In this document: piece by piece, positions 1-64,000 of the stretch
Layout of the letters: each line of letters starts with the position of its first letter
Numbering within the stretch: the first letter of the stretch is position 1
NCBI GenBank assembly: GCA_965203985.1
Contig: CBDBDS010000012.1
Span: 211,907 to 275,906 of the forward strand
Source of the DNA: Dehalococcoidia bacterium
GTDB taxonomy: Bacteria > Chloroflexota > Dehalococcoidia > Lucifugimonadales > UBA3495
Direction: 5' to 3'
Length of the DNA: 64,000 nucleotides
Notes under the pieces: generated by a model
What the model saw: the letters and a program-made list of their open reading frames with translations, nothing else
Databases searched by the model: none
What the model was told of the DNA's origin: nothing
Position numbers and translations under genes: made by a program

Positions 1-207
1 GAGCGCGGTCAAAAACAGTACGACGAGCTCACCCCCAACGACGGGCAGATCCCCAGCGCAGACACGCTCATTCGCATCGAAGAGATGTACGACAACGAGT
101 ACGGCGGTGACGAGCCGACCGAGCCCACCACGCCTCTGCCGTCCAGCATCGAAGAATTCCTCCAGGGGTTGGGCGCGGACCTCGGCGACGACGAGGAATC
201 TCGCTAG
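1..207 (+). CDS. 3' end of an unidentified CDS (5' part outside the window)
   Basis: Frame 1 is stop-free from the window edge to TAG at 205-207 with strong G/C third-position bias. The C-terminus is acidic (...GADLGDDEESR). No family recognised. Confidence 0.35.
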   Translation, partial: ERGQKQYDELTPNDGQIPSADTLIRIEEMYDNEYGGDEPTEPTTPLPSSIEEFLQGLGADLGDDEESR

Positions 208-238
208 ATTCCGCTTCACCAGCGGGGCTTGTGATCCG

Positions 239-1570
239 ATGGTCTCCGCGTCACCTTCTGCGGAATTCCGCCTCCCTGTTCCTGAGGTGCTCCAGAAGCT
301 CATCCGCTTCGACACCACCAACCCACCCGGAAACGAGAGCGATTGCGCCGCCTATTGCCGGGATGTCCTCGCCGGCGCCGGTATTCCCGCTGAGCTGATC
401 GGCGACGACCCCAATCGCCTCAACGTCGTCAGCCGCTTGCCCGGCCGTGCCGACGCTCCTCCGCTCCTTCTCTACGGCCACATCGACGTGGTGCCCACCG
501 CCGCGCAGCCCTGGGACGTCCCTCCCTTCGAGGGCCGCATCCAGGATGACTACGTCTGGGGTCGCGGCGCGCTGGACATGAAGGGCGGCGTCGCCATGAT
601 GATGGACGCCTTCATCCGCGCTCACCAGGAAGGGGCCAGTCTCCCCGGCGACGTGATCCTGGCCTTGGTCAGCGACGAGGAGGCCGGCGGCAACACCGGC
701 GCTGCCTGGCTGGCGCGAACCCACCCGGAGCTTTTTGAAGGCGTCCGCTACGCCGTCGGCGAGTTCGGCGGCTTCAGCAAGACCCACCGGAGCCGCAAGT
801 TCTACATGGTCCAGGTGGCCGAGAAGCAGGGTTGCCAGGTTCAGGCCGTGGCTCGAGGCTCCGGCGGACACGGCTCCCTGGTGCACCGTGACACCGCCCC
901 CTCGCGCATGGCCCAGTTCCTGGTCAAGCTCGACCGCACCCCGCTGCCATTCCATGTGCATCCGGTCACCCGCATGATGATCGAGGCGATGGCCGGGCGG
1001 TTGCCCCTGACCGATGGCGCGTTCTTGCGGCTCCTCCTGAACCCTGCGTTTACCGGCCAGATGCTGCGTCGCATGGGGACCGTGGGCCGCGAGATGGAAC
1101 CGCTGTTCCGGCACACCGCCAACGCCACGGTCATCGCCGGCGGCGAAAAGACCAACGTCATCCCCAGCGAGGTAACGGTCACGCTGGATTGCCGTATGCT
1201 CCCCGGCTACGACGCCGAGGACCTGCTCGGCGAACTGCAGCACATCGCCGGCCCCAACATCGAACTCCAGGCCATCCGCTTCGACCCCAAGCCGTGGGCG
1301 CTCAACATGGGGTTGTTCGACACCCTGTCCGTCATCATCCGGGAACAGGACCCCGAAGGCGTCTCCGTGCCCATGCTCATGCCGGCCGCAACCGACGGGC
1401 GCCATTTCGCCACCCTCGGCATCCAGACCTACGGCTGGATGCCCATGAACCTGCCCGCTGATTTTGACTTTCTCAAGACCATCCACGCCGCCAACGAGCG
1501 TGTTCCGGTCTCAGCCCTTGAATTCGGCTCCGAAGCCCTGTTCCAGTTGCTCCAGCGTTTCCACGAATGA
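239..1570 (+). CDS. M20 family metallopeptidase (ArgE/DapE/CPG2-like deacylase)
   Basis: Motifs HIDVVP, GRGALDMKGG and SDEEAGG are typical of M20 zinc peptidases. ATG 239 lies after the upstream stop at 205-207, whereas the ORF-track start at 107 would overlap the preceding gene. Confidence 0.85.
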   Translation: MVSASPSAEFRLPVPEVLQKLIRFDTTNPPGNESDCAAYCRDVLAGAGIPAELIGDDPNRLNVVSRLPGRADAPPLLLYGHIDVVPTAAQPWDVPPFEGRIQDDYVWGRGALDMKGGVAMMMDAFIRAHQEGASLPGDVILALVSDEEAGGNTGAAWLARTHPELFEGVRYAVGEFGGFSKTHRSRKFYMVQVAEKQGCQVQAVARGSGGHGSLVHRDTAPSRMAQFLVKLDRTPLPFHVHPVTRMMIEAMAGRLPLTDGAFLRLLLNPAFTGQMLRRMGTVGREMEPLFRHTANATVIAGGEKTNVIPSEVTVTLDCRMLPGYDAEDLLGELQHIAGPNIELQAIRFDPKPWALNMGLFDTLSVIIREQDPEGVSVPMLMPAATDGRHFATLGIQTYGWMPMNLPADFDFLKTIHAANERVPVSALEFGSEALFQLLQRFHE

Positions 1571-2343
1571 CCGTGCATTCCGTGTGGCTGCTCCGCGGCT
1601 TGCTCGTCATCGCCTTTTGGGCGATCGTCGCGTGCGCTACTGACCCACCGATTCCTGAGCCGACCGTGCCCGTGACCTCAACCGGCGCCCCTTCATCCAT
1701 TGTCACATCTACCGAGACCGTCCGGCCCACGCCCGCCGTCACCATCCCACCAACCCTCGGGGTCACTGTGGCTACGCAGGCGCCGACGGCGACCCCTATC
1801 CCCACGCCACGCCTGCCGACACCCGAGTCCCAGCCAAGCCCTGCTGCGCTCGAGACTTCGGCACCAATGCCGTTTTTGATCCGCTTGCGGGATAACCTCG
1901 ACGATCCGCTGGGCTACTGTATCGATGTCCGTGGGTTCGGCGCCGGGATCCGGCTGGACGCCGACTTGCAGGCCCACAGTTGCAAGTCCAACTCTCCCGA
2001 CGATCAGTCCTTCGCCATGATGGATGACCGGGCGGTTGGAACCATCGTGCTCGTCGATTACGATGTCTGTCTTACCGCCGCTGATCCGAAACCAGGCGCA
2101 TCCATTCTGCTGCGTCCGTGCGACGACCGCTCGGTTTCCCAGGGTTTCGAATTGCTTGCTGATGGCCGTCTGCGCCTTCAGGTGGAGTCCGGTGTTTCGC
2201 AACCGGAGTTGTGCATTGGCATTGCCGACGGCGCCGGCGAACCGGCTGGAGGCCGCAATCATTTGCGTCGGGACCTCATGCTGCTGGAATGCGACGAGGC
2301 CGATCCCATCTTGATCGCATGGGAAGCGACCCCAACAAAATAG
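1567..2343 (+). CDS. Predicted lipoprotein with a Pro/Thr-rich linker and a Cys-containing beta-trefoil (ricin-type lectin)-like C-terminal domain
   Basis: Hydrophobic signal peptide ending in a lipobox-like AIVAC, then a PT-rich linker. The C-terminal region has paired Cys and Q-x-F/W-like repeats. ATGA overlap with the upstream stop. Confidence 0.55.
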   Translation: MTVHSVWLLRGLLVIAFWAIVACATDPPIPEPTVPVTSTGAPSSIVTSTETVRPTPAVTIPPTLGVTVATQAPTATPIPTPRLPTPESQPSPAALETSAPMPFLIRLRDNLDDPLGYCIDVRGFGAGIRLDADLQAHSCKSNSPDDQSFAMMDDRAVGTIVLVDYDVCLTAADPKPGASILLRPCDDRSVSQGFELLADGRLRLQVESGVSQPELCIGIADGAGEPAGGRNHLRRDLMLLECDEADPILIAWEATPTK

Positions 2344-2365
2344 GGGCGAATGTTCATTCGCCCCT
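2342..2365. terminator. Bidirectional terminator-like hairpin between convergent genes
   Basis: Inverted repeat AGGGGCGAATG / CATTCGCCCCT lies between the + strand stop at 2343 and the - strand rplT stop at 2395. Nearly the same stem recurs at 40731-40758. Confidence 0.5.
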
Positions 2366-2394
2366 CGCTCGTCGTGGAAATGACTCGGAGTCGA

Positions 2395-2760
2395 CTATGC
2401 GGTGGCCGCCGTCGCTCCCTTGGCCACTTCGATAAGCCGCTCGAAGGCATCCGGATCCCGCACCGCCATATCCGCCAGCATCTTGCGGTCGATCTCTATG
2501 CCGGCGACATTCAACCCGTGCATGAACTGGCTGTAGGTCATGCCGTGCTGGCGGGTCGCCGCACCGATGCGGATGATCCACAAGCGCCGGAAATCGCCCT
2601 TGCGCTGCCGACGATGCCGGTACGCGTGGCTCCACGCGTGCATCACCGCCTCTTTCGCCCACTTGTAGTTGCGCCCCGAGGACGCCTGGTACCCCTTGGC
2701 GGCTTTGATGATTTTCTTGTGACGGGCGCGCTTGGTCACGCCCCTTTTGACTCTTGGCAC
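2395..2760 (-). CDS. rplT: 50S ribosomal protein L20
   Basis: [24 protein letters not shown]...[11 protein letters not shown] is a canonical L20 sequence. It is the last gene of the infC-rpmI-rplT order. Confidence 0.95.
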
Positions 2761-2778
2761 GGTTACGGATTCTCCAGT

Positions 2779-2979
2779 CTAGACGTCATAGGGAACCAAC
2801 CGGCTGAGACGCTTCACGTCCGCGTCGGCGAAGCCGATCTTCTGAGCGAATTTCCGCGTGACCTTCTTCGGCTTCTTGCGCCGGAGGTGGCTGCTCATCC
2901 GCTTGCGGCGGAGCAGTTTGCCTGAGCCCGTCACGTGTATTCGGGCCTTGGCCCCTTTGTGGGTTTTCAGTTTGGGCAT
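2779..2979 (-). CDS. rpmI: 50S ribosomal protein L35
   Basis: MPKLKTHKGAKARIHVTGSGKLLRRK is a canonical L35 sequence. It lies between infC and rplT. Confidence 0.95.
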   Translation of the reverse strand: MPKLKTHKGAKARIHVTGSGKLLRRKRMSSHLRRKKPKKVTRKFAQKIGFADADVKRLSRLVPYDV

Positions 2980-2985
2980 GTGCGA

Positions 2986-3540
2986 TTATTCCGTAGCTAC
3001 TGCTTCCTTTCGTTCGTTGCGGGCAGCGACCGTTGGATTGGGTATCAGGACCATGGACATGGCCCGCCCTTCCATTGAAGGCTGCTGCTCCAGTCGGATG
3101 TCGTCTTTCAGCTCCTCAGCCACCCGCTTCAACAGCGACAGGCCGTTTTGCTGGTGCACCGCCTCACGTCCGCGGAACCTTACCGTCAGCTTGACCTTGT
3201 CACCGTTGCCGATGAACTGGCGCACCTTGCGGAGCTTGGCGTCGAAGTCGTGGGTGCCGATGTTGGGACGGAACCGGACTTCCTTCAGCTCGTTGCTTTT
3301 CTGGGATTTGCGGGTCTCGCGCTCTTTCTTGGACGAGAGATACCGGAGTTTGCCGTAATCAAGCAGCCGCGCGACCGGCGGGTCGGCGTTGGGCGCCACT
3401 TCCACCAGGTCAAGGTCATTCATCCGCGCCCTGGAGAGAGCGTCGGACACCGTCATTACGCCAAGCTGCTCGCCATCTTCTCCGATCACTCGTACCCGTG
3501 GGACGCGTATCTGTTCGTTGACCCTGTACTGCCTGGCTAT
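2986..3540 (-). CDS. infC: Translation initiation factor IF-3, predicted to start at a non-canonical ATA codon
   Basis: The IF-3 sequence (RVNEQIRVPRVRVIGEDGEQLGV...KEVRFRPNIGTHDF) begins right after an ATA at 3540-3538. A GGAGG at 3552-3548 sits 7 nt upstream. The ORF-track N-terminal extension has no RBS. Confidence 0.85.
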   Translation of the reverse strand: MARQYRVNEQIRVPRVRVIGEDGEQLGVMTVSDALSRARMNDLDLVEVAPNADPPVARLLDYGKLRYLSSKKERETRKSQKSNELKEVRFRPNIGTHDFDAKLRKVRQFIGNGDKVKLTVRFRGREAVHQQNGLSLLKRVAEELKDDIRLEQQPSMEGRAMSMVLIPNPTVAARNERKEAVATE

Positions 3541-3614
3541 GGCGTCACCTCCTTGAGGGTACGTAACGTATAGGGCTGGGACCGAACACAGCCCCAACCG
3601 CTCATCATGGCCCT

Positions 3615-3643
3615 ATTCTAGCGGCGGCCCACCGGGCAGTCAA
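3615..3643 (-). promoter_or_regulatory. Sigma-70-like promoter for infC-rpmI-rplT
   Basis: On the minus strand: TTGACT - 17 nt - TAGAAT, about 70 nt upstream of the infC start. Confidence 0.5.
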
Positions 3644-3738
3644 CGATTTGGGAAGGGGTTTCAATCGTGGGTAGGGCCCCATCTTGCTCGCCGCCGCGGC
3701 CCTCCCGCAGCCAATTGCCACGGAGCCACGCGCGGTTT

Positions 3739-4356
3739 TTAGTCCAGCTCCTCGTCCTCGTCGTCTTCAAACGGGTCGTCGTCATCGTCGTCGAGGTCGT
3801 CTTCACCAAACAGGTCATCGTCCTCGTCATCGTCTGCGGCGAGAGCCTCGATGATCCTGCTCAACTGCTCGTCTTCGTCCGTTCCCGGGGCCGACAGCAT
3901 GAGGACCGTGTCGGCAACCTCCTCGGGTTCTGGATCTTCCACCGGAATCGCCGCAAACCCGTAGAACACGTCGTTATCCAGCACCCTGGCCAATCCGGCC
4001 ATGGTAAGCGTGATCGGTCGTATCGGTGTTGACCACTTGCCGGTAAGTTCGGCATGCAACTCCGACAGCGACATCGGTGCCTCTCCCCGCAGCAGCAGCG
4101 TGCGGAACACTATCTCCTGAAGCGGCATCGCTGACTGTATGTACTCGGTGTCTTCGGCGCAATGGGACCGGATTTCCCGTACCAGATCGGACGGGTCCGC
4201 GATTTGGGACGGCGTCTTGCCAAACGACGGGCACGCGGTGTTCAGCCGGGCCAGGAGCAATGGGATCGCGGACCGGTTCAATTCTTCCAACCGTTCCAGG
4301 CTGAACCGGTATTCAGTCCCTGCCGATCTGCTATTTCCGGTGACGGTGGTCGTCAT
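3739..4356 (-). CDS. Hypothetical protein with a poly-acidic (D/E) C-terminal tail
   Basis: Good GC3 coding bias. ATGA start/stop overlap with moeA. The C-terminal ~45 aa are almost entirely D/E. No family recognised. Confidence 0.6.
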   Translation of the reverse strand: MTTTVTGNSRSAGTEYRFSLERLEELNRSAIPLLLARLNTACPSFGKTPSQIADPSDLVREIRSHCAEDTEYIQSAMPLQEIVFRTLLLRGEAPMSLSELHAELTGKWSTPIRPITLTMAGLARVLDNDVFYGFAAIPVEDPEPEEVADTVLMLSAPGTDEDEQLSRIIEALAADDDEDDDLFGEDDLDDDDDDPFEDDEDEELD

Positions 4357-5840
4357 GCGTTAACCTCTTCATTCCAGTCCAGCATTATGATCTTTACGGC
4401 TTGCCCGGCGTTCTTGCGTGGCAGGTCAGCCGGGCAAATCGCCAGGCCGTTGGCCTTTGACAGCGATGTCAGGATGTTCGAGCCCTGCGGCCCGGTCGGC
4501 GTGGCGTACCATGTCCTATCCCGCCTCTCGACCTCGACCCGCGCGTACACCCGCCGGCCGTCGTTGTTGAAAATGGGCCCGGTGAGCACGCCCTCAACCG
4601 CCGGCCGCTCCAACAGGTCCCGCCCCAACATGCGGCGCACCGCCGCCCGACCGAACATTTCGAACGCCAGCAGCGCGCTCACGGGGTTCCCGGGCAAGCC
4701 CAACAACGGTAGCGGTCCTCGACCGTCCCGCCGGATCAACCCGAACGCCAGCGGTTTGGCCGGCCGCATCCGCACCGACCAGAAGTTCATGTCCCCTCGC
4801 TGCTCCAGCACGTCCTTCACCATGTCGTAGTCGCCCTTGGACACGCCGGCCGACGTAACCAGCAGGTCAGCGTCCGAGGCGGCGTCGATGCAACGGTGCA
4901 GGTCGTCCAGGTTGTCCCGCGCGATCCCAATCATCTTAGTTTCGCCACCCGCCGCGTGGACGGCCGCGGCCACGCTGCTGCTGTTGCTGTCGTAGATGTG
5001 ACCCGGGGCCAGATCTTCGCCCACCGTGGTCAGCTCGTCCCCGGTGGAAAGCACCGCTACCAACGGTCGCCGGATCACCTTCACCGTGACCAGTCCCAGC
5101 GATGCAAGCACTCCGGCCTCCGCGGGTCGAATCACCGTGCCCGCGGCCAACACCAACTCCCCGGCCCGCACGTCCTCGCCAGCCGGTCTGACGTTGCTGC
5201 CCAGCGGCAGGGCCTTGCGGATTTCGATCTCATCCAGCGGCGTGCCGGCTCGCCGGCGGTCCAGTTCGTCCGTCTCCTCGAAGGGAACCACGGTGTCCGC
5301 GCCGTCGGGCACGGGCGCCCCGGTCATGATCCGGATCGCCGTACCCCTGGTGACGGTTTGGTCCGAAACCTGCCCGGCCGCCACCGCGGAAATCACTGAC
5401 AGCTTCGGCGCTGCATCGTTGGCGCCTGCGATGTCAGCGTGCAGCACGGCGTAGCCGTCCATGGCCGAGTTGGCCAGCGGCGGCAGGTTCAACGGCGAGC
5501 TGACGTCCTCCGCCAGCGCCAGCCCCAGACACTCCAGTACCGGCAGTTCCACCGCGTCCAGCGGGCCGAAGTGGGCAAGGATGCGCTCGAACGCCTGCTC
5601 CACTTCCAGCATGTCCTCGTGCCCGTGGCCGTCGTCGCGGCCGCGATGGTGTCCGCCGTGCTCATGTTCCCCGTGGCGTTGGTCGCGATGCCCATGGTCA
5701 TGGATACTTTCGTGGTCCCCGTCGCCGTGGGCGTCGTGGGCATGCAGGTGTCGGGAGTGCTGATGTGTGGTCATAAGGCTGTCGTCCATTGCAGCGGGAT
5801 GTGGCGCGCTCAAGTATCGTAACATAGCGTCGCGTTGCAA
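4353..5840 (-). CDS. moeA: Molybdopterin molybdenumtransferase MoeA with a His-rich N-terminal extension (start uncertain)
   Basis: MoeA core motifs are present (SPLNLPPLANSAMDGYAV, GAPVPDGADTVV, GLPGNPVSA). The N-terminal ~75 aa are rich in H/D/G (HLHAHDAHGDGDHESIHDHGHRDQRHGEHEHGGHH). Confidence 0.85.
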   Translation of the reverse strand: MQRDAMLRYLSAPHPAAMDDSLMTTHQHSRHLHAHDAHGDGDHESIHDHGHRDQRHGEHEHGGHHRGRDDGHGHEDMLEVEQAFERILAHFGPLDAVELPVLECLGLALAEDVSSPLNLPPLANSAMDGYAVLHADIAGANDAAPKLSVISAVAAGQVSDQTVTRGTAIRIMTGAPVPDGADTVVPFEETDELDRRRAGTPLDEIEIRKALPLGSNVRPAGEDVRAGELVLAAGTVIRPAEAGVLASLGLVTVKVIRRPLVAVLSTGDELTTVGEDLAPGHIYDSNSSSVAAAVHAAGGETKMIGIARDNLDDLHRCIDAASDADLLVTSAGVSKGDYDMVKDVLEQRGDMNFWSVRMRPAKPLAFGLIRRDGRGPLPLLGLPGNPVSALLAFEMFGRAAVRRMLGRDLLERPAVEGVLTGPIFNNDGRRVYARVEVERRDRTWYATPTGPQGSNILTSLSKANGLAICPADLPRKNAGQAVKIIMLDWNEEVNA

Positions 5841-5845
5841 GCCGG

Positions 5846-6154
5846 CTAGTTGGTTTCGATGCGCAGTATGGATTCCAGATATACGGCACGGTCGTCCTCA
5901 ACGACGGAGTACCACATTTCAATTACTGGAGGGCCAATGAGGCGAGGAAACGCAATTGAGTATAAATTGACCGGTGTGTCGGGCAGCTGCCGACCGGAGA
6001 CCGGACGTCTCGCCAAGCGCTGTTTGAAATGGAGCAAATCGGCGGCGTCGGTCACCGGGTTGATGTATCCAAGCTCCACGCCTCGCCTCCAGTCGGCGGC
6101 AAACTGCTCCGTTTCTATTACGTCATAAGGATTTGCGGCGTTCGACAATGGCAT
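5846..6154 (-). CDS. Candidate toxin partner of the Panacea-domain protein (RelE/ParE-like by C-terminal pattern)
   Basis: A 102-aa ORF overlaps the upstream DUF4065 gene by 32 nt. Its C-terminus (...VIEMWYSVVEDDRAVYLESI) resembles the RelE/ParE beta-strand signature. Similarity is weak. Confidence 0.45.
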   Translation of the reverse strand: MPLSNAANPYDVIETEQFAADWRRGVELGYINPVTDAADLLHFKQRLARRPVSGRQLPDTPVNLYSIAFPRLIGPPVIEMWYSVVEDDRAVYLESILRIETN

Positions 6155-6689
6155 CGGCTATTTTTCGGCCTCGTCTGATAGCGCTGGCGCTGAGGGGAGG
6201 AGCGATCATTCCGGCAGTTTCGTAAGATATTGGTTCGCCGTCTTCAGTGTCTCGCCAACTCAATTCCTGGTGCGAATGCTCCGAAATGCCGGCAGTATTG
6301 AACAAGGCGAACCGCTTCCGTTGTTCATCCAGGATGGCGCATTCCTCGGCAGTCAGCACCTCCGGTTTCACCGTTCGATTGGGCAGCATACGATAACGGT
6401 GGAAGCCGTCGTCACAATCCTCGTACACCACTTCCACGTCCCCGGCCGCTTGCATCTCTCTCCGCACTTTGTACCAGTGCTCCGGGTACGGGCCGTGGGG
6501 GAAATGCAGGTAGGTAACGCCGGTGATAGGCGCGCCGTGTTGCAGGTAGGCGGCGCAATCGGCGTAGTACAGAAGGTGTACCAGCTTGATTACGCCAAAA
6601 TTGGGGTCGTCAGCAGAGCGCTCGCTCAGGTAGATTACGGCTTCAATCAATTTTTCCTTGTGCAGGTCGAACTCCCTTTCGGTCTCCAT
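6123..6689 (-). CDS. Panacea (SocA/DUF4065) domain protein, putative antitoxin
   Basis: KLIEAVIYLSERS...GVIKLVHLLYYADCAAYLQHGAPITGVTYLHFPHGPYPE matches the DUF4065/Panacea pattern. Confidence 0.7.
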   Translation of the reverse strand: METEREFDLHKEKLIEAVIYLSERSADDPNFGVIKLVHLLYYADCAAYLQHGAPITGVTYLHFPHGPYPEHWYKVRREMQAAGDVEVVYEDCDDGFHRYRMLPNRTVKPEVLTAEECAILDEQRKRFALFNTAGISEHSHQELSWRDTEDGEPISYETAGMIAPPLSASAIRRGRKIADAIVERRKSL

Positions 6690-6706
6690 AGCCGTATTCT
6701 CCTTGA

Positions 6707-9127
6707 CTACGCTCGCACCGTCGCCCCGGCTTCCCGTTCCAGAGCCCGCGTCAGTCCGTTCACCGCCCGGTTCACGTCTTCGGCGGTCAGGGTCCGGTCC
6801 GCGGCTCGGAACCGGATGCGGAAGGCCAGCGACCGCGTACCCTCGGGCAGACTCTCGCCGGCGTACACGTCAAAAAGCTCCGCCCGTTCCACCAGCCGCA
6901 CTCTCTCGATCAGGCCCTGCACCCGGGCCGCCGGCACGTCCGCCGGCACCACCAGCGCCAGGTCCCGGTTGGCGGCCGGGAACCGCGACAACGACTCGAA
7001 CCGGCCACCGTTCGTGCCAGCCTCCAGCAGGTCGTCCAGCCGCACCTCGAAGTAGACCACCGGGTCCGATCCCAGGTCGAACGCCTCCCTGATGTCCGGG
7101 TGCAGTTCCCCGATCAAACCCACGCCATCCGCGCTGCCCGCATTCACTACCACGCGGGCGCACCGTCCCGGATGGAACATCTCGTGGTCATGCGACTCCA
7201 GCGACACCGCGATCCCTACGCGCTCCAGCGCGGTCGCCAGTGTCCCCGATAGGTCAAAAAAGTCCAGGGACTCGCCCGCGCTCAGCCAGTTGGCGTCGTA
7301 GCGTGGCCCCGACATGACGCCCGCCACCGTCTCGCGCTCTACCGGAAGCCCCGTGCTCTGCGGGATGAAAGCCCTCCCCATCTCGAACAGCCGGAATCCG
7401 CCGTCGTTGTGCCCGCGGTTGTAGGCCAGCGTGTTCAGGATGCTGGCCGCCAGCGTGGGACGCATGATGTCCTGTTCGACGGACATCGGGTTTGCCACCC
7501 GCAGTAATTGGAGGGCGTCGTCCGCCTCGCCGCTCACGCTTAGCCGTTCCAGATCATCCATGCTGACCAGGGGGTAGCTGATCGTCTCCTGCATCCCCGC
7601 CGCCGACAGCGCGTCGCGCAGGCCGTCCTTCAGCGCCGTCATCGAGTTGGGCCGGTGGTACGGTATCGGCGACGCCAGCATGGTGGTCGGCACTTCGTCG
7701 TACCCGATGATGCGTATAACCTCCTCGATCAGGTCCTCTTCGATGGCAATGTCGCTGCGCCAGTACGGCGGGTCCGCCTCCAGGCTGTCCGGCCCCGTGC
7801 GCCGCGTCGTGATCCCCAGGCTCCCCAGCACCGTCTCTGCCCGGGCGATGTCCAGGTCCATGCCCAGCACCTGCCGCAACCTTGCCACCGTCAGCGGAAC
7901 CGCCGGCGTCTCCGTGTCCCCGCCCGGGAAAACGTCGATGATCCCTGCCGCCGCCTGTCCGCCGGCCGTCTCCAGGATCAACTGTGTGGCGCGCCGCAGC
8001 GCGATGGGCGCCAGCTCGGGCCGCAGCCCTTTCTCGAAGCGTAGGCTCGCCTCGGTTCGCAGACCAAGGTCCGTCGACGTGCGCCGGTTGTTCAGCGGGT
8101 GGAACGTCGCCGATTCCAGCAGCATGTTGGTCGTGCTTGCCGTGATCTCGCTGTTGGCCCCGCCCATGACGCCGCCGATGCCAATCGCCTGCGCCGGGTC
8201 TGCGATCAGCAGGTTGTCGGTCGAAAGCTTCCGTTTTACCCCGTCCAGGGTCGTGAACTCCTCGTCCTCTGCGGCCCGTCGCACCACTACGTGGCGGTCG
8301 GTCACCGTGTCCAGGTCAAAGGCGTGCAGCGGTTGGTTGAATTCCAGCATCACGTAGTTGGTCACGTCCACCACGTTGTTGATGGGGCGCAACCCCGCGC
8401 GGTTCAGCCGTTCCTGCAGCCACTGCGGCGAGGCCCCGATGCTGATCCCGGTGATGACCGATGCCGTGTAGCGCGGGCACAGATCCGGGTCTTCAATGGT
8501 CACCCTTGCCAGCGTCTCCACCGGCACATCCGACTCCGCGTATCCGATCTCCGGCACCCGGACCGGCTGCCCGGTGATCGCCCCGATCTCCCGGGCCACG
8601 CCCAGTATCGACAGGCAGTCGCCGCGATTCGGCGTCAGCTCCAGCTCCAGGAACGTGTCGCCCAGCGCTTCGTCCAGCGGAGTGCCGACCACCGCGTCAT
8701 CCGGCAGCACGATGATCCCTTCGTGCTCGTCGCTGATCTCCAGTTCCGCTTCCGAGCAGATCATCCCCTCCGAAACGATCCCCCGTATCGTCGCCGGCTT
8801 GAGCTCCTCCCGGCGCCCGTTGTGCATGTTCATCAGCATGACGCCGGGTCGCGCGAAGCATATTTTCTGGCCCGCCGCCACGTTCGGCGCGCCGCAGACC
8901 ACTTCCATCGGCGGCCCGTCCCCCGGATCAACCTCGCAAAGCGTCAAGGTATCGGCGTTGGGATGCGGCCGCGTCGCCCGCACGTATCCAACCACGCAGC
9001 CTTCCCAGCCGCCGCGCGTGAACACGTCGCCCACCTCGATGCCGCCCATGGTCAGCCGGTGCGCCAACTCATCGGGCACCAGCGTGATGTCAACGTACTG
9101 GGAAAGCCAGGAGAAGGGAATCAGCAT
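6707..9127 (-). CDS. pheT: Phenylalanine--tRNA ligase beta subunit
   Basis: MLIPFSWLSQYVDI... is the canonical PheT N-terminus, and B3/4, B5 and C-terminal anticodon-binding-like regions are present. The start at 9127 lies 5 nt after the upstream stop. Confidence 0.95.
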   Translation of the reverse strand: MLIPFSWLSQYVDITLVPDELAHRLTMGGIEVGDVFTRGGWEGCVVGYVRATRPHPNADTLTLCEVDPGDGPPMEVVCGAPNVAAGQKICFARPGVMLMNMHNGRREELKPATIRGIVSEGMICSEAELEISDEHEGIIVLPDDAVVGTPLDEALGDTFLELELTPNRGDCLSILGVAREIGAITGQPVRVPEIGYAESDVPVETLARVTIEDPDLCPRYTASVITGISIGASPQWLQERLNRAGLRPINNVVDVTNYVMLEFNQPLHAFDLDTVTDRHVVVRRAAEDEEFTTLDGVKRKLSTDNLLIADPAQAIGIGGVMGGANSEITASTTNMLLESATFHPLNNRRTSTDLGLRTEASLRFEKGLRPELAPIALRRATQLILETAGGQAAAGIIDVFPGGDTETPAVPLTVARLRQVLGMDLDIARAETVLGSLGITTRRTGPDSLEADPPYWRSDIAIEEDLIEEVIRIIGYDEVPTTMLASPIPYHRPNSMTALKDGLRDALSAAGMQETISYPLVSMDDLERLSVSGEADDALQLLRVANPMSVEQDIMRPTLAASILNTLAYNRGHNDGGFRLFEMGRAFIPQSTGLPVERETVAGVMSGPRYDANWLSAGESLDFFDLSGTLATALERVGIAVSLESHDHEMFHPGRCARVVVNAGSADGVGLIGELHPDIREAFDLGSDPVVYFEVRLDDLLEAGTNGGRFESLSRFPAANRDLALVVPADVPAARVQGLIERVRLVERAELFDVYAGESLPEGTRSLAFRIRFRAADRTLTAEDVNRAVNGLTRALEREAGATVRA

Positions 9128-9132
9128 AACGA

Positions 9133-9840
9133 TTATGCGCCTACTTCTACTTCGTAACGGGAGGGGAGAAAACTCTTGGGCAGCCATGGATATTCGCAGT
9201 CCACTGGTGGAATGATGGCGATATGCGCCCAGATGTGGCTGTCATCGGGAAGTTTGGCCTCGGGCCAGTCAATCCAACGACCGGGTTTGACCGGTGGGTA
9301 GCGTTGGCTCTCCCCGGTCAGGTCAATGACCACGCAAATGCCGATAGCGCCCGAATTAGCGGGAATCACCGCATCCTTGAGTGTCCTGATGTATTGTTTC
9401 GCTCTATCTTGATGAAACTTGCCTGTTTTGAGATCCACTGCAAGCAGCAGATTGCCGCCAACGTCCAGAACAGCCAAATCAAAGAAGTGGCCCGGCTGTC
9501 CATAGGAAACCCGCAAATTCAAACCCAACGCGTTGATCATCCCTTCCACACGCCGGCGTAAGACGTCAATTACAGACAGCCCGGTATCAACAACGTCTGC
9601 TTGGTAGCGCCAGCGCAACCCGGCCAACGCCGTTCCGAATATACCGAAGGCCAACAACGGTTCCTCGGCCATCCCTGCCCGTTCGCGTTCATCCCAGAGG
9701 ATTTCCAATCCGATAACGTTGTCATCGCGGTCGTAGTCCGCGATGAAATCGTAGGCGAATTCCCCGCTGGTTTCGTAATCGGCGTAGTCGGCGAAGTACA
9801 GATTGATGCCTTCGTCATCACGCGTTATTCGGGCTGGCAT
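9133..9840 (-). CDS. DUF2283-like N-terminal domain fused to a PD-(D/E)xK (YhcG-like) nuclease-fold domain
   Basis: The N-terminus (...DDEGINLYFAD...DYDRDDNVIGLEILWD) fits the DUF2283 pattern. The C-terminal FFDLAVLDVGGNLLLAVDLKTGKF...AKQYIRTL fits the D-x(n)-(D/E)-x-K...Q-x-x-Y nuclease motif. Confidence 0.6.
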   Translation of the reverse strand: MPARITRDDEGINLYFADYADYETSGEFAYDFIADYDRDDNVIGLEILWDERERAGMAEEPLLAFGIFGTALAGLRWRYQADVVDTGLSVIDVLRRRVEGMINALGLNLRVSYGQPGHFFDLAVLDVGGNLLLAVDLKTGKFHQDRAKQYIRTLKDAVIPANSGAIGICVVIDLTGESQRYPPVKPGRWIDWPEAKLPDDSHIWAHIAIIPPVDCEYPWLPKSFLPSRYEVEVGA

Positions 9841-10070
9841 GGGAACTCCCGATCAAAATGAACGGTAATCACGTACTCACGGCGATTCTCTGGGACTACC
9901 ACCTTCAACATTTGTCGGCGCCCCGGTATACAACGCAAAATCTGGACGCGGTCTGGGTGCTTTGGATCTGATCGGACCACATCCGGATCATTTAGACAAA
10001 GCTCTACCCACTCTTCAGGATATCTGCGCTCCACCATCTTTTCTCGCGCGTGCCGGCTGTACTCAATCAT
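9825..10070 (-). CDS. DUF4258 domain protein (putative toxin)
   Basis: IEYSRHAREKMVERRYPEEWVE...MLKVVV...YVITVHF fits the DUF4258 pattern. It overlaps the downstream DUF2283 fusion gene by 16 nt. Confidence 0.65.
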   Translation of the reverse strand: MIEYSRHAREKMVERRYPEEWVELCLNDPDVVRSDPKHPDRVQILRCIPGRRQMLKVVVPENRREYVITVHFDREFPCQPE

Positions 10071-10085
10071 ATCAAAGCCGGCGCA

Positions 10086-11135
10086 TCAGAACTGCCGCAA
10101 AAACCTCACATCGTTCCGGTAGAAATGCCGGATGTCGTCAATCCCATATTTCAGCATCCCGATGCGTTCCGGCCCCATGCCGAACGCGAACCCCGTGTAA
10201 CGCTGCGGGTCGTACCCCACTCCCTCAAGCACTCTCGGATGCACCATCCCCGCGCCCATGATCTCGATCCAGTCCTCGTCCCGATTGATAGGTCTGCGGC
10301 CCGTCTCCGGGTCAACAAAGTTGGAGATGGACATGTCCACGCCCGGCTCGACAAAGGGGAAGTAGTCGCACCGGAAGCGGATCTGTCGGTCCTCGCCGAA
10401 CATCCGCCGCGCGAATTCGTACAGCGTGCCCTTCAGGTCGGCAAAGGTGATCCCCTCCGCCACGGCCAGGCCCTCGATCTGGTAGAAGTGCCATTCGTGG
10501 GTGGCGTCCGTAGCCTCGTAGCGGTAGCATTTGCCCGGCACTATGACCCGCACCGGCGGATCCTGCGCCTCCATCACCCGCGCCTGCATCGGCGACGTGT
10601 GCGTGCGCAGCAGCATCGGTTGCTGCCCCTCTTCGTTGGCGTAGTCGATCCACAGCGAGTTCCACATGTCCCGTGCCGGGTGCCCCGCCGGAATGTTGAG
10701 CATCTCGAAGTTGTAATGGTCCAGCTCAACCTCAGGACCTTCCACCACGCTGAACCCCATCGCCATGAACGCCGCGCAGATCTCCCGCACGATCTGCGTC
10801 GTCGGGTGCAGCCGCCCTGTGATGACCGGCCGCCCCGGCAGGGTGACGTCCAGCGCGTCTTGCGATGCAAGGGCGGCCTGGGCGATCTCGCGGGTACGGC
10901 GCGCCAGCGCTTCTTCCAGCGCGTTTTTGGCCTGGTTGGCCCGCGAACCTACTTCGCGTCTCTGGTCCGGGGCCAACTCCGAAAGCGACCGCAGCAGTCC
11001 CGTCAGCGTCCCCCGTCGCCCCAGGTACGCCACCCGCCATTGCTCGACCCCGTCCGCCTCGCCGATGCCGTTCAGCTCGTCGAGCGCGTCGCGGGTCAAT
11101 TGGTCGATGGATTCTACGGAAGGCGCGTTGGTCAT
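10086..11135 (-). CDS. pheS: Phenylalanine--tRNA ligase alpha subunit
   Basis: The class II aaRS PheS core is present (HPARDMWNS, FRCDYFPFVEPG, GAGMVHP, FAFGMGPERI). Confidence 0.95.
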   Translation of the reverse strand: MTNAPSVESIDQLTRDALDELNGIGEADGVEQWRVAYLGRRGTLTGLLRSLSELAPDQRREVGSRANQAKNALEEALARRTREIAQAALASQDALDVTLPGRPVITGRLHPTTQIVREICAAFMAMGFSVVEGPEVELDHYNFEMLNIPAGHPARDMWNSLWIDYANEEGQQPMLLRTHTSPMQARVMEAQDPPVRVIVPGKCYRYEATDATHEWHFYQIEGLAVAEGITFADLKGTLYEFARRMFGEDRQIRFRCDYFPFVEPGVDMSISNFVDPETGRRPINRDEDWIEIMGAGMVHPRVLEGVGYDPQRYTGFAFGMGPERIGMLKYGIDDIRHFYRNDVRFLRQF

Positions 11136-11179
11136 GATAACGAATACAAGCGATTGCCGAATACGGATGGGCCTAAAAA

Positions 11180-11209
11180 ATTATAGGCAGCGCCCCGCCG
11201 AAGGGTCAA
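11180..11209 (-). promoter_or_regulatory. Sigma-70-like promoter upstream of pheS
   Basis: On the minus strand: TTGACC - 18 nt - TATAAT, about 45 nt upstream of the pheS ATG. It overlaps the stop of the upstream esterase paralogue. Confidence 0.45.
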
Positions 11210-12102
11210 GAAATCTCCACGCCCAAACGCGCCGCCAGCCAGGCCCCGCGCTCCAGACCATGGATGTGTCCTCCGCCTTCCGCCGCGCCGTCGTACACCC
11301 TGAAATCGCACTCGGGCAGCGCCTCCGCCAACTCCTCGGCAAACGCCAACGGGCACAGGCTCCGGTCGAGCCGTCCCGCGCTCATCAGGACCGGGCATCG
11401 CACCGCCGGCGCGGTGGTCACCGGGTTGATTGCCGACAGCAGCGACTCCACGGCGCCTTCGCTGCCCGGATTCGCCCGCAGGTAGTCGCCTAATTCCGCC
11501 AGTGGATAACCGAGACCAGGCTCCAGCGCGGCCGGATGACCCAGCGCCAGCGGTGTATCCGCCGCCACGGCCGATACTGCCGACCGGCGGGCCGCCGTCG
11601 CCAGTGCCAGGCTCGCCCCAAGGCCCGCTCCGGTCAGCGCCAACACACCCGACAACTCGACGATGCCCGGCATGCCCAGCACGTCCACCGCCCGCAACGC
11701 GTCGGCGTACGCTCCAAAGAGGGTGTATGCGTCGGCGCTATCGATGCCGTCCGTCAACAGACCCGGGTAGCTGGCCTGCACCAACCCGTCGCTGTTTCTC
11801 TGCCCCCGGTGGGTCGCGTTCATCACCACGGCCCGCTGCCGCAACGGCGTGTAGATGATGTCGTGCACGCTGGCGTAGTCCGGCATCCGCACCAATGCCG
11901 GAAACGGCCCGTCGCCATGCGGGACCGACAGCCAGGCGAACAGCCGGTGTCCGCCCGTGCTCGTATAGCGCATCCGGTACACGTCCCACTCCGGTTGCGA
12001 GTAGAACCCGTCCCGCTCAATGGCGATGTCGGCGTCGGTTTCGGCCAGTTGCGCCTCGATCCGTTCCCAGAATGCGGCGGAGCGATGTTGCGCGGACGTC
12101 AT
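11206..12102 (-). CDS. Acetylxylan esterase (CE7/AXE1)-like paralogue lacking the nucleophile serine
   Basis: Homologous along its length to the upstream AXE1 gene. The GxSxG position reads G-A-G-L-G (LTGAGLGASLA versus CCGSSQGGGLT). The start at 12102 forms an ATGA overlap with the upstream stop. Confidence 0.7.
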   Translation of the reverse strand: MTSAQHRSAAFWERIEAQLAETDADIAIERDGFYSQPEWDVYRMRYTSTGGHRLFAWLSVPHGDGPFPALVRMPDYASVHDIIYTPLRQRAVVMNATHRGQRNSDGLVQASYPGLLTDGIDSADAYTLFGAYADALRAVDVLGMPGIVELSGVLALTGAGLGASLALATAARRSAVSAVAADTPLALGHPAALEPGLGYPLAELGDYLRANPGSEGAVESLLSAINPVTTAPAVRCPVLMSAGRLDRSLCPLAFAEELAEALPECDFRVYDGAAEGGGHIHGLERGAWLAARLGVEIS

Positions 12103-13046
12103 GACGTCGCCTCCTGCGCTCCGACCACGCCGATGCGCTCCTCCAGCCAGGCCCGCTCCCGCGCCGGATACTCGTGGGCGTTGCCGTGGCCCGACTCCGG
12201 GAACAGCCACAACTCCCGCTCGCCGCCCAGCAGCCGGTACGCCGCGTAGCTGGTTTCCGGCGGGCATACCTCGTCCTCCAGGGCAATACCGACCACCATG
12301 GGACACAGGATGCGGGGCGCGAAGTTCACCGCGTCGAAATACCGCAACGTGCTCAGCATTTGCTCCGTCCGGTCTGGATGCGCCCGCTGGTAGCACGAAA
12401 GCTCGTCATACGGGTAACTGCGCAGCATCCGCATCGACTCCGGAAAACAGCACAGGAACGGGTAGCCCGCAACACCGGCCTTGATCTCCGGCCGCAATGC
12501 CGACGTTATCAGCGTCAGGCCGCCGCCCTGGCTGCTGCCGCAGCAGAAGATCCGCTCGGCGTCGATCTCCGGCCGCGACAGCAGGAAATCGACCCCGCGC
12601 ACGCAGTCCGCGATCACGCCCTTGTAGCTGTACGTATCCCGATGCTCCACGCCGCTGGTCAGCAGGCCGGGATACCCGGGGTTGAACTCCCCGCTGCTGG
12701 GCAACTTGCCCCTGACGGCCACCGACAGCACCGCGACGCCTTTCGCGCCCCAGTCCCGCCGCAACGCCGGCTCGGACTTGTACCCCGGCAGGTGCAGGAT
12801 CGCGGGAAACGGCCCGTCGCCCACCGCTGGCAGCGCGTACCACGCGAATATCTCCAGCCCGCCCAGGCTGCGGTACGTCGCCTGATACACCTTCACGGCG
12901 TCTGTGCTGCGCATTGGGTCCGCTTCCGCCCGCGCTTCCAGCGGCATCCCGTGCAGTTCCGCCTTGACCTCATCCCAAAAAGCATCAAAATCGTCGGGAC
13001 AGGTCACGTCCGTAACGAATGTCTCCAAGTCCTGTTGAGTAGCCAT
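12099..13046 (-). CDS. Acetylxylan esterase / cephalosporin-C deacetylase family (CE7, AXE1) alpha/beta hydrolase
   Basis: The N-terminal DFDAFW motif is present. The nucleophile elbow GSSQGG, an acidic residue (LEDEVCPP) and a His (ESGHGN) are in the expected order. Confidence 0.8.
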   Translation of the reverse strand: MATQQDLETFVTDVTCPDDFDAFWDEVKAELHGMPLEARAEADPMRSTDAVKVYQATYRSLGGLEIFAWYALPAVGDGPFPAILHLPGYKSEPALRRDWGAKGVAVLSVAVRGKLPSSGEFNPGYPGLLTSGVEHRDTYSYKGVIADCVRGVDFLLSRPEIDAERIFCCGSSQGGGLTLITSALRPEIKAGVAGYPFLCCFPESMRMLRSYPYDELSCYQRAHPDRTEQMLSTLRYFDAVNFAPRILCPMVVGIALEDEVCPPETSYAAYRLLGGERELWLFPESGHGNAHEYPARERAWLEERIGVVGAQEATS

Positions 13047-13299
13047 GCCTACGCTCCTCGGTCCGGCTGGACATCCCCATTATAGCCATGTGTCAACTCG
13101 GGAGAATAATGTCGTTCGCTGTCTCATGCGTGCCCACGTTCGTAATTCGCCAGAACACGGATATACGGGATTTTATGGTTGAACAAGATTGTTAGATCTC
13201 CATCAACGAAGGGTTCCAGTCCTGATAATCCCGAAATCTTGAAAATCCTGCTTCTGACGTTCCACCGTCACAGCCGGGTGCACGTGAGGCCGTGCCCGG

Positions 13300-13365
13300 C
13301 ACCTACGAACCAGAAACCCAATCCCGTCCATGCCATTCATCCCGTCCATCCCTGCCAAACCGCAG
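13300..13365 (+). repeat. C-rich/G-poor dispersed intergenic repeat, copy A
   Basis: ACGAACCAGAAACCCAATCCCGTCCATGCCATTCATCCCGTCCATCCCTGCCAAACC shares the core ATCCCGTCCATCC...TGCCAA with copies at 19505-19543 and 22021-22106. Confidence 0.6.
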
Positions 13366-13393
13366 CCCCCCAACCGTTCGCCAGGGTGCCCGG

Positions 13394-13402
13394 TGTTATA
13401 AT
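13394..13402 (+). promoter_or_regulatory. Extended -10 promoter element (TGTTATAAT) upstream of the dehydrogenase gene
   Basis: TGnTATAAT lies about 50 nt upstream of ATG 13454. An AGGAG RBS follows. Confidence 0.35.
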
Positions 13403-13453
13403 TCGGCCACTTGCCGCCGGTAGCGCATCGGCGCGTTTCAGGAGCGAAAAGGT

Positions 13454-14359
13454 ATGAAAGCTGGGTTTATCGGGGTTGGCAACATGGGCAACCCTATGGC
13501 CGCCAACATGATCAAGGCTGGGCATCAGCTCACCGTCCACGACCTGCGTCGCGAGTCCGCCATCAACCTGCTCGAAATGGGCGCCGAGTGGTCCGACAGC
13601 CCCGCCGGCTGCGTCGCCGGCAACGATGCCGTGTTCACCTCGCTGCCGGTGCCGCGGGACGTTGAAGCTGTGGTGATGGGCGAGAACGGCATCATGTCCG
13701 CCGCCGGCTCCGGCAATGTTTACGTCGACCTGTCCACCAACTCCCCGACGGTCATCCGCCGGATCCACGACGAGTGCGCCGCCCGTGGCGTGACCGTTCT
13801 GGACGCTCCGGTCAGCGGAGGCGTGTACGGCGCGGCCGCCGGCACCCTGGCCGTCATGGTCGGCGGCGACGAGGATACCTACAACACCGTCAAGCCCATG
13901 CTCGACGCCATCGGCGCCCACGTCGTCTATTGCGGCGAGATCGGCAACGGCATGGTCACCAAGATCTGCAACAACCTGCTGTCCATGGGCATCGGCGTCC
14001 TGATGTCCGAGGCCCTGACCCTCGGCGTCAAGGCTGGCGTCTCGTTGGAAACCCTGGCCGACGTCATCGCCAACAGCAGCGGCGGCAACCGTCGGCTCAC
14101 CGAAAAGTTCCCGCGCTACCTCTTTGCGGATAACTTCGAGCCTGGCTTCGCCACCGCCCTGGCCGCCAAGGACGTCCGCCTCGCCACCGACCTCGGCCGC
14201 GAGTACGGCATCCCCATGGAACTCTCCAACCTCGTCGACCAGCGCCACGTCGAAGCCCTCTTCCGCGGCTGGGGCCCCGAAGACTCCGACGCCGTAGCCA
14301 AACTCCAGGAGGAAAAATCCGGCGTCCAGCTCCGCTTCGGTGGCGAGACGGACCGATAA
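13454..14359 (+). CDS. NAD(P)-dependent 3-hydroxyisobutyrate dehydrogenase-type (HIBADH/6PGDH-like) oxidoreductase
   Basis: N-terminal Rossmann motif GFIGVGNMGNPMA, and a family-typical core (VLDAPVSGG, GNGMVTKICNN). Confidence 0.85.
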   Translation: MKAGFIGVGNMGNPMAANMIKAGHQLTVHDLRRESAINLLEMGAEWSDSPAGCVAGNDAVFTSLPVPRDVEAVVMGENGIMSAAGSGNVYVDLSTNSPTVIRRIHDECAARGVTVLDAPVSGGVYGAAAGTLAVMVGGDEDTYNTVKPMLDAIGAHVVYCGEIGNGMVTKICNNLLSMGIGVLMSEALTLGVKAGVSLETLADVIANSSGGNRRLTEKFPRYLFADNFEPGFATALAAKDVRLATDLGREYGIPMELSNLVDQRHVEALFRGWGPEDSDAVAKLQEEKSGVQLRFGGETDR

Positions 14360-14426
14360 TGAGTTGCAAAGTAGGCCGGGTCAGTACATCGACCGCTGAG
14401 ATTGGAGCACCGACAGGAGGGTACTG

Positions 14427-14804
14427 GTGATTACCCACGGCGTGAAGTGCCGCAAACCTGAAGACCATCTGAAAGCTGCTGACCTGGCGCTTGCAAATGG
14501 CGATTACGATACCGGATCGCTTCTCCTGTATCAGTCCGTAGAGTGTGCGTTGCAGCGACTGGCTGAAGCGTCAGGAATGCGCGTTGAATCAAGGTCGGAG
14601 TTCCGGGATTTCGCCGACCGGCTGGACCGCCAGTATGGACGTGATGGTTGGCACGCGCGTAAATTGCGGTTGGCAACCGTTTTCCGTGACAACGCCGCAC
14701 ACCATTTCGCGCCTTCGAACGATATCGTGCTCAGTTGGCCATCCGTTAGAGAGTTTGCCCAAGCGTTGATGGAGTACCAACCTGAGAACCTTGCGGATGG
14801 ATAA
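14427..14804 (+). CDS. HEPN/PaREP1-like helical protein (paralogue 1)
   Basis: An all-helical 125-aa protein with the same layout as the downstream PaREP1-like genes. It contains an R-x4-H motif (FRDNAAHHF). GTG start with AGGAGG 6 nt upstream. Confidence 0.45.
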   Translation: MITHGVKCRKPEDHLKAADLALANGDYDTGSLLLYQSVECALQRLAEASGMRVESRSEFRDFADRLDRQYGRDGWHARKLRLATVFRDNAAHHFAPSNDIVLSWPSVREFAQALMEYQPENLADG

Positions 14805-15171
14805 GATCGACCATTTGGCGGTGGCGGATCGCCTTAATCAATTGGCTGCAAGACTGCGGGCAGATGGCGATGACATCGCCATGGCGGAAATGCTGTGGGG
14901 AACCGTGAACCGCATCACCAACGCTTTAGCCCTTCAGCACGAGCTGGCCTATGGGAATAGCTACCCGCGGGGTGGCCGCGTCATCAGCCATCTTGTCACT
15001 CATCATTGCAACGACGCGGAGCTACAGGACAATTGGCTGTCAGCCAGTGCTTTGCACGGCCACTTTTACACCAGTCACCTTGAGCCTGCGAATTTGGCTG
15101 GGCACGTGCAAGATACGCAAAACCTGATCGACGAACTCCTGAAATTGTGCGATGCTTCTATTGACGAGTGA
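14797..15171 (+). CDS. HEPN/PaREP1-like helical protein (paralogue 2)
   Basis: Helical protein ending its third helix with ...ASALHGHFYTSHL (compare LHxNFY). ATG 14797 overlaps the upstream stop (ATGGATAA). Confidence 0.45.
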   Translation: MDKIDHLAVADRLNQLAARLRADGDDIAMAEMLWGTVNRITNALALQHELAYGNSYPRGGRVISHLVTHHCNDAELQDNWLSASALHGHFYTSHLEPANLAGHVQDTQNLIDELLKLCDASIDE

Positions 15172-15371
15172 ATAATGGACTCGCCAACGCCCCCCGGTGT
15201 GTCCGGATACGACGACGTAAAAGTCAGCGTCTCCATGCACTGCCTTAGTAACACCGTTGCTCAAGCAAGCGCCAGGCCAATATAGAAGTGTGCCGCCCTC
15301 CCAACAAAAAACGTCACTAACTGCCTTCTAAACCGATGGTCACGAGTGCGTAACAGTCCAGTCTCAATGGA

Positions 15372-15764
15372 ATGTCCCACTTCGCTCCATCATTCCAGAA
15401 ACCTCATGTCCACCGAGGCCACACGTTGTTCCGTTCGGCCTACCCCGCCAAAGACCGGCCCGCGTACATCACCCGCTACGTGTACGCCGACACCACGTTG
15501 TCCACCCACGGCGGGACTGCGGGCAAGGTCAGCGTCACCAGCGAGGAGCACACCCGCCTCCAGCAGATGGCCGAGTACCTCGAACGCTGCTGCAACGACC
15601 TTGACGCCGCCGGCTACGACGTCATCTCCATCACCCCCGTCATCAGCGGCCGCACCGCCTACACCCACACCGAGACCACCGACATCTACCCCGGCCACGG
15701 CTACAGCGTCACCGACGGCCTGGTCGTTACCGGCCGCCTCAAGTCCCTGGAGCCCAACCCATGA
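15372..15764 (+). CDS. Hypothetical small protein (start uncertain)
   Basis: Strong C/G third-position bias. The stop overlaps the ATG of the next gene (CCATGA). No family recognised. The alternative-frame 204-aa ORF looks like a low-complexity artefact. Confidence 0.55.
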   Translation: MSHFAPSFQKPHVHRGHTLFRSAYPAKDRPAYITRYVYADTTLSTHGGTAGKVSVTSEEHTRLQQMAEYLERCCNDLDAAGYDVISITPVISGRTAYTHTETTDIYPGHGYSVTDGLVVTGRLKSLEPNP

Positions 15765-16189
15765 CCCAATCCTCTCCCATCGAACCCTTCGACGAGCCGG
15801 CCGCAGCCATCGCCGACTATCGTCAGCAGGCCCGCGAGTTCCTGGCAAAAAGCCGTCAGTACCTGGCCGACGACGACCTGCACCAGGCATCCGAAAAAGG
15901 CTGGGGCGCCGCCGCGTGGATGGCCAAAGCCGTCGCCGATGCACAGGGCTGGGAATATAAAAGGCACGCCCAGTTCAACGTCGTAATGTATAGCGCCCAG
16001 GACTTCGCCGGCGATGCCAGATTAGACGGCCTCCGCGCTTTGGCCAGTGAACTGCACGGCTACTTGTACACCCGCAAGCTTCTTCTGCGCTCCGACGTGA
16101 TCAGTCGCGGGCTGGACCAGATGGGCGTCCTGTTGGACATCCTCGAACCCCTCACCGAAACCGACCGACACGCTGAAGGCGACCCATGA
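15761..16189 (+). CDS. PaREP1-family (HEPN superfamily) protein, tandem copy 1
   Basis: AREFLAKSRQYLADDDLHQASEKGWGAAAWMAKAVA...ELHGYLY matches my recollection of the archaeal PaREP1 signature (QASEKxWGAAA ... LHxNFY). Confidence 0.65.
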   Translation: MTQSSPIEPFDEPAAAIADYRQQAREFLAKSRQYLADDDLHQASEKGWGAAAWMAKAVADAQGWEYKRHAQFNVVMYSAQDFAGDARLDGLRALASELHGYLYTRKLLLRSDVISRGLDQMGVLLDILEPLTETDRHAEGDP

Positions 16190-16599
16190 CCCAATCCTCT
16201 CCCATCGAACCCTTCGACGTGCCGGCCACAGCCATCGCCGACTACCGTCAGCAGGCCCGCGAGTTCCTGGCAAAAAGCCGCCAGTACCTCGCCGAGGATG
16301 ACCTGCACCAGGCATCCGAAAAAGGCTGGGGCGCCGCCGCCTGGATGGCCAAGGCGGCTGCCGAGGCACAAGGTTGGCAGTACAAGAAGCACGATCAATT
16401 CAATGTAGTGCTGAACAATGCCCGTCTTTTGACTGGAGATGGACGACTGCCCGGGCTGCGTGGCATCGCCAACGACCTGCACACAAACTTTTACAAACGC
16501 AGGCTATTGCTGAACGCCGACGCCATTGCTGTAGACTTGGACCACATCTCTACCCTCCTCGACATCCTCGAACCCCTCACCGAAACCAGCACAACCTAG
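16186..16599 (+). CDS. PaREP1-family (HEPN superfamily) protein, tandem copy 2
   Basis: It has the same signature, including LHTNFY. The first ~150 nt and the last ~40 nt are nearly identical to copy 1 at nucleotide level, and the middle is diverged. Confidence 0.65.
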   Translation: MTQSSPIEPFDVPATAIADYRQQAREFLAKSRQYLAEDDLHQASEKGWGAAAWMAKAAAEAQGWQYKKHDQFNVVLNNARLLTGDGRLPGLRGIANDLHTNFYKRRLLLNADAIAVDLDHISTLLDILEPLTETSTT

Positions 16600-16608
16600 G
16601 AGATCCCC

Positions 16609-17637
16609 ATGACCAGCAGCGCAGAACGTCACGTCGAAACCGCCGACACCATCGAGGCCATCGAGGAGTGCTTCCGCCTCGGCTGGACTGACGGCCTCCC
16701 CGTCATCCCACCAGCCGATTACAAGGTCCGCGAGATGCTCTCCACCGCCGGCCTCACCGGCGAGGAGGAACTGCTCAACCTCGATATGCGCAGCCGCGTC
16801 ATCACCTCCGAGAACGCCGCCGCCAACGCGGTCATGGCCGGCTGCGAGGCCGAGTACTTCCCCGTGCTAGTCACCGCCCTGCGCACCCTCGAGGAAGAGC
16901 GCAACTTCGTCAACATGGCCGCTTCGTCCACCAGTTCGCCCAGTATCCTGATGGTGCTCAACGGCCCCATCCGCGAGCAGCTCGGCATCAACAGTCGTGA
17001 CGGCCTCTTCGGCCCCGGCTTCCGCGCCAACGCCAGCATCGGCCGCGCCGTCCGCCTCTGCTTCATGAACGGCTTCGACGCCTGGCCCGGCCAGCTCGAC
17101 CGCGGAACCCTGGGCACTCCGGCCAAGTACACCTTCTGCGTCGCCGAAAACGAGGAAACCTCCCCCTGGGAGCCGCTCCACGTCAGCCGCGGCTTCGACG
17201 CCTCCGACAGCGTGGTCACCGTCGCCGTCGCCTACAACCCGGTCAGCGTGCCGAACAGCTACGCCCACACCGGCCAGGCCATCCTCCTCTCCATCTGCGA
17301 CGCCCTCCGCTCCGCCGCCCTGGCCCATCGCTACCCCGCCCAGTGGGTCATCGTCATCGGACCCGAACACGCCCTGACCCTCCAGGGCGACGGCTGGACC
17401 CGCCGCGACATCCAGGACTTCCTCATTGAGAACAGCGGCCGCTCCCGTGCCGAACTCGTCCGCCTCGGTTCCAAGCAGGGCCCGGAACAACCCGGCGACG
17501 AAGAACTCATCATGCGCTGCGCCATCGACCCGAACGACATCCTCATCATGCACGGCGGCGGCACCGGCGGCCGCTACAGCGCCATCATCGACACCACCGG
17601 CTACCGCATCCGCACGCGCAAGATCGGCGGGGATTAG
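16609..17637 (+). CDS. Conserved hypothetical protein (342 aa), first gene of the selenoprotein-containing string
   Basis: AGGAG RBS and good coding bias. Motifs GWTDGLPVIPP and AANAVMAGCEAEYFPV. I cannot assign a family. Confidence 0.7.
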   Translation: MTSSAERHVETADTIEAIEECFRLGWTDGLPVIPPADYKVREMLSTAGLTGEEELLNLDMRSRVITSENAAANAVMAGCEAEYFPVLVTALRTLEEERNFVNMAASSTSSPSILMVLNGPIREQLGINSRDGLFGPGFRANASIGRAVRLCFMNGFDAWPGQLDRGTLGTPAKYTFCVAENEETSPWEPLHVSRGFDASDSVVTVAVAYNPVSVPNSYAHTGQAILLSICDALRSAALAHRYPAQWVIVIGPEHALTLQGDGWTRRDIQDFLIENSGRSRAELVRLGSKQGPEQPGDEELIMRCAIDPNDILIMHGGGTGGRYSAIIDTTGYRIRTRKIGGD

Positions 17638-17638
17638 C

Positions 17639-18460
17639 ATGACGACATCAGCCTTTCCAACAAGCCCGTTTCCAGGAATGAATCCTTACCTGGAAGACCC
17701 TGATCTTTGGCCGGGCATACACAAGACCTTTATCGCCGGTTTGCAGCGGCTCCTCAGTCCCCAATTGCGCCCCGATTACATGGTCCGGATTGAGGAACGG
17801 GTGTATGTATCCGACGAACCCAACGTCAGCGGGCAACGGCCCTTCCGCATACCCGACGTTATGATTGTGGACGAGGGTGGCGCCGCCGCCCGCGCCACCG
17901 CAATAGAGACGGAACCCCAACAAAACGAGGACGCCATCAACGTGGCGCTCCCTTCAGTTGAGCTGGAAAAAGACCGTTACCTGAAAATCATCAAGGTCAG
18001 CAATCGTGAGGTCGTTGCTGTAATCGAGCTGCTGTCGCCCTCCAATAAGACTGGCGATGGCCGCCAGGAATATCTGTCCAAGCGTGCCGAAGTGCAGTAC
18101 AGCCTTTCTCATTTGGTGGAAATCGACCTGCTGCGCTCCGGATCGCCCATGCCAGTCGTTGGAGACGTCCCCGGTGGCGACTACCGAATCCTGATTAGCA
18201 ATGCCCGGCTTGCGCCCGATGCGTCGCTGTACGTCTTTAGCATGCGCCAGCCGATACCCATCTTCGTCATGCCCCTGGCAGAAGGCTCCGAAGGCATAGC
18301 AATAGACCTGAAACCCGTCATCGACGAGGTGTACGTCCTCGGTTCCTACGACCGGGACATCGACTACTACCAGGACCCGGAACCGCCCCTCTCCGACCCC
18401 GACCGCGCCTGGATCGACCAACTCCTTCGCAATCAGGGGTTACGCAAACCGGCCCTTTGA
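17639..18460 (+). CDS. DUF4058 family protein (restriction-endonuclease-like fold)
   Basis: The N-terminus SPFPGMNPYLEDPDLWPGIHKTFI is the typical DUF4058 start. The ATG lies 1 nt after the upstream stop. Confidence 0.7.
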   Translation: MTTSAFPTSPFPGMNPYLEDPDLWPGIHKTFIAGLQRLLSPQLRPDYMVRIEERVYVSDEPNVSGQRPFRIPDVMIVDEGGAAARATAIETEPQQNEDAINVALPSVELEKDRYLKIIKVSNREVVAVIELLSPSNKTGDGRQEYLSKRAEVQYSLSHLVEIDLLRSGSPMPVVGDVPGGDYRILISNARLAPDASLYVFSMRQPIPIFVMPLAEGSEGIAIDLKPVIDEVYVLGSYDRDIDYYQDPEPPLSDPDRAWIDQLLRNQGLRKPAL

Positions 18461-18520
18461 CGGTACAATCCGCGCATATCGTTCATTCCGACCACACGCC
18501 CAAATCAACGGAGGTATCGC

Positions 18521-19081
18521 ATGACCACCGCCGAATCGAGCCGCCTCCGGCTCGTCAACCCCAAGGGCACCGAACTGCCCCAGACTGAGTTTCGCATGAA
18601 CGACCGCTCCGGCGGCTTGGCCGGCAAGCGCCTGGGCCTCATGGAGAACTCCAAGGCCAATGCCGACAAGCTCCTGATCGAGCTCGGCAATATCCTCAAC
18701 GAGCGCCACGGCTTCTCCGAGATCAAGTTCTACGACAAGGGCCACGCCAGCCTGCCCGCCAAGCAGGAAATGATCGACGAGATCTTGAGTGAGGTCGATT
18801 ACCTCATCACCGGGGTCGGAGATTGAGGGTCCTGCAGCTCGTGCAGTGTGCACGACGGAATCGACATGGAAAAGCGCGGCGTCCCCACCGCTGCCATCAT
18901 CACTCACGTCTTCCTCAACACGGCGCAGGCCATGACCCGCATGATGGGCGTGCCCGACTACCGCTACGTTGTCGCCCAGCATCCCCTGTCCAGCCTCACC
19001 GATGACGAGGTCAAGCAGCGTGCCGCCGACTTGGCCGACGAGGTGGAGTCCATCCTGACCGGCCAGCCTGTCGCCGCCTAG
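18521..19081 (+). CDS. UGSC-family / GrdB-C-terminal-like selenoprotein (predicted Sec at TGA 18824-18826)
   Basis: ORFs 18521-18826 and 18848-19081 share a frame and are separated only by one TGA. Read-through gives ...DYLITGVGD-U-GSCSSCSVHDGIDMEKRGVPTAAII... (UxxCxxC). Only the first ORF has an RBS (GGAGG). Confidence 0.75.
18839..18855 (+). promoter_or_regulatory. SECIS-like hairpin downstream of TGA 18824
   Basis: TCGTGCA-GTG-TGCACGA forms a 7-bp stem with a G-containing apical loop about 20 nt after the UGA. An alternative hairpin is CTGCA-GCTCG-TGCAG at 18832-18846. Confidence 0.45.
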
Positions 19082-19104
19082 CAACCCGCGCGTCGGAGTC
19101 GCCC

Positions 19105-19491
19105 GTGGCGTCTCCCGGCACGTCGCAACCGTCTCGCCTGCCCATCGACCCGGCCATCCGGCCCGGTCTGGCAGGCGAAACTCATTTGACCGTCGCCGCC
19201 GAACACCTCGCCCCGCATACGCCCAAGTTCAGCACCCCGGCCATGGTCATGCTCATGGAGCAGGCGTCGTACCAGGCGGTCCTGTCCCTGCTCCACCCTG
19301 CCCAGACCGTTGTCGGCTACGAGGTCAACGTCAAGCACCTCGCCCCGGCTGACGAGGGTTCAATCGTCACCGCCCGTTCCATCCTTACCGACGTGTCCGG
19401 CAACAAGCTCCGCTTCGAAGTCGAAGCCCACCACGGCGACGTCCTCCTCGGCACTGCTGAACATAAAATGGCCATAGTGCCAACCCAGTGA
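19105..19491 (+). CDS. Hotdog-fold thioesterase (FlK-like/4HBT-like)
   Basis: ...THLTVAAEHLAP...FSTPAMVMLMEQASYQAV...VGYEVNVKHLAPADEG fits the hotdog thioesterase pattern. GTG start with GGAG 6 nt upstream. Confidence 0.7.
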   Translation: MASPGTSQPSRLPIDPAIRPGLAGETHLTVAAEHLAPHTPKFSTPAMVMLMEQASYQAVLSLLHPAQTVVGYEVNVKHLAPADEGSIVTARSILTDVSGNKLRFEVEAHHGDVLLGTAEHKMAIVPTQ

Positions 19492-19504
19492 CCGTCTTAA
19501 TACC

Positions 19505-19543
19505 CAATCATCCCGTCCATCCTGTGCATCCATGCCAAACCGG
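19505..19543 (+). repeat. C-rich/G-poor dispersed intergenic repeat, copy B
   Basis: CAATCATCCCGTCCATCCTGTGCATCCATGCCAAACCGG lies 14 nt after the thioesterase stop. Confidence 0.6.
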
Positions 19544-19577
19544 CCGCATCTCGAGCGGTTAGTATCAGGAGGCCATC

Positions 19578-20144
19578 ATGTCCTGGATCCGAGAAACCGA
19601 CGTCGCCGTCCCCTCGGTGATCAGTTGCATGTCCATCAACCCCGACCTCATGGCGGCGGTCCAGAACCTTAACGCCAAGGCGACCTTCGGCTCGTCCGCC
19701 CTAACCCGCACCCAGGAGGAAGCAATCGCCACCGTGGTCTCCCTGGTCAACCGCTGCCGGTATTGAGCCGTCGCCCACGGAGGGTTCCTCCGTCAACACT
19801 CCGGCGACCCCGAGTACTCCAGCCACATCATCCACGACTACACCCTGGCAGACCTGGACCCGCAGACTCGCGCCATCCTCGATTACGCCGTCAAGCTCAC
19901 CCTGACCCCGGCAGCGATGACCGAAGCCGACATTAGTACCCTCCGCACTGTTGGCCTCACCGACGAGCAAATCCTGTCCACTGTCGCCATCACCTGCGTC
20001 TTCAACTTCATGAACCGCTTAGCCGATGGCCTCGGCGTCGAAATCCCCGAAGGCCGCGAGGCCATCATGGGCCAGTGGCTCTCCGACGCTGCCAAGCAAG
20101 CCCAGGACTGGCTCCTGTCCCCGGACGCCGTTGCCGTCTCCTGA
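19578..20144 (+). CDS. AhpD-like / carboxymuconolactone decarboxylase-family selenoprotein (predicted Sec at TGA 19764-19766)
   Basis: ORFs 19578-19766 and 19917-20144 share a frame, and the 150 nt between them are stop-free with coding bias. Read-through gives ...VSLVNRC-R-Y-U-AVAHGGFL..., which is the family motif N-x-C-x-Y-C-x-x-x-H with the second Cys replaced by the TGA codon. AGGAGG RBS at 19578 only. Confidence 0.8.
19770..19808 (+). promoter_or_regulatory. SECIS-like two-tier hairpin downstream of TGA 19764
   Basis: The outer stem is GTCGCC/GGCGAC (19770-75 / 19803-08). The inner stem is ACGGAGG-GTT-CCTCCGT (19777-19793). The apical loop G lies about 18 nt after the UGA. Confidence 0.55.
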
Positions 20145-20168
20145 GCCGCGGGTACTACGTCGACTGTT

Positions 20169-20196
20169 ATTGCCAGGCGCAAAGCGCCGTGGCAAT
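20169..20196. repeat. REP-like/terminator hairpin of the GGCAATCTCGCC family
   Basis: ATTGCCA-GGCGC-AAA-GCGCC-G-TGGCAAT followed by CTCGCC, 25 nt after the AhpD-like stop. Related copies lie at about 21242-21270 and 21310-21352. Confidence 0.5.
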
Positions 20197-20253
20197 CTCG
20201 CCAGCCGGGCCACCGCCGACAATTCCAGCCAACCCAACCACCCGGAGGTCCCC

Positions 20254-21081
20254 ATGACACTCCTACCATCCGGTCGTCCCCGTCTCCAGGACAAGGTCGC
20301 CATTGTCACCGGCGCCGGCTCCAGCGGCCCCGGCGTCGGCACGGGCAAAGCCGCTTCCATCCTGTTCGCTCGTGAGGGCGCTCGCGTCCTGCTGGTTGAT
20401 CGCAACCTTCAGGCCGCGGAGGAAACCCTCGCCATCATCCACGAGGAGGGCGGCGAGGCCTCGGTAATCGCCGCCGACGTCACCTCTGCTGCCGACTGCG
20501 AGGCCATTGTTGACGCTGCCGTGGAACGCTACGGCGCGTTGCACATCCTTTTCAACAATGTCGGCATCACCGGTCCCGGCACGCCTACCGATGTCGACGA
20601 ATCCGTCTGGGACAACGTCCTCGACGTGAACCTCAAGAGCATGATGCTCACCACCAAGTACGCCGCCCCCAGGATGATCGACGCCGGTGGCGGGAGCATC
20701 ATCAACATGTCCTCCATCGCCGGCGTCCGCGCCGGCAGCGGCCTGGCCAGCATCCCTTATTCCGCCTCCAAGTCCGGCGTCATCGGCATGTCCGAGACCA
20801 TGGCCGTCCACCTCGGCCGCGACAACATCCGGGTCAACGTCATCGCCCCCGGCCACATCTACACTCCCATGGTCGCCGGCGCCATGGCCGATGAAACCCG
20901 CGAAAACCGGCGCAAGGCCGGCCCTCTCGGGGTCGAGGGCAATGCCTGGGACATCGCCTATGCCGCGCTCTTCCTCGCCAGTGATGAGGCTCGTTGGGTC
21001 TCCGGCGTCGTGCTCCCCGTCGATGCCGGCCTCCTCGCCGCTACTCCCCTCGCCATGTACAACCGCATCCGCGACGAGTGA
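20254..21081 (+). CDS. SDR family oxidoreductase
   Basis: The cofactor motif VAIVTGAGSSGPGVG and the catalytic YSASKSG (YxxxK) are present. ATG 20254 has GGAGG 5 nt upstream. The ORF-track start at 20026 overlaps the upstream gene. Confidence 0.85.
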   Translation: MTLLPSGRPRLQDKVAIVTGAGSSGPGVGTGKAASILFAREGARVLLVDRNLQAAEETLAIIHEEGGEASVIAADVTSAADCEAIVDAAVERYGALHILFNNVGITGPGTPTDVDESVWDNVLDVNLKSMMLTTKYAAPRMIDAGGGSIINMSSIAGVRAGSGLASIPYSASKSGVIGMSETMAVHLGRDNIRVNVIAPGHIYTPMVAGAMADETRENRRKAGPLGVEGNAWDIAYAALFLASDEARWVSGVVLPVDAGLLAATPLAMYNRIRDE

Positions 21082-21111
21082 CCGCATCAGACTTACGCAG
21101 TTGGGACCGTC

Positions 21112-21352
21112 ATTCCGGCGAAAGCCGGAATCCAATGACTGAAATCGCTAAACATTGTCGGTTTCAGTCGCCATACCGACGCAGGACTCCTGCTTTCGCA
21201 GGAGTGACGGGGGTGTGGGTTCAAGTGCGTAACTCCTATGCCATTGCGAGCGCAGCGCGGCAATCTCGCCAACGGAGCAATGCCCCGCCATGCGCTGCCG
21301 TCTTTCATGTCATTGCGTCCCCGCGCTTGATGCGGGGGGCGGCAATCTCGCC
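21112..21352. repeat. Cluster of REP-like hairpin elements
   Basis: Successive hairpins: ATTCCGGC-GAAA-GCCGGAAT (21112-31), GACTGAAA...TTTCAGTC (21137-68), ACTCCTGC-TTTC-GCAGGAGT (21186-205), and two ATTGC...GGCAATCTCGCC units. Spurious ORFs here read IPAFAGMT / SGESRNP. Confidence 0.55.
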
Positions 21353-21361
21353 GGCAAAGGT

Positions 21362-21979
21362 GTGTCGATCATAGTCAATCTGTCATCTGCGCTGATCATC
21401 GCCGTCACGACTGGTGCGTCGTTGCTCTACGTGCTGAAACGCCCCCATCTGGACGGCAGACAAAAGCTGATAGTTCTGGCGCTTGCCATGTTGGCCGCCG
21501 TTCCGGTGGGCTTTGTGCTTTTCGGGCTCCTTTCTATGGCGGCTATCATTCTCTTTTGGGATACCGGGGTCGGGAGCGACGCAGTGTTTCTATACCTCTC
21601 GGCGCCGATGGCCGTTCTGCTGAGCTTGATGCTTGCCCTGATAGCCACCATCGTCAACTCCGGCGCAGCCGGCAAATCGGAGACGGTTATGCCGGACACG
21701 TCCGTGACCGCCAGGCAAGGAGTGCCCGCGACGATTGACCGGGAAACGACCGCGGCGGGAACGCCCCGGACGACCGGGCCGGTTGCGCCGGAAACGGGCC
21801 GACTATTGCTGACGGGGACAATCGCCGTCGGGGTATTCTTTCTATTCATCGTCGTGGTGACCGTGGGTAGTTTCTTCTGGTGGGACACCGACCCGCGGGC
21901 TTCGCTCGCCACGTCAGTCGCGCTCTTCGTCCTGCTACTGGTGATGGTTGTTGCCACCATCGTTCACCGCTTTCGGTGA
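21362..21979 (+). CDS. Hypothetical integral membrane protein (start uncertain)
   Basis: There are at least four hydrophobic helices and a central Pro/Thr/Ala-rich loop. The ORF-track start at 21290 lies inside the repeat cluster, so the in-frame GTG at 21362 is preferred. Confidence 0.5.
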   Translation: MSIIVNLSSALIIAVTTGASLLYVLKRPHLDGRQKLIVLALAMLAAVPVGFVLFGLLSMAAIILFWDTGVGSDAVFLYLSAPMAVLLSLMLALIATIVNSGAAGKSETVMPDTSVTARQGVPATIDRETTAAGTPRTTGPVAPETGRLLLTGTIAVGVFFLFIVVVTVGSFFWWDTDPRASLATSVALFVLLLVMVVATIVHRFR

Positions 21980-22020
21980 GCAATCCCACCGGTGCCCTAG
22001 CAGAGTGCCACAGGAACCCC

Positions 22021-22106
22021 ACGAACCAACAACCGCAATCCCATGAAACCCCCGACCCGCAGTATTGCTAACATCATCCCGTCCATCCTGCCCATCCATG
22101 CCAATT
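22021..22106 (+). repeat. C-rich/G-poor dispersed intergenic repeat, copy C (longest)
   Basis: ACGAACCAACAACCGCAATCCC...ATCATCCCGTCCATCCTGCCCATCCATGCCAATTC lies between convergent genes. Its 5' part also matches copy A. Confidence 0.6.
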
Positions 22107-22125
22107 CAGTCCCCGCCGCCCAACG

Positions 22126-23367
22126 TCAGTAAATCACCCCCGCTTCTTCCAACCGCTCGATCTCGCTGTCCGGCATCCCCAGCAACTGCCCGAACACGTA
22201 AGCATTGTCCTCGCCGATGTTGCTGTACTTGCCGAACGGTATCGGCGATACCGACATCTTCGCCGGTATCGACCACGAGACGCTCTCTCCCTCCGTCCAT
22301 TCCGTCGCCTTCACGCCCCGTTCAGCTTCCCAATACTGCGTGTCCTGGTAAAACTCCCGCGATTGCAGGTGCGCGTTTTCGTTCAGGTCCTGCCCCTGCG
22401 ACACCATCCCGGCCGGCACTCCTGAGGCTTGCAGCTTTTCCATCAGGGCCAGCGATTCGTGCTGGCGTGTCCACTCCGCGATGCCTTCGTCCATCGCGTC
22501 TTCGTTGCGCCGTCGACCCAATCGGGTTTCGTACTCGGCCGCCGCCGCCCATTCCGGATCGCCCATCGCCTTGCGGAGCCGTCCCCACTGCTCGTCGTCT
22601 GAAACCGCGATGGCAATGTACCGGTCCTCTCCCGCGCACGGGTACACGTTGTGCGGCGCCGCCCAGGCGTCCTGGTTGCCCCGGCGTTGCGGACCCCGCC
22701 CGTTCACCTGGTAATCCAGCAGCGCCGGCCCGCCGGTGGCTACTCCCGACTTGAAGATCGACGACTCCAGCGTCGCCGTCTTCCCGGTCAGGTTCCGCCG
22801 CATCAACGCCGCGATGATCCCCGCCGGCTGGAACACCCCGGTGTGGTAGTCCGAGTACGAGGTGTTGACCACACCCGGCGGCTCGTCCGGCAACCCGGTC
22901 ATCAACGAGACCCCGGAAAGGTGCTGCACCAGTATCCCGAAGGACTTGTAGGTATAGTAAGGCCCGTGACCTCCCAGACCGGTCTGCCACATGATGATCG
23001 CGTCCGGCCTCTGCTTGCGGATTTCCGGGAAATCAATGCCCCATCGGTCCAGCACGTTCCGCCTGAAGTTGGTCATGAACACGTCGCTGATCCGCACCAT
23101 CTCCAGCATCAGGTCCCGCCCCGCCTCGGTCCGAACGTCCAGCGTGATCCGCCGCTTGCCCCGCTGGTACTCCGGCTGGCCCGCTCCCCGGGACCAAGCC
23201 GGTATGAACGACATCTCGTCCAACACCTTGTTCGTCTCAACCTTGATCACCTCCGCCCCGAGAGAACCCAGGATCCTCCCCGTCAGCGGCAGCGCCACGT
23301 AAGGCCCGAACTCGACCACCCGTATGCCCGCCAACGCCGATGGCGTGTCGGAAGTGAATCCGGTCAT
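22126..23367 (-). CDS. Family III CoA-transferase (CaiB/BaiF family)
   Basis: The N-terminus LAGIRVVEFGPYVALPLTGRILGSLGAEVIKVE and the overall length are typical of CaiB/BaiF. Confidence 0.85.
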   Translation of the reverse strand: MTGFTSDTPSALAGIRVVEFGPYVALPLTGRILGSLGAEVIKVETNKVLDEMSFIPAWSRGAGQPEYQRGKRRITLDVRTEAGRDLMLEMVRISDVFMTNFRRNVLDRWGIDFPEIRKQRPDAIIMWQTGLGGHGPYYTYKSFGILVQHLSGVSLMTGLPDEPPGVVNTSYSDYHTGVFQPAGIIAALMRRNLTGKTATLESSIFKSGVATGGPALLDYQVNGRGPQRRGNQDAWAAPHNVYPCAGEDRYIAIAVSDDEQWGRLRKAMGDPEWAAAAEYETRLGRRRNEDAMDEGIAEWTRQHESLALMEKLQASGVPAGMVSQGQDLNENAHLQSREFYQDTQYWEAERGVKATEWTEGESVSWSIPAKMSVSPIPFGKYSNIGEDNAYVFGQLLGMPDSEIERLEEAGVIY

Positions 23368-23372
23368 GGTTC

Positions 23373-24059
23373 CTACTCCTCGTTGTGCCGGTCAAAAATC
23401 AGGCTACGCACCGCAAAACTGAATCCCGGCAGCAAATCCTCGCCTGAAAGGGTCTCAGGGTTCTCCAGGATTTCAGGCTCGGCCTGCCCGGCCCGGTAGA
23501 CATAAGCCCGACGCTGTCGCGCGTCGATCCCCCAACCGAGTGTTGCGCCGCCCTCCATCCATTCCTGCATCTTGGCCAAAAATGGCGGGAGACGGTCGGT
23601 GCGAGAACGGATTTCGACCACGAAGTCAGGCGCGCCATGTATGGTTCCACGCCGCTCAATGGCGGTCAGGTTATCGTATCGTTCTCGTGTAATCCAGGCA
23701 GCATCGGGAATGCGCTGCGCCCCGCTGGGCAAGCGGAACCCGACGGTTGGACCGTAGCTCATACCTCCGTTGCCGCGATGCCAAACATACAGTTCACCGC
23801 TAGCTACGGCTTCTTCTCGGCTACTTTCCGAACCGGGTGGCGGCATGATTATCAACTCTCCTTGCGCAGAATACTCAAACTGCCAAGGTGGGTTATCAGT
23901 GGAAAGCTGACACAACCGCTCTCCGAAGTCGGGAGCCAGGTGGTCAACACCCAGGGCAGATAAGTTGAGACGGAACTCACCTGTCAGCGGCCAATCCGCT
24001 GCCGGTTCTGAGTCGTCTGGAGGAGCGATTAACGTCGGCTCCGGTTTGACTGTAACCAT
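23373..24059 (-). CDS. Uma2 family (DUF820) endonuclease-like protein
   Basis: ...GELIIMPPPGSESS...PDAAWIT...APDFVVEIRSRTD...KMQEWMEGGATLGWGID fits the Uma2 pattern. Confidence 0.75.
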   Translation of the reverse strand: MVTVKPEPTLIAPPDDSEPAADWPLTGEFRLNLSALGVDHLAPDFGERLCQLSTDNPPWQFEYSAQGELIIMPPPGSESSREEAVASGELYVWHRGNGGMSYGPTVGFRLPSGAQRIPDAAWITRERYDNLTAIERRGTIHGAPDFVVEIRSRTDRLPPFLAKMQEWMEGGATLGWGIDARQRRAYVYRAGQAEPEILENPETLSGEDLLPGFSFAVRSLIFDRHNEE

Positions 24060-24087
24060 TTCGGTATCCTCTGGTGTCGTATAGCGA

Positions 24088-25335
24088 CTAGATTATTCCA
24101 TCCATCTGCAACGCGGCCAACTCTGCCGCAGTCAAGCCCAGCTCACCCTGGTACACCGCCATGTTGTCCGCCCCCAACGCCGGCGCCGGCCGGCGCCGCG
24201 CCGATACTTCCTCGCTGTGGAATATCCCCAGCGGATACTTGATCGTTCCGATTGACCCATCCTCGTGCTCAATGTCGTACCAGAACCCCGACTCCGCCAG
24301 CTGCGGGTCGGCCAGCAGGTCGGCAACCTCGTTCACCGGCAGGAAAACCAGGTTCCGCCGCTGACCCTCGTGGAACAACTCCTGCACCGTGAAGTTTTCC
24401 GCAAACTCCAGGAACAGCGCGGTGATGATGTCGATGTGCTCGGCCCGGTCCTGGTTCCCGCCCCGGTACGCCTCGTTGAGCACCTCGTCGTTACCGGTCA
24501 CCTCGTGGATCCATTCTGCCAGCGCGTCCCATTCCCGCGGCGTGATGACCCCGGCCGCAATCCAGCCGTCCTTGCACGGATACGCCCCCAGCGGGATGAC
24601 CAGCGTCGAGTTGGTGCCCACCCTAGTCACGTTCTGCCCCAGCTTTCGCCACAGCAGCGCCGGGTGCGCGTCCGTGTAGTAGGTGATCAGCGCCTCCTGC
24701 GACGACACGTCAATGTGCTGTCCCACGCCGCCGTCGGCGAAATCACGGTAATACAGCGCCGCCAGTATCCCCACCGCCGCGTACTGCGCTCCGGGATAGT
24801 GGCTGTGCTCGTTGCCCTGCCGCACCGGCGGTTCGTCCGGCTCGCCCGTGATCTGCATGTATCCGCTCGCCGCCATCACCACTAGGTCGTCGCCCGCGTA
24901 ATCCGCCCATTCGCCGGTGGATCCGAACGGCGTTACCGACGCCATCACCAGCCCCGGGTTGTCGGTCCTTAGGTCGTCGTATCCAATACCTCTGTCGGCG
25001 AGGTAGTGCCGGCCGTAGCTCTCGATGATCACATCGGCGTCCGCAGCCAGACGCCGGAACAGCCGTCGCCCCGCCTCGGTCTCCAAGTCTAGCGTGATTG
25101 ATCGCTTGTTGGTGTTGTAAAACAGGAAATCTAGGCTTTGCTCGGCGTCCGGCGTGTCCCCGGGATATGGCCCCAGCGTCCGCGAGCGGTCCCCCGATGG
25201 CGGCTCCACCTTCACCACGTCCGCGCCGTAGTCCGCCAGCAGCCGGCCGCAGAACGCCGCCCGTCGGTCGGTCAAATCCAGGACCCGGTAGGGAGGTATC
25301 AGGTGCTCGCCGGTATATTCGTCGAACCGAGGCAT
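24088..25335 (-). CDS. Family III CoA-transferase (CaiB/BaiF family)
   Basis: YRVLDLTDRRAAFCGRLLADYGADVVKVEPPSGD is a typical CaiB/BaiF N-terminus. It is a paralogue of 22126-23367. Confidence 0.85.
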   Translation of the reverse strand: MPRFDEYTGEHLIPPYRVLDLTDRRAAFCGRLLADYGADVVKVEPPSGDRSRTLGPYPGDTPDAEQSLDFLFYNTNKRSITLDLETEAGRRLFRRLAADADVIIESYGRHYLADRGIGYDDLRTDNPGLVMASVTPFGSTGEWADYAGDDLVVMAASGYMQITGEPDEPPVRQGNEHSHYPGAQYAAVGILAALYYRDFADGGVGQHIDVSSQEALITYYTDAHPALLWRKLGQNVTRVGTNSTLVIPLGAYPCKDGWIAAGVITPREWDALAEWIHEVTGNDEVLNEAYRGGNQDRAEHIDIITALFLEFAENFTVQELFHEGQRRNLVFLPVNEVADLLADPQLAESGFWYDIEHEDGSIGTIKYPLGIFHSEEVSARRRPAPALGADNMAVYQGELGLTAAELAALQMDGII

Positions 25336-25388
25336 GGGCTGTAGGTCTCCGTCTGCATAATGCTGGACCCCGCGGGCCGCGTCCCGCC

Positions 25389-25417
25389 AATTTATCGCCG
25401 CCCAATCCCGGTGTCAA
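25389..25417 (-). promoter_or_regulatory. Sigma-70-like promoter for the CoA-transferase operon
   Basis: On the minus strand: TTGACA - 17 nt - TAAATT, about 55 nt upstream of ATG 25335. Confidence 0.4.
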
Positions 25418-25485
25418 AAAGCGGACAGCGAATCTGCCCCCGCTATAATGTTCCCCACCCACATTCCTGAAGATTGAGAGCGCCC

Positions 25486-27228
25486 ATGAGCACGATGCAC
25501 CCCACCGATATCAACGCCGCCCTGGTCAACCTCGTCCGCAAGCGCAGCCCGGAACGCTGGCAGACCGTACCCATCGGCCTCACGCCCCTGTGGCGGCCAA
25601 TGCTGGCCCTGATCGACACTCGTTCCCTGCCATTCTCCGATGAAGACCACCGCCCGACGGTCCTGCTCGTCGCCGGCTTGCGGGGCGAATCCATGGACAC
25701 CCCGCGCATCCTCACGGCGCTCGATCTGTTCGCCCGTTCGTCGGCCGCCGGCTCCTCCGGCGTGGCCCTCAGCGCCCTGGCTGCCAGCAATCCCGATGCC
25801 CTCGCCGGTGGTGATTGGGAACCCACCGCTGGAGATCCGACCGACCTGACCCGGGGATTCCCGCCCGACGGCGGTTTTTACTCCGACGAGACCGGCCCGG
25901 AAAGCCGTTACCTGTGGCGGTGGGTTTGCTATCAGGCCCCGGACCTGCTCGTCGAAGTGGCGCTGTCTGACGACTCCGATCAGCAACCGCGTTGGGAGGC
26001 TAACGCCGTCGCTGCTGACAACCCGGTCACCTCGGCCCTGGGTGCCTCCCTGGTCCACGATGGCGACTCTCTGGTCGCCGCCCTCGGCCGCCCGTCCTCC
26101 GACAGTCCCGGCGTTATACCGGCCTTGCGCCTCACCACCCACTGGACCGGCCTCTCCGACGCCCTGCACTCCCTCTGGCGCGTAACTGGAAAGGACTCTA
26201 ACGTCCCACCATCGCCGGCCCGCCTTGCTCTCGACGCTCGCCGTCGCCGCACTCCCATCGAAATCGCGCGCATCCTGGCCGGCCGTTACGGTCACACCCT
26301 GGATCCGGTCAACTACACCCAGGGCGTCGGCATCAGTGGACGCCTCCGCCTCGCCGCCCTCGACGACGCGCTGCCCAACCCCACCGCCGACATTGCCGCG
26401 ATGATCGACCATATCGCAGCCGATCCGCCGGCCTACCTGTCCGATGCCGGCGGCGCGGCCCTGGCCGGCGTTGTCTGGGCCGCCCGTTTGGCCGATTACA
26501 CCGGGGACGAAAAATACCGCCGCCTCTTCTTCTATGCTGCTGACCGGTTCGTCGCCCGCGGCCCCGGCGAAGCCCCCGCTCCGTGCGACCCCGACTTCCG
26601 TGTCGAAGATATGTTCATGACCGGCGCCATGCTCGGCCGCGCCCACCGCATCTCCGGCGACGCCCGGTACGCCGACCTCCTGGCAACCTTCCTCCTCGAT
26701 GGCGGCGACGTTCAAGAGGCCAACGGCCTGTTCCGACACGCCCGTTCCGCGCCGTTCTACTGGAGCCGTGGCAACGGGTTCGCCGCCCTGGGGTATGCCG
26801 AAGCTCTGACCTACCTGCCGGACGACCATCCCGCCCGCGATACCCTCCTGCAGCGTCATCGCCGCCACCTGGACGCTCTGCTGCGCGTCCAGCAGCCCTG
26901 GGGCACCTTCGGCGAACTCGTCGACCTGCCCGGCGCGTGGGGCGAACTGACCTCCACCTCCATGATCGGGTACGCCCTGGCCCGGGGTCTTCGGCTCGGC
27001 TGGCTTCCCTCCGACGAGGCTGCCGGGTACACCGCCGGCCTGCAAGCCTGCTGGCGCGCCCTGTCCGAGCGTATCGACGAGATCGGCGGTGTTGTCGACG
27101 GCTGCATCAGCACCGGCGTCATGCCCGGCGCCCGAGCCTACCTGAACCGTACCGCCGTCAACGGCTACGACGACCGCACCGGCAGCCTGGCCCTGTGGTT
27201 CGCCTGCGAAATGGCCCGGCAGCCCTAG
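25486..27228 (+). CDS. GH88/GH105-like (unsaturated glucuronyl/rhamnogalacturonyl hydrolase family) domain protein with an N-terminal region of unknown function
   Basis: The C-terminal half (DMFMTGAMLGRA, FYWSRGNGFAALGYAEAL, TSTSMIGYAL, GYDDRTGSLALWF) resembles YteR/GH105. A TATAAT at 25444-25449 precedes ATG 25486. Confidence 0.6.
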   Translation: MSTMHPTDINAALVNLVRKRSPERWQTVPIGLTPLWRPMLALIDTRSLPFSDEDHRPTVLLVAGLRGESMDTPRILTALDLFARSSAAGSSGVALSALAASNPDALAGGDWEPTAGDPTDLTRGFPPDGGFYSDETGPESRYLWRWVCYQAPDLLVEVALSDDSDQQPRWEANAVAADNPVTSALGASLVHDGDSLVAALGRPSSDSPGVIPALRLTTHWTGLSDALHSLWRVTGKDSNVPPSPARLALDARRRRTPIEIARILAGRYGHTLDPVNYTQGVGISGRLRLAALDDALPNPTADIAAMIDHIAADPPAYLSDAGGAALAGVVWAARLADYTGDEKYRRLFFYAADRFVARGPGEAPAPCDPDFRVEDMFMTGAMLGRAHRISGDARYADLLATFLLDGGDVQEANGLFRHARSAPFYWSRGNGFAALGYAEALTYLPDDHPARDTLLQRHRRHLDALLRVQQPWGTFGELVDLPGAWGELTSTSMIGYALARGLRLGWLPSDEAAGYTAGLQACWRALSERIDEIGGVVDGCISTGVMPGARAYLNRTAVNGYDDRTGSLALWFACEMARQP

Positions 27229-27286
27229 CGAAAGCCCGTGCTAAAATCGCCCAACTGCCGCTCCAACAACGCGGAGGGAGGCCATC

Positions 27287-28726
27287 ATGCTGACCAGGTT
27301 GGAAGTCAACGGATTCAAAAACCTTGTGGATTTCTCCCTGGACTTCGGGCCGTACACCTGCATCGCGGGCCCGAATGGAGTCGGCAAATCCAACGTATTC
27401 GATGCCATCCGCTTCCTCTCTCTGCTCACGGAACACACCATAAACGATGCGGCGCTGCAAATCCGCAACGCCGGCGAGGAAACCGGCGATATCGCTGACT
27501 TGCTTTTTTACGGTTGCGGCGAAAGGACAGACCGGATGGAATTCGCCGCGGAGATGATAGTCAGCGAAAGCGTGCGCGATGATTTCGGTCGGGAAGCCAA
27601 AGCGTCTTCATCATTCCTGCGTTACGAAGTCGCCTTCCGCTACGAACCGCCGTCACCAACCGGCGGTCTTCTGGGCGGCTTGGCTCTGGAACGGGAAGAA
27701 TTGCGGCCCATCATCACCGGACATGCGGCCCGGCATCTGAAATTCCCCCACAGCAAGAGCAAGTTTCGCGATAGCGTGGTATACAACAACCGCCACGCCC
27801 GCAGCGGATTCATATCCACCCAAATCGATCCGGAAACCGAACAGGCCGCCATTGTGGTGCACCAGGACGGGGGCTCCCACGGGCGAGGTCGGCCATCTCC
27901 GGCGCGAGGGGCAACGCGCACTATCATCGGCACCGAAAATACCTCCGCCACTCCGACGATACTGGCGGCCCGCCGGGAAATGCAGAGCTGGCGTGTCCTG
28001 GCCCTCGACCCGGCTGCCATGCGCCGCCCCGACCGTTACACGCAGCCCCCTGGCATCGCTGCCAACGGGGCGCACATAGCGGCGACTCTGCAACACCTGA
28101 CGAATGTTGCCGAGGAATCCGGGGAACGTCCCGATGTCGTCCTCCAGATGGTATCCATCATTTTGTCGGAACTCGTTCCCGTCTACATGGTCAAAGTAGT
28201 CAAGGATGACGTGCGGCAACTCCTGTCGTTGCAGGTGGAAGAACAATCGGGAATCAAACTCCGCGCCAACTCCATCTCCGACGGCACGCTGCGATTCCTG
28301 GCATTGGCGACGATGACCGAAGTGGTTGACGAAAGTGCAGTGATTTGCATCGAAGAGCCGGAGAATGGCATTCATCCGGCTAAGATGGAAGCCATACATC
28401 GCCTGTTGGATGACCTGGCGGTCAACCCGCATGAACCTGTTGACACTGAAAACCCAATGCGACAGGTAATAGTCGCAACCCACTCACCCTACTTCGTGCA
28501 GCTACAAAACAAAGAAGACTTGGTACTGGCGAAACCACGCATGGCTCGCTCCAGGTCAGGAGCGCTGGTAGAGCATCTGGTGCAGTGTCAACCCTACCAC
28601 GGAACTTGGCGCTGTTCCAATGAACGAGAAGGAATGAACCTGCTTTCGCTGCAATCTTACCTGATGCCTCCGAAAACGGCGCAAATCGCTTTCCCAAGGG
28701 AGTTCTGGGAATCGGTATGGCGATGA
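27287..28726 (+). CDS. ABC/OLD-type AAA ATPase (AAA_15/AAA_21-like)
   Basis: MLTRLEVNGFKNL...IAGPNGVGKSN (Walker A), SDGTLRFLAL (signature-like), VICIEEPENGIHP (Walker B/D-loop) and VATHSP (H-loop). Confidence 0.8.
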   Translation: MLTRLEVNGFKNLVDFSLDFGPYTCIAGPNGVGKSNVFDAIRFLSLLTEHTINDAALQIRNAGEETGDIADLLFYGCGERTDRMEFAAEMIVSESVRDDFGREAKASSSFLRYEVAFRYEPPSPTGGLLGGLALEREELRPIITGHAARHLKFPHSKSKFRDSVVYNNRHARSGFISTQIDPETEQAAIVVHQDGGSHGRGRPSPARGATRTIIGTENTSATPTILAARREMQSWRVLALDPAAMRRPDRYTQPPGIAANGAHIAATLQHLTNVAEESGERPDVVLQMVSIILSELVPVYMVKVVKDDVRQLLSLQVEEQSGIKLRANSISDGTLRFLALATMTEVVDESAVICIEEPENGIHPAKMEAIHRLLDDLAVNPHEPVDTENPMRQVIVATHSPYFVQLQNKEDLVLAKPRMARSRSGALVEHLVQCQPYHGTWRCSNEREGMNLLSLQSYLMPPKTAQIAFPREFWESVWR

Positions 28727-28958
28727 GGTTTCTCCTGGTATGTGAAGGCAATTCCGATGCCCCGCTTGCGTTTCACATACAGCGGTTATTCGAAAGTTGC
28801 GGCTACCCTCGGCCGGACTTCGACGTCTCCCACGAAGGCCGTCTGTTGGTGGACAAGATATTCGGCGGCCTCGCTATGGCGCCTCAGTATGATGTCTTGT
28901 TCATACATCGTGACGCTGACAGTGCCGTCGCATCCTACAGATACCACGAAATCACTGA

Positions 28959-29840
28959 GAGGGTGTGTGACAAATGGGTTCAGGTGGGTTGAAGCCGTTT
29001 GAGCATCAGGTTGACCATGGCGATATGCACCCAGGCTTCGCTGCTCTCGGTCCGTTCCTCATAGTCCTTGCTCAACCGTCGACATCGGCTCAGCCAGGCC
29101 AAAGTACGCTCCACTACCCACCGTCGGGGCAGCACTTCGAAGTGGTGGCTATCCGGTTTGCGTTTGACCACGGTGAGCAGCCAGCCGCCGGTGGCCCAGG
29201 CCCACGTCACCAGCCGGCCAGCGTAACCAGCGTCCGCCCAGATCAGCTGCAATCGGGGGAACCGGCCCAGCAACTTGGCCAACACCAACTTGGCGCCGTC
29301 TCTATCCTGAATGTTGGCAGCATGAACCACCACCGCCAGCAGCAACCCCATGGTATCCACCACGATGTGCCGTTTGCGTCCGGTTACCCGTTTGCCAGCG
29401 TCGTAACCCCTGGGCCCCCTTTTTCCGTGGTCTTCACCGACTGGCTGTCAATGATCGCCGCACTGGGAGTGGCCTCTCGTCCCGCCGCTTCCCGAACCCG
29501 GCCCCGCAGGGCTTCCTCCACCCGTTCCCACGTCCCGTCATCCCGCCACTTTCGAAAGTACCACCACACCGTGCCCCAAGGCGGCAGGTCATGGGGCATC
29601 ATCCGCCAGGGTATCCCGCCACGCAGCACGTACAGGACGCCGTTGACCACCTCACGCAGGTCCGTGGTTCTGGGATGGCCCCGAACGGTGTCCGGCGGCA
29701 ACAGCGGAGATAGTTCCTCCCACTGGGCATCGTTCAAATCACTGGGATAAGGCTTTCTGCTCATGCCACCAGCGTAACCAGCTTCCCATTCTCACCCCAA
29801 GAACCGCACGCGCTAGTTTAGCCCATTGTCACACACCCTC
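28959..29840 (-). mobile_element. IS5-family (IS427-group-like) insertion sequence, 882 bp
   Basis: Terminal inverted repeats GAGGGTGTGTGACAA(A)TGGG / CCCATTGTCACACACCCTC are flanked by the 3-bp direct repeat TGA (28956-58 and 29841-43). It encodes a two-frame DDE transposase. Confidence 0.85.
28980..29764 (-). CDS. IS5/IS427-type DDE transposase OrfAB (programmed -1 frameshift predicted)
   Basis: OrfA (...[11 protein letters not shown]...[27 protein letters not shown]) and OrfB (...[29 protein letters not shown]...ADAGYAG) are joined by a shift at the slippery GAAAAAGGGGG (about 29415-29425). The shifted frame reads [14 protein letters not shown]. Confidence 0.8.
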
Positions 29841-30228
29841 TGAGGCGGTTCAGCGAGCAGGATACGATGGTCCCTGGGTAGGCATAGTGCCCGTCCGCAT
29901 GACGGAAAGCTGGTTACTTCTGGATGAGGCTGCCATCCGGAACGCCGTCGGCAACCCAAACGGGCGCGTACGGCTGGACTTGCCGTCGCCCACAGAAGCG
30001 GAACGCATGGCCGATCCCAAATCCGCGCTCCGGTCGGCCATAATAATCGGCGCGGAAGTGCAAGGCAGAAGGCGGAGAGCGTTAACGAAAAGACTGTCAA
30101 ATATGCGTGACCAGATTCTTGAAACCCTCACCGTCGGCGGGCCTCTCGAACGGCTGGAATCCTGGACCCGGTTTCGCGATGACACCGTCGTCGCGCTCAG
30201 CCAGATCTTGGGTTAGGGCCTTTCCGCC

Positions 30229-31542
30229 ATGCACGTCCTGATCGCCTACATATCCCGGCGCGTCCCCTTCTACTACGGGTGGATCGTTCTGGGAACCGCC
30301 GGCAGCAGCATGTTCGTCCGCAACGCGGCTGGCAGTTTGACCTTCGCCGTCTTCGTGCCCCTCATCGCGGACGAGACCGGATGGAGTCGAGCCCTCATCG
30401 GTGGAGCCGCTGCTGTCGGCGGACTACTGGCCACCGGAGCATCGCCACCCGTGGGCTGGGCCATCGACCGCTACGGCGCGCGAGCCGTGTTGGTGTCCTC
30501 TTTGATCATCATCGGCCTCAGTACGATGACCATGGCGTGGCTTTCCGTCCACATCGCCATCTTCTACTCGGCTTTGGCCGTTGGCCGCATCATGTTCAGC
30601 AGCCCGCTCAACGTGGGCGCGGCCACCGTCGTCGGCCGTTGGTTCGTCCGTCAGCGCGGCCGCGCCACCGGGCTGTTGTTCCTGTCCCATTCCGGTGGCA
30701 TGGTGGCGTTCCCGCTGGTGGCCACGTGGGTCAGCGTTGCCTACGGATGGCAGGTTGCCTGGATCGTCCTCGGCTTGATGGTGTACGCCATTGCATTGGC
30801 GCCCGCCGCCCTGCTGGTGGCCCAACGTCCCGAGGATGTCGGTCTCCTTCCCGATGGCGACCCACCCGACCCAGCCGACCCGTCCGACTCGCCTATTGCT
30901 GCCACCACTGAATCCGAATCCGCCCTGGAGTGGACCACCAGGCAGGCCCTGCGCACGCCGGCGTTGTGGGTACTGGCCATCGGAACCGGCTTCCTCTTCC
31001 TGTTGCAGTCCGGAACCAACGTGTACCAGGCCGACTTGCTGCGTTCCCGTGGCATCGACCTCTCCCTCTCTCAGCTCAGTATCGTGGTGAACGCTGCCGG
31101 AACCGCGTTTGGCAGCCTCCTGTGGGGACGCCTGGTCGAGAAGATGCGGGTTTCGTACACCTACGCCATCGTTGCCGTGATCATGGCCGTGGCCTGTGGG
31201 TTGTTCGTCGTGGCAGACACCGTCGCGCTGGCTTTCTTCGCCGCCGGTCTGTTCGGGCTCGCCGTCGCCGGAATCCTGGTGGTCCCAGCGGTAGCCTACG
31301 CCAACTTCTTCGGCCGCCAATCCCTTGGCACCATCCGCGGCGTGACCGAGCCCTTCACCTCCCTGGGCCAGGCTATAGGCGCGGTGGCGTCCGGGCTGGT
31401 TTTCCAGCTCGCCGGGCGCTACGAGATCGCTTTTGTCATCTACGCGGTCCTGGGCGCGATCACCGCCCTGGCCCTGCTCCTCGCCCGGCCGCCGGTACAT
31501 CCCGAGGGGTCATCTGCTTTGGCTCCGGAAACCGCCGACTAG
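30229..31542 (+). CDS. MFS transporter
   Basis: About 12 predicted TM helices. The DRYGAR motif in loop 2-3 is typical of MFS. Confidence 0.8.
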   Translation: MHVLIAYISRRVPFYYGWIVLGTAGSSMFVRNAAGSLTFAVFVPLIADETGWSRALIGGAAAVGGLLATGASPPVGWAIDRYGARAVLVSSLIIIGLSTMTMAWLSVHIAIFYSALAVGRIMFSSPLNVGAATVVGRWFVRQRGRATGLLFLSHSGGMVAFPLVATWVSVAYGWQVAWIVLGLMVYAIALAPAALLVAQRPEDVGLLPDGDPPDPADPSDSPIAATTESESALEWTTRQALRTPALWVLAIGTGFLFLLQSGTNVYQADLLRSRGIDLSLSQLSIVVNAAGTAFGSLLWGRLVEKMRVSYTYAIVAVIMAVACGLFVVADTVALAFFAAGLFGLAVAGILVVPAVAYANFFGRQSLGTIRGVTEPFTSLGQAIGAVASGLVFQLAGRYEIAFVIYAVLGAITALALLLARPPVHPEGSSALAPETAD

Positions 31543-32378
31543 CCCTCCAGGCCCACCCGCCTCAGCAGCAAAGCGTCTGACGACATGATCTCGTCCACCC
31601 GCGCCGGGATGTTCTCGAAAGTGTCCAGCGCCGCGCGTATGAGCCGACCGGACAGTTCTCCGCACGTATCGCTGCCCAACAGCACCGCCAGTTCCGCCGC
31701 CCTTTCAATCGATGCTCCGCCGCCCGACGTAACCTGCACGCCCTTCTCGTACATCTCCAGATCGCCGGCGGCCAAGGCCATGTCCCGGACCTCTTCCCAC
31801 ATTCGCGTGTGAATCGAGCCGGGACTGATGGCGTTCACCGTCACTCCCGTGCCGGTCAGTTCAACGCTCAGGTTCTCCGTCATGTTGACGATGGCGGTCT
31901 TGGCTGCATCGTACGATGTGTCGTTTGGCCCTCCAACTCCGGACATGTTGACGATACGACCGCTCCCCCGTTCCAGCATCGCCGGTATCACCGCTCGGCA
32001 GCCGTAATACGTACCCAGCACGTGCACCGAAATGACGTTAGCCCACCGATCGGGATCCAGTTTCCACAACGGGCCGATCTCGCCCGTGTTCCCGGCGTTG
32101 TTCACCATTACATCGATGGTCCCGAATCGGTCCAACGTGAGTGACACGGCGTTCTCCACCTGCGCTCGATCCCGCACATCCGTGATTACGGTGGCGACCT
32201 CGCTGCCAAACTCAGATCGTAGTGTCTCGGCGGTCGACTGCAATTCGTCGTCAGTCCTGGCGGCCAACGCCAGAGACGCCCCCTCGGCCGCGTAAGCCCG
32301 CGCGATTGCCCGTCCGATGCCCCGTCCGCCTCCGGTGATCAGGGCTACTTTTCCACGCATTCGTTCCCCGTCAGCCAT
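31539..32378 (-). CDS. SDR family oxidoreductase
   Basis: ALITGGGRGIGRAIA cofactor motif, NNAG, and the catalytic SYDAAKTA (YxxxK). Confidence 0.85.
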   Translation of the reverse strand: MADGERMRGKVALITGGGRGIGRAIARAYAAEGASLALAARTDDELQSTAETLRSEFGSEVATVITDVRDRAQVENAVSLTLDRFGTIDVMVNNAGNTGEIGPLWKLDPDRWANVISVHVLGTYYGCRAVIPAMLERGSGRIVNMSGVGGPNDTSYDAAKTAIVNMTENLSVELTGTGVTVNAISPGSIHTRMWEEVRDMALAAGDLEMYEKGVQVTSGGGASIERAAELAVLLGSDTCGELSGRLIRAALDTFENIPARVDEIMSSDALLLRRVGLEG

Positions 32379-32458
32379 TGGATCCTCTCCTTGCCAATCC
32401 GAATGTCACCACGGTGATGGTACAATTCCGGCACATACTACACGATGGGAGTACGCCC

Positions 32459-33046
32459 ATGAGCGACGCATCCCAGGCAGCGGTGCCAACCGTCTCGTTC
32501 ACCACCATGGCTGCCGGAACCCGCGAGGACTACGAACTGCTGGAACGTCTGGAAGCCCAGTTCGCCTCCAGCACCGCCGACCGTGTGCTGGAGCAACTGA
32601 AAGGTCTGGCCGGTTCCCTTGCCGGCTACAAGGTTGACCGTTTGGAGCATTCCTTGCAATCGGCCACCCGGGCGTATCGGGATGGCGCGGAAGAAGAGAT
32701 GGTCGTCGCCGCGCTGCTGCACGACATCGGCGATCTGCTGGCTCCGCACAACCATAGCGAAATGGCGGCGGCGGTACTCCGGCCCTACGTTTCCGAGCGA
32801 ACCTACTGGGTCGTCCGCCAACATGGCCTGTTTCAAAGTTATTACTACGCCCATCACATGGGCGGCGACCGCAACGCGCGCGACCGCTATATCGACCACC
32901 CGTGGTATCAGGACGCGGTGGATTTCTGCCATCGTTGGGATCAGTCGTCCTTCGACCCCGAGTACGACTCCCTGCCATTGGAATTGTTCGAGCCAATGGT
33001 TCGTCGGGTGTTCGCCCGTGAACCCTTCAGCGCCGGGAGGGAATAG
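32459..33046 (+). CDS. HD-domain protein (PhnZ/inositol-oxygenase-like HD oxygenase/phosphohydrolase class)
   Basis: H...HD metal motif (LEHSLQSA ... AALLHDIGD), further His ligands, and the C-terminal WDQSSFDP. ATG 32459 has a GGGAG RBS. Confidence 0.65.
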   Translation: MSDASQAAVPTVSFTTMAAGTREDYELLERLEAQFASSTADRVLEQLKGLAGSLAGYKVDRLEHSLQSATRAYRDGAEEEMVVAALLHDIGDLLAPHNHSEMAAAVLRPYVSERTYWVVRQHGLFQSYYYAHHMGGDRNARDRYIDHPWYQDAVDFCHRWDQSSFDPEYDSLPLELFEPMVRRVFAREPFSAGRE

Positions 33047-33048
33047 CC

Positions 33049-33897
33049 ATGAGCCTGGAAGGTAAAGTCGCTTTGATTACCGGCGCCGGCGGGATGCGCG
33101 GTGTCGGCCGCGCCACCGCTCTGAAATTGGCGTCCCAGGGCGCCCACGTCGCCATCACCGACGTGCGCCGGCCCGCGGAAGATCTGCCCCCCGGTGAGGT
33201 CCGCGCGGAGTGGCAGTCCATCGACAGCGTTGCCGAAGAGGTCCGCGCCCGGGGCAGTCAGGCCCTGCCCGTTTATGCGGACCTGTCCAACTCTGATGAG
33301 ATTGAAGGGCTGGTGGCCGAGACCGTAAACCACTATGGCCGCCTGGACATCCTCGTCAACAATGCCCGCGCCATCATCGGTCGGGACAAGGTTCCAGTCA
33401 CCGAATTGGACGAGGACGTATGGCAGCATTTCCTCACTATCAACACCACTGCGGTTTTCCTGTGCACCAAGTACGCCGGTCGCGAGATGGTCCGCCTGGG
33501 CAACGGCGGGCGCGTGGTAAACATCGCCAGCAACGCCGGCAAACAGGCCAGCGCCGATGGAGCCGCCTATTCAGCCAGCAAGTTCGCCGTGATTGGTTTG
33601 ACCCAGGCCTCGGCCATGGATCTCGCTCCCCACGGCATCACCGTCAACGCCGTCTGCCCGGGACCCATCAACACCGACCGCATGAGTTACTGGGAACGCG
33701 ATCAGGCGGCTGAACGAGGGTTGACCCAGGAAGAGTTTCGCGCCCAGGTGGTCGCCTCATCTGCCGACCGTACGCCGCTGGGCCGTATCGCCGAAGCGGA
33801 AGACGTTGCCAACTTGGTGGCGTTCCTGGCCGGACCTGATTCGAGCCTGATCACCGGCCAGTCCTACAACGTCAACGGCGGCATACTGTTTCACTGA
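33049..33897 (+). CDS. SDR family oxidoreductase (FabG-like)
   Basis: ALITGAGGMRGVGRA, NNAR and AYSASKFAV (YxxxK). Confidence 0.85.
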   Translation: MSLEGKVALITGAGGMRGVGRATALKLASQGAHVAITDVRRPAEDLPPGEVRAEWQSIDSVAEEVRARGSQALPVYADLSNSDEIEGLVAETVNHYGRLDILVNNARAIIGRDKVPVTELDEDVWQHFLTINTTAVFLCTKYAGREMVRLGNGGRVVNIASNAGKQASADGAAYSASKFAVIGLTQASAMDLAPHGITVNAVCPGPINTDRMSYWERDQAAERGLTQEEFRAQVVASSADRTPLGRIAEAEDVANLVAFLAGPDSSLITGQSYNVNGGILFH

Positions 33898-33930
33898 TCC
33901 GCCTCCACGCGATTTTCGAGGTTTAGTCCC

Positions 33931-34890
33931 ATGCAGTACGGCATTACGTTACCCGGGCGCGGCCCGTTGTCCACTCCCGACAGCCTGGCAACCATCGCCC
34001 AACGAGCGGAAGCGCTCGGTTTCGATTCCGTCGCCCTCGGCGACCACATCCTGGTGCCCAAGAATATCGACTCCGATTACCCCTACACCGAGACGGGAGA
34101 GTTCCCGGGCTCGGCCTCAGGCCAGGCTATGGAGCAGATCACCGCGCTGGCCTACATGGCCGGGTGCACCGACACGATCCGACTGGCCACCTCGGTGCTC
34201 ATCGTGCCCCACCGCAACCCGCTGGTGGCCGCCAAGGCCCTGGCGACCCTGGACGTCTTGTCGGGCGGGCGGCTCATCGTGGGCGTGGGCGTCGGTTGGT
34301 GTCGTGAAGAATTCGAAGCGGTGGGTTGCGAACCCTTCGACGAGCGCGGCGCCGTAACCGACGAGTACATTCGCGCCTTCAAGGAACTGTGGACCTCTGA
34401 CGATCCTACCTTTGAAGGCCAGTACGTGAATTTCTCCGACATCTGGTTCCTGCCCAAGCCGGTGCAAAAGCCTCATCCGCCTTTCTGGGTCGGCGGCGAG
34501 AGCCGACCTGCCATCCGCCGCGCGGCTACCCTTTGTGACGGTTGGTATCCCATCGGTAACAACCCCGCATTCCCGGTGGGAACGCCTGAAGCGCTGGAGA
34601 ACAGCATCGGCCGTCTGCGCAGCACCGCCGAACGGGCCGGCCGTAATCCCGACGAAATCCAGATCATCTACCGCTCCCACGACTACCGCATCAACGGAAC
34701 CGACACCAGCCCGGACCGCGCCCGCTTTACCGGCAGCGGCGAACAGATCGCCGGCGACATCCGCCAGTACGAGGAGATGGGCGTCAGCTACCTGGTTATC
34801 GACATCGCCCGCCTCAGCGCTGACGGCAACCTCGAAGAAACCCTGGGACACCTCGAAGATTTCACGGCCCAAGTGGCCGCCCGGGTCTAG
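33931..34890 (+). CDS. LLM-class (luciferase-like) F420/flavin-dependent oxidoreductase
   Basis: Typical LLM layout (AEALGFDSVALGDHI..., PHRNPLVAAKALATLDVLSGGRLIVGVGVGW, PHPPFWVGG). Confidence 0.8.
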   Translation: MQYGITLPGRGPLSTPDSLATIAQRAEALGFDSVALGDHILVPKNIDSDYPYTETGEFPGSASGQAMEQITALAYMAGCTDTIRLATSVLIVPHRNPLVAAKALATLDVLSGGRLIVGVGVGWCREEFEAVGCEPFDERGAVTDEYIRAFKELWTSDDPTFEGQYVNFSDIWFLPKPVQKPHPPFWVGGESRPAIRRAATLCDGWYPIGNNPAFPVGTPEALENSIGRLRSTAERAGRNPDEIQIIYRSHDYRINGTDTSPDRARFTGSGEQIAGDIRQYEEMGVSYLVIDIARLSADGNLEETLGHLEDFTAQVAARV

Positions 34891-34946
34891 GCAGGTAACG
34901 GGAATCCGGCCACACGCGCATCCCGCCCGTCAACCGGAACGCGCAA

Positions 34947-35987
34947 ATGGCTTACGCGCTCTCGGATACCAACGCGGTCGAGTACCTGCTTGGAACGGAG
35001 CTGATTTCCGCCAGCCAGGCCGGTTCGGCAACCGCTGTGGAGCTTGGTGGAGGGGTCTCCAATATCGTCGTCAGGGTGGATTTGGCTGACCCAACGGGCA
35101 GCCTCATCATCAAGCAGTCCCTTCCCCGTTTGCGCGTCCAGCAGGAATGGCTCGCGGACCAAGCCCGCATCCACCGCGAGGCGTCGGCGCTCCGCTACCT
35201 GGAGGATGTCCTGCCGGGATCTTCCCTGCCAGCCGTGATCCACGATGATCCGGAACATTTCCTGTTCGTCATGACCGCCGCGCCGTCCGGGTCCCGGACG
35301 TGGAAGGACGATCTCCTCTCCGGGCACGTCGATACCCGCGTGGCTGCGGAAGTCGGGCGCGTGCTGGGAACGATGCACCAACAGTCCGCAGTCTCCGGCG
35401 ATGTGGTACCGCCCGCATTGCGGGAGTTCGCGGATCAACGTTGCTTCGTTCAACTGCGCATTGACCCGTATCACCGAGCCACCGGCACGGCCCATGCGGA
35501 TCTTTCCGGAGCCATCGAGGCCGAAGCACAGGCTATGCTGGGCCGTCCCCTGTGCCTCGTACACGGCGACTACAGCCCAAAGAATATCATCGTCACCAGG
35601 ACTGAAGAGGAACCGACCGCCTTCCTCCTGGACTTCGAAGTAGTTCACCTCGGCAACCCGGTCTTCGACCTGGCTTTCATGTTGAACCACCTTACGCTCA
35701 AGGCTATCCACCGTCCCGACCTCGTCGCACAGTACAATGCGGCCGGCACCGCCTTTTGGTCGGCGTACTGCTGTAATTCCCAAACTTTCGCCACCGACCC
35801 CGTTCGGCTCCAGTTGGAAACGATACGCCAGATGGGTGTGCTGCTTTTGGCTCGTATCGACGGCAAATCGCCGGCCGAATACATAACGACCGACGCACAG
35901 AAGTCCTTGGCCCGCCGTCTCGGCAGGATGATCCTTGCTAACGAGATTCAGTCGTTGCCGGACTTGCACGACGCTTTGCACCGTTAG
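34947..35987 (+). CDS. APH/ChoK-family phosphotransferase (methylthioribose-kinase-like)
   Basis: Nucleotide-loop GGGVSNIVVRV, the catalytic LVHGDYSPKNIIV (HGDxxxxN), and the DFE metal-binding motif. Confidence 0.7.
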   Translation: MAYALSDTNAVEYLLGTELISASQAGSATAVELGGGVSNIVVRVDLADPTGSLIIKQSLPRLRVQQEWLADQARIHREASALRYLEDVLPGSSLPAVIHDDPEHFLFVMTAAPSGSRTWKDDLLSGHVDTRVAAEVGRVLGTMHQQSAVSGDVVPPALREFADQRCFVQLRIDPYHRATGTAHADLSGAIEAEAQAMLGRPLCLVHGDYSPKNIIVTRTEEEPTAFLLDFEVVHLGNPVFDLAFMLNHLTLKAIHRPDLVAQYNAAGTAFWSAYCCNSQTFATDPVRLQLETIRQMGVLLLARIDGKSPAEYITTDAQKSLARRLGRMILANEIQSLPDLHDALHR

Positions 35988-36112
35988 CGCCCACCGGATG
36001 GTTCGCGGCTCCAGAATCTGGTGACACTGTCTGCGGCTCCGTAGTACACTCTTCGCGCGGGTATCCGGTCCAAGGTCCGGGCGCCTAGCTCCCGATCAGA
36101 GGAGATGAGAGC

Positions 36113-36586
36113 TTGCCGCAGGAACTGAACGCCGGGTTGGACGGGACCGGCCTTCGCGTCGCGGTGGTCGCCGCCCGGTTCAACTACGTGATCACCAAGA
36201 ACCTGATGGAAGGGGCCATTTCGACGCTGGCCCAATATGGCGTGCGCGACGGAGACATTACCACCTCCTGGGTGCCGGGCTCCTTTGAACTGCCCGTGGT
36301 CGCCAAGTCCCTGGCTCAATCCGGGCGATACGACGCGGTGATCTGCCTGGGCGCCGTCATACGTGGCGAGACCAGCCACTACGACATGGTATGCAACCAA
36401 GCAGCATCGGGTATAGCCGCGGTGGGCCGCGAGACCGGCATCCCGACCATGTTCGGCGTATTGACGACCGAAAACATGGAGCAGGCTATTAACCGCTCCG
36501 GGGGCAAGGTCGGTAACCTCGGCGCCGATTGCGCGGTCGGAGCCATCGACTGCGCCCGGCTCTTGCAGGCCATCAAGACCGGCTGA
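36113..36586 (+). CDS. ribH: 6,7-dimethyl-8-ribityllumazine synthase
   Basis: RVAVVAARFNYVITKNLMEGA...WVPGSFELP...AVICLGAVIRGETSHYD is a canonical RibH sequence. TTG start with a GGAG upstream. Confidence 0.9.
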   Translation: MPQELNAGLDGTGLRVAVVAARFNYVITKNLMEGAISTLAQYGVRDGDITTSWVPGSFELPVVAKSLAQSGRYDAVICLGAVIRGETSHYDMVCNQAASGIAAVGRETGIPTMFGVLTTENMEQAINRSGGKVGNLGADCAVGAIDCARLLQAIKTG

Positions 36587-36610
36587 GCCGGCAGGCAGGT
36601 GTGAACGACA

Positions 36611-37300
36611 ATGCAGGCCACCGTAGAGTTCGACCCCAGTTACTCTCTACTCACCATTGACCTGACCGCGGGGGAGTCCGTCAAGGCCGAGCCCGGCGCG
36701 ATGGTCGCGCAGCAGGGAGTCGCGATGACCACGGGCATGAGTGGCTCAGGAGGCCTGTTCGGCGGCATTCGCCGCATGATGGGCGGCGAGTCCTTTTTCG
36801 TGAACACCTTCACCGCCGAAGGCGCAGGAGGTTGGGTCAGCCTGGCTCCGCCCGCTCCCGGCGATGTCGGCTCATTCGACCTGCAACCGGGCGGTAACCT
36901 GTTCCTGCAGTCCAGTTCGTTCCTCGCCAGCACCGGGAACGTTCAAATCGACAGTCAGTTCCAGGGATTTCGCGGGTTTTTCAGCGGGGAAAGCCTGTTC
37001 TTCATCCGCGCCTACGCCCAGCAGGGCACCGGGACGGTGTATTACAACTCCTACGGTGCCATCAAAGAGGTTGCGGTGAATCCGGGCCAGGAGTTGGTGG
37101 TGGATACCGGGCATCTGGTGGCCTTCAGCGATGACGTCAAATATTCCATAGGAAAAGTCGGCGGCATCCGCTCGCTTATCGCCGGCGGCGAGGGCCTGGT
37201 CATGAAGTTCCGCGGCAGCGGAACCGTGTGGATCCAGACCCGTAACCTGGCCTCCCTGGCCGAAAAACTGAACCCGTTCCTACCCAAGCGCGGGCAATAG
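36611..37300 (+). CDS. AIM24/TIGR00266-family (DUF124) protein
   Basis: ...LLTIDLTAGESVKAEPGAMV...GGESFFVNTFTAEG...LFLQSSSFLA... fits the AIM24 family pattern. Confidence 0.75.
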   Translation: MQATVEFDPSYSLLTIDLTAGESVKAEPGAMVAQQGVAMTTGMSGSGGLFGGIRRMMGGESFFVNTFTAEGAGGWVSLAPPAPGDVGSFDLQPGGNLFLQSSSFLASTGNVQIDSQFQGFRGFFSGESLFFIRAYAQQGTGTVYYNSYGAIKEVAVNPGQELVVDTGHLVAFSDDVKYSIGKVGGIRSLIAGGEGLVMKFRGSGTVWIQTRNLASLAEKLNPFLPKRGQ

Positions 37301-37411
37301 CGCTGGATCTGATCGCCGGTCGTATACGGCGCCGACTGCTGCGGCTGGCTGCATTCCGGTTGCGCTTCGGGTTGTCGCGTCCGACCTGCGTGCCCCAACA
37401 GGAGATCAAGC

Positions 37412-38326
37412 ATGGAATTTGGCGCGACCGTACCCAACAACTGGGGCGTCGAGGACCCCCAGGCAGTCGTCAACTTTGGTCCGCTGGCCGAAGAGTTGGG
37501 CTTCGATTCCGTTTGGGTTATGGACCACCTTTTCAACAACGGATACATCCGCGAAAGGCTGGACGACAAGCCTTATTACCATCCCATGGCGACGCTGTCC
37601 CATATATCCGCCCTGACTTCACGGGTGCAACTGGGGACATCGGTGCTGGTCTTGCCGTATCACAATCCGGTGGAGCTGGCCAAATACGCGGCTACCCTGG
37701 ATCAAATGTCCGGCGGCCGCGTCATCCTGGGCGTCGGTGTCGGGGCTATGACCCCGGAATTCGATGCGCTGGGCATACCAATGAGCCAGCGCGGGTCGCT
37801 GACCAATGAGTCCATGGACATCATGCGGGAGCTGTGGTCCAACGAAGACCCTCGATACAGCAGCGACCGCTGGGAATTCGAAGACCTCAAGTTTTCGCCC
37901 AAGCCGGTACAGTCCGTAGCGGGTTCGGCTCACGTACCCCTATGGGTTGGCGGCGGCAGCCCGGGGGCGTTGCGCCGGGCCGCTCGCCGAGGCAACGGCT
38001 GGCATCCCTCCGGTGTGACCGCCGAAGAATTTGCCATCGGCCGTCAGCGTGTCCGCGAACTTGCCGAGTCCGCGGGTCGCAATCCTGACGACCTCGTGAT
38101 GTCTGCGCGCGTGGAAGTGGAAGCTCACGGCGGCCCGTCCAGCCAACGCGCTGCCGACCGTTCTCGCCTCCCCGGCGACGACCCGGCCGGGATGGTCGCC
38201 GGCATCGCCGCCTACCAGGAGGCTGGCGTGCAGCACATCGTGCTGGCTCTCAACACGGGAGACGTCGGCCGCCTCCGAGAGTTGATGCATTCCATCGCAT
38301 CCGATGTGATGCCGCAGTTCAGTTAG
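37412..38326 (+). CDS. LLM-class F420/flavin-dependent oxidoreductase
   Basis: AEELGFDSVWVMDHL, LPYHNPVELAKYAATLDQMSGGRVILGVGVG, VPLWVGG. Confidence 0.8.
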   Translation: MEFGATVPNNWGVEDPQAVVNFGPLAEELGFDSVWVMDHLFNNGYIRERLDDKPYYHPMATLSHISALTSRVQLGTSVLVLPYHNPVELAKYAATLDQMSGGRVILGVGVGAMTPEFDALGIPMSQRGSLTNESMDIMRELWSNEDPRYSSDRWEFEDLKFSPKPVQSVAGSAHVPLWVGGGSPGALRRAARRGNGWHPSGVTAEEFAIGRQRVRELAESAGRNPDDLVMSARVEVEAHGGPSSQRAADRSRLPGDDPAGMVAGIAAYQEAGVQHIVLALNTGDVGRLRELMHSIASDVMPQFS

Positions 38327-38381
38327 CCAAGCCTGGCTCGCCCAGCCCGTTCAAGCCGGGTTGGCAATTCCCAAACTGAAA

Positions 38382-38406
38382 GGGGGGCGATTTTACTTCG
38401 CCCCCC
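38382..38406. terminator. Bidirectional intrinsic-terminator-like hairpin between convergent genes
   Basis: GGGGGGCGA-TTTTACT-TCGCCCCCC (9-bp GC-rich stem), flanked by A-rich sequence 5' and TTCTT 3'. It lies between the stops at 38326 (+) and 38441 (-). Confidence 0.6.
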
Positions 38407-38440
38407 TTCTTGGTGTCCGCTGCCCGAGCAGCGCTTGCGA

Positions 38441-40708
38441 CTACAGTTTCGCTTCCAGCACGCTGCCCGGAGTGATCGGCAGGTTGGTCAACCGCTGGTC
38501 GGTGGCATGGCCCACCGCGTTGGCAACGGCCGCCAGCGGAGGAACTATGGGTACCTCTCCCACACCCCGCACGCCGTACGGATGGCCCGGATTGGCGACC
38601 TCCACGATGACAGTGTCAATCATGGGCAAGTCCAGCGAAGTCGGCATGCGGTAGTCCAGGAAGCTGGAGTTCATCATCTGGCCGTTGTCGCTGAAGTAAT
38701 ACTCTTCGTTCAGCGCCCAGCCGATGCCCTGGACCGCTCCTCCCTGGATTTGCCCTTCCACGTAGCTGGGATGCACTGCCTTGCCGGCATCCTGAATCGC
38801 GGTGTAACGGAGGATTTCGGTTTTCCCGGTTTCCGGGTCAACCTCAACGTCTACCAGGTGCACGCCGAAGGAATTGCCCTCGCCAGTGGGGTCCAGGCTC
38901 GCCGTGCCGGTGATGCCTCCTCCGGTGGTGTAGAGTTGACGGGCCAGTTCCTTGAAAGTGAAACTGAGCTCCTGTGACTTGTGCCGCACAACGCCGCTAT
39001 CATATTCGACATCCTCGGACGGCACATCCCATATGGACGCGGCGCGTTCGACCATTTGCCCCTTGACGTCTTCCGCGGCCAGAATCGCAGCCCAACCGGT
39101 GGCAAACGTGGTGCGGCTCCCGCCGGTGACCATGGTGTACCCGATGGAGTCCGTGTCAACCACTTGGGGCTTGATGTCGTCATACGATATGCCAAGGGTC
39201 TCGGCGGCCTGCTGAGCGATTGACGCCCGGGAGCCGCCGATATCCACCGAACCCTCGATAAGGTTTACGGTGCCGTCCGGGTTTACGGTCATGTTGACGC
39301 TGGAATGGAAGCCACGGTTCATCCAGAACCCCGAAGCGATGCCACGGCCGCGATTTGGCCCTTCCAACGGTGTCCGGTAGTGCTCGTGGTTGCGGGCTGC
39401 CTCAAGGCATTCCACCAGGCCGATCTTTTGGAACACGGGGCCCTCAACTTTCCGTGAGCCCTCCGTGACGGCGTTGTTCAGCCGGAATTCCACCGGGTCC
39501 ACGCCCAACTTTTGGCAGAGCTCGTCCACGACCTGCTCCACCCCGAACGCGGCCTGCGGTGAGCCCGGCGCGCGGTACGCTGCCGTCTTGGGCTTGTTAA
39601 CGACCACGTCGTAGCCTTCGACGGTTCCGTTCTCCAGCTGGTAGCAGGCGAAGGCGCAGGTCGCGCCCTGCATCACCGGGGAACCGGGATACGCGCCGGC
39701 TTCGAAGGCAAGTTCGATTTCCGCCGCGGTGATTTTGCCCGCCGAGTTGGCGCCCATCTTGACCCGCATCCAACTGCCGGGAGCAGGTCCGCTGCCTTCG
39801 AATACCTCGGTGCGGCTCATCAGTACTTTGACCGGTGCCCCGGCCTTGCGGGAGAGCAGCGCGGCTACCGGTTCCAGGTAGAACGATACCTTGCCGCCGA
39901 ACCCTCCGCCGATCTCCATGGGGGTAACCCGTACGTCGGAGACGTCGACCCGCAAAACGTCAGCGGTGTTGGCGCGAACGACGAATGCGCCCTGAGTGCT
40001 GCACCAGACATTGATCTGCCCGTCGGCGCGCCAGTGAGCGGTTGCGTTGTGCGGCTCGATGTACCCTTGGTGTACCGACGCGGTGGTGAATTCGCGCTCG
40101 ACAATAACGTCGGAGTTGGCAAACCCGGCCGCCGTGTCTCCCCTCTCGAATTTCATGTAGGAAGCGACGTTGCTGGGTTTGTCGGATATTTCGCCCATCG
40201 CCGAGGTGTGGATCAGATCATCGTGCAGGAGCGGGGATCCGTCCTGCATCGCGGCTCGCACGTCGACGACGGGCTCCAGGACCTCGTAGTCAACGTCGAT
40301 CAGGGCCAGCGCTGACTCAGCGATGTGAGCGTTGTCGGCGGCGACGGCGGCGACCGCGTGCCCCCGGTATAGCGCCTTGTCGCTGGCGAGGAAATTGTCG
40401 CTCAAGAACTTGAACCGGTTATAGTCGTTGCCCAAGTCCTCCTTGCTGAGCGCCGCAAACGGTAGATCGGCTGCGGTAACGATGGCGCGCACGCCGGCGA
40501 GGGCTTCCGCTTTCGACGTGTCGATGGCCCTGATGCGAGCATGTGCGTGCGGGCTACGCAACACTCGGGCATGCAACAGGCCGGTCAGTTCCAGGTCGGC
40601 TCCGTATTGGGCGCGACCCGTGACCTTATCCACCCCATCGGGACGCACCGGCCGCTTCCCAACTACGTCGTATTCGACTTCCGATAGCACTTGGTTTGCT
40701 ATGGTCAC
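38441..40708 (-). CDS. Xanthine dehydrogenase-family molybdopterin-binding large subunit (CoxL-like molybdenum hydroxylase)
   Basis: A 755-aa aldehyde oxidase/XDH a/b-hammerhead plus MoCo-binding domains. The active-site loop reads AAYRAPGSPQ rather than the CODH form I VAYRCSFR. Confidence 0.9.
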   Translation of the reverse strand: MTIANQVLSEVEYDVVGKRPVRPDGVDKVTGRAQYGADLELTGLLHARVLRSPHAHARIRAIDTSKAEALAGVRAIVTAADLPFAALSKEDLGNDYNRFKFLSDNFLASDKALYRGHAVAAVAADNAHIAESALALIDVDYEVLEPVVDVRAAMQDGSPLLHDDLIHTSAMGEISDKPSNVASYMKFERGDTAAGFANSDVIVEREFTTASVHQGYIEPHNATAHWRADGQINVWCSTQGAFVVRANTADVLRVDVSDVRVTPMEIGGGFGGKVSFYLEPVAALLSRKAGAPVKVLMSRTEVFEGSGPAPGSWMRVKMGANSAGKITAAEIELAFEAGAYPGSPVMQGATCAFACYQLENGTVEGYDVVVNKPKTAAYRAPGSPQAAFGVEQVVDELCQKLGVDPVEFRLNNAVTEGSRKVEGPVFQKIGLVECLEAARNHEHYRTPLEGPNRGRGIASGFWMNRGFHSSVNMTVNPDGTVNLIEGSVDIGGSRASIAQQAAETLGISYDDIKPQVVDTDSIGYTMVTGGSRTTFATGWAAILAAEDVKGQMVERAASIWDVPSEDVEYDSGVVRHKSQELSFTFKELARQLYTTGGGITGTASLDPTGEGNSFGVHLVDVEVDPETGKTEILRYTAIQDAGKAVHPSYVEGQIQGGAVQGIGWALNEEYYFSDNGQMMNSSFLDYRMPTSLDLPMIDTVIVEVANPGHPYGVRGVGEVPIVPPLAAVANAVGHATDQRLTNLPITPGSVLEAKL

Positions 40709-40730
40709 TTTGGCTCACCTCCCTAACAAT

Positions 40731-40758
40731 GTAGGGGCGAATGGCCATTCGCCCCTAC
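40731..40758. repeat. Perfect 28-nt palindrome/hairpin in the coxS-coxL intercistronic gap
   Basis: GTAGGGGCGAATGG/CCATTCGCCCCTAC has the same GGGGCGAATG stem as the terminator-like hairpin at 2342-2365. Confidence 0.55.
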
Positions 40759-40813
40759 CGCTGGAAACATCGTAATGGGCGCCGGGTCTGTGTGCCCGGC
40801 AACCCACAAGCGC

Positions 40814-41290
40814 TTATGCCTGCATGCGTTCTCCGGCGTCAATCACCGCGCGGACGATCTTGTCGTAACCGGTGCAACGGCACAGGTTGCCGGCCAGCCA
40901 GTGGCGTATGCGCGCTTCGTCCGCGTCCGGCTCGTCGTCCAGCAGCGCCTTGGCGGCCACGATGAAGCCCGGGGTGCAGATCCCGCACTGGAGGGCGGCG
41001 TTTTCCAGGAACGCCTGCTGGATGGGATGCAGACCGTCAGCGGAGGCCACGCCTTCGATGGTGTTGACCTCGGCGCCCTGCGCCTCGACTCCCAGGACCA
41101 GGCAGGAGGTGACGATGCGACCGTCCAAGTTGACGGTGCAAGCGCCGCAGTTGCCGTCGTTGCAACCCTCTTTGGAGCCGGTCATACCCACGACGTCGCG
41201 CAGGCATTCCAGCAAGCTCTGCCTTGGCTCACATAGGAAGTCGGTTTGGTTGCCGTTGATGGTGGTGGTTACGTGGACAAGTCCGGGCAT
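40814..41290 (-). CDS. (2Fe-2S)-binding small subunit of the molybdenum hydroxylase (CoxS-like)
   Basis: Two [2Fe-2S] motifs: C-NDGN-C-GA-C and C-GI-C-TPG ... C-R-C-TGY. Confidence 0.9.
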   Translation of the reverse strand: MPGLVHVTTTINGNQTDFLCEPRQSLLECLRDVVGMTGSKEGCNDGNCGACTVNLDGRIVTSCLVLGVEAQGAEVNTIEGVASADGLHPIQQAFLENAALQCGICTPGFIVAAKALLDDEPDADEARIRHWLAGNLCRCTGYDKIVRAVIDAGERMQA

Positions 41291-41292
41291 TA

Positions 41293-42174
41293 TTACTCCT
41301 CCCCTCGGGCGCGCCGGATGGCGATGTTCAGGGTGCGGCGGGTCAGCACGTCCACCAGGTGATGCCTTTGGCGGATCGTGCCGCGCATGTCTGTGATGGG
41401 GCTCGCGGCTTCGCTGGCAAGGCGTCCGGCCTCGGCGATTGCGTCGTCAGAGACTGCCTTGCCGGCCAGGCTGTCGCCGGCCGCCGTCGCAAGAATCGGC
41501 GTGGGACCCACGGAAGCCAAGGCTATGCGCGCGGACTGGATGGTCTGTCCGGACGCATCCAGTACCACCGAGGAGGACACGCCGGCGACGGCGATGTCCA
41601 TCTCGTTGCGCGGAATGAAGCGAAGGTACGCGGTGCCGGAGTTAGCAACCGGCGCCGGGATCTGGATACCCACCAGTATTTCCCCGGGTTCCAGCACACT
41701 CCGTCCCGGTCCGGTGCAGAAATCCTCTGCGGCCACGGCGCGCCAGCCGTTGGGTCCATTGATGTGTGCCTCGCCGCCGAGCGTGATGACCGGCGGGATA
41801 CTGTCACCGGATGGAGCGGCGTTGCACAGGTTCCCTCCGATTGAAGCCCGGCCTTGAATCTGAATGCTGCCAATAAGGCCGGCGGCGTCAATCAGGCCAG
41901 GATAGGCGGCGGCTACCTGCTGGTTCTGATAAATCTGGTAACAGGGCACGGCGGCGCCCAGGCGCAGCCCGCTGTCAGTCATTTCAATCTGGTTCAGTTC
42001 TGGGATCGTCTTGGCGTCCACCAGAACGTCCAGTTCTCGCCGTCCGCCACGCAACTGGACAATTATGTCCGTTCCGCCGGCCAACGGGCGGGCGCGATCG
42101 CCGTTCGCAGACAAAACTGAAACGGCTTCGCTGAGAGATGTAGGGGCAACGTAGTCAATAGCTCGCATGGGCAC
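41293..42174 (-). CDS. FAD-binding medium subunit of the molybdenum hydroxylase (CoxM-like)
   Basis: The FAD_binding_5 pattern is present (LAGGTDIIVQL, ...GNLCNAAPSGD). It sits 2 nt upstream of the small-subunit gene. Confidence 0.9.
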   Translation of the reverse strand: MPMRAIDYVAPTSLSEAVSVLSANGDRARPLAGGTDIIVQLRGGRRELDVLVDAKTIPELNQIEMTDSGLRLGAAVPCYQIYQNQQVAAAYPGLIDAAGLIGSIQIQGRASIGGNLCNAAPSGDSIPPVITLGGEAHINGPNGWRAVAAEDFCTGPGRSVLEPGEILVGIQIPAPVANSGTAYLRFIPRNEMDIAVAGVSSSVVLDASGQTIQSARIALASVGPTPILATAAGDSLAGKAVSDDAIAEAGRLASEAASPITDMRGTIRQRHHLVDVLTRRTLNIAIRRARGEE

Positions 42175-42188
42175 CTCCTCCGGCGCAG

Positions 42189-42216
42189 ATTATAGCACGA
42201 TCAGCGGCTTCGTCAG
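42189..42216 (-). promoter_or_regulatory. Sigma-70-like promoter with an extended -10 for the coxMSL-like operon
   Basis: On the minus strand: CTGACG - 16 nt - (TGC)TATAAT, followed by GGAGGAGG and ATG 42174. Confidence 0.45.
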
Positions 42217-42331
42217 CCGTTGGTGGCCTCCAGCCAGCGCTTGCACCAGCAGAGGGCCGACCAGTGCAGCCGATCATCAAGGGACGCGCGCCATCATACC
42301 GTAACCGGCCCGGTCGCGCTACAAACGACCA

Positions 42332-42919
42332 CTATCTGGCCAGAATCGCCTGCAGCCGAACTCGCACCGCCGGCCACTCACTGTCGATGATGCCGTAATA
42401 CACCGAGTGGCGGTTGACCCCGTCGCGGGCGATCCGGTGATTGCGCAGTATGCCTTCTCGGATGGCTCCGATTCGTTCGATCGCGCGCCGGGACCTGAGA
42501 TTGCGGTGGTCAGCCTTCAGGCAAACCCGCAGCGCACCCAAGTCATCGAAAGCGTGCCTCAATAGCAGGTACTTGCATTCCGTGTTGACCGCCGTCCTTT
42601 GGTATTCCGTTCCGTACCACGTCATACCGATCTCCAACGACCGGTTGGATCGATCAATGTCATGGTATCCCGTGGAGCCGATTGCCCGATCATCGGCAAG
42701 GTGCACTACGGTGAATTGGATGCGCCCCTCCCGTTCGTTCCGGGCGATGCAATCTCGGATCCATCCCTGAGTATCGTCCAGGCTCGCGAAGGCAGGTCTG
42801 GCCAGATATCGCCAGATTGTTTCGTCCGTCCCAACGCGAAACAGGTCCTCAGCGTGCTGCGGGCCAATGGGCTCCAGCCGTACGTGCTCCCCTTCAAGGG
42901 TAATTGGTTGCGCGTTCAT
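42332..42919 (-). CDS. GNAT family N-acetyltransferase (RimJ/RimL-like)
   Basis: LEGEHVRLEPIGPQHAEDLF ... acetyl-CoA-binding region NLRSRRAIERIGA. ATG 42919 has a GAGGAG RBS. Confidence 0.75.
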   Translation of the reverse strand: MNAQPITLEGEHVRLEPIGPQHAEDLFRVGTDETIWRYLARPAFASLDDTQGWIRDCIARNEREGRIQFTVVHLADDRAIGSTGYHDIDRSNRSLEIGMTWYGTEYQRTAVNTECKYLLLRHAFDDLGALRVCLKADHRNLRSRRAIERIGAIREGILRNHRIARDGVNRHSVYYGIIDSEWPAVRVRLQAILAR

Positions 42920-42979
42920 AGGGTCTCCTCGTAGCTCGTTCTTTTGCAACAGCGAGACTGAGCCGGCAGCCCCTGACTG

Positions 42980-44326
42980 CTAATTATCCGCGCCTCCGGG
43001 CGACGGTACAGGTGTTCCGGCCTCGGTACAGATCCATCTTCTGCGGGTGCTGACCGGAGGGTCGGGCCGCGTGGCGAACAGGAAAGCCACGGCGCTAACG
43101 ACGTATAACGGCGTGAACACCGCAAGCACCCAGTAGTAACTGCCCGTCCGGTCGAATACCAATCCGGACGCGTAAGGCGAAATGAACATCCCCACGTTCA
43201 TGAACAGGCTCATGAACCCCATGAGGGTCGCGAATCGCGCACGGCCGTAATAGTCGGACAGCATCAGCCAATTCACCGATGTGATCCCTTCAACGATGGC
43301 GATACCAACCACGAACAGAAGCAAGCCGATGACACCCGGGCCGATCCACAAACCGCCCATGCCAACGGCTCCGATCACCATGCCGATGGCGAGGAGCACG
43401 TTGCCGCGGAACCTGTCCGAAGTAACTCCCATGACGAACCGCAGGGGTATTCCCAGGAAGAACATGGCTGCCACCCAGGCCGATGCTTCGTTCTCTGAGA
43501 TACCACGCACCGCCATGATCGGAAACACGTGCACCAGCATCCCGTTGGTGACGGATACGCGCAATATTGCGCCCACCATGATCAGCCAATAGGTGCGCGT
43601 TGCGATCGCCTGGCGAAACGAAAAACTCACGTCGCCAGACCCCCGGGTGCCGCGCCCGTTGGATCCGGCTCCGACGCCCGTGTTCGTGGGGACGTCGCCA
43701 TCGGGCAACAGGCCCATATCCTCCGGACGACTGCGGATGAAAAACGCCGCCGGCAGAGTCGCAGCCACGATGAAAACGCCGGTCCATAAGAGCGTGTCCC
43801 TCCATCCGATCTGTTGAATACCCAGATTCAGGAGGAGAACCACAAACGCGCCGCCGCCGGCAAACGCCGTCATGAGCGTGGACATCGCCACAGAGCGCCG
43901 GCGTATGAACCATTGATTGACGGCCGCCATCAAGGTCTGGCCGAACCCCGCACTTTTCCCCAGCGATATGATGCCTGAAAACAGGACGAGGAGTTCCCAG
44001 TAACTGTCTGCCCGCGAAAGCAGGATGGTTCCGATTCCGGCCATCAAACCGCCGGCCAGAATCATCGGCCGCGCGCCATACCGGTCAACGGCCCAGCCGA
44101 CCAGGGGTCCTCCGGCGCTGCCTTCAGCCCGCGCGAGGCTGAAAACCAACGACATCTGCGCGGAGGTTAGACCTAATTCGGTCCGGATGGGTACAAAAAA
44201 TCTCGGGAACCCCTGGGATATGGACCCGTTCCCGAACATGCCCAACAATGAGGAAACGACGACAACCCACCATCCATAAAAGATACGGGGTTGTCGCCGT
44301 CCGATGTCGGTTTCAGTTTCCGTCAC
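42980..44326 (-). CDS. MFS transporter
   Basis: About 12 TM helices. The DRYGARP loop motif is present. Confidence 0.8.
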   Translation of the reverse strand: MTETETDIGRRQPRIFYGWWVVVVSSLLGMFGNGSISQGFPRFFVPIRTELGLTSAQMSLVFSLARAEGSAGGPLVGWAVDRYGARPMILAGGLMAGIGTILLSRADSYWELLVLFSGIISLGKSAGFGQTLMAAVNQWFIRRRSVAMSTLMTAFAGGGAFVVLLLNLGIQQIGWRDTLLWTGVFIVAATLPAAFFIRSRPEDMGLLPDGDVPTNTGVGAGSNGRGTRGSGDVSFSFRQAIATRTYWLIMVGAILRVSVTNGMLVHVFPIMAVRGISENEASAWVAAMFFLGIPLRFVMGVTSDRFRGNVLLAIGMVIGAVGMGGLWIGPGVIGLLLFVVGIAIVEGITSVNWLMLSDYYGRARFATLMGFMSLFMNVGMFISPYASGLVFDRTGSYYWVLAVFTPLYVVSAVAFLFATRPDPPVSTRRRWICTEAGTPVPSPGGADN

Positions 44327-44407
44327 GTCACGTTTTTATGCTTATGCGTTCGTAGTGCACTCTAACCAGAGCCAAATGTGATTTATCCTCCGGTATCCAC
44401 GTGCCTA

Positions 44408-44761
44408 TCAGCCCTCGGGGACGAACCACGGCTGGGCGGCCGCTTCGTCGGGCCACAGAAATTCGAACCCATTCCGCAGCGCATTCTGACGATCCAGGTC
44501 TTCCCGGTCGCCAATGTGGTAATAGGCTTCGGCGTCGAACCCAGATTTGACGTCCGACAGCAAGTGCTTAGCGACCGCGAAGTCCACGCTGATGTCGTGC
44601 TCTTCCCACATGGAGCGCTGGCTACTGGGCGGTCGGTCGGAACAACTCCCGATGAGGAAACCCTTGTCCTGGACGATCTTAACCATCTCCATGGTCAGTG
44701 GTCCCGGCGGGTCTCCCACTTCCAGCGTGCCGTCGATGTCAAAGCTGATGAGAATAGCCAT
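44408..44761 (-). CDS. Small HAD-superfamily hydrolase
   Basis: Motif I FDIDGTL and motif II GSCSD. ATG 44761 has a GGAG RBS. The ORF-track N-terminal extension is not supported. Confidence 0.65.
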   Translation of the reverse strand: MAILISFDIDGTLEVGDPPGPLTMEMVKIVQDKGFLIGSCSDRPPSSQRSMWEEHDISVDFAVAKHLLSDVKSGFDAEAYYHIGDREDLDRQNALRNGFEFLWPDEAAAQPWFVPEG

Positions 44762-44862
44762 GTGTCTCCTCTGGTGATTTGCCCGACGCCCGTACCCGAA
44801 AATTGGGCGACCCCGTGAGGTCGCCCCGAGCGACGATGTTACCCAAAGCCGGAAGGTGCGAT

Positions 44863-46194
44863 CTAATCCGGCGTGGCGCTCCAGACGGTGAAGTTTCCGC
44901 CCAAGGGCATTGGCCCCCCGGAAACTGCAATTTCCGGCTTTACTCCGGTCAGTGACCGTGCGCCGGCCCGGCCTTGGATTTGCTGCATGCAATCGGTGTG
45001 CATCCAGAACCGGCTCCTGCCGCTGCCGATGTTGCCGCCGCTGGCCAGAATGGGGTTCGGCCCCTCGATGCTGATATCGGTCTGGTAGAAATCGAGCGCG
45101 TCGCCGGGCTGCATCCCGCGATAGCGCAGACCTTCGATGTGGAACTGGTGGAACTGGGCGAAACCGTCGTACATGTTCTCGAACGAGAGATCGTCGGCGG
45201 TGATACCGGCCCCCTCGTAGATCTTCCTACCGGTGGTGGCGGTTTCGGTTTCCACCTCTTCAAGGGTCGGGGTGATACTGCGGGCGACGCCCCGGCTGGA
45301 GGCATGGTTCAGGATGTACACGGGCTTTTGCGCCATGTCCTGGGCCCGGTCCGCGGTGGTGAACAGGTAGGCTGCGGCAACCATGATCGGAATGTCGTTG
45401 TCGAACAGGTTCGCCGGCTTGGCGATCCAGCGCGAGGACAGGTAATCCTCGGGGGTCAACTGTTCGGGCCGGTGCTGTGCCCAGTAGCCTTCGGGGAAGA
45501 GCAAGCCGTTGCGCCTCGAGTTCTGCATGAAAGGCGCCATCATGTCATGATGCTTGCCGTACTTGGTGCAGTATTGCGCGAACTGCAGGGCGGTGCCGTA
45601 ACAGCCGGGAGCGCCCCACAGCGTGCGGCCCGGGCTGATGGCGAAGGTGCCGGGGACTTCGTCGGCGGCGCTGATGCCCCCGTGGTTATAGCGACCTTCC
45701 AGGTTGTGCCAGCCTTTCAGCACGAGACAGTTGCTGGCGAGGCCGTCACCCACCGCTTGCGCGGCAACCACAATTGCCGCAGACATGCAGCCGGGCGCGT
45801 ACATGGTGAACTTGACGTTAGTCAGTTCCGGCATATTCTTCAGGAGCCATTCCGCGCTGAGCTGCCCTACGCCATCCAGAGGATCGTCCGTGGGATTGAA
45901 GGCGTTGACCACGTCCATGGGCACGGGTTGATCCGCCGGCCAATGGGCGCCCGTGGTGGTCACCGGCACCAGAACCAGGCCGTCAACCTGGTCCGGGGCA
46001 ACGCCGGCATCGGCTATCGCCGTGCGCAAAGCCTGGATGCTTAAGGCTCCCACCGACGTTTCGGCCCGGCCATCCCAACGGCGGGCGGTGGGAGAGTGTC
46101 CAATACCCACGGCGGCTACCTTGCCCCGGTGTTCCCAAATTCCCAAGCCTTCGGTGGAGCGATACATAGATTCGGGAGCCATCTGGGTGGTCAT
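44863..46194 (-). CDS. Thiolase-like (SCP-x/DitF-type) acyltransferase
   Basis: Thiolase-fold length and pattern (active-site region YAPGCMSAA). It is paired with an upstream DUF35 OB-fold gene, as in known thiolase/DUF35 pairs. Confidence 0.75.
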   Translation of the reverse strand: MTTQMAPESMYRSTEGLGIWEHRGKVAAVGIGHSPTARRWDGRAETSVGALSIQALRTAIADAGVAPDQVDGLVLVPVTTTGAHWPADQPVPMDVVNAFNPTDDPLDGVGQLSAEWLLKNMPELTNVKFTMYAPGCMSAAIVVAAQAVGDGLASNCLVLKGWHNLEGRYNHGGISAADEVPGTFAISPGRTLWGAPGCYGTALQFAQYCTKYGKHHDMMAPFMQNSRRNGLLFPEGYWAQHRPEQLTPEDYLSSRWIAKPANLFDNDIPIMVAAAYLFTTADRAQDMAQKPVYILNHASSRGVARSITPTLEEVETETATTGRKIYEGAGITADDLSFENMYDGFAQFHQFHIEGLRYRGMQPGDALDFYQTDISIEGPNPILASGGNIGSGRSRFWMHTDCMQQIQGRAGARSLTGVKPEIAVSGGPMPLGGNFTVWSATPD

Positions 46195-46278
46195 AACAAA
46201 CTCCTTGAGAATGCCGCGGCAGTCCCGACGCCAAGGTCGGGCCGCCTGGTTTTGTTTGGTGGGACGGTTTCGGGGGCG

Positions 46279-46689
46279 TCAGGACACAATTTCCCATTCC
46301 GGGACTTTTTGGCCGTTGGCCGTGGCTTCAAATATCACCCGCACGCTGGCGCCCACCGGGACTTCATCCGGCGCGGTTCCCGGCAGATGTGAATACATCA
46401 ATATGCCGGGGTCCTCGTCCAGCATGATGACTGCCAAGTTGAAAGGGATGTCCTCTTTGAGGCTCGCCACCGGGCAGTCATACACTACGCAGTAGTTGTA
46501 GATTTTGCCTCGGCCGCTCATTTCCCTCCATTCCAGGTCTTCGGGCGAACAGCCTAATTCGGAGGCGGTCCGGGGCGGAAAGTACAAACGATCAGATCCC
46601 TTGCGAGCCTGGACTACAAGTCGTCCTTCGTTAGCGGCCTCGAAGAATGGCCTGGTCAAATCGTCGGGTACCACACCCTGCTTAACCAT
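46279..46689 (-). CDS. DUF35 OB-fold protein (thiolase partner), Zn-ribbon cysteines mostly absent
   Basis: PFFEAANEGRLVVQ...YFPPR...GRGKIYNYCVVY...AVIMLDE... fits the DUF35 pattern. The start is set at MVKQG (46689). Confidence 0.7.
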   Translation of the reverse strand: MVKQGVVPDDLTRPFFEAANEGRLVVQARKGSDRLYFPPRTASELGCSPEDLEWREMSGRGKIYNYCVVYDCPVASLKEDIPFNLAVIMLDEDPGILMYSHLPGTAPDEVPVGASVRVIFEATANGQKVPEWEIVS

Positions 46690-46939
46690 ATCTCTCCTCA
46701 CATGATGCGGACTTCCCCGCGCTGAAGCCGGGAAACCGATCAAACAGATGGGAATTTCGTACGGCAAAGAATATGCGGCAATCGCGCGCGATGTCAAGCA
46801 GAGCACCGCGCTGCGCCTTCTTCCCAGCGCCAGCCCGGCGGAGCGCGATAGGCCACTTAAATCCGCACTCGCTCCGACCCTTCACCATGGCTTGACCCTG
46901 ATGTCGCTGCCATGAGGCTGACGACCAGCGTAGGCCAAA

Positions 46940-48784
46940 TCAGGGGCGCACGGTGGTGGTCACCAAACCCGGATTGGGAGGAATCGTGACCCCAGACGGG
47001 ACTACGACCGCAAACTTGACCGGGAAACTGATTACGCCGCGTTCCGTCTTGGCATGTGGTGAGATTTCCTGTACTTGAGCTTCTAACTCGACATCGGGTA
47101 AAGCTGCCACCGTCACCGACCCGGGCGTGCCGACCTCGATGCGCTCTACATTGTTGGCTTCGACCAGCCCTTGGATGGAGATCTTCGTCGGGTCGACTAG
47201 CTGGATCACCCGAGCGTCCACGGTAATGACGTCGCCTTCTTTCACGGTCACCAGCCGTACCATGCCCGAGAAGGGCGCACGTAGGTACGAGTCTTCCAGA
47301 TCTTCTACGATCTCGTCGTAATCGGATTTCGCTTCGTTGAGATTGGCTCGCGCCAGCGCGACCGCCGCAGTATCCGGCCCGGCAGCGAGTTCGTCTCGGG
47401 CCTCGCCGGCGGTAACGATTTGTTGGTTCAGATCTGCGAGCACTGCCTGGTCGATACCCTCTTCGAGCCGGGCCAATTTTGACTCAGCCGCTTCAAGCGT
47501 GAGACGAGCGCTTGTTGCACCGGCTTCCAAACTCGCGAGTTTCAGTTGATCGATCCCCTGCTCCAACTCGGCCAAGTCTCGCTCAGCTCGTTCAAGCGTT
47601 TCGCGCGCAACCAGCACATTGGCTTCGAGGCGGTCCAATTCAGTTTGGTCGGGTCCGACCAATTCTTCGCGCAGTTTCCGGTTCAGCCTTTCCAGCTCCA
47701 ACGTCAGCCTGGCGACGTCGGCCTGGACACCGGCACGATCGAATTCTTTGGGCCCAGCTTCCAAATCGGTCAGTTCTGTCCGCCAGAATTCAACATCCCT
47801 CTTGGCCGAGTCCACCGTGGCCTGTAGGGCTTCAAACTTCACCACGTCAAAATTTCGGCCGTCATCCAGGTTCAGAAACTGTCCCTCGATTACCATCACG
47901 TGAAACTCATCAAACGCGTCCTCTGCTGTTTCCAGGTTGGACTCCGCATCGGCCAATCGCACCCGCGCCATTGCCAAACGCTGGGCGTGGTCGACGTCGA
48001 AGTCTCGCAGCGCATCCTGCGCTTGGTCCAGGTCATTTTCGACCTTGGCTATCTGAGTTTCGAGCGTGGCAACCGCTTCGTTGTGCAGGGGAAGAAAATC
48101 GCTGACCGCGTCTTGAGCGTTATTCAATTTCGCACGAGCTTCCGAGCGTCGCGCCAACGCAGCAACAAAGTTTTCCCCGTGCATGTCGGCAAAATCGGAT
48201 ACGGCGTCCTCTGCCTGGTCCAGTGCAAACTTGGCGTCGGCAACCGCTTTGCGCCCGGCGCCAAGATCGACGTCGTACTGGAGGAGGTAATCCTCCAGCT
48301 CGTCCTCGGCCATCTGCAATCGCAACTCCGCCTTGGTGAGGTTGCCCTCTGCCTGCGCTCGGATCAGCGGGTCCGATGACTCCAGGCCCAGTACCCGGTC
48401 CAGTTCGTCCTGGAGTTTATCGATTTGGTAGAGGCCCTGCGACTCGGCGTACCGTAAATCTCGGATGGTTTCAGAATCTACAGTAGCCAGCACGTCTCCG
48501 GAAGAGACCATGTCACCGACGGCGACGTTTACTTCTCCCACCTCACCGGAGATTTCAAACGCCAAGTCAGCGGTTTCCCTAAAGACCAACTGGCTGGGCA
48601 CGTCGAATCCTCGGGCTTCGACCGGGGTGGATGCACGGGCCGCAGGGCCCCCGGGCGGCGCGGCCGTCGCATCGGAAGACTGCCCGCACGCCGCGAAAAC
48701 CAGGGCAAACGCTCCCAGCGCCAACATCAAGGAGATCGCCCGGCGGCGGGCTAATGACTGGGAACAACGTCTGATCAAACGCAA
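46940..48784 (-). CDS. Efflux RND periplasmic adaptor (membrane fusion protein) with a very long coiled-coil hairpin
   Basis: Lipobox-like signal (...ALVFAACG). Barrel-sandwich and beta-barrel motifs (GDVLATVD; YLRAPFSGMV; GLVEANNVERIEVG). About 330 aa of heptad-like E/L/A/D-rich sequence lie in between. Confidence 0.75.
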   Translation of the reverse strand: MRLIRRCSQSLARRRAISLMLALGAFALVFAACGQSSDATAAPPGGPAARASTPVEARGFDVPSQLVFRETADLAFEISGEVGEVNVAVGDMVSSGDVLATVDSETIRDLRYAESQGLYQIDKLQDELDRVLGLESSDPLIRAQAEGNLTKAELRLQMAEDELEDYLLQYDVDLGAGRKAVADAKFALDQAEDAVSDFADMHGENFVAALARRSEARAKLNNAQDAVSDFLPLHNEAVATLETQIAKVENDLDQAQDALRDFDVDHAQRLAMARVRLADAESNLETAEDAFDEFHVMVIEGQFLNLDDGRNFDVVKFEALQATVDSAKRDVEFWRTELTDLEAGPKEFDRAGVQADVARLTLELERLNRKLREELVGPDQTELDRLEANVLVARETLERAERDLAELEQGIDQLKLASLEAGATSARLTLEAAESKLARLEEGIDQAVLADLNQQIVTAGEARDELAAGPDTAAVALARANLNEAKSDYDEIVEDLEDSYLRAPFSGMVRLVTVKEGDVITVDARVIQLVDPTKISIQGLVEANNVERIEVGTPGSVTVAALPDVELEAQVQEISPHAKTERGVISFPVKFAVVVPSGVTIPPNPGLVTTTVRP

Positions 48785-48829
48785 TGGATTACCTCCGCGG
48801 GCAGCGTTGGTTTCTGGATGGAGATGAGC

Positions 48830-51800
48830 TTACGACCCGTCCGCCTGGGCGACGGGTCGACGCGTCAATCGTCGGACCGCGGACGACCAGGCTCCGGGTA
48901 TGGCGTCGTGCAACAGCACGTAGGTCACCGGCACTGCGACCAACGTGAGGAATGTCGAGCTGATCAGACCGCCGATTACCACCGTGGCCAATTCCGCGCC
49001 TACCAATCCACTGGTATCGCTGAACGCCAGGGGGAACAGGGCGAGTATGGTGGTAAAAGCGGTCATCAAGATTGGGCGCAATCGTGTGCGGCCCGCAAGG
49101 ATCATGGCGTCAAGGGCTCCAAGTCCCTGTGACCGCAGTTGAGCAACAAAAGTAATCAGCACAATGGCGTTAGTCACCACGATTCCGATGAGGAAAAGGA
49201 ACCCCATTAACGCCGGCAAACTCAAAGCGCGCCCGGTGATGGTCAACGCGATCAGCGCTCCCACCACCGCCAGCGGCATGCTCAGCACCACAATGAAAGG
49301 ATCGCGCAGGGAACCGAGGGTCGCCACCATAACCAGGTATACCAGGGCGAGGCCAATCATCATGGCCAGGTACACGTTGGTGAACTGCTCCTGGATATCG
49401 CTCGCGAAACCTCCCTGGCGGATCTCCACTCCGGCCGGCAGGTCTGAGTTCTCGATGATTTGATCGATGCGTGCGCTGATGGCTTGCGGATCGTTGCCCA
49501 GGAATTCTCCCGTGATCGTAACGGAACGGTCACCGTCGTAATGGGTGACGAGTGACGGTCCTACAGTGGTCCTGGCGTCGGCAATCGAACCGAGGGAGGC
49601 CGCGCCCAAGGGCCCGACGATGGTCAGGTTCTGCAGCTCCGCCAGCTCGTCGACGCCATCTGCCGGGCCGCGCACTACCACGTCGTAGGTATCCCCGAGG
49701 AGGCTGACGTTGGCCGCGTCAACGCCGTACACCCAGGTTCGAACCTGTCCCGCGACCGCGGCGGCGGTGAGCCCGTAGCGCCTCGCTTCGGAGGCGTCGA
49801 CCTCAAACGTCAACTCTTCGCTTTCGTCGCTCAAGTTTGTCTTCAGGTTGACGACGCCTTCCAATGGTCGGATGCGATTCACCAAATCCTGCGCCACCCG
49901 ACGCACCCGACTGAAGTCGCTACCTGTAACCGCTATTTCGATGCCGGCCTGTGGGGGACCCGCTGAGTCAACGAACAACTGAACTTCCACGTCATCCTTT
50001 TGCGGTAGCTCCGCACGCAACCGCTTGTCGAAATCTGCCGGAGCCGTGTCCGATAGGGCGATGAAAAACCCGGCCACGTCGTAACCAGTCTCGCCCAATC
50101 CTGGGCCGAAATCCTGGCTGGTTGAACCCAAAGTGGCCTGGAATGAAGTGATTTCCCCGGTGACCACGTAACGGTCGAGGATAGCTTCGACTTCCCTGAC
50201 TTCACGATGGATCGCCGTTGGCCCGGTATTTTCGGGCATGGTGATGTCTATCCTCATGGACTCCGCTTCGCCTGAAGAAAACAACGTGATCGGCAGTACG
50301 GCGATCAGCGGAAGCGTGGCGCCCACCGCCCCGATACAGCCCAGTACGGTCAGGAGCGGATGCCTGAGCGCCCAGGTCAATATTGGAGTGTAAATGCGCT
50401 GCAACCAGGTGTCTCGCGAAACGGAATCATCCTCGTCCGCCATATCTCCGGCGCGGAGCAGCAACGAGGCAAGTACGGGTACGGCCGTCAGCGCAATGAA
50501 CGTCGACGCCAGCAGTGAGGTACACACGGTCTGTGCGAACGGAAGAAAGAACTCGCCTACGATTCCGGGAATGAATCCCAAAGGAAGGAACACCGCCACG
50601 GTGGTTAGAGTAGAAGCGAGAATAGCGGGTCCGACCTCGCGTGTGCCGCGGATGGCTGCGGTCAACCCGGGGTCGTCACCCAGCGGCGTCAGGCGATACG
50701 CGGTGAACTCCGGGCCCTGCATCGGGTAACGAGTGGCTCCGGCCTGAACATGGCGGTAGATGTTTTCCAGGACGACGATGCTGTCATCGACGATGCGCCC
50801 GACGGCGATAGCCAAGCCGGCCAGGCTCATAAAATTGAGCGTCCAATCCATCGCCGCCATGACCAGTATGGTGGTCATGATGCTGAGCGGTATAGAAATC
50901 GCGATGATCACCGTGGGTCGGAGGGTTTGCAATATTCCCCTGATAACCGTCGGCCGCAGTTGGAGCAGGAAAAGGAAGATGGCGATCACCGCGATGATGA
51001 AGCCCAACCCGCCCTGACCGACCACGTTGGTGAGCTGCTCTTCAAGTTCAGGACCGTCGTTATAAAGCACGTCGACGCTCACGTCCTCCGGAAGCTCCAG
51101 GTTTTGAATGATGCCCAGCAACTCCCTGGTCACGTCAATCGTGTTTCCGTCCGGCAACTGCAACACCTGAAGTGAGATGCTGGGATGGCCGTTTGTGCGC
51201 GACACCGTTGCGGCTCGCGGAGTGTCCACTTGAACCGTTGCTACGTCGGTCAGCATGATCGGGGTGCCGCCGTCTTCGTTTAGAGGCGTGCCCACTGAGT
51301 TGAAGGTAGCGCGCCGATAATCGACTGGCAGATCACGTATGGAATCGAGATCGCCGTAACCTCGGTAGGTCCGCACGCCTAACGAGCGGTCGCCGTTATC
51401 CAAAGAGCCGGCATTGAGGTCAACCGAATTCCCGGATACCGCATTTACGACATCCTGGATGGCGAGCCCGTGTTCGTCGCTGCGGGACGGGTCAACTATC
51501 ACCGAAACGCGCTCTTCGACTCCGCCCTCCACGTTCACGTCATATACGCCGTCAACAGCTTCGAGGCGCGGGAGAATTTCGTCGTCCACGATACGTTGCA
51601 GTGCCGGAATGTCTCGTTCCCCGCTAACGCTCAGCCACATGATGGGGAAAATATCCGAGGTCAGCCGCAGGACGAACGGGTCGCCGGCCTCTTCACGTAG
51701 CTGCAGGCCGTTCACCCGGCTGCGGATTTCTTCCTCCACCGATTCCACGTCCGCGCCGGCCGCAAAGTTCGCTGTCACCAGCGACACGCTGGAAGTGGAA

Positions 51801-52051
51801 ATTGACGTGGTCTTCTCCAAGTCCGGCAGGCCGGAGATCGCGTCTTCCACCTTCGCGGTCACGTCCGTGGCGACGGTGTTGGGGTCCCCCTGCTGATAAG
51901 AGGTAGCCACGTAAATGATCGAGAAGCTGATTTCGGGAAAGAGTTCCTGCTGGATCTGGCTGTAAGAAAATACGCCGGCACCCAAAAGCAGGATCATTGC
52001 CATAATGGTTACCGGCTTACGGCGGAGGGCTAACGAGGTCAGGAAAGTCAA
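48830..52051 (-). CDS. Efflux RND transporter permease (AcrB/AcrD/AcrF family)
   Basis: A 1073-aa protein with 12-TM architecture and two large periplasmic loops. The typical N-terminus (...RRKPVTIMAMILLLGAG...) is present. Confidence 0.9.
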   Translation of the reverse strand: MTFLTSLALRRKPVTIMAMILLLGAGVFSYSQIQQELFPEISFSIIYVATSYQQGDPNTVATDVTAKVEDAISGLPDLEKTTSISTSSVSLVTANFAAGADVESVEEEIRSRVNGLQLREEAGDPFVLRLTSDIFPIMWLSVSGERDIPALQRIVDDEILPRLEAVDGVYDVNVEGGVEERVSVIVDPSRSDEHGLAIQDVVNAVSGNSVDLNAGSLDNGDRSLGVRTYRGYGDLDSIRDLPVDYRRATFNSVGTPLNEDGGTPIMLTDVATVQVDTPRAATVSRTNGHPSISLQVLQLPDGNTIDVTRELLGIIQNLELPEDVSVDVLYNDGPELEEQLTNVVGQGGLGFIIAVIAIFLFLLQLRPTVIRGILQTLRPTVIIAISIPLSIMTTILVMAAMDWTLNFMSLAGLAIAVGRIVDDSIVVLENIYRHVQAGATRYPMQGPEFTAYRLTPLGDDPGLTAAIRGTREVGPAILASTLTTVAVFLPLGFIPGIVGEFFLPFAQTVCTSLLASTFIALTAVPVLASLLLRAGDMADEDDSVSRDTWLQRIYTPILTWALRHPLLTVLGCIGAVGATLPLIAVLPITLFSSGEAESMRIDITMPENTGPTAIHREVREVEAILDRYVVTGEITSFQATLGSTSQDFGPGLGETGYDVAGFFIALSDTAPADFDKRLRAELPQKDDVEVQLFVDSAGPPQAGIEIAVTGSDFSRVRRVAQDLVNRIRPLEGVVNLKTNLSDESEELTFEVDASEARRYGLTAAAVAGQVRTWVYGVDAANVSLLGDTYDVVVRGPADGVDELAELQNLTIVGPLGAASLGSIADARTTVGPSLVTHYDGDRSVTITGEFLGNDPQAISARIDQIIENSDLPAGVEIRQGGFASDIQEQFTNVYLAMMIGLALVYLVMVATLGSLRDPFIVVLSMPLAVVGALIALTITGRALSLPALMGFLFLIGIVVTNAIVLITFVAQLRSQGLGALDAMILAGRTRLRPILMTAFTTILALFPLAFSDTSGLVGAELATVVIGGLISSTFLTLVAVPVTYVLLHDAIPGAWSSAVRRLTRRPVAQADGS

Positions 52052-52239
52052 AATCGCTCCGCGTACGAACAGGTGAAATTATGCGCCGTCTGCTACGAGG
52101 GTCGGGCGATCAGCGCATGATGCCGGCCTAGAATCATACCAGACGTGTCTCAGCGCTACGGTGGGAACTAACGCCGCGCCGTTGCCCGCCGTTCCCCCCG
52201 TGTGTACACTTCCGGGAGTTTTGATTCGAGGAGCGCGAC

Positions 52240-53286
52240 ATGAAATTCGCCTTGTTTTCGCACATACCGTGGCCTGAGGGGAATACGCCGAAAGCCCTCT
52301 TTGCGGATTTGTTGGAGCAGGCCGTGGTGGGTGAGGAACTGGGTTTCAATGCCATTTGGTTGGCCGAACACCATTTCACGCGGTATGGTCTTGGGGCTTC
52401 GTCGCTGGTGGTCGCAAGCAACATTGCGGCGAGGACCGGCACGATTAGATTGGGGACTGCGGTCCTGATACCGCCCTTGCATCACCCGGTTCGGCTGGCT
52501 GAAGACACGGCTACGCTCGACGTGCTCAGCGACGGACGGCTGGACGTTGGGTTTGGCCGGGGCGCATCGGGCACGGAGTACGGTAATTTCGGCATCGACC
52601 ACGGCGAGAGCCAGGCGCGCTACCGCGAGTCCATCGAGATGGTGGAAACTCTATGGACTACTCCCGACTGCACTTTCCGGGGAAACTACTATGCCACCGA
52701 GCGCCTCAACCTGGTGCCAACTCCGTTGCAACGGCCCCATCCGCCGGTCTACGTCGCGGCGACGCGCAGCGCCGAGTCGTTGGAGTTTGTATCTTCCACG
52801 GGGCGCCGACTGATCATCGGGGTTGTCCTCAATACGGACGATGCACTGGATTTGCTGCAGCGCTTCCTGGCGCAGGCTCAAGCCAGCGGGCACGCGGCTA
52901 CTCCGTCCGAGGTACCTTTCTTTCGCTACTTCTATGTGGCGGACACCGAAGAGCAAGCTCATCGCGACGCGCGAGAGGCACTGAACTGGACACTGGACAT
53001 CAACACCTGGAGACGCGAATTTTCGGTCGGGAGCGAAGTGTACGAAAGCATTGACGACTACCGCAAACGCCGTACTGAATTACCGCCGTCGTACGAATAT
53101 CTCGCCGAGCACCGTGCTTTCATCGGCACTCCAGACCAGTGCGCCGCGAAGATTCAGATCCTCCACGACGCCGGGGTCCGCTACTTCGGCTGCAATTTCG
53201 CCTTCGGCGGGCTGGAACAGAAGAAACAACTGCGATCAATGGAGTTGTTCGCGCGAGAAGTGATGCCTCGCTTCTCCGACCTGTAA
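52240..53286 (+). CDS. LLM-class flavin-dependent oxidoreductase
   Basis: MKFALFSHIPWP..., EELGFNAIWLAEHHFTRYG, PLHHPVRLAEDTATLDVLSDGRLDVGFGRG. Confidence 0.8.
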   Translation: MKFALFSHIPWPEGNTPKALFADLLEQAVVGEELGFNAIWLAEHHFTRYGLGASSLVVASNIAARTGTIRLGTAVLIPPLHHPVRLAEDTATLDVLSDGRLDVGFGRGASGTEYGNFGIDHGESQARYRESIEMVETLWTTPDCTFRGNYYATERLNLVPTPLQRPHPPVYVAATRSAESLEFVSSTGRRLIIGVVLNTDDALDLLQRFLAQAQASGHAATPSEVPFFRYFYVADTEEQAHRDAREALNWTLDINTWRREFSVGSEVYESIDDYRKRRTELPPSYEYLAEHRAFIGTPDQCAAKIQILHDAGVRYFGCNFAFGGLEQKKQLRSMELFAREVMPRFSDL

Positions 53287-53296
53287 GCGGCGGGCG

Positions 53297-54850
53297 TCAG
53301 TCGTTACCCGCCGTCCTCGGCTGTGGCTCGGCAGCTATCGGCGGTCGCGGGACGGCGGAGCGGTTGGACAGCGCGCGGTAGAAGGCAATCGCCGCTCCTG
53401 TGGCGAGCGCCGCGCCCAACATCAAAAACGCCCAACGCAGCCCGGCGACGAACGCCGTTGCCACCTCGGGATTAACCGCCTCAAGCTTGGGCTCCACTCC
53501 GTAGGTTGCCATGGTCGACACCACGACGGTGGTGGACACGGCGACGCTGACCACGTTCGCCGAGTTCCTGACTAATTGGGTCAGCGCCGAAACCACCCCA
53601 TATCGGCTACGGTCCACCACGCTGAGAATGCTGCTGCTGTTGGGGGAATTGAAAATTCCATTGCCCGAGCTCTGCATCATCATGGTGGCGATGACCAGCC
53701 AAACCGGGGACCGCTCCTGGAGCGCAAAGGGCCAGGACAAAAGCCCCCGCCGCGGTCAACGCCATGCCGCACACTGTCGGGACCCGCCATCCGAAACGAT
53801 CAGCCACGCGGCCGCTGAACGGCCCGATCAGCACCATGCACACCGCTGGCGGGATCATCATCAACCCTACCTGCTCCGGTGAATATTGCAGCACGCGCTG
53901 CAAGTAGAATGGCATCATGAAACGCGCAGCCGACGAACCGAAGAACGACAACCACGCCGCGGCAACCCCCAGCCCGAATATCTGGTTGGTGAACAGCCGC
54001 AGGTCCAGCATCGGCGCGCGGACTCTCAGCTCCCACCAGATGAAACCTGCCATCAGGACCGCCACCGCGACAACACCCACGATGACCGGGGTGGACAACC
54101 AGCCCAACCCGTTGCCATTGCCTACCACCAGCAAAAGAACGAGGAGTATCACTCCGGAAACCGCGGCACCGGTCCAATCGAATGAGGACGCTCCTTGCCC
54201 CCGGTGGTACTGACCCGCACCCGGACCTCGTTCCAGCAGGAGCCATGCGAGCACCAGCACCAGGCCGCCCGCCGGAACATTGATGTAAAACACCGATTGC
54301 CAGCCGAACCACGCCACGAGGAAGCCACCCACGGCCGGACCGGCGATCGCTCCCATTCCTACGACGCTGAGGTGTGTGCCCAGGGCCTTGCCACGCTCAG
54401 AGTCTGGGAAGGCCGCGATCATCATGCCCATGCCGCAGCCCTGGACCATGCCTGCTCCTACCCCCTTCAAGACGCGCATTACAACCAGCATCTCGAGGCT
54501 GGTAGAAAGCGCGGCGCCCAGCGAAGCGAAGACGAAGATTGCCGTGCCCGTCACGTAGACCCTGCGTCGACCAACGACATCACCCAGACGACCCATGGGC
54601 AGCAGGAGAACGCTGATTACCAACGCGTACGCGACCACCACCCACTGAACCGATTCCAACGACGCGTCGAAATGGGACTCGATGCCGGGCAGCGCCACGA
54701 GCACGCTGCCGTGATCGACCACCGAGAAAAATGTGCCGGCGGCTATGGTCCAGAAAGCCCACCATTTATAGGACTCGCTGGACGTTATGCGTTGGATCAA
54801 CTGCGTGACTGCCTGGGACCGGACCGTGCGGCGAATAGGATGACCATCAT
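53297..54850 (-). pseudogene. DHA2-type (14-TM, EmrB-like) MFS transporter with apparent frameshifts near both ends
   Basis: The MFS body is read in the frame of the 864-aa ORF. An RBS+ATG (AAGGAGTATGATG, 54850) is out of frame with that body. The C-terminal ~145 aa continue in another frame (ORF 53297-53740), with the shift near 53715-53750. Confidence 0.6.
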
Positions 54851-54874
54851 ACTCCTTTCGGAAACCTGACGCTG

Positions 54875-56150
54875 CTACTCCTTGGTGACCGGGGCCATCA
54901 GGCCAAACGCCGCACGCGGCCCAGCACAAACCCAGCATACCGCCGAAGCGCCGAGGCCGAGAACCGCAATCATTGCCATGGCCGTGGACGACGATGTCAC
55001 GTCTGAGAGGATTCCGACACCCAGGCTTGCCACGACCAGGAATCCCCGATCCAAAGCTCTGCAGGCTGGTCATGCGTCCGCGCAGGCTGTCCGGCGCCAA
55101 GGTCTGAATTAACGTGCCGCGGGCGGTCCGGAAAACTGCCTGGCTGAATGCCATAGCCGCGATGAAAAGGAATGCCAGTGCCATCCACTTGGAAAAAGCG
55201 AAAACCAGTAGCGTGGCGGAACTGCCGACGGCTGCTCCCAGCACCACCTTCCCCTTCGGGAATATGAACCCGAATGTGGCCATCATGAGCGCCGCCAGCA
55301 GGCCTCCGACGCCGGTCACTGCCAACAGATAGCCGCCCACGTCGGCGTCTCGATGCAACACCTCGGTAGTGAACACGGGAAACAGGAACCACGAAGGGTG
55401 CAGGATGATATTGGGAATGATCGACAAGATCATCAGTTGGAAGAAGGCTCGTTCCCCACTCCAAACGTAGCGCAGTCCTTCGATCATGTTGGACATCGCC
55501 GATCCGCGCTGGCGGGCATTTCCTGGCGTGTGGAACGGAGTGCGCAGCCTGAAGATCATCAGGACGTTCACCAGGTAGAGGCACGCTTCGATAGTGAAGT
55601 TCCAGAAGAACCCCAGAGTGAAAATCAGGATTCCGCCGACAAACGGGCCAACGGTTCGTGTACCCGTGATGGTCAACACGTTGGTGGCCAGCGCGTTCCC
55701 GAGCATCTCCCGGGGAACGGTGCCGGCGATCAACGCCTGGCGCATGGGCTGGACTGTAGAGTGACAGCAGCCCGCGAGTATCACGTACAGGTAGGCATGC
55801 CAAATCTGCACCTTTCCGGTCAGGATCAAAAGCGCGAAAGCCAAGGCCAGCACCGCCATCGCAGTCTGGAGGGCCATGACCAACTTGCGCCGGTCGAACC
55901 GGTCGCTCAGCACGCCGCCCCAGGGTCCAACCACCAGGCCGGGCAGCGTATTGATTCCGCCCACCGTGACCACCAACAATCCGGCTACGTTTGAGCCTTC
56001 GGATAACTCCCGGACCAGCCAGCCCACGCTCAGCAATTGCAGCCATTGAGCGTTGTTGGCAAAGAAATTGCCGAACCACAGGTACCGGAAGTCCCGGTAA
56101 GCAAGCCAGGCGTCCAGCGTGTGCAGGCGTGGCAACCGTGCGGTTCGCAA
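54875..56150 (-). pseudogene. MFS transporter (paralogue of 56162-57352) with a 1-nt frameshift near 55053-55058
   Basis: After ...RGRMTSLQ the paralogue-like sequence ALDRGFLVVASLGVGILSDVTSSSTAMAMIAVLGLG... continues in another frame to TAG 54875-77. The TTG start at 56150 is preceded by GAGGGA. Confidence 0.6.
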
Positions 56151-56161
56151 ACGGCTCCCTC

Positions 56162-57352
56162 TTAACGCAGCGCCCGCACTCGCCGCAGCGTGGCGAAACA
56201 CCCTAGCGTTACCGACAACCCCAGACAGCCAAGCGCCAGGATAGCCATCGATGCCGAAGTAAAATCAGCGAAAATGCCCACGACAACGCTCACACCGATC
56301 AGGAAAGAACGCTCGTAGGCCAACAAGGCCATGGTGCGCGCGCGGAAGCGGTCCGGCACGATGGTCAGTACCAGCGTCCCCTGCGTGGTGCGGAAGTAGG
56401 CCTGGAAGAACGACATCGCGCCCAGGACGGTGAACGCGGCCCAGGGCCACACGGAGAAGGCGAACAGGATGGTGGTCAGCGACGACAACGCCGCCGCGCC
56501 AAACAGGATGTAACCGCGCCGGAAGGGCAATCCCCAGGTGGCGATGGTCAGCGTGGAGATCAGGCCGCCCACTCCGGTGATCGCCAGCAGATAACCGCCC
56601 ATGTTGGCGTGGGCCTGCATGACTTCGACCGTAAACAGCGGCAGCAGGAACCAGACGGGGTGCAAAATGGTATTTGGAACCACCGACAGCACCGCAATTT
56701 CCAGGACTTCGCGTTGGTTCCGCCAAAGGTGAAGCAGGCCGTCCTTGATGTCTCCCAGCGGGGTGAAGCGCCGCTGTTCCTCCGCCGGTTCGGTGCCTGT
56801 GTATGGCGTCCGCATTGGCAGCAACATCAGCACCACGCCCGGGTACAGGGCGGCTTCCAGGGCGAAGTTCCAGAAATATCCCAGAGTGAATATCAGGATT
56901 CCGCCGAAGAATGGGCCGAAAATGCGGGTCCCGGTCACGGTGAGAGTGTTGATGGCGTAGGCGTTGACCAGCGCATCACGAGGGACAGTATTGGAAATCA
57001 GAACCTGCTGCAACGGTTGGGTGATGGCCAGGCAAGAACCGGAAATCAAAACGTACGCGTAGGCGTGCCAGGGCCGCACGTAATCAGTGGCGACCAGGAA
57101 AGCGAAGCCCAAAGCCAGCAATGCGCTCACGGACTGTAATGAGATTGCCAGCTTCCGACGATCCAGGCGGTCGCCCAGTACTCCGGTTATGGGGTTGATC
57201 AGGAGCCCGGGCAGGGTGTTGAGGGCGCTAACCGACAGTACCAATAAACCGCCGATGCCGGAGCCCGCAGACAAGTCCTTAACCAGCCACCCGATGCTCA
57301 GCAGTTGGAGCCATTGGCCCGTGAAACCACAAAAATTTGCCAGCCACAGCAA
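56162..57352 (-). CDS. MFS transporter (EntS/MFS_3-like); true start probably upstream at a non-ATG codon
   Basis: About 12 TM helices. Upstream in-frame sequence (...LRLPRLHTLDAWLAYRDFR) matches the N-terminus of the paralogue, but no ATG/GTG lies between the stop TAA and 57352. Confidence 0.7.
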   Translation of the reverse strand: MLWLANFCGFTGQWLQLLSIGWLVKDLSAGSGIGGLLVLSVSALNTLPGLLINPITGVLGDRLDRRKLAISLQSVSALLALGFAFLVATDYVRPWHAYAYVLISGSCLAITQPLQQVLISNTVPRDALVNAYAINTLTVTGTRIFGPFFGGILIFTLGYFWNFALEAALYPGVVLMLLPMRTPYTGTEPAEEQRRFTPLGDIKDGLLHLWRNQREVLEIAVLSVVPNTILHPVWFLLPLFTVEVMQAHANMGGYLLAITGVGGLISTLTIATWGLPFRRGYILFGAAALSSLTTILFAFSVWPWAAFTVLGAMSFFQAYFRTTQGTLVLTIVPDRFRARTMALLAYERSFLIGVSVVVGIFADFTSASMAILALGCLGLSVTLGCFATLRRVRALR

Positions 57353-57713
57353 CCGGAAATCCCGGTAGGCCAGCCAGGCATCCAGAGTATGCAGACGCGG
57401 AAGTCGAAGCGACGGAATGATTGGGCTCTCGCTTGGTTATGGGTAGTTTTGCCTTGAATGCGATGGCAGGTGGGAAACGCCGTGGCATGGCGGAAGCGGA
57501 AACATGGTGCGCTCGCTCTGAATTGTTGTCAATACGACCGGCGCCGGCCGGAACCAACGTCGTTTCACCCCGAGGAATCGATGACCAGTGTACTCCGACC
57601 GCTATGATATGATGGCCGTCGATCCTCCGAGTTCCGACCCAACGGACGTTCTTCCGCCCTGCGACGGATTGGTTACAAACATGCGTTGGGCGTCGGCCCC
57701 TCCCGGTGAAAAT

Positions 57714-59123
57714 ATGCAAGTCGACTCCCAACGCGCCCTGATGGCTCATCTACTGCGCCGCGCCGGATCCGGCGCGACCCCGGTGGAACTCGATACCTAT
57801 TGCGCCTGGGGCTATGAGGAAACGGTCGAGTGGCTGTTGCATCCGAAGGACCACCCCACGCTGGAAGAAGACATCATCGAGCGGTACTACATCGACTGGA
57901 AGGAGAGCCGCAACATCGAGGGAGCGCTGACCGAAACGGTTTATCGCATGAACTGCAACGCGGGCGTGAGACCTCTCCAGGAAAAGATCGCGCTGTTCTG
58001 GCACGGAGTGTTCGCCACCGGTTTGGCCAAAGTGCTGCACGAGAAAACGATGCTCAATCAGATCGACATGTTTCGGCAATACGGTCTGGGCAGTTTCCAG
58101 GATTTGTTGCGCCAATTGGCCCGGGACCCGGCCATGATTTTCTGGCTGGACAACAATTTCAATCACAAAGACGCCATCAATGAGAACTGGGGGCGGGAAC
58201 TGCTGGAGTTGTTCTCCATGGGCGTGGGGATGGACGGCCAACCCAACTACACGGAAGACGACGTCCAGGAGGCCGCCCGAGCCTTCACCGGCTGGACGAT
58301 TGACGACGATAACGTGGCGAGTATCCCATACGGAAAGACCCCCTGGCTGTTCCGTTACGATCAGGAAGATCACGACGCCGGGACAAAGACATTCCTGGGA
58401 GAAACGGGCAACTTCGATGGCGACGACATCATTGAAATCATCTGCCGCCAGCCCTCGACCGCGCGATTCATCAGCCGGCATCTCTATAACTTCTTCGTAG
58501 CAGACGACGTTCAGGTGCCGGCGTGGCAGAACACGCCGCCACCCGATCCTGATGCCGTCGCAACGCTGGAGTCCGAATACTTCCGGTCCGGCTACGACAT
58601 TCGGTCCATGCTGCGCGTGATGTTCACCTCAGAGTTCTTCAAGTCGGAAAAGGCGCGCTTCGCCAGGGTCAAAAGCCCCGCTGAAGTGGTGGTCGGCACG
58701 CTGCACCTCGTCGGGGATTTCAAATTCCCCCGGGTCGGTTTCATGGATACGGCGCTGGAATGCCGCTACATGAACCAGGACCTGCTGAATCCACCGTCGG
58801 TGGAAGGTTGGCATACCGGCAGGGAATGGATCGACAGCGGCAGCATGGTGGAGCGCATCAACTACGTGGCCGACAATTTGGGAGACACTACCCATCCCGG
58901 CGTGAGAGCCATCGTAACGAAACTCGCGGACCGCAACCCAGACGCGCCAGAGATCGTAGACGGATGCCTGGACTTGTTGGGCAATGTCATGCTTCGGGAA
59001 GACAACCGGAACGCTCTGGTCGCCCAGGCTGAGGCCGCGATCGATGCAGGCGCCGGCGTCGAAACCGTTATCCTGAACGCGCTGCGAATGATCGGATCCA
59101 CGCGGGAATACCAGTTCGCGTAG
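57714..59123 (+). CDS. DUF1800 domain protein
   Basis: MAHLLRRAGSGATPVELD...VEWLL and the later WHGVFAT / FWLDN motifs are typical of DUF1800. The start is set at ATG 57714. Confidence 0.75.
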   Translation: MQVDSQRALMAHLLRRAGSGATPVELDTYCAWGYEETVEWLLHPKDHPTLEEDIIERYYIDWKESRNIEGALTETVYRMNCNAGVRPLQEKIALFWHGVFATGLAKVLHEKTMLNQIDMFRQYGLGSFQDLLRQLARDPAMIFWLDNNFNHKDAINENWGRELLELFSMGVGMDGQPNYTEDDVQEAARAFTGWTIDDDNVASIPYGKTPWLFRYDQEDHDAGTKTFLGETGNFDGDDIIEIICRQPSTARFISRHLYNFFVADDVQVPAWQNTPPPDPDAVATLESEYFRSGYDIRSMLRVMFTSEFFKSEKARFARVKSPAEVVVGTLHLVGDFKFPRVGFMDTALECRYMNQDLLNPPSVEGWHTGREWIDSGSMVERINYVADNLGDTTHPGVRAIVTKLADRNPDAPEIVDGCLDLLGNVMLREDNRNALVAQAEAAIDAGAGVETVILNALRMIGSTREYQFA

Positions 59124-59264
59124 CCAGCCGTACCGCGACGCCTTGAACCGCGTTGCTGTCCAGCGGAAGCAAAGACCAGACTATCGAGCGCGAATTCGCT
59201 ACACGGGGAACAGACTCCCTTGAGTATCAGATCGGAACCGATACCCGGTGCGGCTAGGCGCTGG

Positions 59265-60428
59265 ATGTCTGATGCGCAATCGGCTTTGGTTGATGTGGCT
59301 GACGAACTGGCCCGTGAACGTTTTGGGCCGCGTGCGGCGCACTACGATGCCGAGGCGGAGTTTCCAATCGAAAACTACGTCGACCTGAGGGAAGCAGGAT
59401 TACTCGCGCTGCGCGTGCCCCCCGCGTACGGCGGCAGCGGAGTTGACCCTCTGACCTTCGCAATGTGCATTCTGGCCGTCGCGCGCGGCTGCCCGTCAAC
59501 GGCCCTGACGCTGACCATGCACACGAACGTGCTCGGCTCGTTCGTCGCCGGGTTGGGCACCCCGGAGCAGCGGCGGCGTTACTTTGCCGAAGCCGTGGAG
59601 GCGGGCAAGCTGTTCGCGTCTATAACCAGCGAGCCCGGGGTGTCCGCCAGAGAGCGGTTCGTATTGTCCACCACTTTCACGCCCCAGGATGACGGTGGCT
59701 ACCGCGTTTCCGGCGTCAAGCATTTTTGCTCCCTGGCCGATGCTGCGGACTATTTCTTCGTTTCCGGCGTAGTGGAAGGAAGCGGCGGCGGCAGTGACAA
59801 TATCCTGTCAGCGATGATCCGGAGCGATATGAGCGGCGTCCGCGTGACCGGCGAATGGAATGCGGTGGGTATGCGGGCCACGGCGAGCCACACGGTCAAC
59901 TTCGATACCGTGGCGCCGCACGACGCGGTATTCGGGCCGCCGGGTCGATTGCTCAGCGCGGACTGGGGCAGTTTTTCACTGGGGTACGCTGCCGTTTACC
60001 TGGGAATTGCGGAGGCTGCGTACAACCACATCCGGGAGTACGTGACTGCTCGAACCTGGACGCCCGGTGGAGACGTGATGATCGGTCATCCGTCGACCCA
60101 GCAAACGATTGGACAGATGGGCCTGTCAATCCATTCCGGTCGGCTCCTGCTGGTCGACGCGGCACTGACGGACCGGGATGCGGACCAGACCGGAGCCGTC
60201 CTGGCGGTAAACCGAGCCAAGCAATACTGCGCCGAAGTGGGTTCACGGGTAACCGACGCGGCCATGCGGCTCGCCGGGGGTGGCGGGCTGCTCAAGTCAT
60301 CGCCGCTGGAGCGATTGCGGCGGGATGCCCTGTCGGGACCGGTGATGCCACCGGCCAATGATCGATGCCTCGAAACCATTGGCAAGCTGGAATGTGGATT
60401 GCCCGCGGTCACAATCGAGCTGAGTTAA
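59265..60428 (+). CDS. Acyl-CoA dehydrogenase family protein (start 59220 TTG or 59265 ATG)
   Basis: ACAD three-domain layout (…FPIENYVDLREAGLL…, …TSEPG…, C-terminal helical domain …RLAGGGGL…PLERLRRDA…). Confidence 0.8.
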   Translation: MSDAQSALVDVADELARERFGPRAAHYDAEAEFPIENYVDLREAGLLALRVPPAYGGSGVDPLTFAMCILAVARGCPSTALTLTMHTNVLGSFVAGLGTPEQRRRYFAEAVEAGKLFASITSEPGVSARERFVLSTTFTPQDDGGYRVSGVKHFCSLADAADYFFVSGVVEGSGGGSDNILSAMIRSDMSGVRVTGEWNAVGMRATASHTVNFDTVAPHDAVFGPPGRLLSADWGSFSLGYAAVYLGIAEAAYNHIREYVTARTWTPGGDVMIGHPSTQQTIGQMGLSIHSGRLLLVDAALTDRDADQTGAVLAVNRAKQYCAEVGSRVTDAAMRLAGGGGLLKSSPLERLRRDALSGPVMPPANDRCLETIGKLECGLPAVTIELS

Positions 60429-60436
60429 GGAATGGC

Positions 60437-61420
60437 ATGACCACAACTGTCGAACATCCGGCATCCGTTGCCGGACTGTACCGGTACCACGACGTGATTG
60501 GCCTGCTATCGGCCGGAGGGCCGGGGTTCAGCGGACCGGTTTCGTTGGCGCTGGGACCAGACGGGTTGTTGCACGTGGCCAGCCGCGCCAACCCAAACCA
60601 ACCTGAAGCGGTGAGGGTAACCAGATGCAGTTTCGAAGGGGACTACGTCGGCGAATTCTGCGGCTGGGGCGAGGCTCTGGGACAGTTCATCTGGGTCACA
60701 GCGATAGCCTTCGGACCCGACGGCAACCTGTATCTGGCGGACGAAAATACCCATCGCATCTCCAGGTTTACTTCTGAAGGCAGGTTCCTGGATCATTGGG
60801 GCGAATTCGGCAGTGGCTTTGGCCAAATGAACCGGCCCTCCGGCATGGCTTTCACTCCGGACGGCACGGTGGTGATCGCTGATTCGCTGAACCATCGTGT
60901 TCAACGCTTCACCATGCACGGCAGCCCGCTGACCGCCTGGGGCATCCATGGCGACGGGCCGGGTCAGTTCGATATGCCCTGGGGTATCGCTGTGGACTCG
61001 GATGGTGCAGTGTACGTGTCCGACTGGCGCAATGACCGGGTCCAGAAATTTGACCCGGATGGCCGATTTCTGGACGAGTTTGACGGGAAAAACGGTGGTG
61101 ACGGGTTCGCACGACCCAACGGACTGGCCGTCGGCGGAGGTCGCATCTACGTGTGCGATTGGTGGAACGACCGCGTGCAGGTGCTGGACACTGACGGGCA
61201 AGTGATCGACACCTTGATCGGCCACTCAGGAACGTCCAAGTGGGCGCGGACGTTCCTCGATGCCAACCCGGACATCGAGGAGAAGCTCGATAAGGCGACG
61301 CAGAACATTGAGCTGAAGCGCCGCTTCTATCGGCCCACGGCGGTCACGTTGAGCGCGGACGGGTTGGTGTTCGTCGCTGACTGCTATCGGCACCGCGTAC
61401 AGATTTATCGAAGACTTTAG
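60437..61420 (+). CDS. NHL-repeat beta-propeller protein
   Basis: Six repeats each ending in the NHL signature (NTHRISRF, LNHRVQRF, RNDRVQKF, WNDRVQVL, YRHRVQIY ...). ATG 60437 has an AAGGA RBS. Confidence 0.75.
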   Translation: MTTTVEHPASVAGLYRYHDVIGLLSAGGPGFSGPVSLALGPDGLLHVASRANPNQPEAVRVTRCSFEGDYVGEFCGWGEALGQFIWVTAIAFGPDGNLYLADENTHRISRFTSEGRFLDHWGEFGSGFGQMNRPSGMAFTPDGTVVIADSLNHRVQRFTMHGSPLTAWGIHGDGPGQFDMPWGIAVDSDGAVYVSDWRNDRVQKFDPDGRFLDEFDGKNGGDGFARPNGLAVGGGRIYVCDWWNDRVQVLDTDGQVIDTLIGHSGTSKWARTFLDANPDIEEKLDKATQNIELKRRFYRPTAVTLSADGLVFVADCYRHRVQIYRRL

Positions 61421-61478
61421 CGGGTCTTCCAGAGTTCAATTTCCGATTCGACCGGTCCCAGTGGCTAAAGGAGGTACC

Positions 61479-61901
61479 ATGACCAGCAGCAACGGCCTGA
61501 GGGCAAACCAGGAAGTCGGAACGACGGTACTCGTCGTCATGATGGAAGTAGACGAGGCCGACGACGAAGTGTTCAACAAATGGTACAACGAGGAGCACCT
61601 GCCGGAGCGCATGTCCATCCCCGGCTACGTCAGCGCCCGGAGGTTCATGCTGGATCCGGAGGACGACCAGGCGAACGGAGCGCTGCGGTATTTGTGCATC
61701 TGGGAAATGGAAAACGACAGCCCATTGCAGTCCCAGTTCTACAAGGACCAGAATGCGAAGCCCACCCCCACGAAAGAGGCCGCTAACGGCGTCGTGAAGC
61801 AGCGGGCTCGGGGGCTCTACCGGCAGATCTTCCCGGCCTCCGGCGGATACAACGACCGCAGCGGGTACACCTACCCAGACGGCACCAGGATAGGCGCATA
61901 G
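61479..61901 (+). CDS. DUF4286/EthD-like (dimeric alpha-beta barrel) protein
   Basis: FNKWYNEEHLPERMSIPGYVSARRF is typical of this family. AAGGAGG lies 4 nt before ATG 61479. Confidence 0.5.
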   Translation: MTSSNGLRANQEVGTTVLVVMMEVDEADDEVFNKWYNEEHLPERMSIPGYVSARRFMLDPEDDQANGALRYLCIWEMENDSPLQSQFYKDQNAKPTPTKEAANGVVKQRARGLYRQIFPASGGYNDRSGYTYPDGTRIGA

Positions 61902-61966
61902 GCCCACGAGCCATGGTGCGCAATTCGAAGGGCTGTCCGACGACAGCCCCTCGTGCTTGTTGATTT

Positions 61967-63340
61967 TCAGATCCGGGTGAGGCGCAGAAGATCGCCGATG
62001 TCGGTTTCGTCTTCAAGATGCCACAGGCGGGTCAGCAATTCCTCGGTTTGCTCTGGTGAAAGCAGACCCTCGCACAGCCCTCGGAACTTGCTTTCGACCT
62101 CGGTGTCGGTCATGGGGTTGAGATGGTGACCGCGGAAGTGCGCGACCTCAGAGCTGTAGATACGTCCGTCTTTCATCCGCAGATCGAAGTTGCAGAGCAT
62201 GGCCTCGGGCACCCGCCGGTTGGCTTCCTCCGACGCCTCGATGCGCGTGCGACCGATCAAGGCAGCGATGCCGGGGTCGTTGATGTGCTCGTCAGAAAAG
62301 TGGCTCTCGTTGAGGGTGTTGTAAGTCAATGCGATTGCGGTGGCGTAGGGCATGCTGTGGTCGGCTGACTCGCGGGTTTTGGGGTGATATTTCTCCTCGT
62401 CGCCGGCCATGATGTCGATGGCTTTCTGGAGCGTGCGAATGTGTATGTCCTGAACGTCCGCGACGCTAAAGCCGGGCACCTGGCGGCGAGCGTCCAACGC
62501 CGCTTCAACAACGGTTTGCGAATAGAGGCCCAGGGCAAACTGCTTGATGTTGCACTCGTGGACCTTGAACGGTTGGCCCTGGTCTCCGCCGAAGCGCTCC
62601 AGATGGTACGGTTCTTTGGTCACCGCGGAGAAGAATCCGAGTTCTCCTTCGAACACGGGGGTTGGTCCAGTCAGGCCACGCTCGGCCAGCAGAGCCGCGA
62701 ACACTGCGTTGCGGCTGGCGTTGGCATAGGCGCATCCCTTCCAGTGGGAGAGTTCGCCTACCCGGGTTTGCCCCAAGGCCAGGTTCGGCGTGATCCCCAA
62801 GTTCAGCGTCTGCTCAGTTTGCGCGGCGGACAGTCCCATGGCACGGGCCGCCCCGACCGAGCTGGCGATGGCGCCGTTGGTCACGTGATCGAAGCCCAGG
62901 GCCCTGATGTTGCTGGCATCGCCGAAGCGGCAGAACGCCTCGTACGCGACTGCCGTGGCAGTAATCAGGCGACGACCGCCCGCGCCAGCCATTTCGGCGC
63001 CGGCGAGAGTGGCGGCGATGCTATCGCTGGGATGCCCGGATTCCTGCGTAGTGTAACCATCGTTGAAATCCAGGTAGCGAATCATCACCCCGTTGGCGAA
63101 GGTGGCAAGCTCGGGGCTGCTGGTCAGGCCGCTGCCGACGATGGTTACCGGCCGGCGGTGCCCGGTGACTTCTGCTGCCAGGTCGCGGGCGATTTTGCTC
63201 GGTTCCGAGGTGTAGCCGCCGATGGCGCATCCCACGGTGTCGATAATCATCCTTTTGAGCAGATGAACCGAATCAGATGGGATGTCGCCAAAGTGCAAAT
63301 TGGCTGAGTAATTGGATACGTACTCGGCTATCGTGGTCAT
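61967..63340 (-). CDS. MmgE/PrpD family protein (2-methylcitrate dehydratase-like)
   Basis: The N-terminus ...LLKRMIIDTVGCAIGG and overall PrpD-like length and pattern. ATG 63340 has an AGGAAGGA RBS. Confidence 0.85.
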   Translation of the reverse strand: MTTIAEYVSNYSANLHFGDIPSDSVHLLKRMIIDTVGCAIGGYTSEPSKIARDLAAEVTGHRRPVTIVGSGLTSSPELATFANGVMIRYLDFNDGYTTQESGHPSDSIAATLAGAEMAGAGGRRLITATAVAYEAFCRFGDASNIRALGFDHVTNGAIASSVGAARAMGLSAAQTEQTLNLGITPNLALGQTRVGELSHWKGCAYANASRNAVFAALLAERGLTGPTPVFEGELGFFSAVTKEPYHLERFGGDQGQPFKVHECNIKQFALGLYSQTVVEAALDARRQVPGFSVADVQDIHIRTLQKAIDIMAGDEEKYHPKTRESADHSMPYATAIALTYNTLNESHFSDEHINDPGIAALIGRTRIEASEEANRRVPEAMLCNFDLRMKDGRIYSSEVAHFRGHHLNPMTDTEVESKFRGLCEGLLSPEQTEELLTRLWHLEDETDIGDLLRLTRI

Positions 63341-63438
63341 CAGAATCCTTCCTGGTCGCCGGCGAGCCCGGTCCGACGGTATGAATGCGGGGCGAACCTT
63401 CGCCCGCCCCGGTGAATAGCTTCGGCAGAGGGTAGGCG

Positions 63439-64000
63439 TTACTCCTTCCAGAACCTCTCTTCGGTCCAGCGCCATCCGGCGGCGGTCACGATCTCCCTGC
63501 TGGTTTCGATCATCCCGGGATGCCCGCAGGCGTAAATCAGAGTTTGGGAGCGGTCCAGGTCAAACTTCTCGAGCAGGTCGGCAACGATGTTGTTGAGACG
63601 ACCGGTCGCACCTTCCCAGCCGACATTGCGATCTTCGGTCGGCCGGCTGATCGCAGGGACGAAGGTCACTACGTCGGGATGTGCGGCAGCCAACCGCGCC
63701 AGCTCGACATCGTAGACGAACTCGTCGCGATACGAAGCTCCTTCGATCACGTAAAAGTGATGTCCGTCGCGACCGTAGTGAAGGTGATCGCGGACCATGC
63801 TGACAAACGGCGCGACCCCGGTGACCGTGCCCAACATCAGGTGTTGGGTGGCCGCAGGATCCATCAAGAAGATTCCCTTGGGACGGGGACGGATCGACAT
63901 CGTGTCGCCAATTTCCATGTGCCACATGCGCGGCGTCAGTTCACCTTCAGGCACCAGCTCGACGAAGATTTCCAACAGGGGTTCGTGAGGGGCGGAGACG
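63439..64000 (-). CDS. Ferredoxin-NADP reductase-like FAD/NAD(P)-binding oxidoreductase (5' end outside the window)
   Basis: NAD-binding motifs LMLGTVTGVAPF and IYACGHPGM. The ORF stays open to the window edge. Confidence 0.7.
   Translation of the reverse strand, partial: VSAPHEPLLEIFVELVPEGELTPRMWHMEIGDTMSIRPRPKGIFLMDPAATQHLMLGTVTGVAPFVSMVRDHLHYGRDGHHFYVIEGASYRDEFVYDVELARLAAAHPDVVTFVPAISRPTEDRNVGWEGATGRLNNIVADLLEKFDLDRSQTLIYACGHPGMIETSREIVTAAGWRWTEERFWKE

Follow-up and report, generated by a model that had tools for sequence, protein, structure and literature searches.

The five small genes P1–P5, located upstream of a selenoprotein gene string in a Dehalococcoidia bacterium, are probably best explained as an accessory HEPN islet lying in an operon spacer, in which PaREP1-type genes behave as recombining cassettes and whose products may have an RNA-directed role. 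The array represents a known family with interesting evolutionary behaviour, not a new kind of system, and no new mechanism is established by it. Its significance is that it reveals a large bacterial branch of PaREP1, a HEPN clade described as archaeal, and that proteins kept under purifying selection, 5′ halves that evolve in concert, and strain-level reshuffling are combined at a single locus.

All five ORFs of the initial annotation were found exactly where it had placed them, on the + strand of the window (the whole 64-kb stretch of Dehalococcoidia DNA that was analysed; Table 1), as were the ATGA overlaps of the P3 stop with the P4 start and of the P4 stop with the P5 start, and the 9-nt gap between P5 and the 342-aa gene, which starts at 16609; P1 and P2 overlap by 14 nt. 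The array had been described as lying 9 nt upstream of the selenoprotein string. Both the gap and the string are real, the TGA codon of the downstream UGSC selenoprotein being located within GVGD-U-GSC and that of the downstream AhpD-like gene within C-R-Y-U; however, the gene that adjoins the array is the 342-aa gene, which has zero in-frame TGA codons. A single-sequence PDB search with the 342-aa protein gave no significant match. The junction at which the P5 stop codon overlaps the Shine–Dalgarno-like sequence of the 342-aa gene was conserved in L003, L004, L009, L013, L015, and L019, and the locus neatly illustrates how small accessory genes can settle in the spacers of a conserved operon and go so far as to provide the following gene with its ribosome-binding site. 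Neither P1–P5 nor the neighbouring genes had a Pfam match to MNT, NTP_transf_2, or Polbeta, in agreement with the earlier remark that an MNT partner is absent near the array in the window. No further copies of P1, P2, P3, or PaREP1 were found elsewhere in the window, no direct or inverted repeats beyond chance flanked the array, and the ORF list contained no tRNA or integrase near it. Since promoter and terminator signals between positions 13000 and 19500 were not above chance (counts equal to the shuffled expectation), co-transcription was judged from spacing and orientation alone.

Table 1. Positions of the genes and sequence features of the array in the window.
Feature	Position	Strand	Description
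P1	14427-14804	+	125 aa, canonical-looking mini-HEPN, outside PaREP1
P2	14791-15171	+	126 aa, divergent PaREP1-type HEPN
P3	15426-15764 (ORF open from 15372)	+	112 aa, locus-restricted family
P4	15761-16189	+	142 aa, PaREP1-type HEPN, extra tandem copy
P5	16186-16599	+	137 aa, PaREP1-type HEPN, fixed copy adjoining the 342-aa gene
P5 stop/342-aa junction	16597-16611	+	TAG overlaps Shine–Dalgarno-like AGGAG of the 342-aa gene (TAGGAGATCCCCATG)
Low-GC insertion	14345-15389	+	~1.05 kb: P1, P2, and ~250-nt non-coding tail; blastn boundaries vs. L009/L001/L003/L015
5′ gene-conversion tract, P4	15761-15927	+	pS 0.14, max-chi2 breakpoint
5′ gene-conversion tract, P5	16186-16352	+	Pairs with 15761-15927
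27-nt identical block GACATCCTCGAACCCCTCACCGAAACC	P4 16136-16162; P5 16561-16587	+	Second recombination point

With the PF05942 gathering threshold of 24.4 bits taken as the measure of PaREP1/PaREP8 membership, both P4 (31.4 bits) and P5 (37.3 bits) exceeded the cut-off, and a profile of 50 bacterial relatives matched the Sulfolobus PaREP1 structure (PDB 2jpu/2q00) with an E-value of 4e-7 over 104 positions. The single-sequence PDB search with P5 gave no significant match, and an exact-sequence look-up showed that P5 is not on record. The P5 model consisted of five helices (pLDDT 91.3, pTM 0.84); 12 of its top 14 Foldseek matches were HEPN domains and two were a designed minibinder (9min). The HEPN matches comprised 2hsb, 2q00/2jpu, 4nqf, 1wol, 3o10, 1ufb, 1o3u, and 6m6w, the best of them being AF0298 (2hsb; TM 0.76/0.82), and the TM values for 2q00 were 0.69/0.77. 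Consequently, the PaREP1/HEPN assignment proposed for four of the genes stood for P4 and P5 and, in divergent form, for P2, while P1 lay outside PaREP1. The observation that only the first copy keeps R-x4-H was literally correct, but both P4 and P5 have an R92-x6-H99 motif, the spacing of which falls within the accepted Rx4-6H range. R92 was present in 68–78% of close relatives and in 14% of the wider family, where F occupied this position in 45%; H99 was found in 75% of the 50%-identity representatives and was nearly invariant in the close clade, as was R105 among the close relatives of P4 and P5. In the wide family, the PaREP1/8 pattern of a conserved His together with a non-conserved canonical Arg was thus retained.

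The genes belong to a large Dehalococcoidia expansion of PaREP1, most other copies of which are solitary and co-oriented in unrelated operons. PaREP1/PaREP8 has been described from archaea and Caenorhabditis, whereas the genes studied here are bacterial, with relatives at no fewer than 537 loci, nearly all of them in Dehalococcoidia/Chloroflexota MAGs (species-level genomes); the archaeal distribution therefore does not hold, which concerns the description of the family and not its sequence definition. The relatives formed 1516 clusters, or 636 clusters at 50% identity, as compared with more than 6414 clusters for the 342-aa family and 54 for P3. About 65 related PaREP1 copies were solitary and stood at positions conserved across genomes beside unrelated metabolic genes, in at least seven recurrent contexts (NHL, MBL, Mo-hydroxylase, ComB, ACAD, ECH, ELFV-DH, and DHQ synthase genes); neither MNT nor any other recurrent partner of these solitary copies was found. 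Such a setting is unlike that of classical toxin–antitoxin or defence islands, and the fixed positions together with purifying selection are as compatible with a role of the housekeeping type as with one in conflict.

The tandem duplication of P4 and P5 reported in the initial annotation was borne out, with a period of 425 nt, an 81% match between 15757-16056 and 16182-16481, and the 27-nt identical block near the 3′ ends. Nucleotide identity was 93–100% over the first ~165 nt and 50–65% in the centre; the synonymous difference between P4 and P5 (pS) was 0.14 for codons 1–55, 0.77 for the centre, and 0.13 for the 3′ segment. The max-chi2 breakpoint fell at nt 167 (0/2000 permutations), and third codon positions alone agreed with it. 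The 5′ similarity is not a product of protein constraint, because the same paralogue pair in L001 had a pS of 0.63 in the 5′ part (0.65 in the middle). Independent homogenisation was detected in L010 (pS 0.03) and L018 (0.11). In L093, copy b has a type-c 3′ tail, with the switch located within or after the 27-nt block. These data indicate that gene conversion keeps the first ~165 nt and the 27-nt 3′ block alike, as had been suggested for the ends of the genes. Diversification of the middle, also suggested, received no such confirmation: Nei–Gojobori dN/dS in the centre was 0.03–0.24, which lends no support to diversifying selection, although the test is weak at the saturated dS of the paralogues. 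Judging from these ratios, the centre of the tandem PaREP1 genes is under purifying selection. The tandem genes are distinct old cassette types.

Comparison with related genomes placed the array within the history of its host operon. In four distant relatives (L087, L088, L090, and L091), an NAD-binding dehydrogenase gene is followed after a spacer of 62–83 nt by the 342-aa gene, with no PaREP1, P3, or DUF4058 between the two; UGSC follows the 342-aa gene in L087 and L088 and does not in L090 and L091. Since the operon of these distant relatives lacks the array, the array was interpreted as an insertion into the dehydrogenase/342-aa spacer, and it is fairly likely that the islet was inserted in one Dehalococcoidia sub-clade into a conserved operon of dehydrogenase, 342-aa gene, and UGSC selenoprotein. 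The older core of the islet consists of P3 and one to three PaREP1-type genes, with the position of P5 fixed. Across genomes, the locus carried 1–3 PaREP1 genes and 0–2 P3-like genes; P4 orthologues were present in L007, L009, and L001 and missing in L003, L004, L013, L015, and L019, while in L025 the PaREP1 gene adjoins the 342-aa gene without P3. Strains with identical P3 had the arrays a-c, a-b, or a-b-c, or an IS-disrupted array (L094). Thus, the locus is not invariant among relatives, and the accessory behaviour expected of it was observed both in copy-number variation between genomes and strains and in the fact that the operon in its ancestral form lacks the array; PaREP1 copies are gained and lost through unequal recombination. 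At the syntenic loci examined, all PaREP1 copies were intact ORFs with many invariant polar residues.

P1 and P2 form a separate, recent indel, the younger layer of the islet. The insertion has a GC content of about 55% (62% for the window), is absent from L009, L001, L003, and L015, and was otherwise found only in L007, with the same architecture; two scans of JGI metagenome contigs yielded no confirmed relatives of P1 or P2. P1 scored 18.1 bits against the PF05168 HEPN profile (cut-off 22), had no match to PF05942, gave an hhalign probability of just 41% against the PaREP1b profile, and showed weak matches in PADLOC-DB to the HEPN regions of Csm6/Csx1 (E = 0.002–0.05); its motif is R87-DNAA-H92 (R-x4-H). 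According to these profile scores, P1 is related to the PaREP1 genes at the level of the HEPN superfamily only. P2, slightly under the PF05942 cut-off with 22.1 bits, was recovered with the bacterial PaREP1 profile (hhalign 93.5%, E = 2.3e-7; hmmsearch E = 1.9e-9). It keeps E, W, G, H, and LHGHFY, lacks the R, and has AEMLWGT in place of SEKGWGAAA, which identifies it, as far as sequence can tell, as a divergent PaREP1. The layout of GD/DD turn, SEKGWGAAA, and LHxNFY ascribed to four proteins therefore applies to P4 and P5 and loosely to P2, but P1 has neither SEKGWGAAA nor LHxNFY. Instead of four paralogues, the array contains three PaREP1 genes and one unrelated mini-HEPN, which arrived in two separate events, as shown by the blastn boundaries.

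P3, initially regarded as a 130-aa orphan, is a member of a conserved family of 54 clusters (61–97% identity) found without exception at this locus. Its orthologues begin with MFRSAYP, the equivalent of which in the window starts at TTG 15426 and gives 112 aa; this TTG is probably the start codon. P3 always immediately precedes the first PaREP1 gene, either overlapping it by 4 nt or leaving a short gap; its family alignment has 35 invariant columns, and a distant P3 paralogue is likewise confined to this locus. The P3 model had a ββ-α-ββ arrangement at moderate confidence (pLDDT 72.8), and the fold search returned no PDB match at E < 0.9 (best E = 0.97) and none that was NTase-like, so that fold prediction provided no known relative. 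Identification of P3 as MNT, DUF4177, or another known fold was rejected for lack of meaningful Pfam, NCBIfam, or PADLOC matches and of a PDB fold match. The assumption that P3 is an obligatory partner of catalytically competent PaREP1 copies was also rejected, because the predicted loss of R92/R105 in solitary copies was not seen, P3-adjacent and solitary copies sharing these residues.

Most HEPN domains are RNases that serve in conflicts, and in the Parep1/8 clade of HEPN-T the H is kept and the domain occurs in tandem repeats (PMC3710099). The PaREP1 proteins may function as dimers of the HEPN type, perhaps including heterodimers of tandem paralogues, with a putative binding site for RNA or a nucleotide composed of R92-x6-H99, N101, Y103, and R105 together with E45, K46, K56, and H69; the array would be expressed by read-through from the host operon. 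The most likely role would be in RNA-directed stress or conflict, as an Abi-like, toxin-like, or regulated RNase, and not in the chemistry of the neighbouring enzymes. A classical type VII-like module for toxin–antitoxin function or defence, with a HEPN RNase as the toxin and a cognate partner that restrains it, would agree with the HEPN fold, with RDNAAH of P1 and R-x6-H of P4 and P5, with the overlapping, translationally coupled pairs P1/P2 and P3/P4, with the behaviour of the array as accessory DNA, and with the gene for an MNT+HEPN fusion next to the corresponding locus of L004, a related genome. Nevertheless, it is unlikely, since no MNT or other nucleotidyltransferase occurs in or near the array and the P3 model is not NTase-like; moreover, the solitary relatives carry the same motif without a recurrent neighbour, P2–P5 had no match among the PADLOC-DB defence models, and the positions are stably inherited across genomes. 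It is similarly doubtful that P3 and PaREP1 form a new two-gene module at this locus, with P3 standing in for MNT as antidote or regulator of the HEPN proteins: the constant place of P3 upstream of the first PaREP1 gene, its restriction to the locus, shared by its distant paralogue, and its high conservation would be explained, but a single P3 serves one to three PaREP1 genes, L025 has PaREP1 without P3, dispersed PaREP1 copies with identical R92/H99/R105 have no P3, and no recognisable fold or motif ties P3 to antitoxins.

The conserved 9-nt junction, with the P5 stop over the Shine–Dalgarno sequence in many genomes, and the shared orientation could also be read as a sign that PaREP1 proteins are accessories (a subunit, chaperone, or regulator) of the 342-aa/UGSC selenoprotein pathway. 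This is very improbable, as the operon is present without PaREP1 genes in related genomes, the cluster counts of the 342-aa family, the PaREP1 relatives, and P3 differ widely, and close PaREP1 paralogues adjoin at least seven unrelated enzyme families. Still less credible is an origin as neutral or decaying selfish repeats without cellular function, to which the multi-copy character of the family, the insertion into a spacer, the copy-number flux, and the IS disruption in L094 might point, but with which the intact ORFs at the examined syntenic loci, the low dN/dS, and the many invariant polar residues are at odds. Within the favoured reading of an accessory islet with an RNA-directed role, a bolder extension, to which we assign a low probability, is that the cassette repertoire amounts to a system of immunity or conflict which targets RNA, varies between strains, is MNT-free, is expressed from the host operon, and is governed here by P3, a protein that would have a new fold. 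If so, gene conversion would keep the N-terminal half (helices 1–2, QASEKGWGAAA) constant, while the C-terminal half (helices 3–5, R-x6-H) would be variable, its distinct types being old; these types would be reassorted between closely related strains through recombination in the constant regions, and the paralogues could form different HEPN homo- or heterodimers with different RNA targets. The locus is compact and tractable: it unites a canonical mini-HEPN and three PaREP1 genes with a partner from a new family, and it supplies defined constructs for learning whether PaREP1 proteins function as RNases, as toxins, or as binding modules.

Among the closest known systems, PaREP1/PaREP8 (PF05942; HEPN-T, Anantharaman 2013; 2q00/2jpu from Sulfolobus solfataricus) is the Pfam family of P4 and P5 and has the same helical HEPN fold. 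The archaeal proteins share with those described here a conserved His followed by an aromatic-rich motif, the tandem repeats, and a multi-copy, lineage-specific expansion. In contrast to them, the Dehalococcoidia clade has a formal R-x6-H and a near-invariant R105, most of its copies are solitary in metabolic operons without an MNT or DUF1626 REase neighbour, and the PaREP1 genes of this locus have an upstream gene of their own, P3, from a new family. The HepT–MntA system (type VII, 6m6w/7bxo) is similar in its minimal HEPN of ~130 aa (TM of the P5 model to HepT ~0.54–0.56), and the genes of HEPN–MNT modules are likewise small, coupled in translation, and accessory in their behaviour; the array differs from them in that it has no MNT, Rx4-6H is not strictly conserved, and positions are fixed and vertically inherited. 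Stand-alone HEPN proteins of PF05168 (TM0613, 1o3u; TT1696, 1ufb; AF0298, 2hsb; sacsin, 3o10) resemble P1 in layout and in R-x4-H, although P1 falls under the cut-off of that family, and they are usually paired or fused with MNT, whereas P1 is paired with a PaREP1-type gene.

There is good support for an evolutionary reading of the five small ORFs P1–P5 as an accessory islet of two layers, in which HEPN-fold genes occupy the spacer of an operon and have been shaped by gene conversion and unequal recombination. All five were found, co-oriented, exactly where the initial annotation had placed them, with ATGA overlaps at both the P3/P4 and P4/P5 junctions and 9 nt between the P5 stop and the start of the next gene, which encodes a 342-aa protein.

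Features of the array, its flanks, and related loci (window positions unless a locus handle, L, is given)
Feature	Position	Strand	Description
P1	14427-14804	+	125-aa ORF
P2	14791-15171	+	126-aa ORF; 14-nt overlap with P1
P3	15372-15764	+	ORF as initially placed
P4	15761-16189	+	142-aa ORF
P5	16186-16599	+	137-aa ORF
P1-P2 indel	14345-15389		~1.05 kb
27-nt block	16136-16162; 16561-16587		GACATCCTCGAACCCCTCACCGAAACC
342-aa gene	16609-17637		
DUF4058 gene	17636-18460		
UGSC-family selenoprotein gene	18521-19081		GVGD-U-GSC; TGA at 18824-18826
AhpD-like selenoprotein gene	19578-20144		TGA in C-R-Y-U
Segment similar to L007	13338-17714		dehydrogenase, array, 342-aa
MNT+HEPN fusion gene	L004 5652-6545	-	PF01909, PF18765, HEPN
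Further PaREP1 gene	L087 2206-2562	-	
Hairpin repeats	L009 5032-5207		two, with GCGAAAGC loops, e.g., CATTCCGGCGAAAGCCGGAATC
Merged ORF	L002 6967-7986		339 aa

The initial assignment of four of these proteins to the PaREP1 family of HEPN proteins held for P5 and P4, which scored 37.3 and 31.4 bits against Pfam PaREP1/PaREP8 (PF05942, cut-off 24.4 bits), and loosely for P2 (22.1 bits, slightly under the cut-off), which was linked to a bacterial PaREP1 profile built from 50 diverse bacterial relatives (hhalign 93.5%, E = 2.3 × 10−7). It failed for P1, which is a different, canonical-looking mini-HEPN apart from the PaREP1 genes, with a sub-threshold match to HEPN PF05168 in Pfam (18.1 vs. 22), weak matches to the HEPN portions of Csm6/Csx1, and an hhalign probability of only 41% against the same profile. 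This profile matched the Sulfolobus PaREP1 structure 2jpu/2q00 (E = 4 × 10−7) and, weakly, the HEPN proteins TT1696 and TM0613. The AlphaFold model of P5 was confident (pLDDT 91.3, pTM 0.84) and contained five helices; its best PDB matches were HEPN domains (AF0298, 2hsb, TM = 0.76/0.82; PaREP1, 2q00, 0.69/0.77), with further HEPN matches to ST0689, sacsin HEPN, TT1696, TM0613, and HepT.

Among the representatives clustered at 50% identity (636 at E < 1 × 10−3), the conserved core comprised D39, Q42-A-S-E-K-G-W-G-A-A-A, K56-A, G63-W, H69, A95, and L98-H99-x-N101-F-Y103, and position 92 was mainly F, with R in 14%, as reported for the Parep1/8 clade, which "lacks R but H is conserved" (PMC3710099). 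In the Dehalococcoidia clade holding the window's genes, H99 and R105 were nearly invariant and R92 was present in 68–78% of copies; R92 and H99 thus give P4 and P5 a formal R-x6-H, a candidate catalytic motif within the Rx4-6H range that the initial annotation had overlooked.

P4 and P5 were 73% identical as proteins and formed a tandem repeat with a period of 425 nt, in which nucleotide identity was 93–100% over the first ~165 nt, 50–65% in the centre, and complete in a 27-nt block near the 3′ end. Synonymous differences (Nei–Gojobori) were 0.14 for codons 1–55, 0.77 (saturated) for codons 56–124, and 0.13 for the 3′ block. In the orthologous pair of the related locus L001 the 5′ value was 0.63, so the likeness of the P4 and P5 5′ parts does not stem from protein or nucleotide constraint; independent homogenisation was found in loci L010 (0.03) and L018 (0.11). 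The max-chi-square breakpoint lay at nt 167, or at codon 55 for third codon positions alone (each reached by 0 of 2000 permutations), whereas third positions in L001 were homogeneous (1706 of 2000). Synonymous differences, breakpoint, and the contrast with L001 thus support the proposed tandem duplication with gene conversion at the ends. The suggested diversification of the middle was not borne out: P4-type and P5-type orthologues both occur in L007, L009, and L001, which marks the centres as old types of paralogue; their dN/dS of 0.03–0.24 indicates purifying selection. The 27-nt block, also present near the PaREP1 3′ end in L001–L019, hardly varies, synonymous sites included, between orthologues that are otherwise synonymously saturated; constraint at the nucleotide level or a hot spot of recombination could be the cause.

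The gene order in related Dehalococcoidia is pheST, two AXE1 esterases, NAD_binding_2 dehydrogenase, P3, PaREP1, the 342-aa gene, (DUF4058), UGSC selenoprotein, FlK-type thioesterase, and onward. In distant genomes (342-aa identity 68–72%), the dehydrogenase and 342-aa genes are directly adjacent, with a spacer of 62–83 nt; P3, PaREP1, and DUF4058 are all missing from this stretch, and UGSC then follows the 342-aa gene in L087 and L088. Consequently, the array was inserted between the dehydrogenase and 342-aa genes, and DUF4058 represents a further insertion one spacer downstream. An AGGAG preceding the 342-aa start overlaps the stop codon of P5; this junction is kept in six other genomes, so the fixed PaREP1 copy is now part of the operon's translation signals. 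Across syntenic loci, there are 1–3 PaREP1 and 0–2 P3-like copies. Apart from the window, only L007 (Dehalococcoidia MAG S8_392, 95.6% identical over the array) had the P1–P2 pair, which is an indel relative to L009, L001, L003, and L015; it is a separate, recent acquisition, with which its low GC is consistent (55–56% vs. 62% for the window). Contigs with identical P3 protein and flanks 97–98% identical carry differing arrays of the PaREP1 cassette types a, b, and c, namely, a-c (L092), a-b with a c-type 3′ tail (L093), a-b-c (L095), and one broken by IS elements (L094). Thus, the array shows the accessory behaviour expected of it, and only the flanking operon is invariant and syntenic.

P3, initially regarded as an orphan, has 54 homologue clusters (61–97% identity), and no Pfam domain was found in it. 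Every homologue examined immediately preceded the first PaREP1 gene, always at the dehydrogenase/342-aa locus, to which a distant paralogue present in some genomes (~31% identity) is likewise confined. Orthologues begin with MFRSAYP, corresponding to TTG 15426 in the window and 112 aa, and their alignment has 35 invariant columns. The P3 model is a ββ-α-ββ domain (pLDDT 72.8) with no significant match in the PDB (best E = 0.97) and nothing nucleotidyltransferase-like.

At least 537 PaREP1-type loci were detected in the species-representative genomes scanned, nearly all in MAGs of Dehalococcoidia/Chloroflexota, many of which have several, with a few in Ca. Poriferisodalis. About 65 of the best 80 lie away from the dehydrogenase/342-aa locus. 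They are single genes or, in some cases, tandem groups of 2–4, share the orientation of their neighbours, and occupy at least seven contexts recurring across genomes. The neighbours include NHL-repeat, metallo-β-lactamase, Mo-hydroxylase, ComB phosphatase, acyl-CoA dehydrogenase, enoyl-CoA hydratase, Leu/Phe/Val dehydrogenase, 3-dehydroquinate synthase, and GH88 genes; no recurring neighbour family and no minimal nucleotidyltransferase (MNT) was found beside these ~65 copies. The PaREP1 family, its HEPN affiliation, and its tandem-repeat habit have been published (PMC3710099). Bacterial proteins already bear automatic PF05942 hits, and no publication on a PaREP1 expansion in bacteria was found. 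The present analysis adds the extent of the Dehalococcoidia branch, its clade-specific R-x6-H/R105 motif, the solitary lifestyle of copies embedded in operons, and the P3 family, and documents concerted evolution and the reshuffling of cassettes at strain level.

Judging from their fold, the conserved cluster of H/N/Y/R residues, and what is established for HEPN domains (PMC3710099), the PaREP1 array proteins would bind RNA or nucleotides as dimers and might act in stress or conflict, possibly as RNases. A classical HEPN-MNT toxin–antitoxin system is unlikely because an MNT partner is missing. P3 is a possible antidote of the HEPN proteins, although catalytic-type residues did not show the correlation with it that had been predicted. 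Since some genomes have the operon but no array, and PaREP1 paralogues adjoin unrelated enzymes, a dedicated role in a 342-aa/UGSC pathway is unlikely; neutral decay is contradicted by the purifying selection on the array genes.

Several further observations concern the surroundings of the array. The family of the 342-aa protein is very large (>6414 clusters at 90% identity) and uncharacterised; the protein had no match in Pfam, NCBIfam, PADLOC, or PDB sequences and is 93–99% conserved across syntenic genomes. Its gene directly follows the dehydrogenase gene in every locus seen and precedes UGSC in most (not L090/L091), array-free genomes included. The "selenoprotein string" noted downstream is real, the UGSC-family and AhpD-like genes having in-frame TGA at known selenocysteine motifs. 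DUF4058, between the 342-aa and UGSC genes, varies from 0 to 3 copies in syntenic loci, is absent from the ancestral operon form, and has Uma2-family genes nearby in relatives. The neighbourhood of the dehydrogenase gene seems to attract HEPN-type genes repeatedly, with the MNT+HEPN fusion just upstream of it in L004 and the further PaREP1 gene ~2.5 kb upstream in L087. Over the dehydrogenase–array–342-aa segment, identity between the window and L007 is 95.6%, falling to 87–90% in both flanks, which may reflect recent exchange of this segment between lineages or simply stronger constraint on it. The L009 hairpin repeats, in the dehydrogenase-to-P3 spacer where the window has the P1–P2 insertion, look like small REP/MITE-type elements. 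In L002, one ORF runs through a P3-like paralogue, P3, and a divergent PaREP1, probably because of frameshifts or fusion in the long-read assembly; it could also be a genuinely pseudogenised array.

Follow-up and report, generated by a model that had tools for sequence, protein, structure and literature searches.

Six co-oriented genes are all present on the plus strand at positions 16609-21081 of the window, the whole 64-kb stretch of DNA analysed here (Table 1). They encode, in order, a 342-aa protein that we call A342, a DUF4058 protein, a selenoprotein of the UGSC family, a hotdog-fold thioesterase, an AhpD-like selenoprotein and a short-chain dehydrogenase/reductase (SDR). An AGGAG, GGAGG or GGAG sequence lies 6-8 nt 5' of five of the six starts, and the ATG of the DUF4058 gene is found 1 nt past the A342 stop; the successive intergenic gaps measure 1, 60, 23, 86 and 109 nt. 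This layout, known from a preliminary description of the sequence, is confirmed by open reading frame, start and domain checks. We found no internal terminator-like site on the plus strand within the cluster. The inverted repeats that follow the SDR stop, the first hairpin of which occurs only once in the 64-kb window, possibly mark the end of a transcription unit, and the two CoA-transferase genes beyond them are possible pathway context.

Table 1. Positions of genes and RNA-level features in and beside the six-gene block.
Feature	Position	Strand	Details
A342 gene	16609-17637	+	342 aa; motifs GWTDGLPVIPP and AANAVMAGC both found
DUF4058 gene	17639-18460	+	PF13267, E = 9.6e-79
UGSC-family selenoprotein gene	18521-19081	+	186 aa; Sec102 in D-U-G-S-C; PF24696, E = 1.9e-57; NF041046, 154.9 bits (cutoff 125)
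In-frame TGA, read as Sec102 of UGSC	18824-18826	+	gives D-U-G-S-C-S-S-C
SECIS-like hairpin of UGSC	18838-18856	+	UCGUGCA-GUG-UGCACGA; loop 19 nt past UGA
Hotdog-fold thioesterase (FlK-like) gene	19105-19491	+	GTG start; PF22636, E = 2.9e-25
AhpD-like / 'peroxidase-related enzyme' selenoprotein gene	19578-20144	+	188 aa; C60-R-Y-U63; TIGR01926, 133 bits (cutoff 81.8); also PF02627
In-frame TGA, read as Sec63 of AhpD-like protein	19764-19766	+	gives C-R-Y-U
SECIS-like hairpin of AhpD-like gene	19777-19793	+	ACGGAGG-GUU-CCUCCGU; loop 17 nt past UGA
Classical SDR gene	20254-21081	+	TGAGSSGPG and YSASK motifs; PF13561, PF00106
Three short inverted repeats just 3' of SDR stop	21112-21205	+	
Two family III (CaiB/BaiF) CoA-transferase genes	22126-23367, 24088-25335	-	PF02515
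Uma2 endonuclease gene, between the two CoA-transferase genes	within 22126-25335	-	PF05685

Both in-frame TGAs behave as selenocysteine (Sec) codons, as the preliminary description had proposed. TGA occupies the aligned codon of UGSC in 68 of 68 related genome loci and in all 78 genes from diverse metagenome loci, and the aligned codon of the AhpD-like gene in 40 of 40 related genome loci. Within the window only these two in-frame TGAs interrupt a gene with coding-type GC3 on both sides, and four genes of the cluster (DUF4058, thioesterase, AhpD-like and SDR) end in TGA as a normal stop. The seven core pairs of the UGSC hairpin are 100% paired across 22 distinct sequences, with compensatory changes from C-G to G-C in 10 of them and from U-A to G-U in one; synonymous positions in the stem show no variation from phylum to phylum, and the covariation score was reached by none of 500 shuffles. 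The hairpin of the AhpD-like gene is invariant in sequence throughout its clade. The case for SECIS elements is made by position, conservation and covariation, not by folding stability, given that the 60 nt following each UGA fold no more stably than shuffled sequence (z = +1.9 and -0.8). The motif, first read as UxxCxxC, holds family-wide as D-U-G-S-C, its remainder being confined to the clade.

That the TGAs are instead true stops, pseudogene lesions or assembly errors is effectively refuted, and we give this reading next to no credence. On the one hand, gene callers cut the UGSC family at about 102 aa, and the 64-kb window holds neither tRNA-Sec nor sel genes. On the other hand, about 186 independent genes have TGA at this codon, conserved coding sequence with high GC3 lies on either side of it, and the hairpin carries compensatory changes. 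Likewise, a Cys codon takes the Sec position of UGSC in Arthrobacter, Roseovarius and two haloarchaea, these four being, Paracoccus apart, the plasmid records that keep the UGSC motif. The search for sel genes thus gave nothing inside the window, but SelA, SelB and SelD are all recorded for bin87 (locus L005), a close relative.

Which of the six genes belong together? Only A342 and UGSC travel together across bacteria and archaea, and the conserved unit is this pair, not the six-gene block. UGSC is found no more than 10 kb from A342 in 69 of 79 genome loci and adjoins it on the same strand in 73 of 80 diverse metagenome loci, the misses being mostly contig ends; in four loci of a clade with A342 72-75% identical, no UGSC was found within 10 kb. 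UGSC follows A342 in Dehalococcoidia and Tectomicrobia but precedes it in Betaproteobacteria, and 24 of 150 representative clusters are A342-UGSC fusions, with either domain first. In several genomes the pair is present as two paralogues (e.g. L050/L068, L069/L072 and L070/L071). Synteny in either gene order and the fusions bear out the earlier proposal that the two proteins belong together, and A342 is a near-obligate partner of UGSC.

The DUF4058 gene, previously counted as an operon member, is outside the system. Close relatives carry no, one or two copies between A342 and UGSC (roughly 22, 21 and 9 loci, respectively), and its GC3 is 0.69 vs 0.79-0.90 in neighbouring genes; it is an insertion, probably a selfish one. 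In the close clade, defined as loci with A342 90% or more identical and representing one Dehalococcoidia (SAR202) clade, the thioesterase is present in 47, the AhpD-like gene in 41 and the SDR in 43 of 53 loci. The thioesterase and the AhpD-like gene were found in none of the 119 compared loci outside it. An SDR recurs in a few distant loci: it adjoins the pair at locus L080 and in Variovorax, and on a Halalkalicoccus plasmid it lies about 4 kb away. The AhpD-like C-x-x-U protein, the thioesterase and the SDR could be accessories peculiar to the clade, or they may simply happen to lie nearby.

No Pfam or NCBIfam model for the family matched A342 or 56 diverse relatives. The family comprises 4364 clusters at 50% identity (E <= 1e-3). 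Its AF2 model is confident (pLDDT 94.6), and we found no convincing PDB match to it; the profile and structure searches called for earlier yielded for A342 neither a family model nor a solved structure. D28, G78, C79, N141, R146, C177, E180 and H254 are conserved; Cys79 is near-invariant, and Cys177 is not universal, being Phe in P0162. In the AF2 model of this natural A342-UGSC fusion (pLDDT 92.4, pTM 0.92, linker of low confidence), UGSC is predicted as a flavodoxin-like domain. We propose that A342 is the catalytic or substrate-binding subunit.

Genes of redox metabolism adjoin the pair or are fused to it. A342 is fused once to a low-Mr thioredoxin reductase (TrxR) with a CAVC motif, with a Sec-type UGSC gene upstream. 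The gene order is trxB-trxA-A342-UGSC in Arthrobacter, where trxA and A342 overlap by 4 nt, A342-UGSC-trxB in Roseovarius and trxB-TctC-SDR-A342 in Variovorax, and trxB or trxB-trxA also adjoins the pair in metagenome loci. TrxR-like genes occur in 8 loci (about 0.9 Mb of non-close loci scanned), TrxR adjoining the pair in a minority of loci only; this window has no TrxR gene, so that no trxB adjoins A342-UGSC here. A peroxiredoxin-like (AhpC/TSA) domain is fused to A342 beside a Sec-type UGSC, and NifU-like domains are fused to UGSC. The Sec-dependent reductase of A342 and UGSC suggested by the preliminary description is made plausible by the one TrxR fusion and the trxB adjacency.

Beside the observed recoding, linkage, fusions and TrxR association, we infer the pair's chemistry, direction of electron flow and substrate class. 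A342-UGSC is, in our assessment, somewhat more likely than not a two-subunit selenol/thiol reductase fed by TrxR. UGSC would be a small flavodoxin-like protein bearing a Sec102/Cys105 selenol/thiol pair at the end of a beta-strand, docked on or fused to A342, which would provide the substrate site with Cys79, Asp28, Asn141, Arg146 and Glu180. Sec102 would attack either the substrate or an oxidised group carried by A342, Cys105 would resolve the adduct to a selenenylsulfide, and a TrxR-type flavoprotein with NAD(P)H would re-reduce it, directly or via thioredoxin. Recurrent neighbours of the pair are TctC, TRAP and ABC binding proteins, LysR regulators, family III CoA transferases and SDRs, which suggests an imported organic acid, handled as its CoA ester, as the candidate substrate. 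As in this window, genes for CoA transferases flank A342-UGSC in Roseovarius, Halalkalicoccus and Natrinema.

Could all five genes other than DUF4058 form one pathway, as the preliminary description proposed, with the AhpD-like protein as dedicated redox partner of an A342-UGSC reductase and the thioesterase and SDR acting on an acyl-thioester or carbonyl substrate or product? Most close-clade loci preserve the gene order, short gaps and ribosome-binding sites without an internal terminator join the genes, CoA-handling genes and SDRs turn up again near the pair in distant lineages, and the lack of a nearby trxB in the window calls for another reductant. Yet thioesterase and AhpD-like gene are missing from every outside locus compared; within the clade, the AhpD-like gene is missing from L021, L031, L035 and L037, and all three genes from L046 and L047. 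Since A342-UGSC is kept in these loci, the conserved order could be plain vertical inheritance, and we regard the single pathway as possible but rather unlikely. A non-catabolic role of the pair in antioxidant defence or redox homeostasis, as a hydroperoxide, sulfoxide or disulfide reductase or a repair enzyme, agrees with the AhpC/TSA, TrxR and NifU-like fusions, the trxB adjacency, the 'peroxidase-related' selenoprotein of this window and the reviewed literature, in which most bacterial selenoproteins figure as redox proteins. It is nevertheless unlikely: that several genomes have multiple paralogous pairs, and that the pair sits in clusters of transporter, LysR, CoA-transferase and dehydrogenase genes, are both features expected of catabolic enzymes diversified by substrate, and not of a housekeeping defence.

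Decidedly doubtful, too, is that A342 is a non-redox hydrolase, lyase or isomerase built of YjgF/Toblerone-like modules, with UGSC structural or regulatory and its Sec not catalytic for the main reaction. The best folds for A342 are indeed cyclic amide hydrolases of the Toblerone fold, then YjgF-like proteins and chorismatases, and UGSC-like partners with neither Sec nor Cys occur in Variovorax, Vibrio europaeus and P0157, so that the redox pair is not always required. However, the structural similarity to these folds is slight (E about 1e-3, TM about 0.2, rmsd above 12 A), retention of Sec in every metagenome gene argues for a chemical role, and the TrxR fusion and adjacency point to redox chemistry.

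With regard to known systems, the UGSC and AhpD-like selenoprotein families were both described in 2005-2008 and are catalogued; AhpD-like / 'peroxidase-related enzyme' is listed as a known family, and UGSC has been listed as of unknown function since 2007 and still is in a 2026 review. The notion that standard annotation misses the system holds in so far as A342 stays a 'hypothetical protein' and most UGSC database entries end at the Sec codon, about 102 aa, but a UGSC (seleno)protein model exists at NCBI, and in RefSeq the gene has a name. That the system is a divergent glycine/sarcosine/betaine or D-proline reductase (Grd/Prd), in which UGSC would be the protein B selenoprotein, is very improbable. 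As described before, GrdA, GrdC, GrdD and PrdA are absent among the window genes scanned; no Gly_reductase (GrdE/PrdA-type) match was found among 57 A342 members, and the minority residues at A342 position 79 are Ala, Trp or Val, not Ser/Thr, which argues against a universal pyruvoyl-forming site. The earlier view of UGSC as a stand-alone GrdB-type Sec module has modest support. Profile-profile alignment sets the Sec segment of UGSC in register on that of GrdB/PrdB-family proteins (with deep alignments, hhalign Prob 77%, P = 1.9e-5, 63 columns, Sec on Sec; controls 0.2-0.5%), but Prob drops to 10% (P = 0.003) when the alignments are thinner, and the Pfam GRDB model does not match UGSC. Some PrdB-like proteins also carry G-S-C straight after the Sec-aligned residue (called Gly in P0334). 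What the analysis adds to these known selenoprotein families is the partnership of A342 with UGSC.

We find that the gene cluster is a real instance of a widespread, uncharacterised selenoprotein system, and that it is built of a core pair, the 342-aa protein A342 and the selenoprotein UGSC, with clade-specific neighbours and an inserted DUF4058 gene. Five of the six starts are preceded by AGGAG, GGAGG or GGAG boxes, the intergenic gaps measure 1 to 109 nt, and no terminator-like site lies on the plus strand within the cluster. Three small inverted repeats, perfect or near-perfect, follow the SDR stop (ATTCCGGC/GCCGGAAT, GACTGAAATCG/CGGTTTCAGTC and ACTCCTGC/GCAGGAGT); the first of these hairpins was considered as a REP element, yet it is present as a single copy in the window and hence represents no obvious REP family here. 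The window genome is a SAR202-type member of the Dehalococcoidia. Among its relatives, A342 of loci L001 and L002 is 99% identical, and L005 is the SAR202 bin87 from the sponge Aplysina aerophoba. In profile searches the third gene passes the UGSC models PF24696 (194.6 bits, cutoff 25) and NF041046, the NCBI equivalog "UGSC family (seleno)protein" (154.9 bits, cutoff 125). Likewise, the fifth gene passes TIGR01926 (133.3 bits, cutoff 81.8) and the core-domain model TIGR00778 (39.1 bits, cutoff 27.8), and it has the known C-x-x-U form, C60-R-Y-U63, inside the AhpD core.

Positions of the cluster genes and of other window features discussed in the text
Feature	Position	Strand	Description
A342	16609-17637	+	342 aa; no Pfam or NCBIfam match
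DUF4058 gene	17639-18460	+	PF13267, 264.8 bits over full model length; ATG 1 nt past the A342 stop
UGSC-family gene	18521-19081	+	in-frame TGA 18824-18826 (...ITGVGD-U-GSCSSCS...)
FlK-like hotdog thioesterase	19105-19491	+	PF22636, 88.8 bits (cutoff 27); PF03061, 34.2 bits (cutoff 20.6)
AhpD-like gene	19578-20144	+	in-frame TGA 19764-19766 (...NRC-R-Y-U-AVAHGG...)
Classical SDR	20254-21081	+	PF13561 and PF00106; VTGAGSSGPG and YSASK in translation (TGxxxGxG, YxxxK)
Inverted repeats	21112-21205		three, past the SDR stop
PaREP1-family (HEPN-like) genes	14791-15171, 15761-16189, 16186-16599	+	directly upstream of A342
Small ORFs	14427-14804, 15372-15764	+	interleaved with the PaREP1 genes (run 14427-16599)
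Family III CoA transferases	22126-23367, 24088-25335	-	
Uma2-family gene	23373-24059	-	putative restriction endonuclease
AAA_21/AAA_15 ATPase gene	27287-28726	+	AbiEii-type; SMC_N-like N-terminus
864-aa MFS ORF	53607-56201	-	two MFS domains (MFS_3 and MFS_1)
Third MFS_3 gene	56162-57352	-	40-nt overlap with the 864-aa ORF

Both in-frame TGAs behave as selenocysteine codons, as several lines of evidence agree. When all 64 kb were scanned in six frames, these two were the only TGAs to break a gene whose GC3 is of the coding type before and after the codon; a third candidate, at 33895, proved to be a normal stop codon, with the next gene lying downstream in that reading frame. TGA is also the normal stop codon of the DUF4058, thioesterase, AhpD-like and SDR genes. 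Across 79 related genome loci the aligned UGSC codon is TGA in all 68 genes, even in those of Tectomicrobia and Betaproteobacteria, whose protein identity is about 35%, and the aligned AhpD-like codon is TGA in all 40. The Sec position of UGSC is likewise TGA in 78/78 genes from 80 additional, diverse metagenome loci, and the Cys codons TGC or TGT are found there in Arthrobacter, Roseovarius and two haloarchaea. Each UGA has a hairpin downstream, its stem 7 bp long and its loop three bases with G first. In UGSC this loop is GUG and begins 19 nt past the UGA; in the AhpD-like gene it is GUU and begins 17 nt past the codon. The UGSC stem is completely paired in 22 distinct sequences, with C-G replaced by G-C in ten and U-A by G-U in one, and none of 500 shuffles matched the observed covariation score. 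Synonymous sites are invariant across phyla within this stem and variable in its flanks. The AhpD-like hairpin is invariant among the sequences compared and bears no covariation signal, and the folding energy of the 60-nt segments past both UGAs is not exceptional. Thus the two recoded genes reported in the preliminary description are confirmed by TGA conservation, by covariation of the UGSC stem and by GC3 on both sides of the codons. No SelA, SelB, SelD or tRNA-Sec gene is present within the window, nor was tRNA-Sec found in 2.1 Mb of related loci; a published COG table for bin87, whose locus bears the same cluster at 96-97% identity, lists three SelA, one SelB and one SelD.

The six window proteins were run by tblastn against the 79 genome loci, and the 80 metagenome loci (36-71% identity) came from a degenerate-pattern scan of contigs with an A342 alignment. 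A342 and UGSC are linked in 69 of the genome loci, and in 73 of the metagenome loci a UGSC-family gene adjoins A342 on the same strand, in keeping with the co-occurrence that the preliminary description had proposed to look for. Three of the ten genome loci that lack UGSC stop near A342 (L012, L052 and L054) and four are from an A342 clade at 72-75% identity; the seven misses among the metagenome loci are mostly contig ends. Dehalococcoidia and Tectomicrobia have UGSC downstream of A342, but in Betaproteobacteria and at locus L068 it comes immediately before A342. Fusions of the two proteins, in both domain orders, account for 24 of 150 representatives of 50%-identity clusters, many of the database entries ending exactly at the Sec codon, and several genomes have two paralogous pairs.

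The remaining genes follow other rules. Alongside the pair, the thioesterase is found in 47, the AhpD-like gene in 41 and the SDR in 43 of the 53 loci of the close clade, SAR202-type Dehalococcoidia with A342 at least 90% identical to that of the window. The thioesterase and the AhpD-like gene are found in none of the 119 other loci compared, and two close-clade loci (L046 and L047) keep A342-UGSC and are missing the thioesterase, AhpD-like and SDR genes. Clustering of neighbours over the 80 metagenome loci gave small, heterogeneous groups only and no universal third partner. Of the close relatives, about 22 have no DUF4058 gene between A342 and UGSC, about 21 have one copy and about 9 have two; in the syntenic relatives (L001-L063) these copies are only 53-78% identical to that of the window, and second copies stand in tandem. 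Its GC3 is 0.69, against 0.79-0.90 in the neighbouring genes. From these comparisons the DUF4058 gene is an insertion, behaving like a mobile or selfish gene that lands repeatedly inside the operon. Of the six-gene system put forward earlier, the pair of A342 and UGSC stands as the core, but DUF4058 and the clade-limited thioesterase and AhpD-like genes do not belong to that core; a conserved association of the AhpD-like family with the pair is not seen in the loci compared outside the close clade.

The window holds other genes of note. The PaREP1-family run with its interleaved ORFs looks like filler of the toxin-antitoxin type, and related loci have similar genes upstream of A342. Between the two CoA-transferase genes, the Uma2-family gene is another small nuclease-like insertion within a metabolic cluster, and the AbiEii-type ATPase gene, which also stands amid metabolic genes, is of a kind typical of defence or toxin-antitoxin modules. 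The 864-aa MFS ORF may be a genuine fusion of two transporters in tandem, or else a stop or frameshift was missed.

A342 belongs to a large family, with 4364 clusters at E <= 1e-3 and 896 of them at E <= 1e-30, named "hypothetical protein" throughout RefSeq. Neither A342 at E <= 10 nor 57 family members at E <= 1 match any Pfam family, an NCBIfam model is likewise absent, and searches of PDB sequences with A342, with a 57-sequence A342 profile and with UGSC gave no meaningful match. Conserved residues are Asp28 (141/141 representatives), Gly78 (148/148), Cys79 (142/148), Arg146 (148/148), Glu180 (147/150) and His254 (124/142); in the 57-sequence alignment Asn141 is invariant and Cys177 is conserved in at least 90%. 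The AF2 model of A342 has a pLDDT of 94.6 and a pTM of 0.92 and has no convincing counterpart in the PDB: its fold search returned weak Toblerone, YjgF and PurM-like matches only, at TM of about 0.2, and these were given no weight in judging its function. Profile and structure searches, which the preliminary description had suggested for this protein, therefore identified neither a family nor a convincing fold. Tandem A342 domains, two per chain, occur in several proteins of about 710-740 aa (P0122, P0123, P0125, P0128, P0130, P0141 and P0224) and at locus L085.

For UGSC, the AF2 model of P0162, a natural A342-UGSC fusion, is informative. With a pLDDT of 92.4 and a pTM of 0.92, despite a poorly predicted linker, it indicates confident packing of the two domains on each other. 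Its UGSC domain matches lumazine synthase, flavodoxin-like proteins, PurE and MdaB/NQO1 at E values of 6e-5 to 1e-2. The modelled UGSC fold would thus be a flavodoxin-like three-layer one, unlike the thioredoxin fold around U/C-x-x-C that was suggested in 2008 and that the model does not match.

What surrounds the pair outside the close clade points to an electron donor of the thioredoxin-reductase type, judging from gene order and fusions. The protein P0243 is a fusion of A342 and a thioredoxin reductase of the low-Mr type, which has a CAVC motif. At the P0243 locus a Sec-type UGSC lies upstream, and genes for an SDR and for a member of the epimerase/3-beta-HSD family lie downstream. An Arthrobacter plasmid carries trxB-trxA-A342-UGSC, with trxA and A342 overlapping by 4 nt; in Roseovarius THAF8 a LysR gene precedes A342-UGSC-trxB, and genes for a TRAP transporter and a CaiB/BaiF CoA transferase lie alongside; Variovorax SRS16 has trxB-TctC-SDR-A342 and then a UGSC-like gene. 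TrxR-like genes are also near the pair in two metagenome loci and in Paracoccus versutus. Bacterial genomes have one to a few copies of trxB, so that eight TrxR-like genes in about 0.9 Mb of non-close loci are far above the density expected. Further fusions join a peroxiredoxin-like domain to an A342 that adjoins a Sec-type UGSC, and NifU-like domains to UGSC. Genes that recur around the pair encode solute-binding proteins and transporters (TctC, TRAP, ABC and MFS types), LysR regulators, family III CoA transferases, of which the window has two, and dehydrogenase-type enzymes, namely SDRs, an FMN-dependent 2-hydroxy-acid dehydrogenase and a luciferase-like monooxygenase. ComA-like phosphosulfolactate synthase genes lie 2-3 kb from the pair in Arthrobacter (L172 3710-4498) and Natrinema (L173 2889-3356), and an enolase gene follows the fused gene in Vibrio europaeus. 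These neighbours may point to a substrate related to PEP or to sulfonates; the ComA-like gene was seen only these two times and did not recur in the other loci compared.

The linkage of the two genes, the recoding to Sec and the association with TrxR are observed here; the chemistry and the class of substrate we infer as follows. On the best-supported reading, the pair would form a two-subunit, sometimes fused, selenol/thiol-dependent reductase in which A342 is the substrate-binding part, UGSC supplies the Sec102/Cys105 pair, and a flavoprotein of the TrxR type uses NAD(P)H to regenerate this Sec/Cys pair. The varied settings of the two genes among transporters, CoA transferases and dehydrogenases, and the occurrence of several paralogues, suggest that the family has diversified for various imported organic acids or their CoA esters. 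In the window, the role of reductant could fall to the AhpD-like selenoprotein, and the handling of the substrate to the thioesterase, SDR and CoA transferases, although the comparative data demand neither. On the other hand, a strictly redox role is opposed by the patchy occurrence of trxB and by UGSC-like domains that have neither Sec nor Cys, in Variovorax SRS16 (L176 7195-7584), Vibrio europaeus (L174 5344-5754) and the protein P0157. Such domains, for example ...ADMGTSVMT... and ...AEIGGSLFG..., are still paired or fused with A342. Some members may be able to do without the redox arm, or else these proteins are non-catalytic paralogues. The earlier account, a Sec-dependent reductase operon, is sound in its observation and partly supported in its interpretation, with a core of two genes and not six.

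We would go further only tentatively, at somewhat worse than even odds: A342 might be the catalytic subunit of an unrecognised enzyme class with a new fold, widespread in both bacteria and haloarchaea, comprising thousands of clusters and represented by several paralogues in a genome. Its members would cleave bonds reductively in imported organic acids or CoA esters, with UGSC as their dedicated, TrxR-fed redox arm. If true, the Stickland glycine and proline reductases would have in this class an aerobic counterpart that works independently of a pyruvoyl group, and the rank of UGSC among the ocean's most abundant selenoproteins would be explained.

The UGSC-containing selenoprotein family was described by Zhang & Gladyshev (2007/2008) and is listed as PF24696 and NF041046; in the literature its function has been unknown since 2007, with a "likely Trx-like fold". 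Both selenoprotein families of the window were already catalogued, and selenoprotein gene clusters are also known. The 2008 GOS paper noted a fusion of UGSC to an unnamed domain, "Unknown_1", which is probably A342, although a motif search did not find the A342 motif in the GOS supplements. The window gene is a full member of the family, with D-U-G-S-C, in-frame TGA and downstream hairpin. What is documented here beyond this literature is the near-obligate A342 partner, the link to thioredoxin reductase and the flavodoxin-like model. In the literature searched we found no report of the near-obligate pairing across bacteria and haloarchaea, of a flavodoxin-like UGSC fold, of the recurrent thioredoxin-reductase link or of the in-register similarity of UGSC to the Sec segment of GrdB/PrdB. 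Because UGSC is hardly ever found without A342, is often in one polypeptide with it and repeatedly has TrxR attached or adjacent, the orphan selenoprotein becomes a defined, testable two-component system. A342 itself is flagged as a large family without a Pfam or NCBIfam model and with no solved relative. Cultured carriers have been identified, Paracoccus versutus with a Sec-type UGSC and Arthrobacter sp. ERGS1:01 and Roseovarius sp. THAF8 with a Cys-type UGSC and trxB, as have the haloarchaea Halalkalicoccus and Natrinema with a Cys-type UGSC. Genetics and biochemistry are therefore feasible, and the function of an abundant orphan selenoprotein becomes experimentally approachable.

How does the pair compare with known systems? 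Foldseek ranked the Toblerone-fold cyclic amide hydrolases (AtzD/TrzD, barbiturase), which are of similar length, first among its matches to A342, but the match is weak (E of about 1e-3) and the sequence identity is 8-11%; A342 was rejected as one of them on the poor superposition (rmsd 12-14 A, TM-score 0.17-0.22) and the lack of a Pfam match. A second candidate is a reductase of the Grd/Prd type. In GrdB/PrdB (PF07355) as in UGSC, Sec stands in U-x-x-C right after a beta-strand; next come a helix, a strand with E...G-(V/I)-P-T and an HP(L) motif. Both systems have a two-subunit design, with a non-Sec partner encoded next door, and are reductases by inference. With PrdB/GrdB-type sequences from the GOS supplement and a database search, hhalign placed UGSC residues 90-159 on the GRDB Sec segment, Sec on Sec (Prob 77%, P = 1.9e-5, alignments of 79 and 80 sequences), against 0.2% for a reversed sequence and 0.5% for UGSC with A342 as controls; thin alignments of 8 and 9 sequences gave the same register (Prob 10%, P = 0.003). 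The Pfam GRDB model, however, does not match UGSC even at E <= 10, and the PDB holds no solved GrdB or PrdB structure. Remote homology of the two Sec modules is thus plausible from the alignments, though not established, and the earlier remark that UGSC looks like a free-standing Sec module of protein B keeps the in-register alignment but lacks the profile match. UGSC also lacks the N-terminal part of GRDB, about 150 aa. A342 has no likeness to GRDB, and a Gly_reductase-type model matches neither it nor any of 57 family members, whereas the partners of GrdB/PrdB are the pyruvoyl proteins GrdE/PrdA. Pyruvoyl formation at Gly78-Cys79 of A342 was set aside, since members that lack Cys79 have Ala, Trp or Val in its place and not Ser or Thr. 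As had been noted from the sequence, partner genes are missing nearby: Pfam scans found no GrdA, GrdC, GrdD, GrdE or PrdA in the six genes, their flanks or the other window genes scanned. Without a GRDB profile match, a pyruvoyl partner or GrdA/C/D genes, membership in the Grd/Prd reductases was rejected; moreover, hosts of A342-UGSC include aerobes and haloarchaea, whereas Grd/Prd are found in Stickland fermenters.

Short PrdB/GRDB selenoproteins of SAR324, Tectomicrobia and others (L166-L171, P0320-P0439) are another orphan Sec module; most of their database entries are truncated at Sec or have W, R or G there, one (P0334) has G-S-C right after the residue aligned with Sec, and those of L166-L171 stand alone, with no PrdA, GrdE or A342 neighbour. 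Within the AhpD-like/TIGR01926 "peroxidase-related enzyme" selenoproteins the fifth gene is an ordinary member with nothing unusual in the gene itself, and its linkage to A342-UGSC is restricted to one clade. The enzymes Msr, ArsC, PAPS reductase and peroxiredoxin/AhpD depend on Trx/TrxR. UGSC has the U/C-x-x-C redox pair in common with them, and in some loci a dedicated trxB or trxB-trxA adjoins A342-UGSC or is fused with it, but A342 resembles none of them and UGSC appears not to have a thioredoxin fold. A342-UGSC may work similarly to both the Grd/Prd and the thioredoxin-type systems, even though tests of membership place it in neither.

Follow-up and report, generated by a model that had tools for sequence, protein, structure and literature searches.

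Background

The UGSC-containing proteins are a selenoprotein family first predicted from marine metagenomes (PMC2398784; reviewed in PMC9312934 and PMC13188914), and represented in the GOS data by 255 sequences carrying selenocysteine (Sec) and 21 carrying cysteine (PMC2398784). A thioredoxin-like fold has been suggested for these proteins (PMC2398784), and a domain named 'Unknown_1' was reported by Zhang and Gladyshev to be fused to UGSC (Figure S1A). The family occurs mostly in the Sec form in environmental bacteria, is among the most abundant environmental selenoprotein families, and has remained without a function for about twenty years.

Two other selenoprotein groups are relevant here. 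The motif UxxCxxC has been given for GrdB, a selenoprotein B (PMC13188914), and C-x-x-U-x3-H is the active-site motif of AhpD-like selenoproteins (PMC2398784; PMC9312934). For bacterial SECIS elements (bSECIS), published constraints are a loop of 3-9 nt, a stem of 4-16 bp, a G among the first two nucleotides of the loop, a distance of 16-37 nt from the UGA and a minimum folding energy (MFE) of -7.5 kcal/mol or lower (PMC13188914).

The locus described here lies within a stretch of 64,000 nucleotides of Dehalococcoidia DNA, referred to as the window. We hold with high confidence that positions 18521-19081 form one gene, encoding a 186-residue UGSC selenoprotein in which a UGA is read as Sec by means of a SECIS hairpin located at 18839-18855, the product being a probable redox module that would act together with the product of a neighbouring partner gene.

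Gene structure and reading frame

The features of the locus are collected in Table 1. The frame opens at ATG 18521, reaches the TGA at 18824-18826 and continues, in the same register, down to the TAG at 19079-19081. The preliminary description had recognized two ORFs sharing one frame and separated by a single TGA, and direct reading confirms it. Translation across this codon gives ...EVDYLITGVGD-U-GSCSSCSVHDGIDMEKRGVPTAAIITHVF..., the predicted peptide over Sec102 being ...LITGVGD-U-GSCSSCSVHDGIDMEK, and the full-length product would have a mass of about 20 kDa. It had also been stated that GGAGG precedes the first ORF and that the second lacks a ribosome-binding site; inspection of the regions upstream of 18521, 18848 and 18866 agrees with this, and no Shine-Dalgarno-like sequence was found before either internal start, GTG 18848 or ATG 18866. 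Two details of the same description have to be corrected. The second ORF does not begin with ATG, since the codon at 18848 is GTG; the next in-frame ATG is that at 18866, where public gene calls place the start of the downstream ORF. Moreover, the 21 nt running from the TGA to 18848 consist of G-S-C-S-S-C-S codons, and contain two Cys rather than three. The splitting of the gene into two fragments results from gene callers taking UGA as a stop.

Table 1: Positions, within the window, of the features discussed in the text
Feature	Position	Strand	Details
Conserved partner gene	16609..17637	+	342 aa, no described family; linkage, fusion
DUF4058 gene, between partner and UGSC	17678..18460	+	Pfam PF13267, E 1.9e-78; public gene call, identical contig
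Shine-Dalgarno GGAGG of UGSC gene	18510..18514	+	6-nt spacer to ATG 18521, direct reading
UGSC-family selenoprotein gene, complete	18521..19081	+	186 codons, Sec = codon 102, stop TAG 19079-19081
UGA predicted to encode selenocysteine (U102)	18824..18826	+	residue 1 of the U-G-S-C motif
Bacterial SECIS-type hairpin within the coding sequence	18839..18855	+	codons S107-C108-S109-V110-H111-D112
FlK/4HBT-type thioesterase gene, directly 3' of UGSC	19105..19491	+	Pfam PF22636, E 2.9e-25
Second selenoprotein gene, AhpD-like/CMD	19578..20144	+	188 aa; Pfam PF02627, E 9.9e-11, U replaced by C
SECIS-type hairpin of the AhpD-like gene	19777..19793	+	ACGGAGG / CCUCCGU, loop GUU 19784-19786, 17 nt past UGA

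Family membership and the Sec/Cys pair

Profile searches were run on the read-through product, with U replaced by C. Residues 11-180 match positions 2-171 of 172 in the Pfam profile PF24696 (UGSC), with an E-value of 1.9e-57 and 194.6 bits versus a cut-off of 25; NCBIfam NF041046, 'UGSC family (seleno)protein', is matched with 154.9 bits versus a curated cut-off of 125, and the same label is attached by NCBI to Cys members of the family. The assignment to UGSC already proposed in the preliminary description is therefore sustained by two profiles, both above their curated cut-offs. The window gene shares with the family the full-length domain, the U-G-S-C motif, the existence of Cys homologues and a SECIS-type hairpin past the UGA; its clade is set apart by an additional Cys108 and His111 after the motif, and nothing essential differs. 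It is a member of the already known UGSC selenoprotein family, not the founder of a new one.

In the fetched loci, the codon aligned with the window TGA is TGA in 76 homologous genes and TGC in 15. The set covers Chloroflexota, Methylomirabilota, Acidobacteriota, Actinomycetota and Dormiibacterota, and the 76 TGA genes derive from separate assemblies, dozens of them independent. Cys forms are known from Actinomycetota that can be cultured, such as Prauserella muralis, Saccharopolyspora halophila and Trebonia kvetii. Full-length Cys homologues, each one a single ORF, align end to end with the window product, GDCGSCS standing opposite GD-U-GSCS, and place a Cys exactly at the TGA codon. Residues D101, C102, G103, S104 and C105 are invariant among 38 sequences, and the last three of them precede every internal start codon. 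It had been considered that homologues might terminate at the TGA, or exist as two genes. This is not what is found: the databases do contain 102-aa entries ending ...ITGVGD, and in all cases the DNA continues in frame, these entries being gene-caller truncations.

Coding constraint after the TGA

Over the 75 codons that follow the TGA, comparison with 12 relatives shows 34, 17 and 271 differences at codon positions 1, 2 and 3, respectively, the codon changes being synonymous in 245 cases and non-synonymous in 44. Both halves of the gene are under purifying selection, and the downstream half is the more constrained of the two. The in-frame TGA is beyond chance, since it is carried by 76 homologous genes and is followed by such a third-position bias.

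If the TGA were a true stop, the locus would encode a 101-aa N-terminal protein and a C-terminal one of 71 or 77 aa, starting at ATG 18866 or GTG 18848. The two ORFs annotated in public gene calls, the many 102-aa database proteins ending ...GVGD and the use of TGA as an ordinary stop elsewhere in the window would all suit this arrangement. It is nonetheless very improbable, because the family's invariant G-S-C is encoded in the stretch of 7-13 codons that separates the TGA from the possible starts, a stretch subject to purifying selection, because no ribosome-binding site precedes 18848 or 18866 and all Cys homologues are single ORFs, and because the two halves, which stay together and in frame in all of the 76 TGA genes, make up a single predicted domain in which strand 3 comes before the Sec codon and helix 3 after it.

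Still less credence can be given to a pseudogene, or to a sequencing or assembly error turning TGC or TGT into TGA. A single base change is enough to convert a Cys codon into TGA, and the assembly behind the window is of metagenome type; but the recurrence of the codon in several phyla, and in dozens of assemblies independent of one another, effectively refutes this explanation, and a downstream half more strongly constrained than the upstream one also argues against it.

The SECIS-type hairpin

Segments UCGUGCA (18839-18845) and UGCACGA (18849-18855) form a 7-bp stem closed by the loop GUG (18846-18848). The first loop G lies 20 nt past the A of the UGA, with 19 nt in between, and the folding energy of the hairpin is -8.9 kcal/mol. 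Direct reading thus confirms the hairpin of the preliminary description, in which a 7-bp stem with a GUG loop placed the loop G about 20 nt after the UGA. Its compatibility with a SECIS element, also suggested there, is borne out: loop, stem length, spacing and energy all fall within the published bSECIS limits, three pairs show compensatory changes, and the hairpin is missing in Cys forms. The consensus bSECIS (bSECISearch model, PMC13188914 Fig. 2) is likewise a hairpin lying within the coding sequence straight after the UGA; by comparison, that of the window is a minimal element, with a loop at the short end of the range, to which SelB is predicted to bind.

Set against shuffled sequences, this one sequence folds with an ordinary energy (z = 0.12 and 0.35), a measure which is uninformative in this region of 62% G+C. 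As the energy is no better than that of a shuffled sequence, the case for the hairpin is a comparative one, built on related sequences. In alignment A3, 91% of the cells pair, compensatory changes are seen at the three pairs, loop positions G23 and U24 are invariant, and the observed covariation was equalled by none of 500 shuffles. The compensatory changes come from two distant sequences only, L073 (C-G to U-A) and L065 (U-A to G-C and G-C to C-G). All five inner pairs are kept in 35 of 39 distinct Sec sequences versus none of the 15 Cys forms; the loop is GU[G/U/A] in every Sec sequence, and CGG or CCG in the Cys forms. Some of the hairpin's conservation in the close clade could stem from conservation of the amino acids. 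Rfam searches, carried out on the window at the gathering threshold and on the surroundings of the site at E <= 10, gave nothing relevant, and no bacterial SECIS family was reported.

Translation of the gene would then proceed as follows. Ribosomes would start at ATG 18521, from the GGAGG Shine-Dalgarno; on reaching the UGA they would insert selenocysteine instead of terminating, the hairpin acting as a SECIS which, by the established bacterial mechanism, would recruit SelB-GTP-Sec-tRNA(Sec) to the A site; translation would then run on to TAG 19079. The presence of the Cys108 and His111 codons in Sec forms is due to their mutual pairing in the SECIS stem, and the UGSC gene offers a clean case of a SECIS hairpin dictating protein sequence.

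A second selenoprotein gene downstream

An AhpD-like gene, 0.7 kb downstream of UGSC, carries the motif C-R-Y-U-x3-H, with an in-frame TGA at 19764-19766 and a TGA stop at 20142-20144. The in-frame TGA is kept in 49 genes, and the SECIS-type hairpin that follows it is kept in all TGA forms; in L060 its stem is compensated, reading CACGGAAA-GGC-UUUCCGUG. No difference was noted with respect to the AhpD-like selenoproteins of the CMD family (CxxU), and the one new point is that in this Dehalococcoidia clade it has a conserved place, as the second gene past UGSC. UGSC and the AhpD-like gene were also considered as a universal pair; the idea was discarded, the synteny being confined to the close Dehalococcoidia clade. 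A screen of the window for other genes with in-frame TGA, based on codon-position G+C, left only these two looking real.

In public calls the AhpD-like gene is split into ORFs of 62 and 96 aa, so that two neighbouring genes are fragmented and need correct annotation. The same truncation affects many database entries, both of UGSC and of UGSC-partner fusions, and hides a highly abundant environmental selenoprotein family.

Genetic code and Sec machinery

UGA has been reassigned in some uncultured bacteria. The codon might accordingly be read as Trp, Cys or Gly without any Sec, through near-cognate decoding, tRNA suppression or reassignment of the code, and there are PrdB database entries in which the Sec codon appears as W, R or G, although these are probably translation-table artefacts. 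As to the window, TGA is the ordinary stop of 11 of its 35 Pfam-supported genes, which indicates that the code is not reassigned. Further points against a standard amino acid are that both in-frame TGAs fall at redox Cys sites of known selenoprotein families, that of UGSC within U-x-x-C and that of the AhpD-like gene within C-x-x-U; that both are followed, at bSECIS spacing, by conserved hairpins with a G-U loop, missing in Cys forms; and that a TGA-type UGSC gene is linked to a tRNA-Sec in the Chloroflexota contig L073, at a distance of 2.4 kb. Decoding as a standard amino acid is accordingly very improbable, and reading as Sec is preferred.

No selA, selB, selD or tRNA-Sec was detected in the 64-kb window by the tRNA scan and the Pfam scan of about 35 ORFs, and the former found no tRNA of any kind. 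Indirect evidence that the lineage uses Sec is nevertheless good, and is provided by the AhpD-like gene, with its own TGA and hairpin, and by the tRNA-Sec of L073. Neither selA, selB nor selD is present among the neighbours of the tRNA-Sec in L073, and a tblastn search of all fetched loci with an approximate E. coli SelD sequence as query gave no match.

Comparison with selenoprotein B

The motif of the window gene is U-G-S-C-S-S-C. Cys forms have C-G-S-C-S-A-S/A, and the Sec form in L065 has U-G-S-C-S-A-A; as the third Cys is missing from both, the family motif is U/C-G-S-C. The longer UxxCxxC is specific to a clade within UGSC because the Cys108 and His111 codons build the SECIS stem. PrdB has U-G-T-C only. 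Of the earlier proposal that UxxCxxC is a motif of the GrdB/PrdB type, what stands is a sub-threshold likeness in the same register, and what falls is the third Cys as a family-wide feature.

No match of the window product to PF07355 was found at E <= 1, and TIGR01917 gave an E-value of 0.083, with 11.8 bits versus a cut-off of 602. Among 38 UGSC members, sub-threshold matches in the same register were obtained with GrdF (14), PrdB (7) and GrdB (4), the best E-value being 8.8e-4. When UGSC was compared by hhalign with the selenoprotein B family, GDCGSCS was placed on AGCGTCH with C and U aligned, over 48 columns (E 0.0041, probability 8%). The pattern in common with selenoprotein B (GrdB, GrdF, GrdH and PrdB; PF07355) consists of a beta-strand, G, U, G, S/T and C, followed by about 12 helical residues, E-x2-G-[IV]-P-[TS] and a further beta-strand; from U to the C-terminus there are 84 aa in the window product versus 89 in PrdB. 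Similarity over the whole protein is not significant, and UGSC does not have the N-terminal part of PrdB/GrdB. On these sequence comparisons, the link of UGSC to GrdB/PrdB appears weak. No GrdE/PrdA pyruvoyl proprotein, GrdA, GrdC/D or PrdC is present, either in the genes called over 10 kb on each side or in the rest of the window.

Predicted fold of UGSC

The fold was modelled with AF2 on a Cys homologue, P0024, 38% identical to the window protein. The model (pLDDT 88.8) consists of five beta-alpha units in sequence, with the Cys equivalent to U102, together with Cys105, at the start of helix 3, straight after strand 3. The best matches in a PDB fold search are flavodoxin-like or Rossmann-like proteins, namely PurE, a B12-binding domain and lumazine synthase, with TM values not exceeding 0.45; none of the 50 matches listed is described as a thioredoxin, and searching the PDB sequences by means of the UGSC profile found nothing. 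The thioredoxin-like fold published for UGSC is not borne out by the model, according to which UGSC is predicted to be a flavodoxin-like alpha/beta domain instead. The modelled geometry suggests that Sec102 and Cys105 may be a redox-active selenol/thiol couple that could close into a selenenylsulfide.

The partner gene and its neighbourhood

In 86 of 89 sources, the partner gene is found on the same strand as UGSC, 0.47-6.3 kb away from it. About 30 of the best 150 family representatives are fusions of partner and UGSC, in both orders, natural examples being P0329 and P0368. The partner family comprises 4364 representative clusters at E <= 0.001; the motifs DGLP, NAxMAGC, FGPGxRANA and CxAExE are invariant or nearly so, and the protein has two Cys that hardly vary, besides a number of Arg, Asn and Glu residues that are invariant. 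No match was found in Pfam, NCBIfam or PDB. The AF2 model of the partner has a pLDDT of 94.6; Toblerone-fold cyclic amide hydrolases are the best matches in the fold search, but with TM of only about 0.2, for which reason this fold was not assigned. The partner was also evaluated as the missing N-terminal part of GrdB/PrdB, and rejected: hhalign gave an E-value of 0.64, and there were no GrdB, PrdA or GrdE matches.

Considering linkage and fusion, UGSC would probably serve a two-component enzyme as its redox or nucleophile module, in which the Sec102/Cys105 pair would act together with the 342-aa partner. A more detailed reading is offered tentatively, as a possibility that we rate below an even chance. 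The two proteins might form a widespread and undescribed enzyme, sometimes joined in a single chain, and dependent on selenium or cysteine according to the lineage. UGSC might provide a Sec-x-x-Cys nucleophile/redox loop like that of GrdB/PrdB, the partner might bind the substrate by a fold without a solved relative, and the whole might correspond in function, though distantly, to the GrdE/GrdB and PrdA/PrdB reductases. Such an enzyme, if real, would be at work in aerobic or marine heterotrophs (SAR202-type Dehalococcoidia, Actinomycetota). The strict linkage and the fusions give a concrete, testable handle on the role of UGSC, to which the weak but register-exact likeness to the GrdB/PrdB Sec loop and the flavodoxin-like fold can be added.

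As for the other neighbours, those that recur around the module are SDR, Amidohydro_2, luciferase-like oxidoreductases, FlK thioesterase and CoA transferases. The thioesterase gene occupies the same place in 53 fetched loci, all of them from the close Dehalococcoidia clade, and the number of DUF4058 copies lying between partner and UGSC ranges from 0 to 6 in relatives.

Reading frame and family membership

The gene is open in one frame from its ATG through a single TGA to a TAG stop, as the preliminary description had proposed for two separately called ORFs (18521-18826 and 18848-19081). The read-through peptide at the recoded codon, U102, is ...EVDYLITGVGD-U-GSCSSCSVHDGIDMEKRGVPTAAIITHVF.... 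As also described, a Shine-Dalgarno sequence precedes the first ORF and the second has none; no ribosome-binding site is found before either internal start, GTG 18848 or ATG 18866. Two details had to be corrected: the 21 nt from the TGA to codon 18848 encode G-S-C-S-S-C-S, i.e. two cysteines and not three, and the codon that follows them is the GTG and not an ATG, the next in-frame ATG being 18866, the start used by public gene calls.

With U replaced by C, the assignment to the UGSC family held: the whole product is matched by PF24696 (E 1.9e-57), and scores 154.9 bits against the NF041046 model "UGSC family (seleno)protein" (curated cut-off 125). The profile search collected more than 2100 family members, some of them so named by NCBI. 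The nearest database relatives are 102-aa entries ending in ...ITGVGD, plus separate C-terminal fragments; remoter relatives are full-length (180-196 aa), and their GDCGSCS is aligned to GD-U-GSCS, with Cys opposite the TGA. UGSC was already predicted to be a selenoprotein family in surveys of marine metagenomes and is covered by a curated NCBI model; the window gene is a member. UGSC functions are still uncharacterised according to reviews of 2022 and 2026 (PMC9312934, PMC13188914), and no functional study of the family was found in the literature. In practice the result serves to correct annotation, both at this locus and across many database records; leads worth pursuing are the flavodoxin-like fold, a possible selenoprotein B link and the obligate partner family.

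Features of the UGSC locus and of related contigs
Feature	Position	Strand	Details
Partner gene	16609-17637	+	ORF clustering around UGSC; signature N-A-x-M-A-G-C
DUF4058 gene between partner and UGSC	17678-18460	+	one copy in window
Shine-Dalgarno GGAGG of UGSC gene	18510-18514	+	6-nt spacer before ATG 18521
UGSC gene, 186 codons	18521-19081	+	ATG 18521, in-frame TGA 18824-18826, stop TAG 19079-19081
SECIS-type hairpin of UGSC	18839-18855	+	UCGUGCA 18839-18845, loop GUG 18846-18848, UGCACGA 18849-18855
AhpD-like/CMD selenoprotein gene	19578-20144	+	PF02627 E 9.9e-11; TGA 19764-19766; C-R-Y-U-x3-H
AhpD-like gene hairpin	19777-19793	+	ACGGAGG-GUU-CCUCCGU; loop 17 nt after TGA
tRNA-Sec, anticodon TCA	L073 9579-9675	-	Chloroflexota MAG contig

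TGA as a sense codon

Among the fetched genome and metagenome loci, 76 genes have TGA at the codon aligned to U102, all from Chloroflexota/Dehalococcoidia except one from Methylomirabilota and one from Acidobacteriota; 15 have TGC (Actinomycetota plus one Dormiibacterota). Homologues ending at this position had been named beforehand as evidence against read-through; the DNA continues in frame beyond the TGA in every fetched locus. The half after the UGA is under selection: over 75 codons, comparison with 12 relatives gave 34, 17 and 271 differences at codon positions 1, 2 and 3 (245 synonymous and 44 non-synonymous codon changes), the region upstream being looser (134, 88 and 336). The family invariants G103, S104 and C105 are encoded after the TGA and ahead of any codon at which translation could restart. 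TGA is the ordinary stop of 11 of the 35 Pfam-supported window genes; U102 is therefore a case of site-specific recoding and not of a reassigned genetic code. At 62% G+C, the other genes of this set end in TAG (18, the commonest) or TAA (6).

The SECIS-type hairpin

The bacterial SECIS consensus (PMC13188914, Fig. [quoted passage not shown] The window hairpin, previously judged SECIS-compatible, lies within all these constraints (7 bp, GUG loop, 19 nt, -8.9 kcal/mol), and is conserved and covarying. Its single-sequence folding energy is no better than that of shuffles, and the weight therefore rests on the comparison with relatives. When 19 diverse Sec-type sequences are aligned, pairing holds in 91% of cells, the loop residues G23 and U24 are invariant, and compensatory double changes are seen at three pairs: one (C-G to U-A) in the Chloroflexota contig L073 and two (U-A to G-C, G-C to C-G) in the Methylomirabilota locus L065, where the peptide at the hairpin differs (SAASVAD). 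The observed covariation was reached by none of 500 shuffles, and pairing is lost when the partner strand is slid. All five inner pairs are kept in 35 of the 39 distinct Sec forms, all with GU[G/U/A] loops, as against 0 of 15 Cys forms, whose loops are CGG or CCG. Synonymous sites are frozen within the stem, and the Gly and Ser codons just upstream of it are free to vary.

The UxxCxxC motif originally recognised is present in the window and is not family-wide: the codons of Cys108 (UGC) and His111 (CAC) pair in the stem, and neither residue occurs in the Cys forms (CGSCSASAVAD), so that the motif is a clade feature tied to RNA structure.

Probable selenocysteine use in the lineage

An in-frame TGA screen of the window, requiring coding-like composition on both sides of the codon, found a second case (...SLVNRCRY-U-AVAHGG...), in an AhpD-like gene. 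Its product carries C-x-x-U, a motif described for AhpD-like selenoproteins (PMC2398784, PMC9312934). TGA and hairpin are retained in 49 genes, with a compensated stem in one locus (L060). This gene is two genes after UGSC; in public gene calls it appears as two ORFs, of 62 and 96 aa. On contig L073, ARAGORN identified a tRNA-Sec 2.4 kb from a TGA-type UGSC gene; selA, selB and selD are absent from the genes flanking it, one of which encodes a class V aminotransferase. The tRNA scan and the Pfam scan of ORFs found neither tRNA nor sel genes in the 64-kb window. The AhpD-like gene and the L073 tRNA-Sec lend indirect support to Sec use by the organism.

Fold and relationship to selenoprotein B

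The fold was modelled on the Cys homologue P0024 (38% identical, motif CGSCSACSIH), using 46 sequences. The AF2 model (pLDDT 88.8) consists of five beta-alpha units in succession and puts the Cys/Sec position in the first turn of helix 3, straight after strand 3. Structural matches in the PDB are of a general flavodoxin-like or Rossmann-like type (PurE, B12-binding domain, lumazine synthase; TM <= 0.45). A "likely Trx-like fold" was proposed for UGSC in 2008 (PMC2398784); the predicted fold appears flavodoxin-like and lends this no support, none of the 50 structural matches listed being described as a thioredoxin.

A link to GrdB had also been suggested. Weak matches to this family recur, the commonest non-self matches of 38 UGSC members being GrdF (14), PrdB (7) and GrdB (4; best E 8.8e-4). 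PrdB sequences were retrieved with a PrdB query (matches 61-89% identical to it, carrying PF07355); hhalign placed UGSC 91-145 on PrdB 143-190 with E 0.0041 and a probability of only 8%, pairing GDCGSCS with AGCGTCH and E-x2-GVPT with E-x2-GIPT. The stretch following U is also of similar length (89 residues in PrdB, 84 in UGSC, up to the C-terminus). These matches fall short of membership in selenoprotein B. The window protein alone reaches only E 0.083 against the TIGR01917 model, and the GrdE/PrdA, GrdA, GrdC and PrdC genes of the Grd/Prd reductases are missing near UGSC. The alignments make distant kinship or convergence plausible, confined in either case to the Sec loop. Database PrdB sequences (P0167, P0216, P0220 and others in alignment A7) have W, R or G at the Sec position, presumably an artefact of TGA translation in the records.

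A conserved partner protein

In 34 diverse loci, clustering of every ORF lying up to 5 kb from UGSC showed a partner protein of about 345 aa in all 34. In 86 of 89 sources its N-A-x-M-A-G-C signature is found on the same strand as the UGSC codon and 0.47-6.3 kb from it. The partner lies directly upstream of UGSC in Chloroflexota; in Actinomycetota, Dormiibacterota, Methylomirabilota and Acidobacteriota it directly follows UGSC. The partner matches no Pfam or NCBIfam model, has no PDB sequence relative and no similarity to PrdB; its family comprises 4364 representative clusters at E <= 0.001. The AF2 model (pLDDT 94.6, pTM 0.92) has no real structural match, the best being Toblerone-fold hydrolases (TM ~0.2). 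Conserved residues include C79, C177, DGLP, FGPGxRANA and CxAExE.

Among the 150 best partner representatives, 8 carry a complete N-terminal UGSC domain (e.g. P0329, P0368, P0306). About 18 start with only its post-U part, implying a gene call that begins after a TGA, and 4 have a C-terminal UGSC cut at profile position 98, i.e. at the TGA. Such partial entries are Sec-type fusions, in both domain orders, truncated at the TGA by gene callers; entries with only the pre- or post-Sec part include P0291, P0298, P0335, P0384 and P0315-P0432. Fusion in both orders and near-universal adjacency across five phyla provide strong evidence that UGSC and the partner work together. A "UGSC/Unknown_1" fusion, which may correspond to this pairing, is mentioned in the 2008 paper (PMC2398784).

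By analogy with the established bacterial Sec pathway, SelB-GTP-Sec-tRNA(Sec) would bind the UGSC hairpin and decode UGA 18824 as Sec. U102 and C105 could form a redox-active selenol/thiol pair serving the partner, as its reductant or as attacking nucleophile; this is suggested by motif geometry, the UxxC/CxxU analogy and the weak GrdB/PrdB resemblance.

In P0289 (741 aa), two partner domains are joined in one chain. UGSC is fused to a NifU-like domain (PF01106) in P0032, P0037 and P0306 (order in the last: NifU-like, UGSC, partner), an arrangement that may indicate a connection with Fe-S or thiol chemistry. Five Dehalococcoidia loci (L074, L077, L080, L082, L085) contain two Sec-type UGSC paralogues about 8.6 kb apart, with the motifs UGSCSQCSLHD and UGSCSTCCMHD, and three partner paralogues, two of them adjacent in tandem.

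Other neighbours

SDRs recur near UGSC in 20 of the 34 loci, together with Amidohydro_2, luciferase-like oxidoreductases and Zn-ADHs; the Dehalococcoidia clade of the window adds an FlK-type thioesterase and the AhpD-like selenoprotein. These neighbours point to small-molecule catabolism, with no substrate indicated. Window genes include luciferase-like oxidoreductases, family III CoA transferases, SDRs and MFS transporters, a content that we take to fit SAR202-type Dehalococcoidia. In sequence the window is nearly the same as a 2.4-Mb contig from a Dehalococcoidia MAG.

In part of the Dehalococcoidia clade, 1-6 DUF4058 genes lie between partner and UGSC. Across the fetched loci L001-L088 the spacing of ~1.2, 2.0, 2.8, 3.6, 4.6, 5.4-5.9 and 6.3 kb corresponds to 0-6 copies (six in L003). 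Small tandem ORFs occur just upstream of the partner (window 15761-16189 and 16186-16599, +); their counterparts in relatives match PaREP1 (PF05942) in 1-3 copies (L001 8389-8820, L002 3985-5419), and Uma2-family genes (PF05685) are scattered nearby. Both look like multi-copy, possibly selfish families. Elsewhere in the window, an 864-aa ORF (53607-56201, -) has two MFS transporter domains and its start is overlapped by a third MFS gene (56162-57352, -); the cluster is either a tandem triplication or includes two genes read as one ORF.
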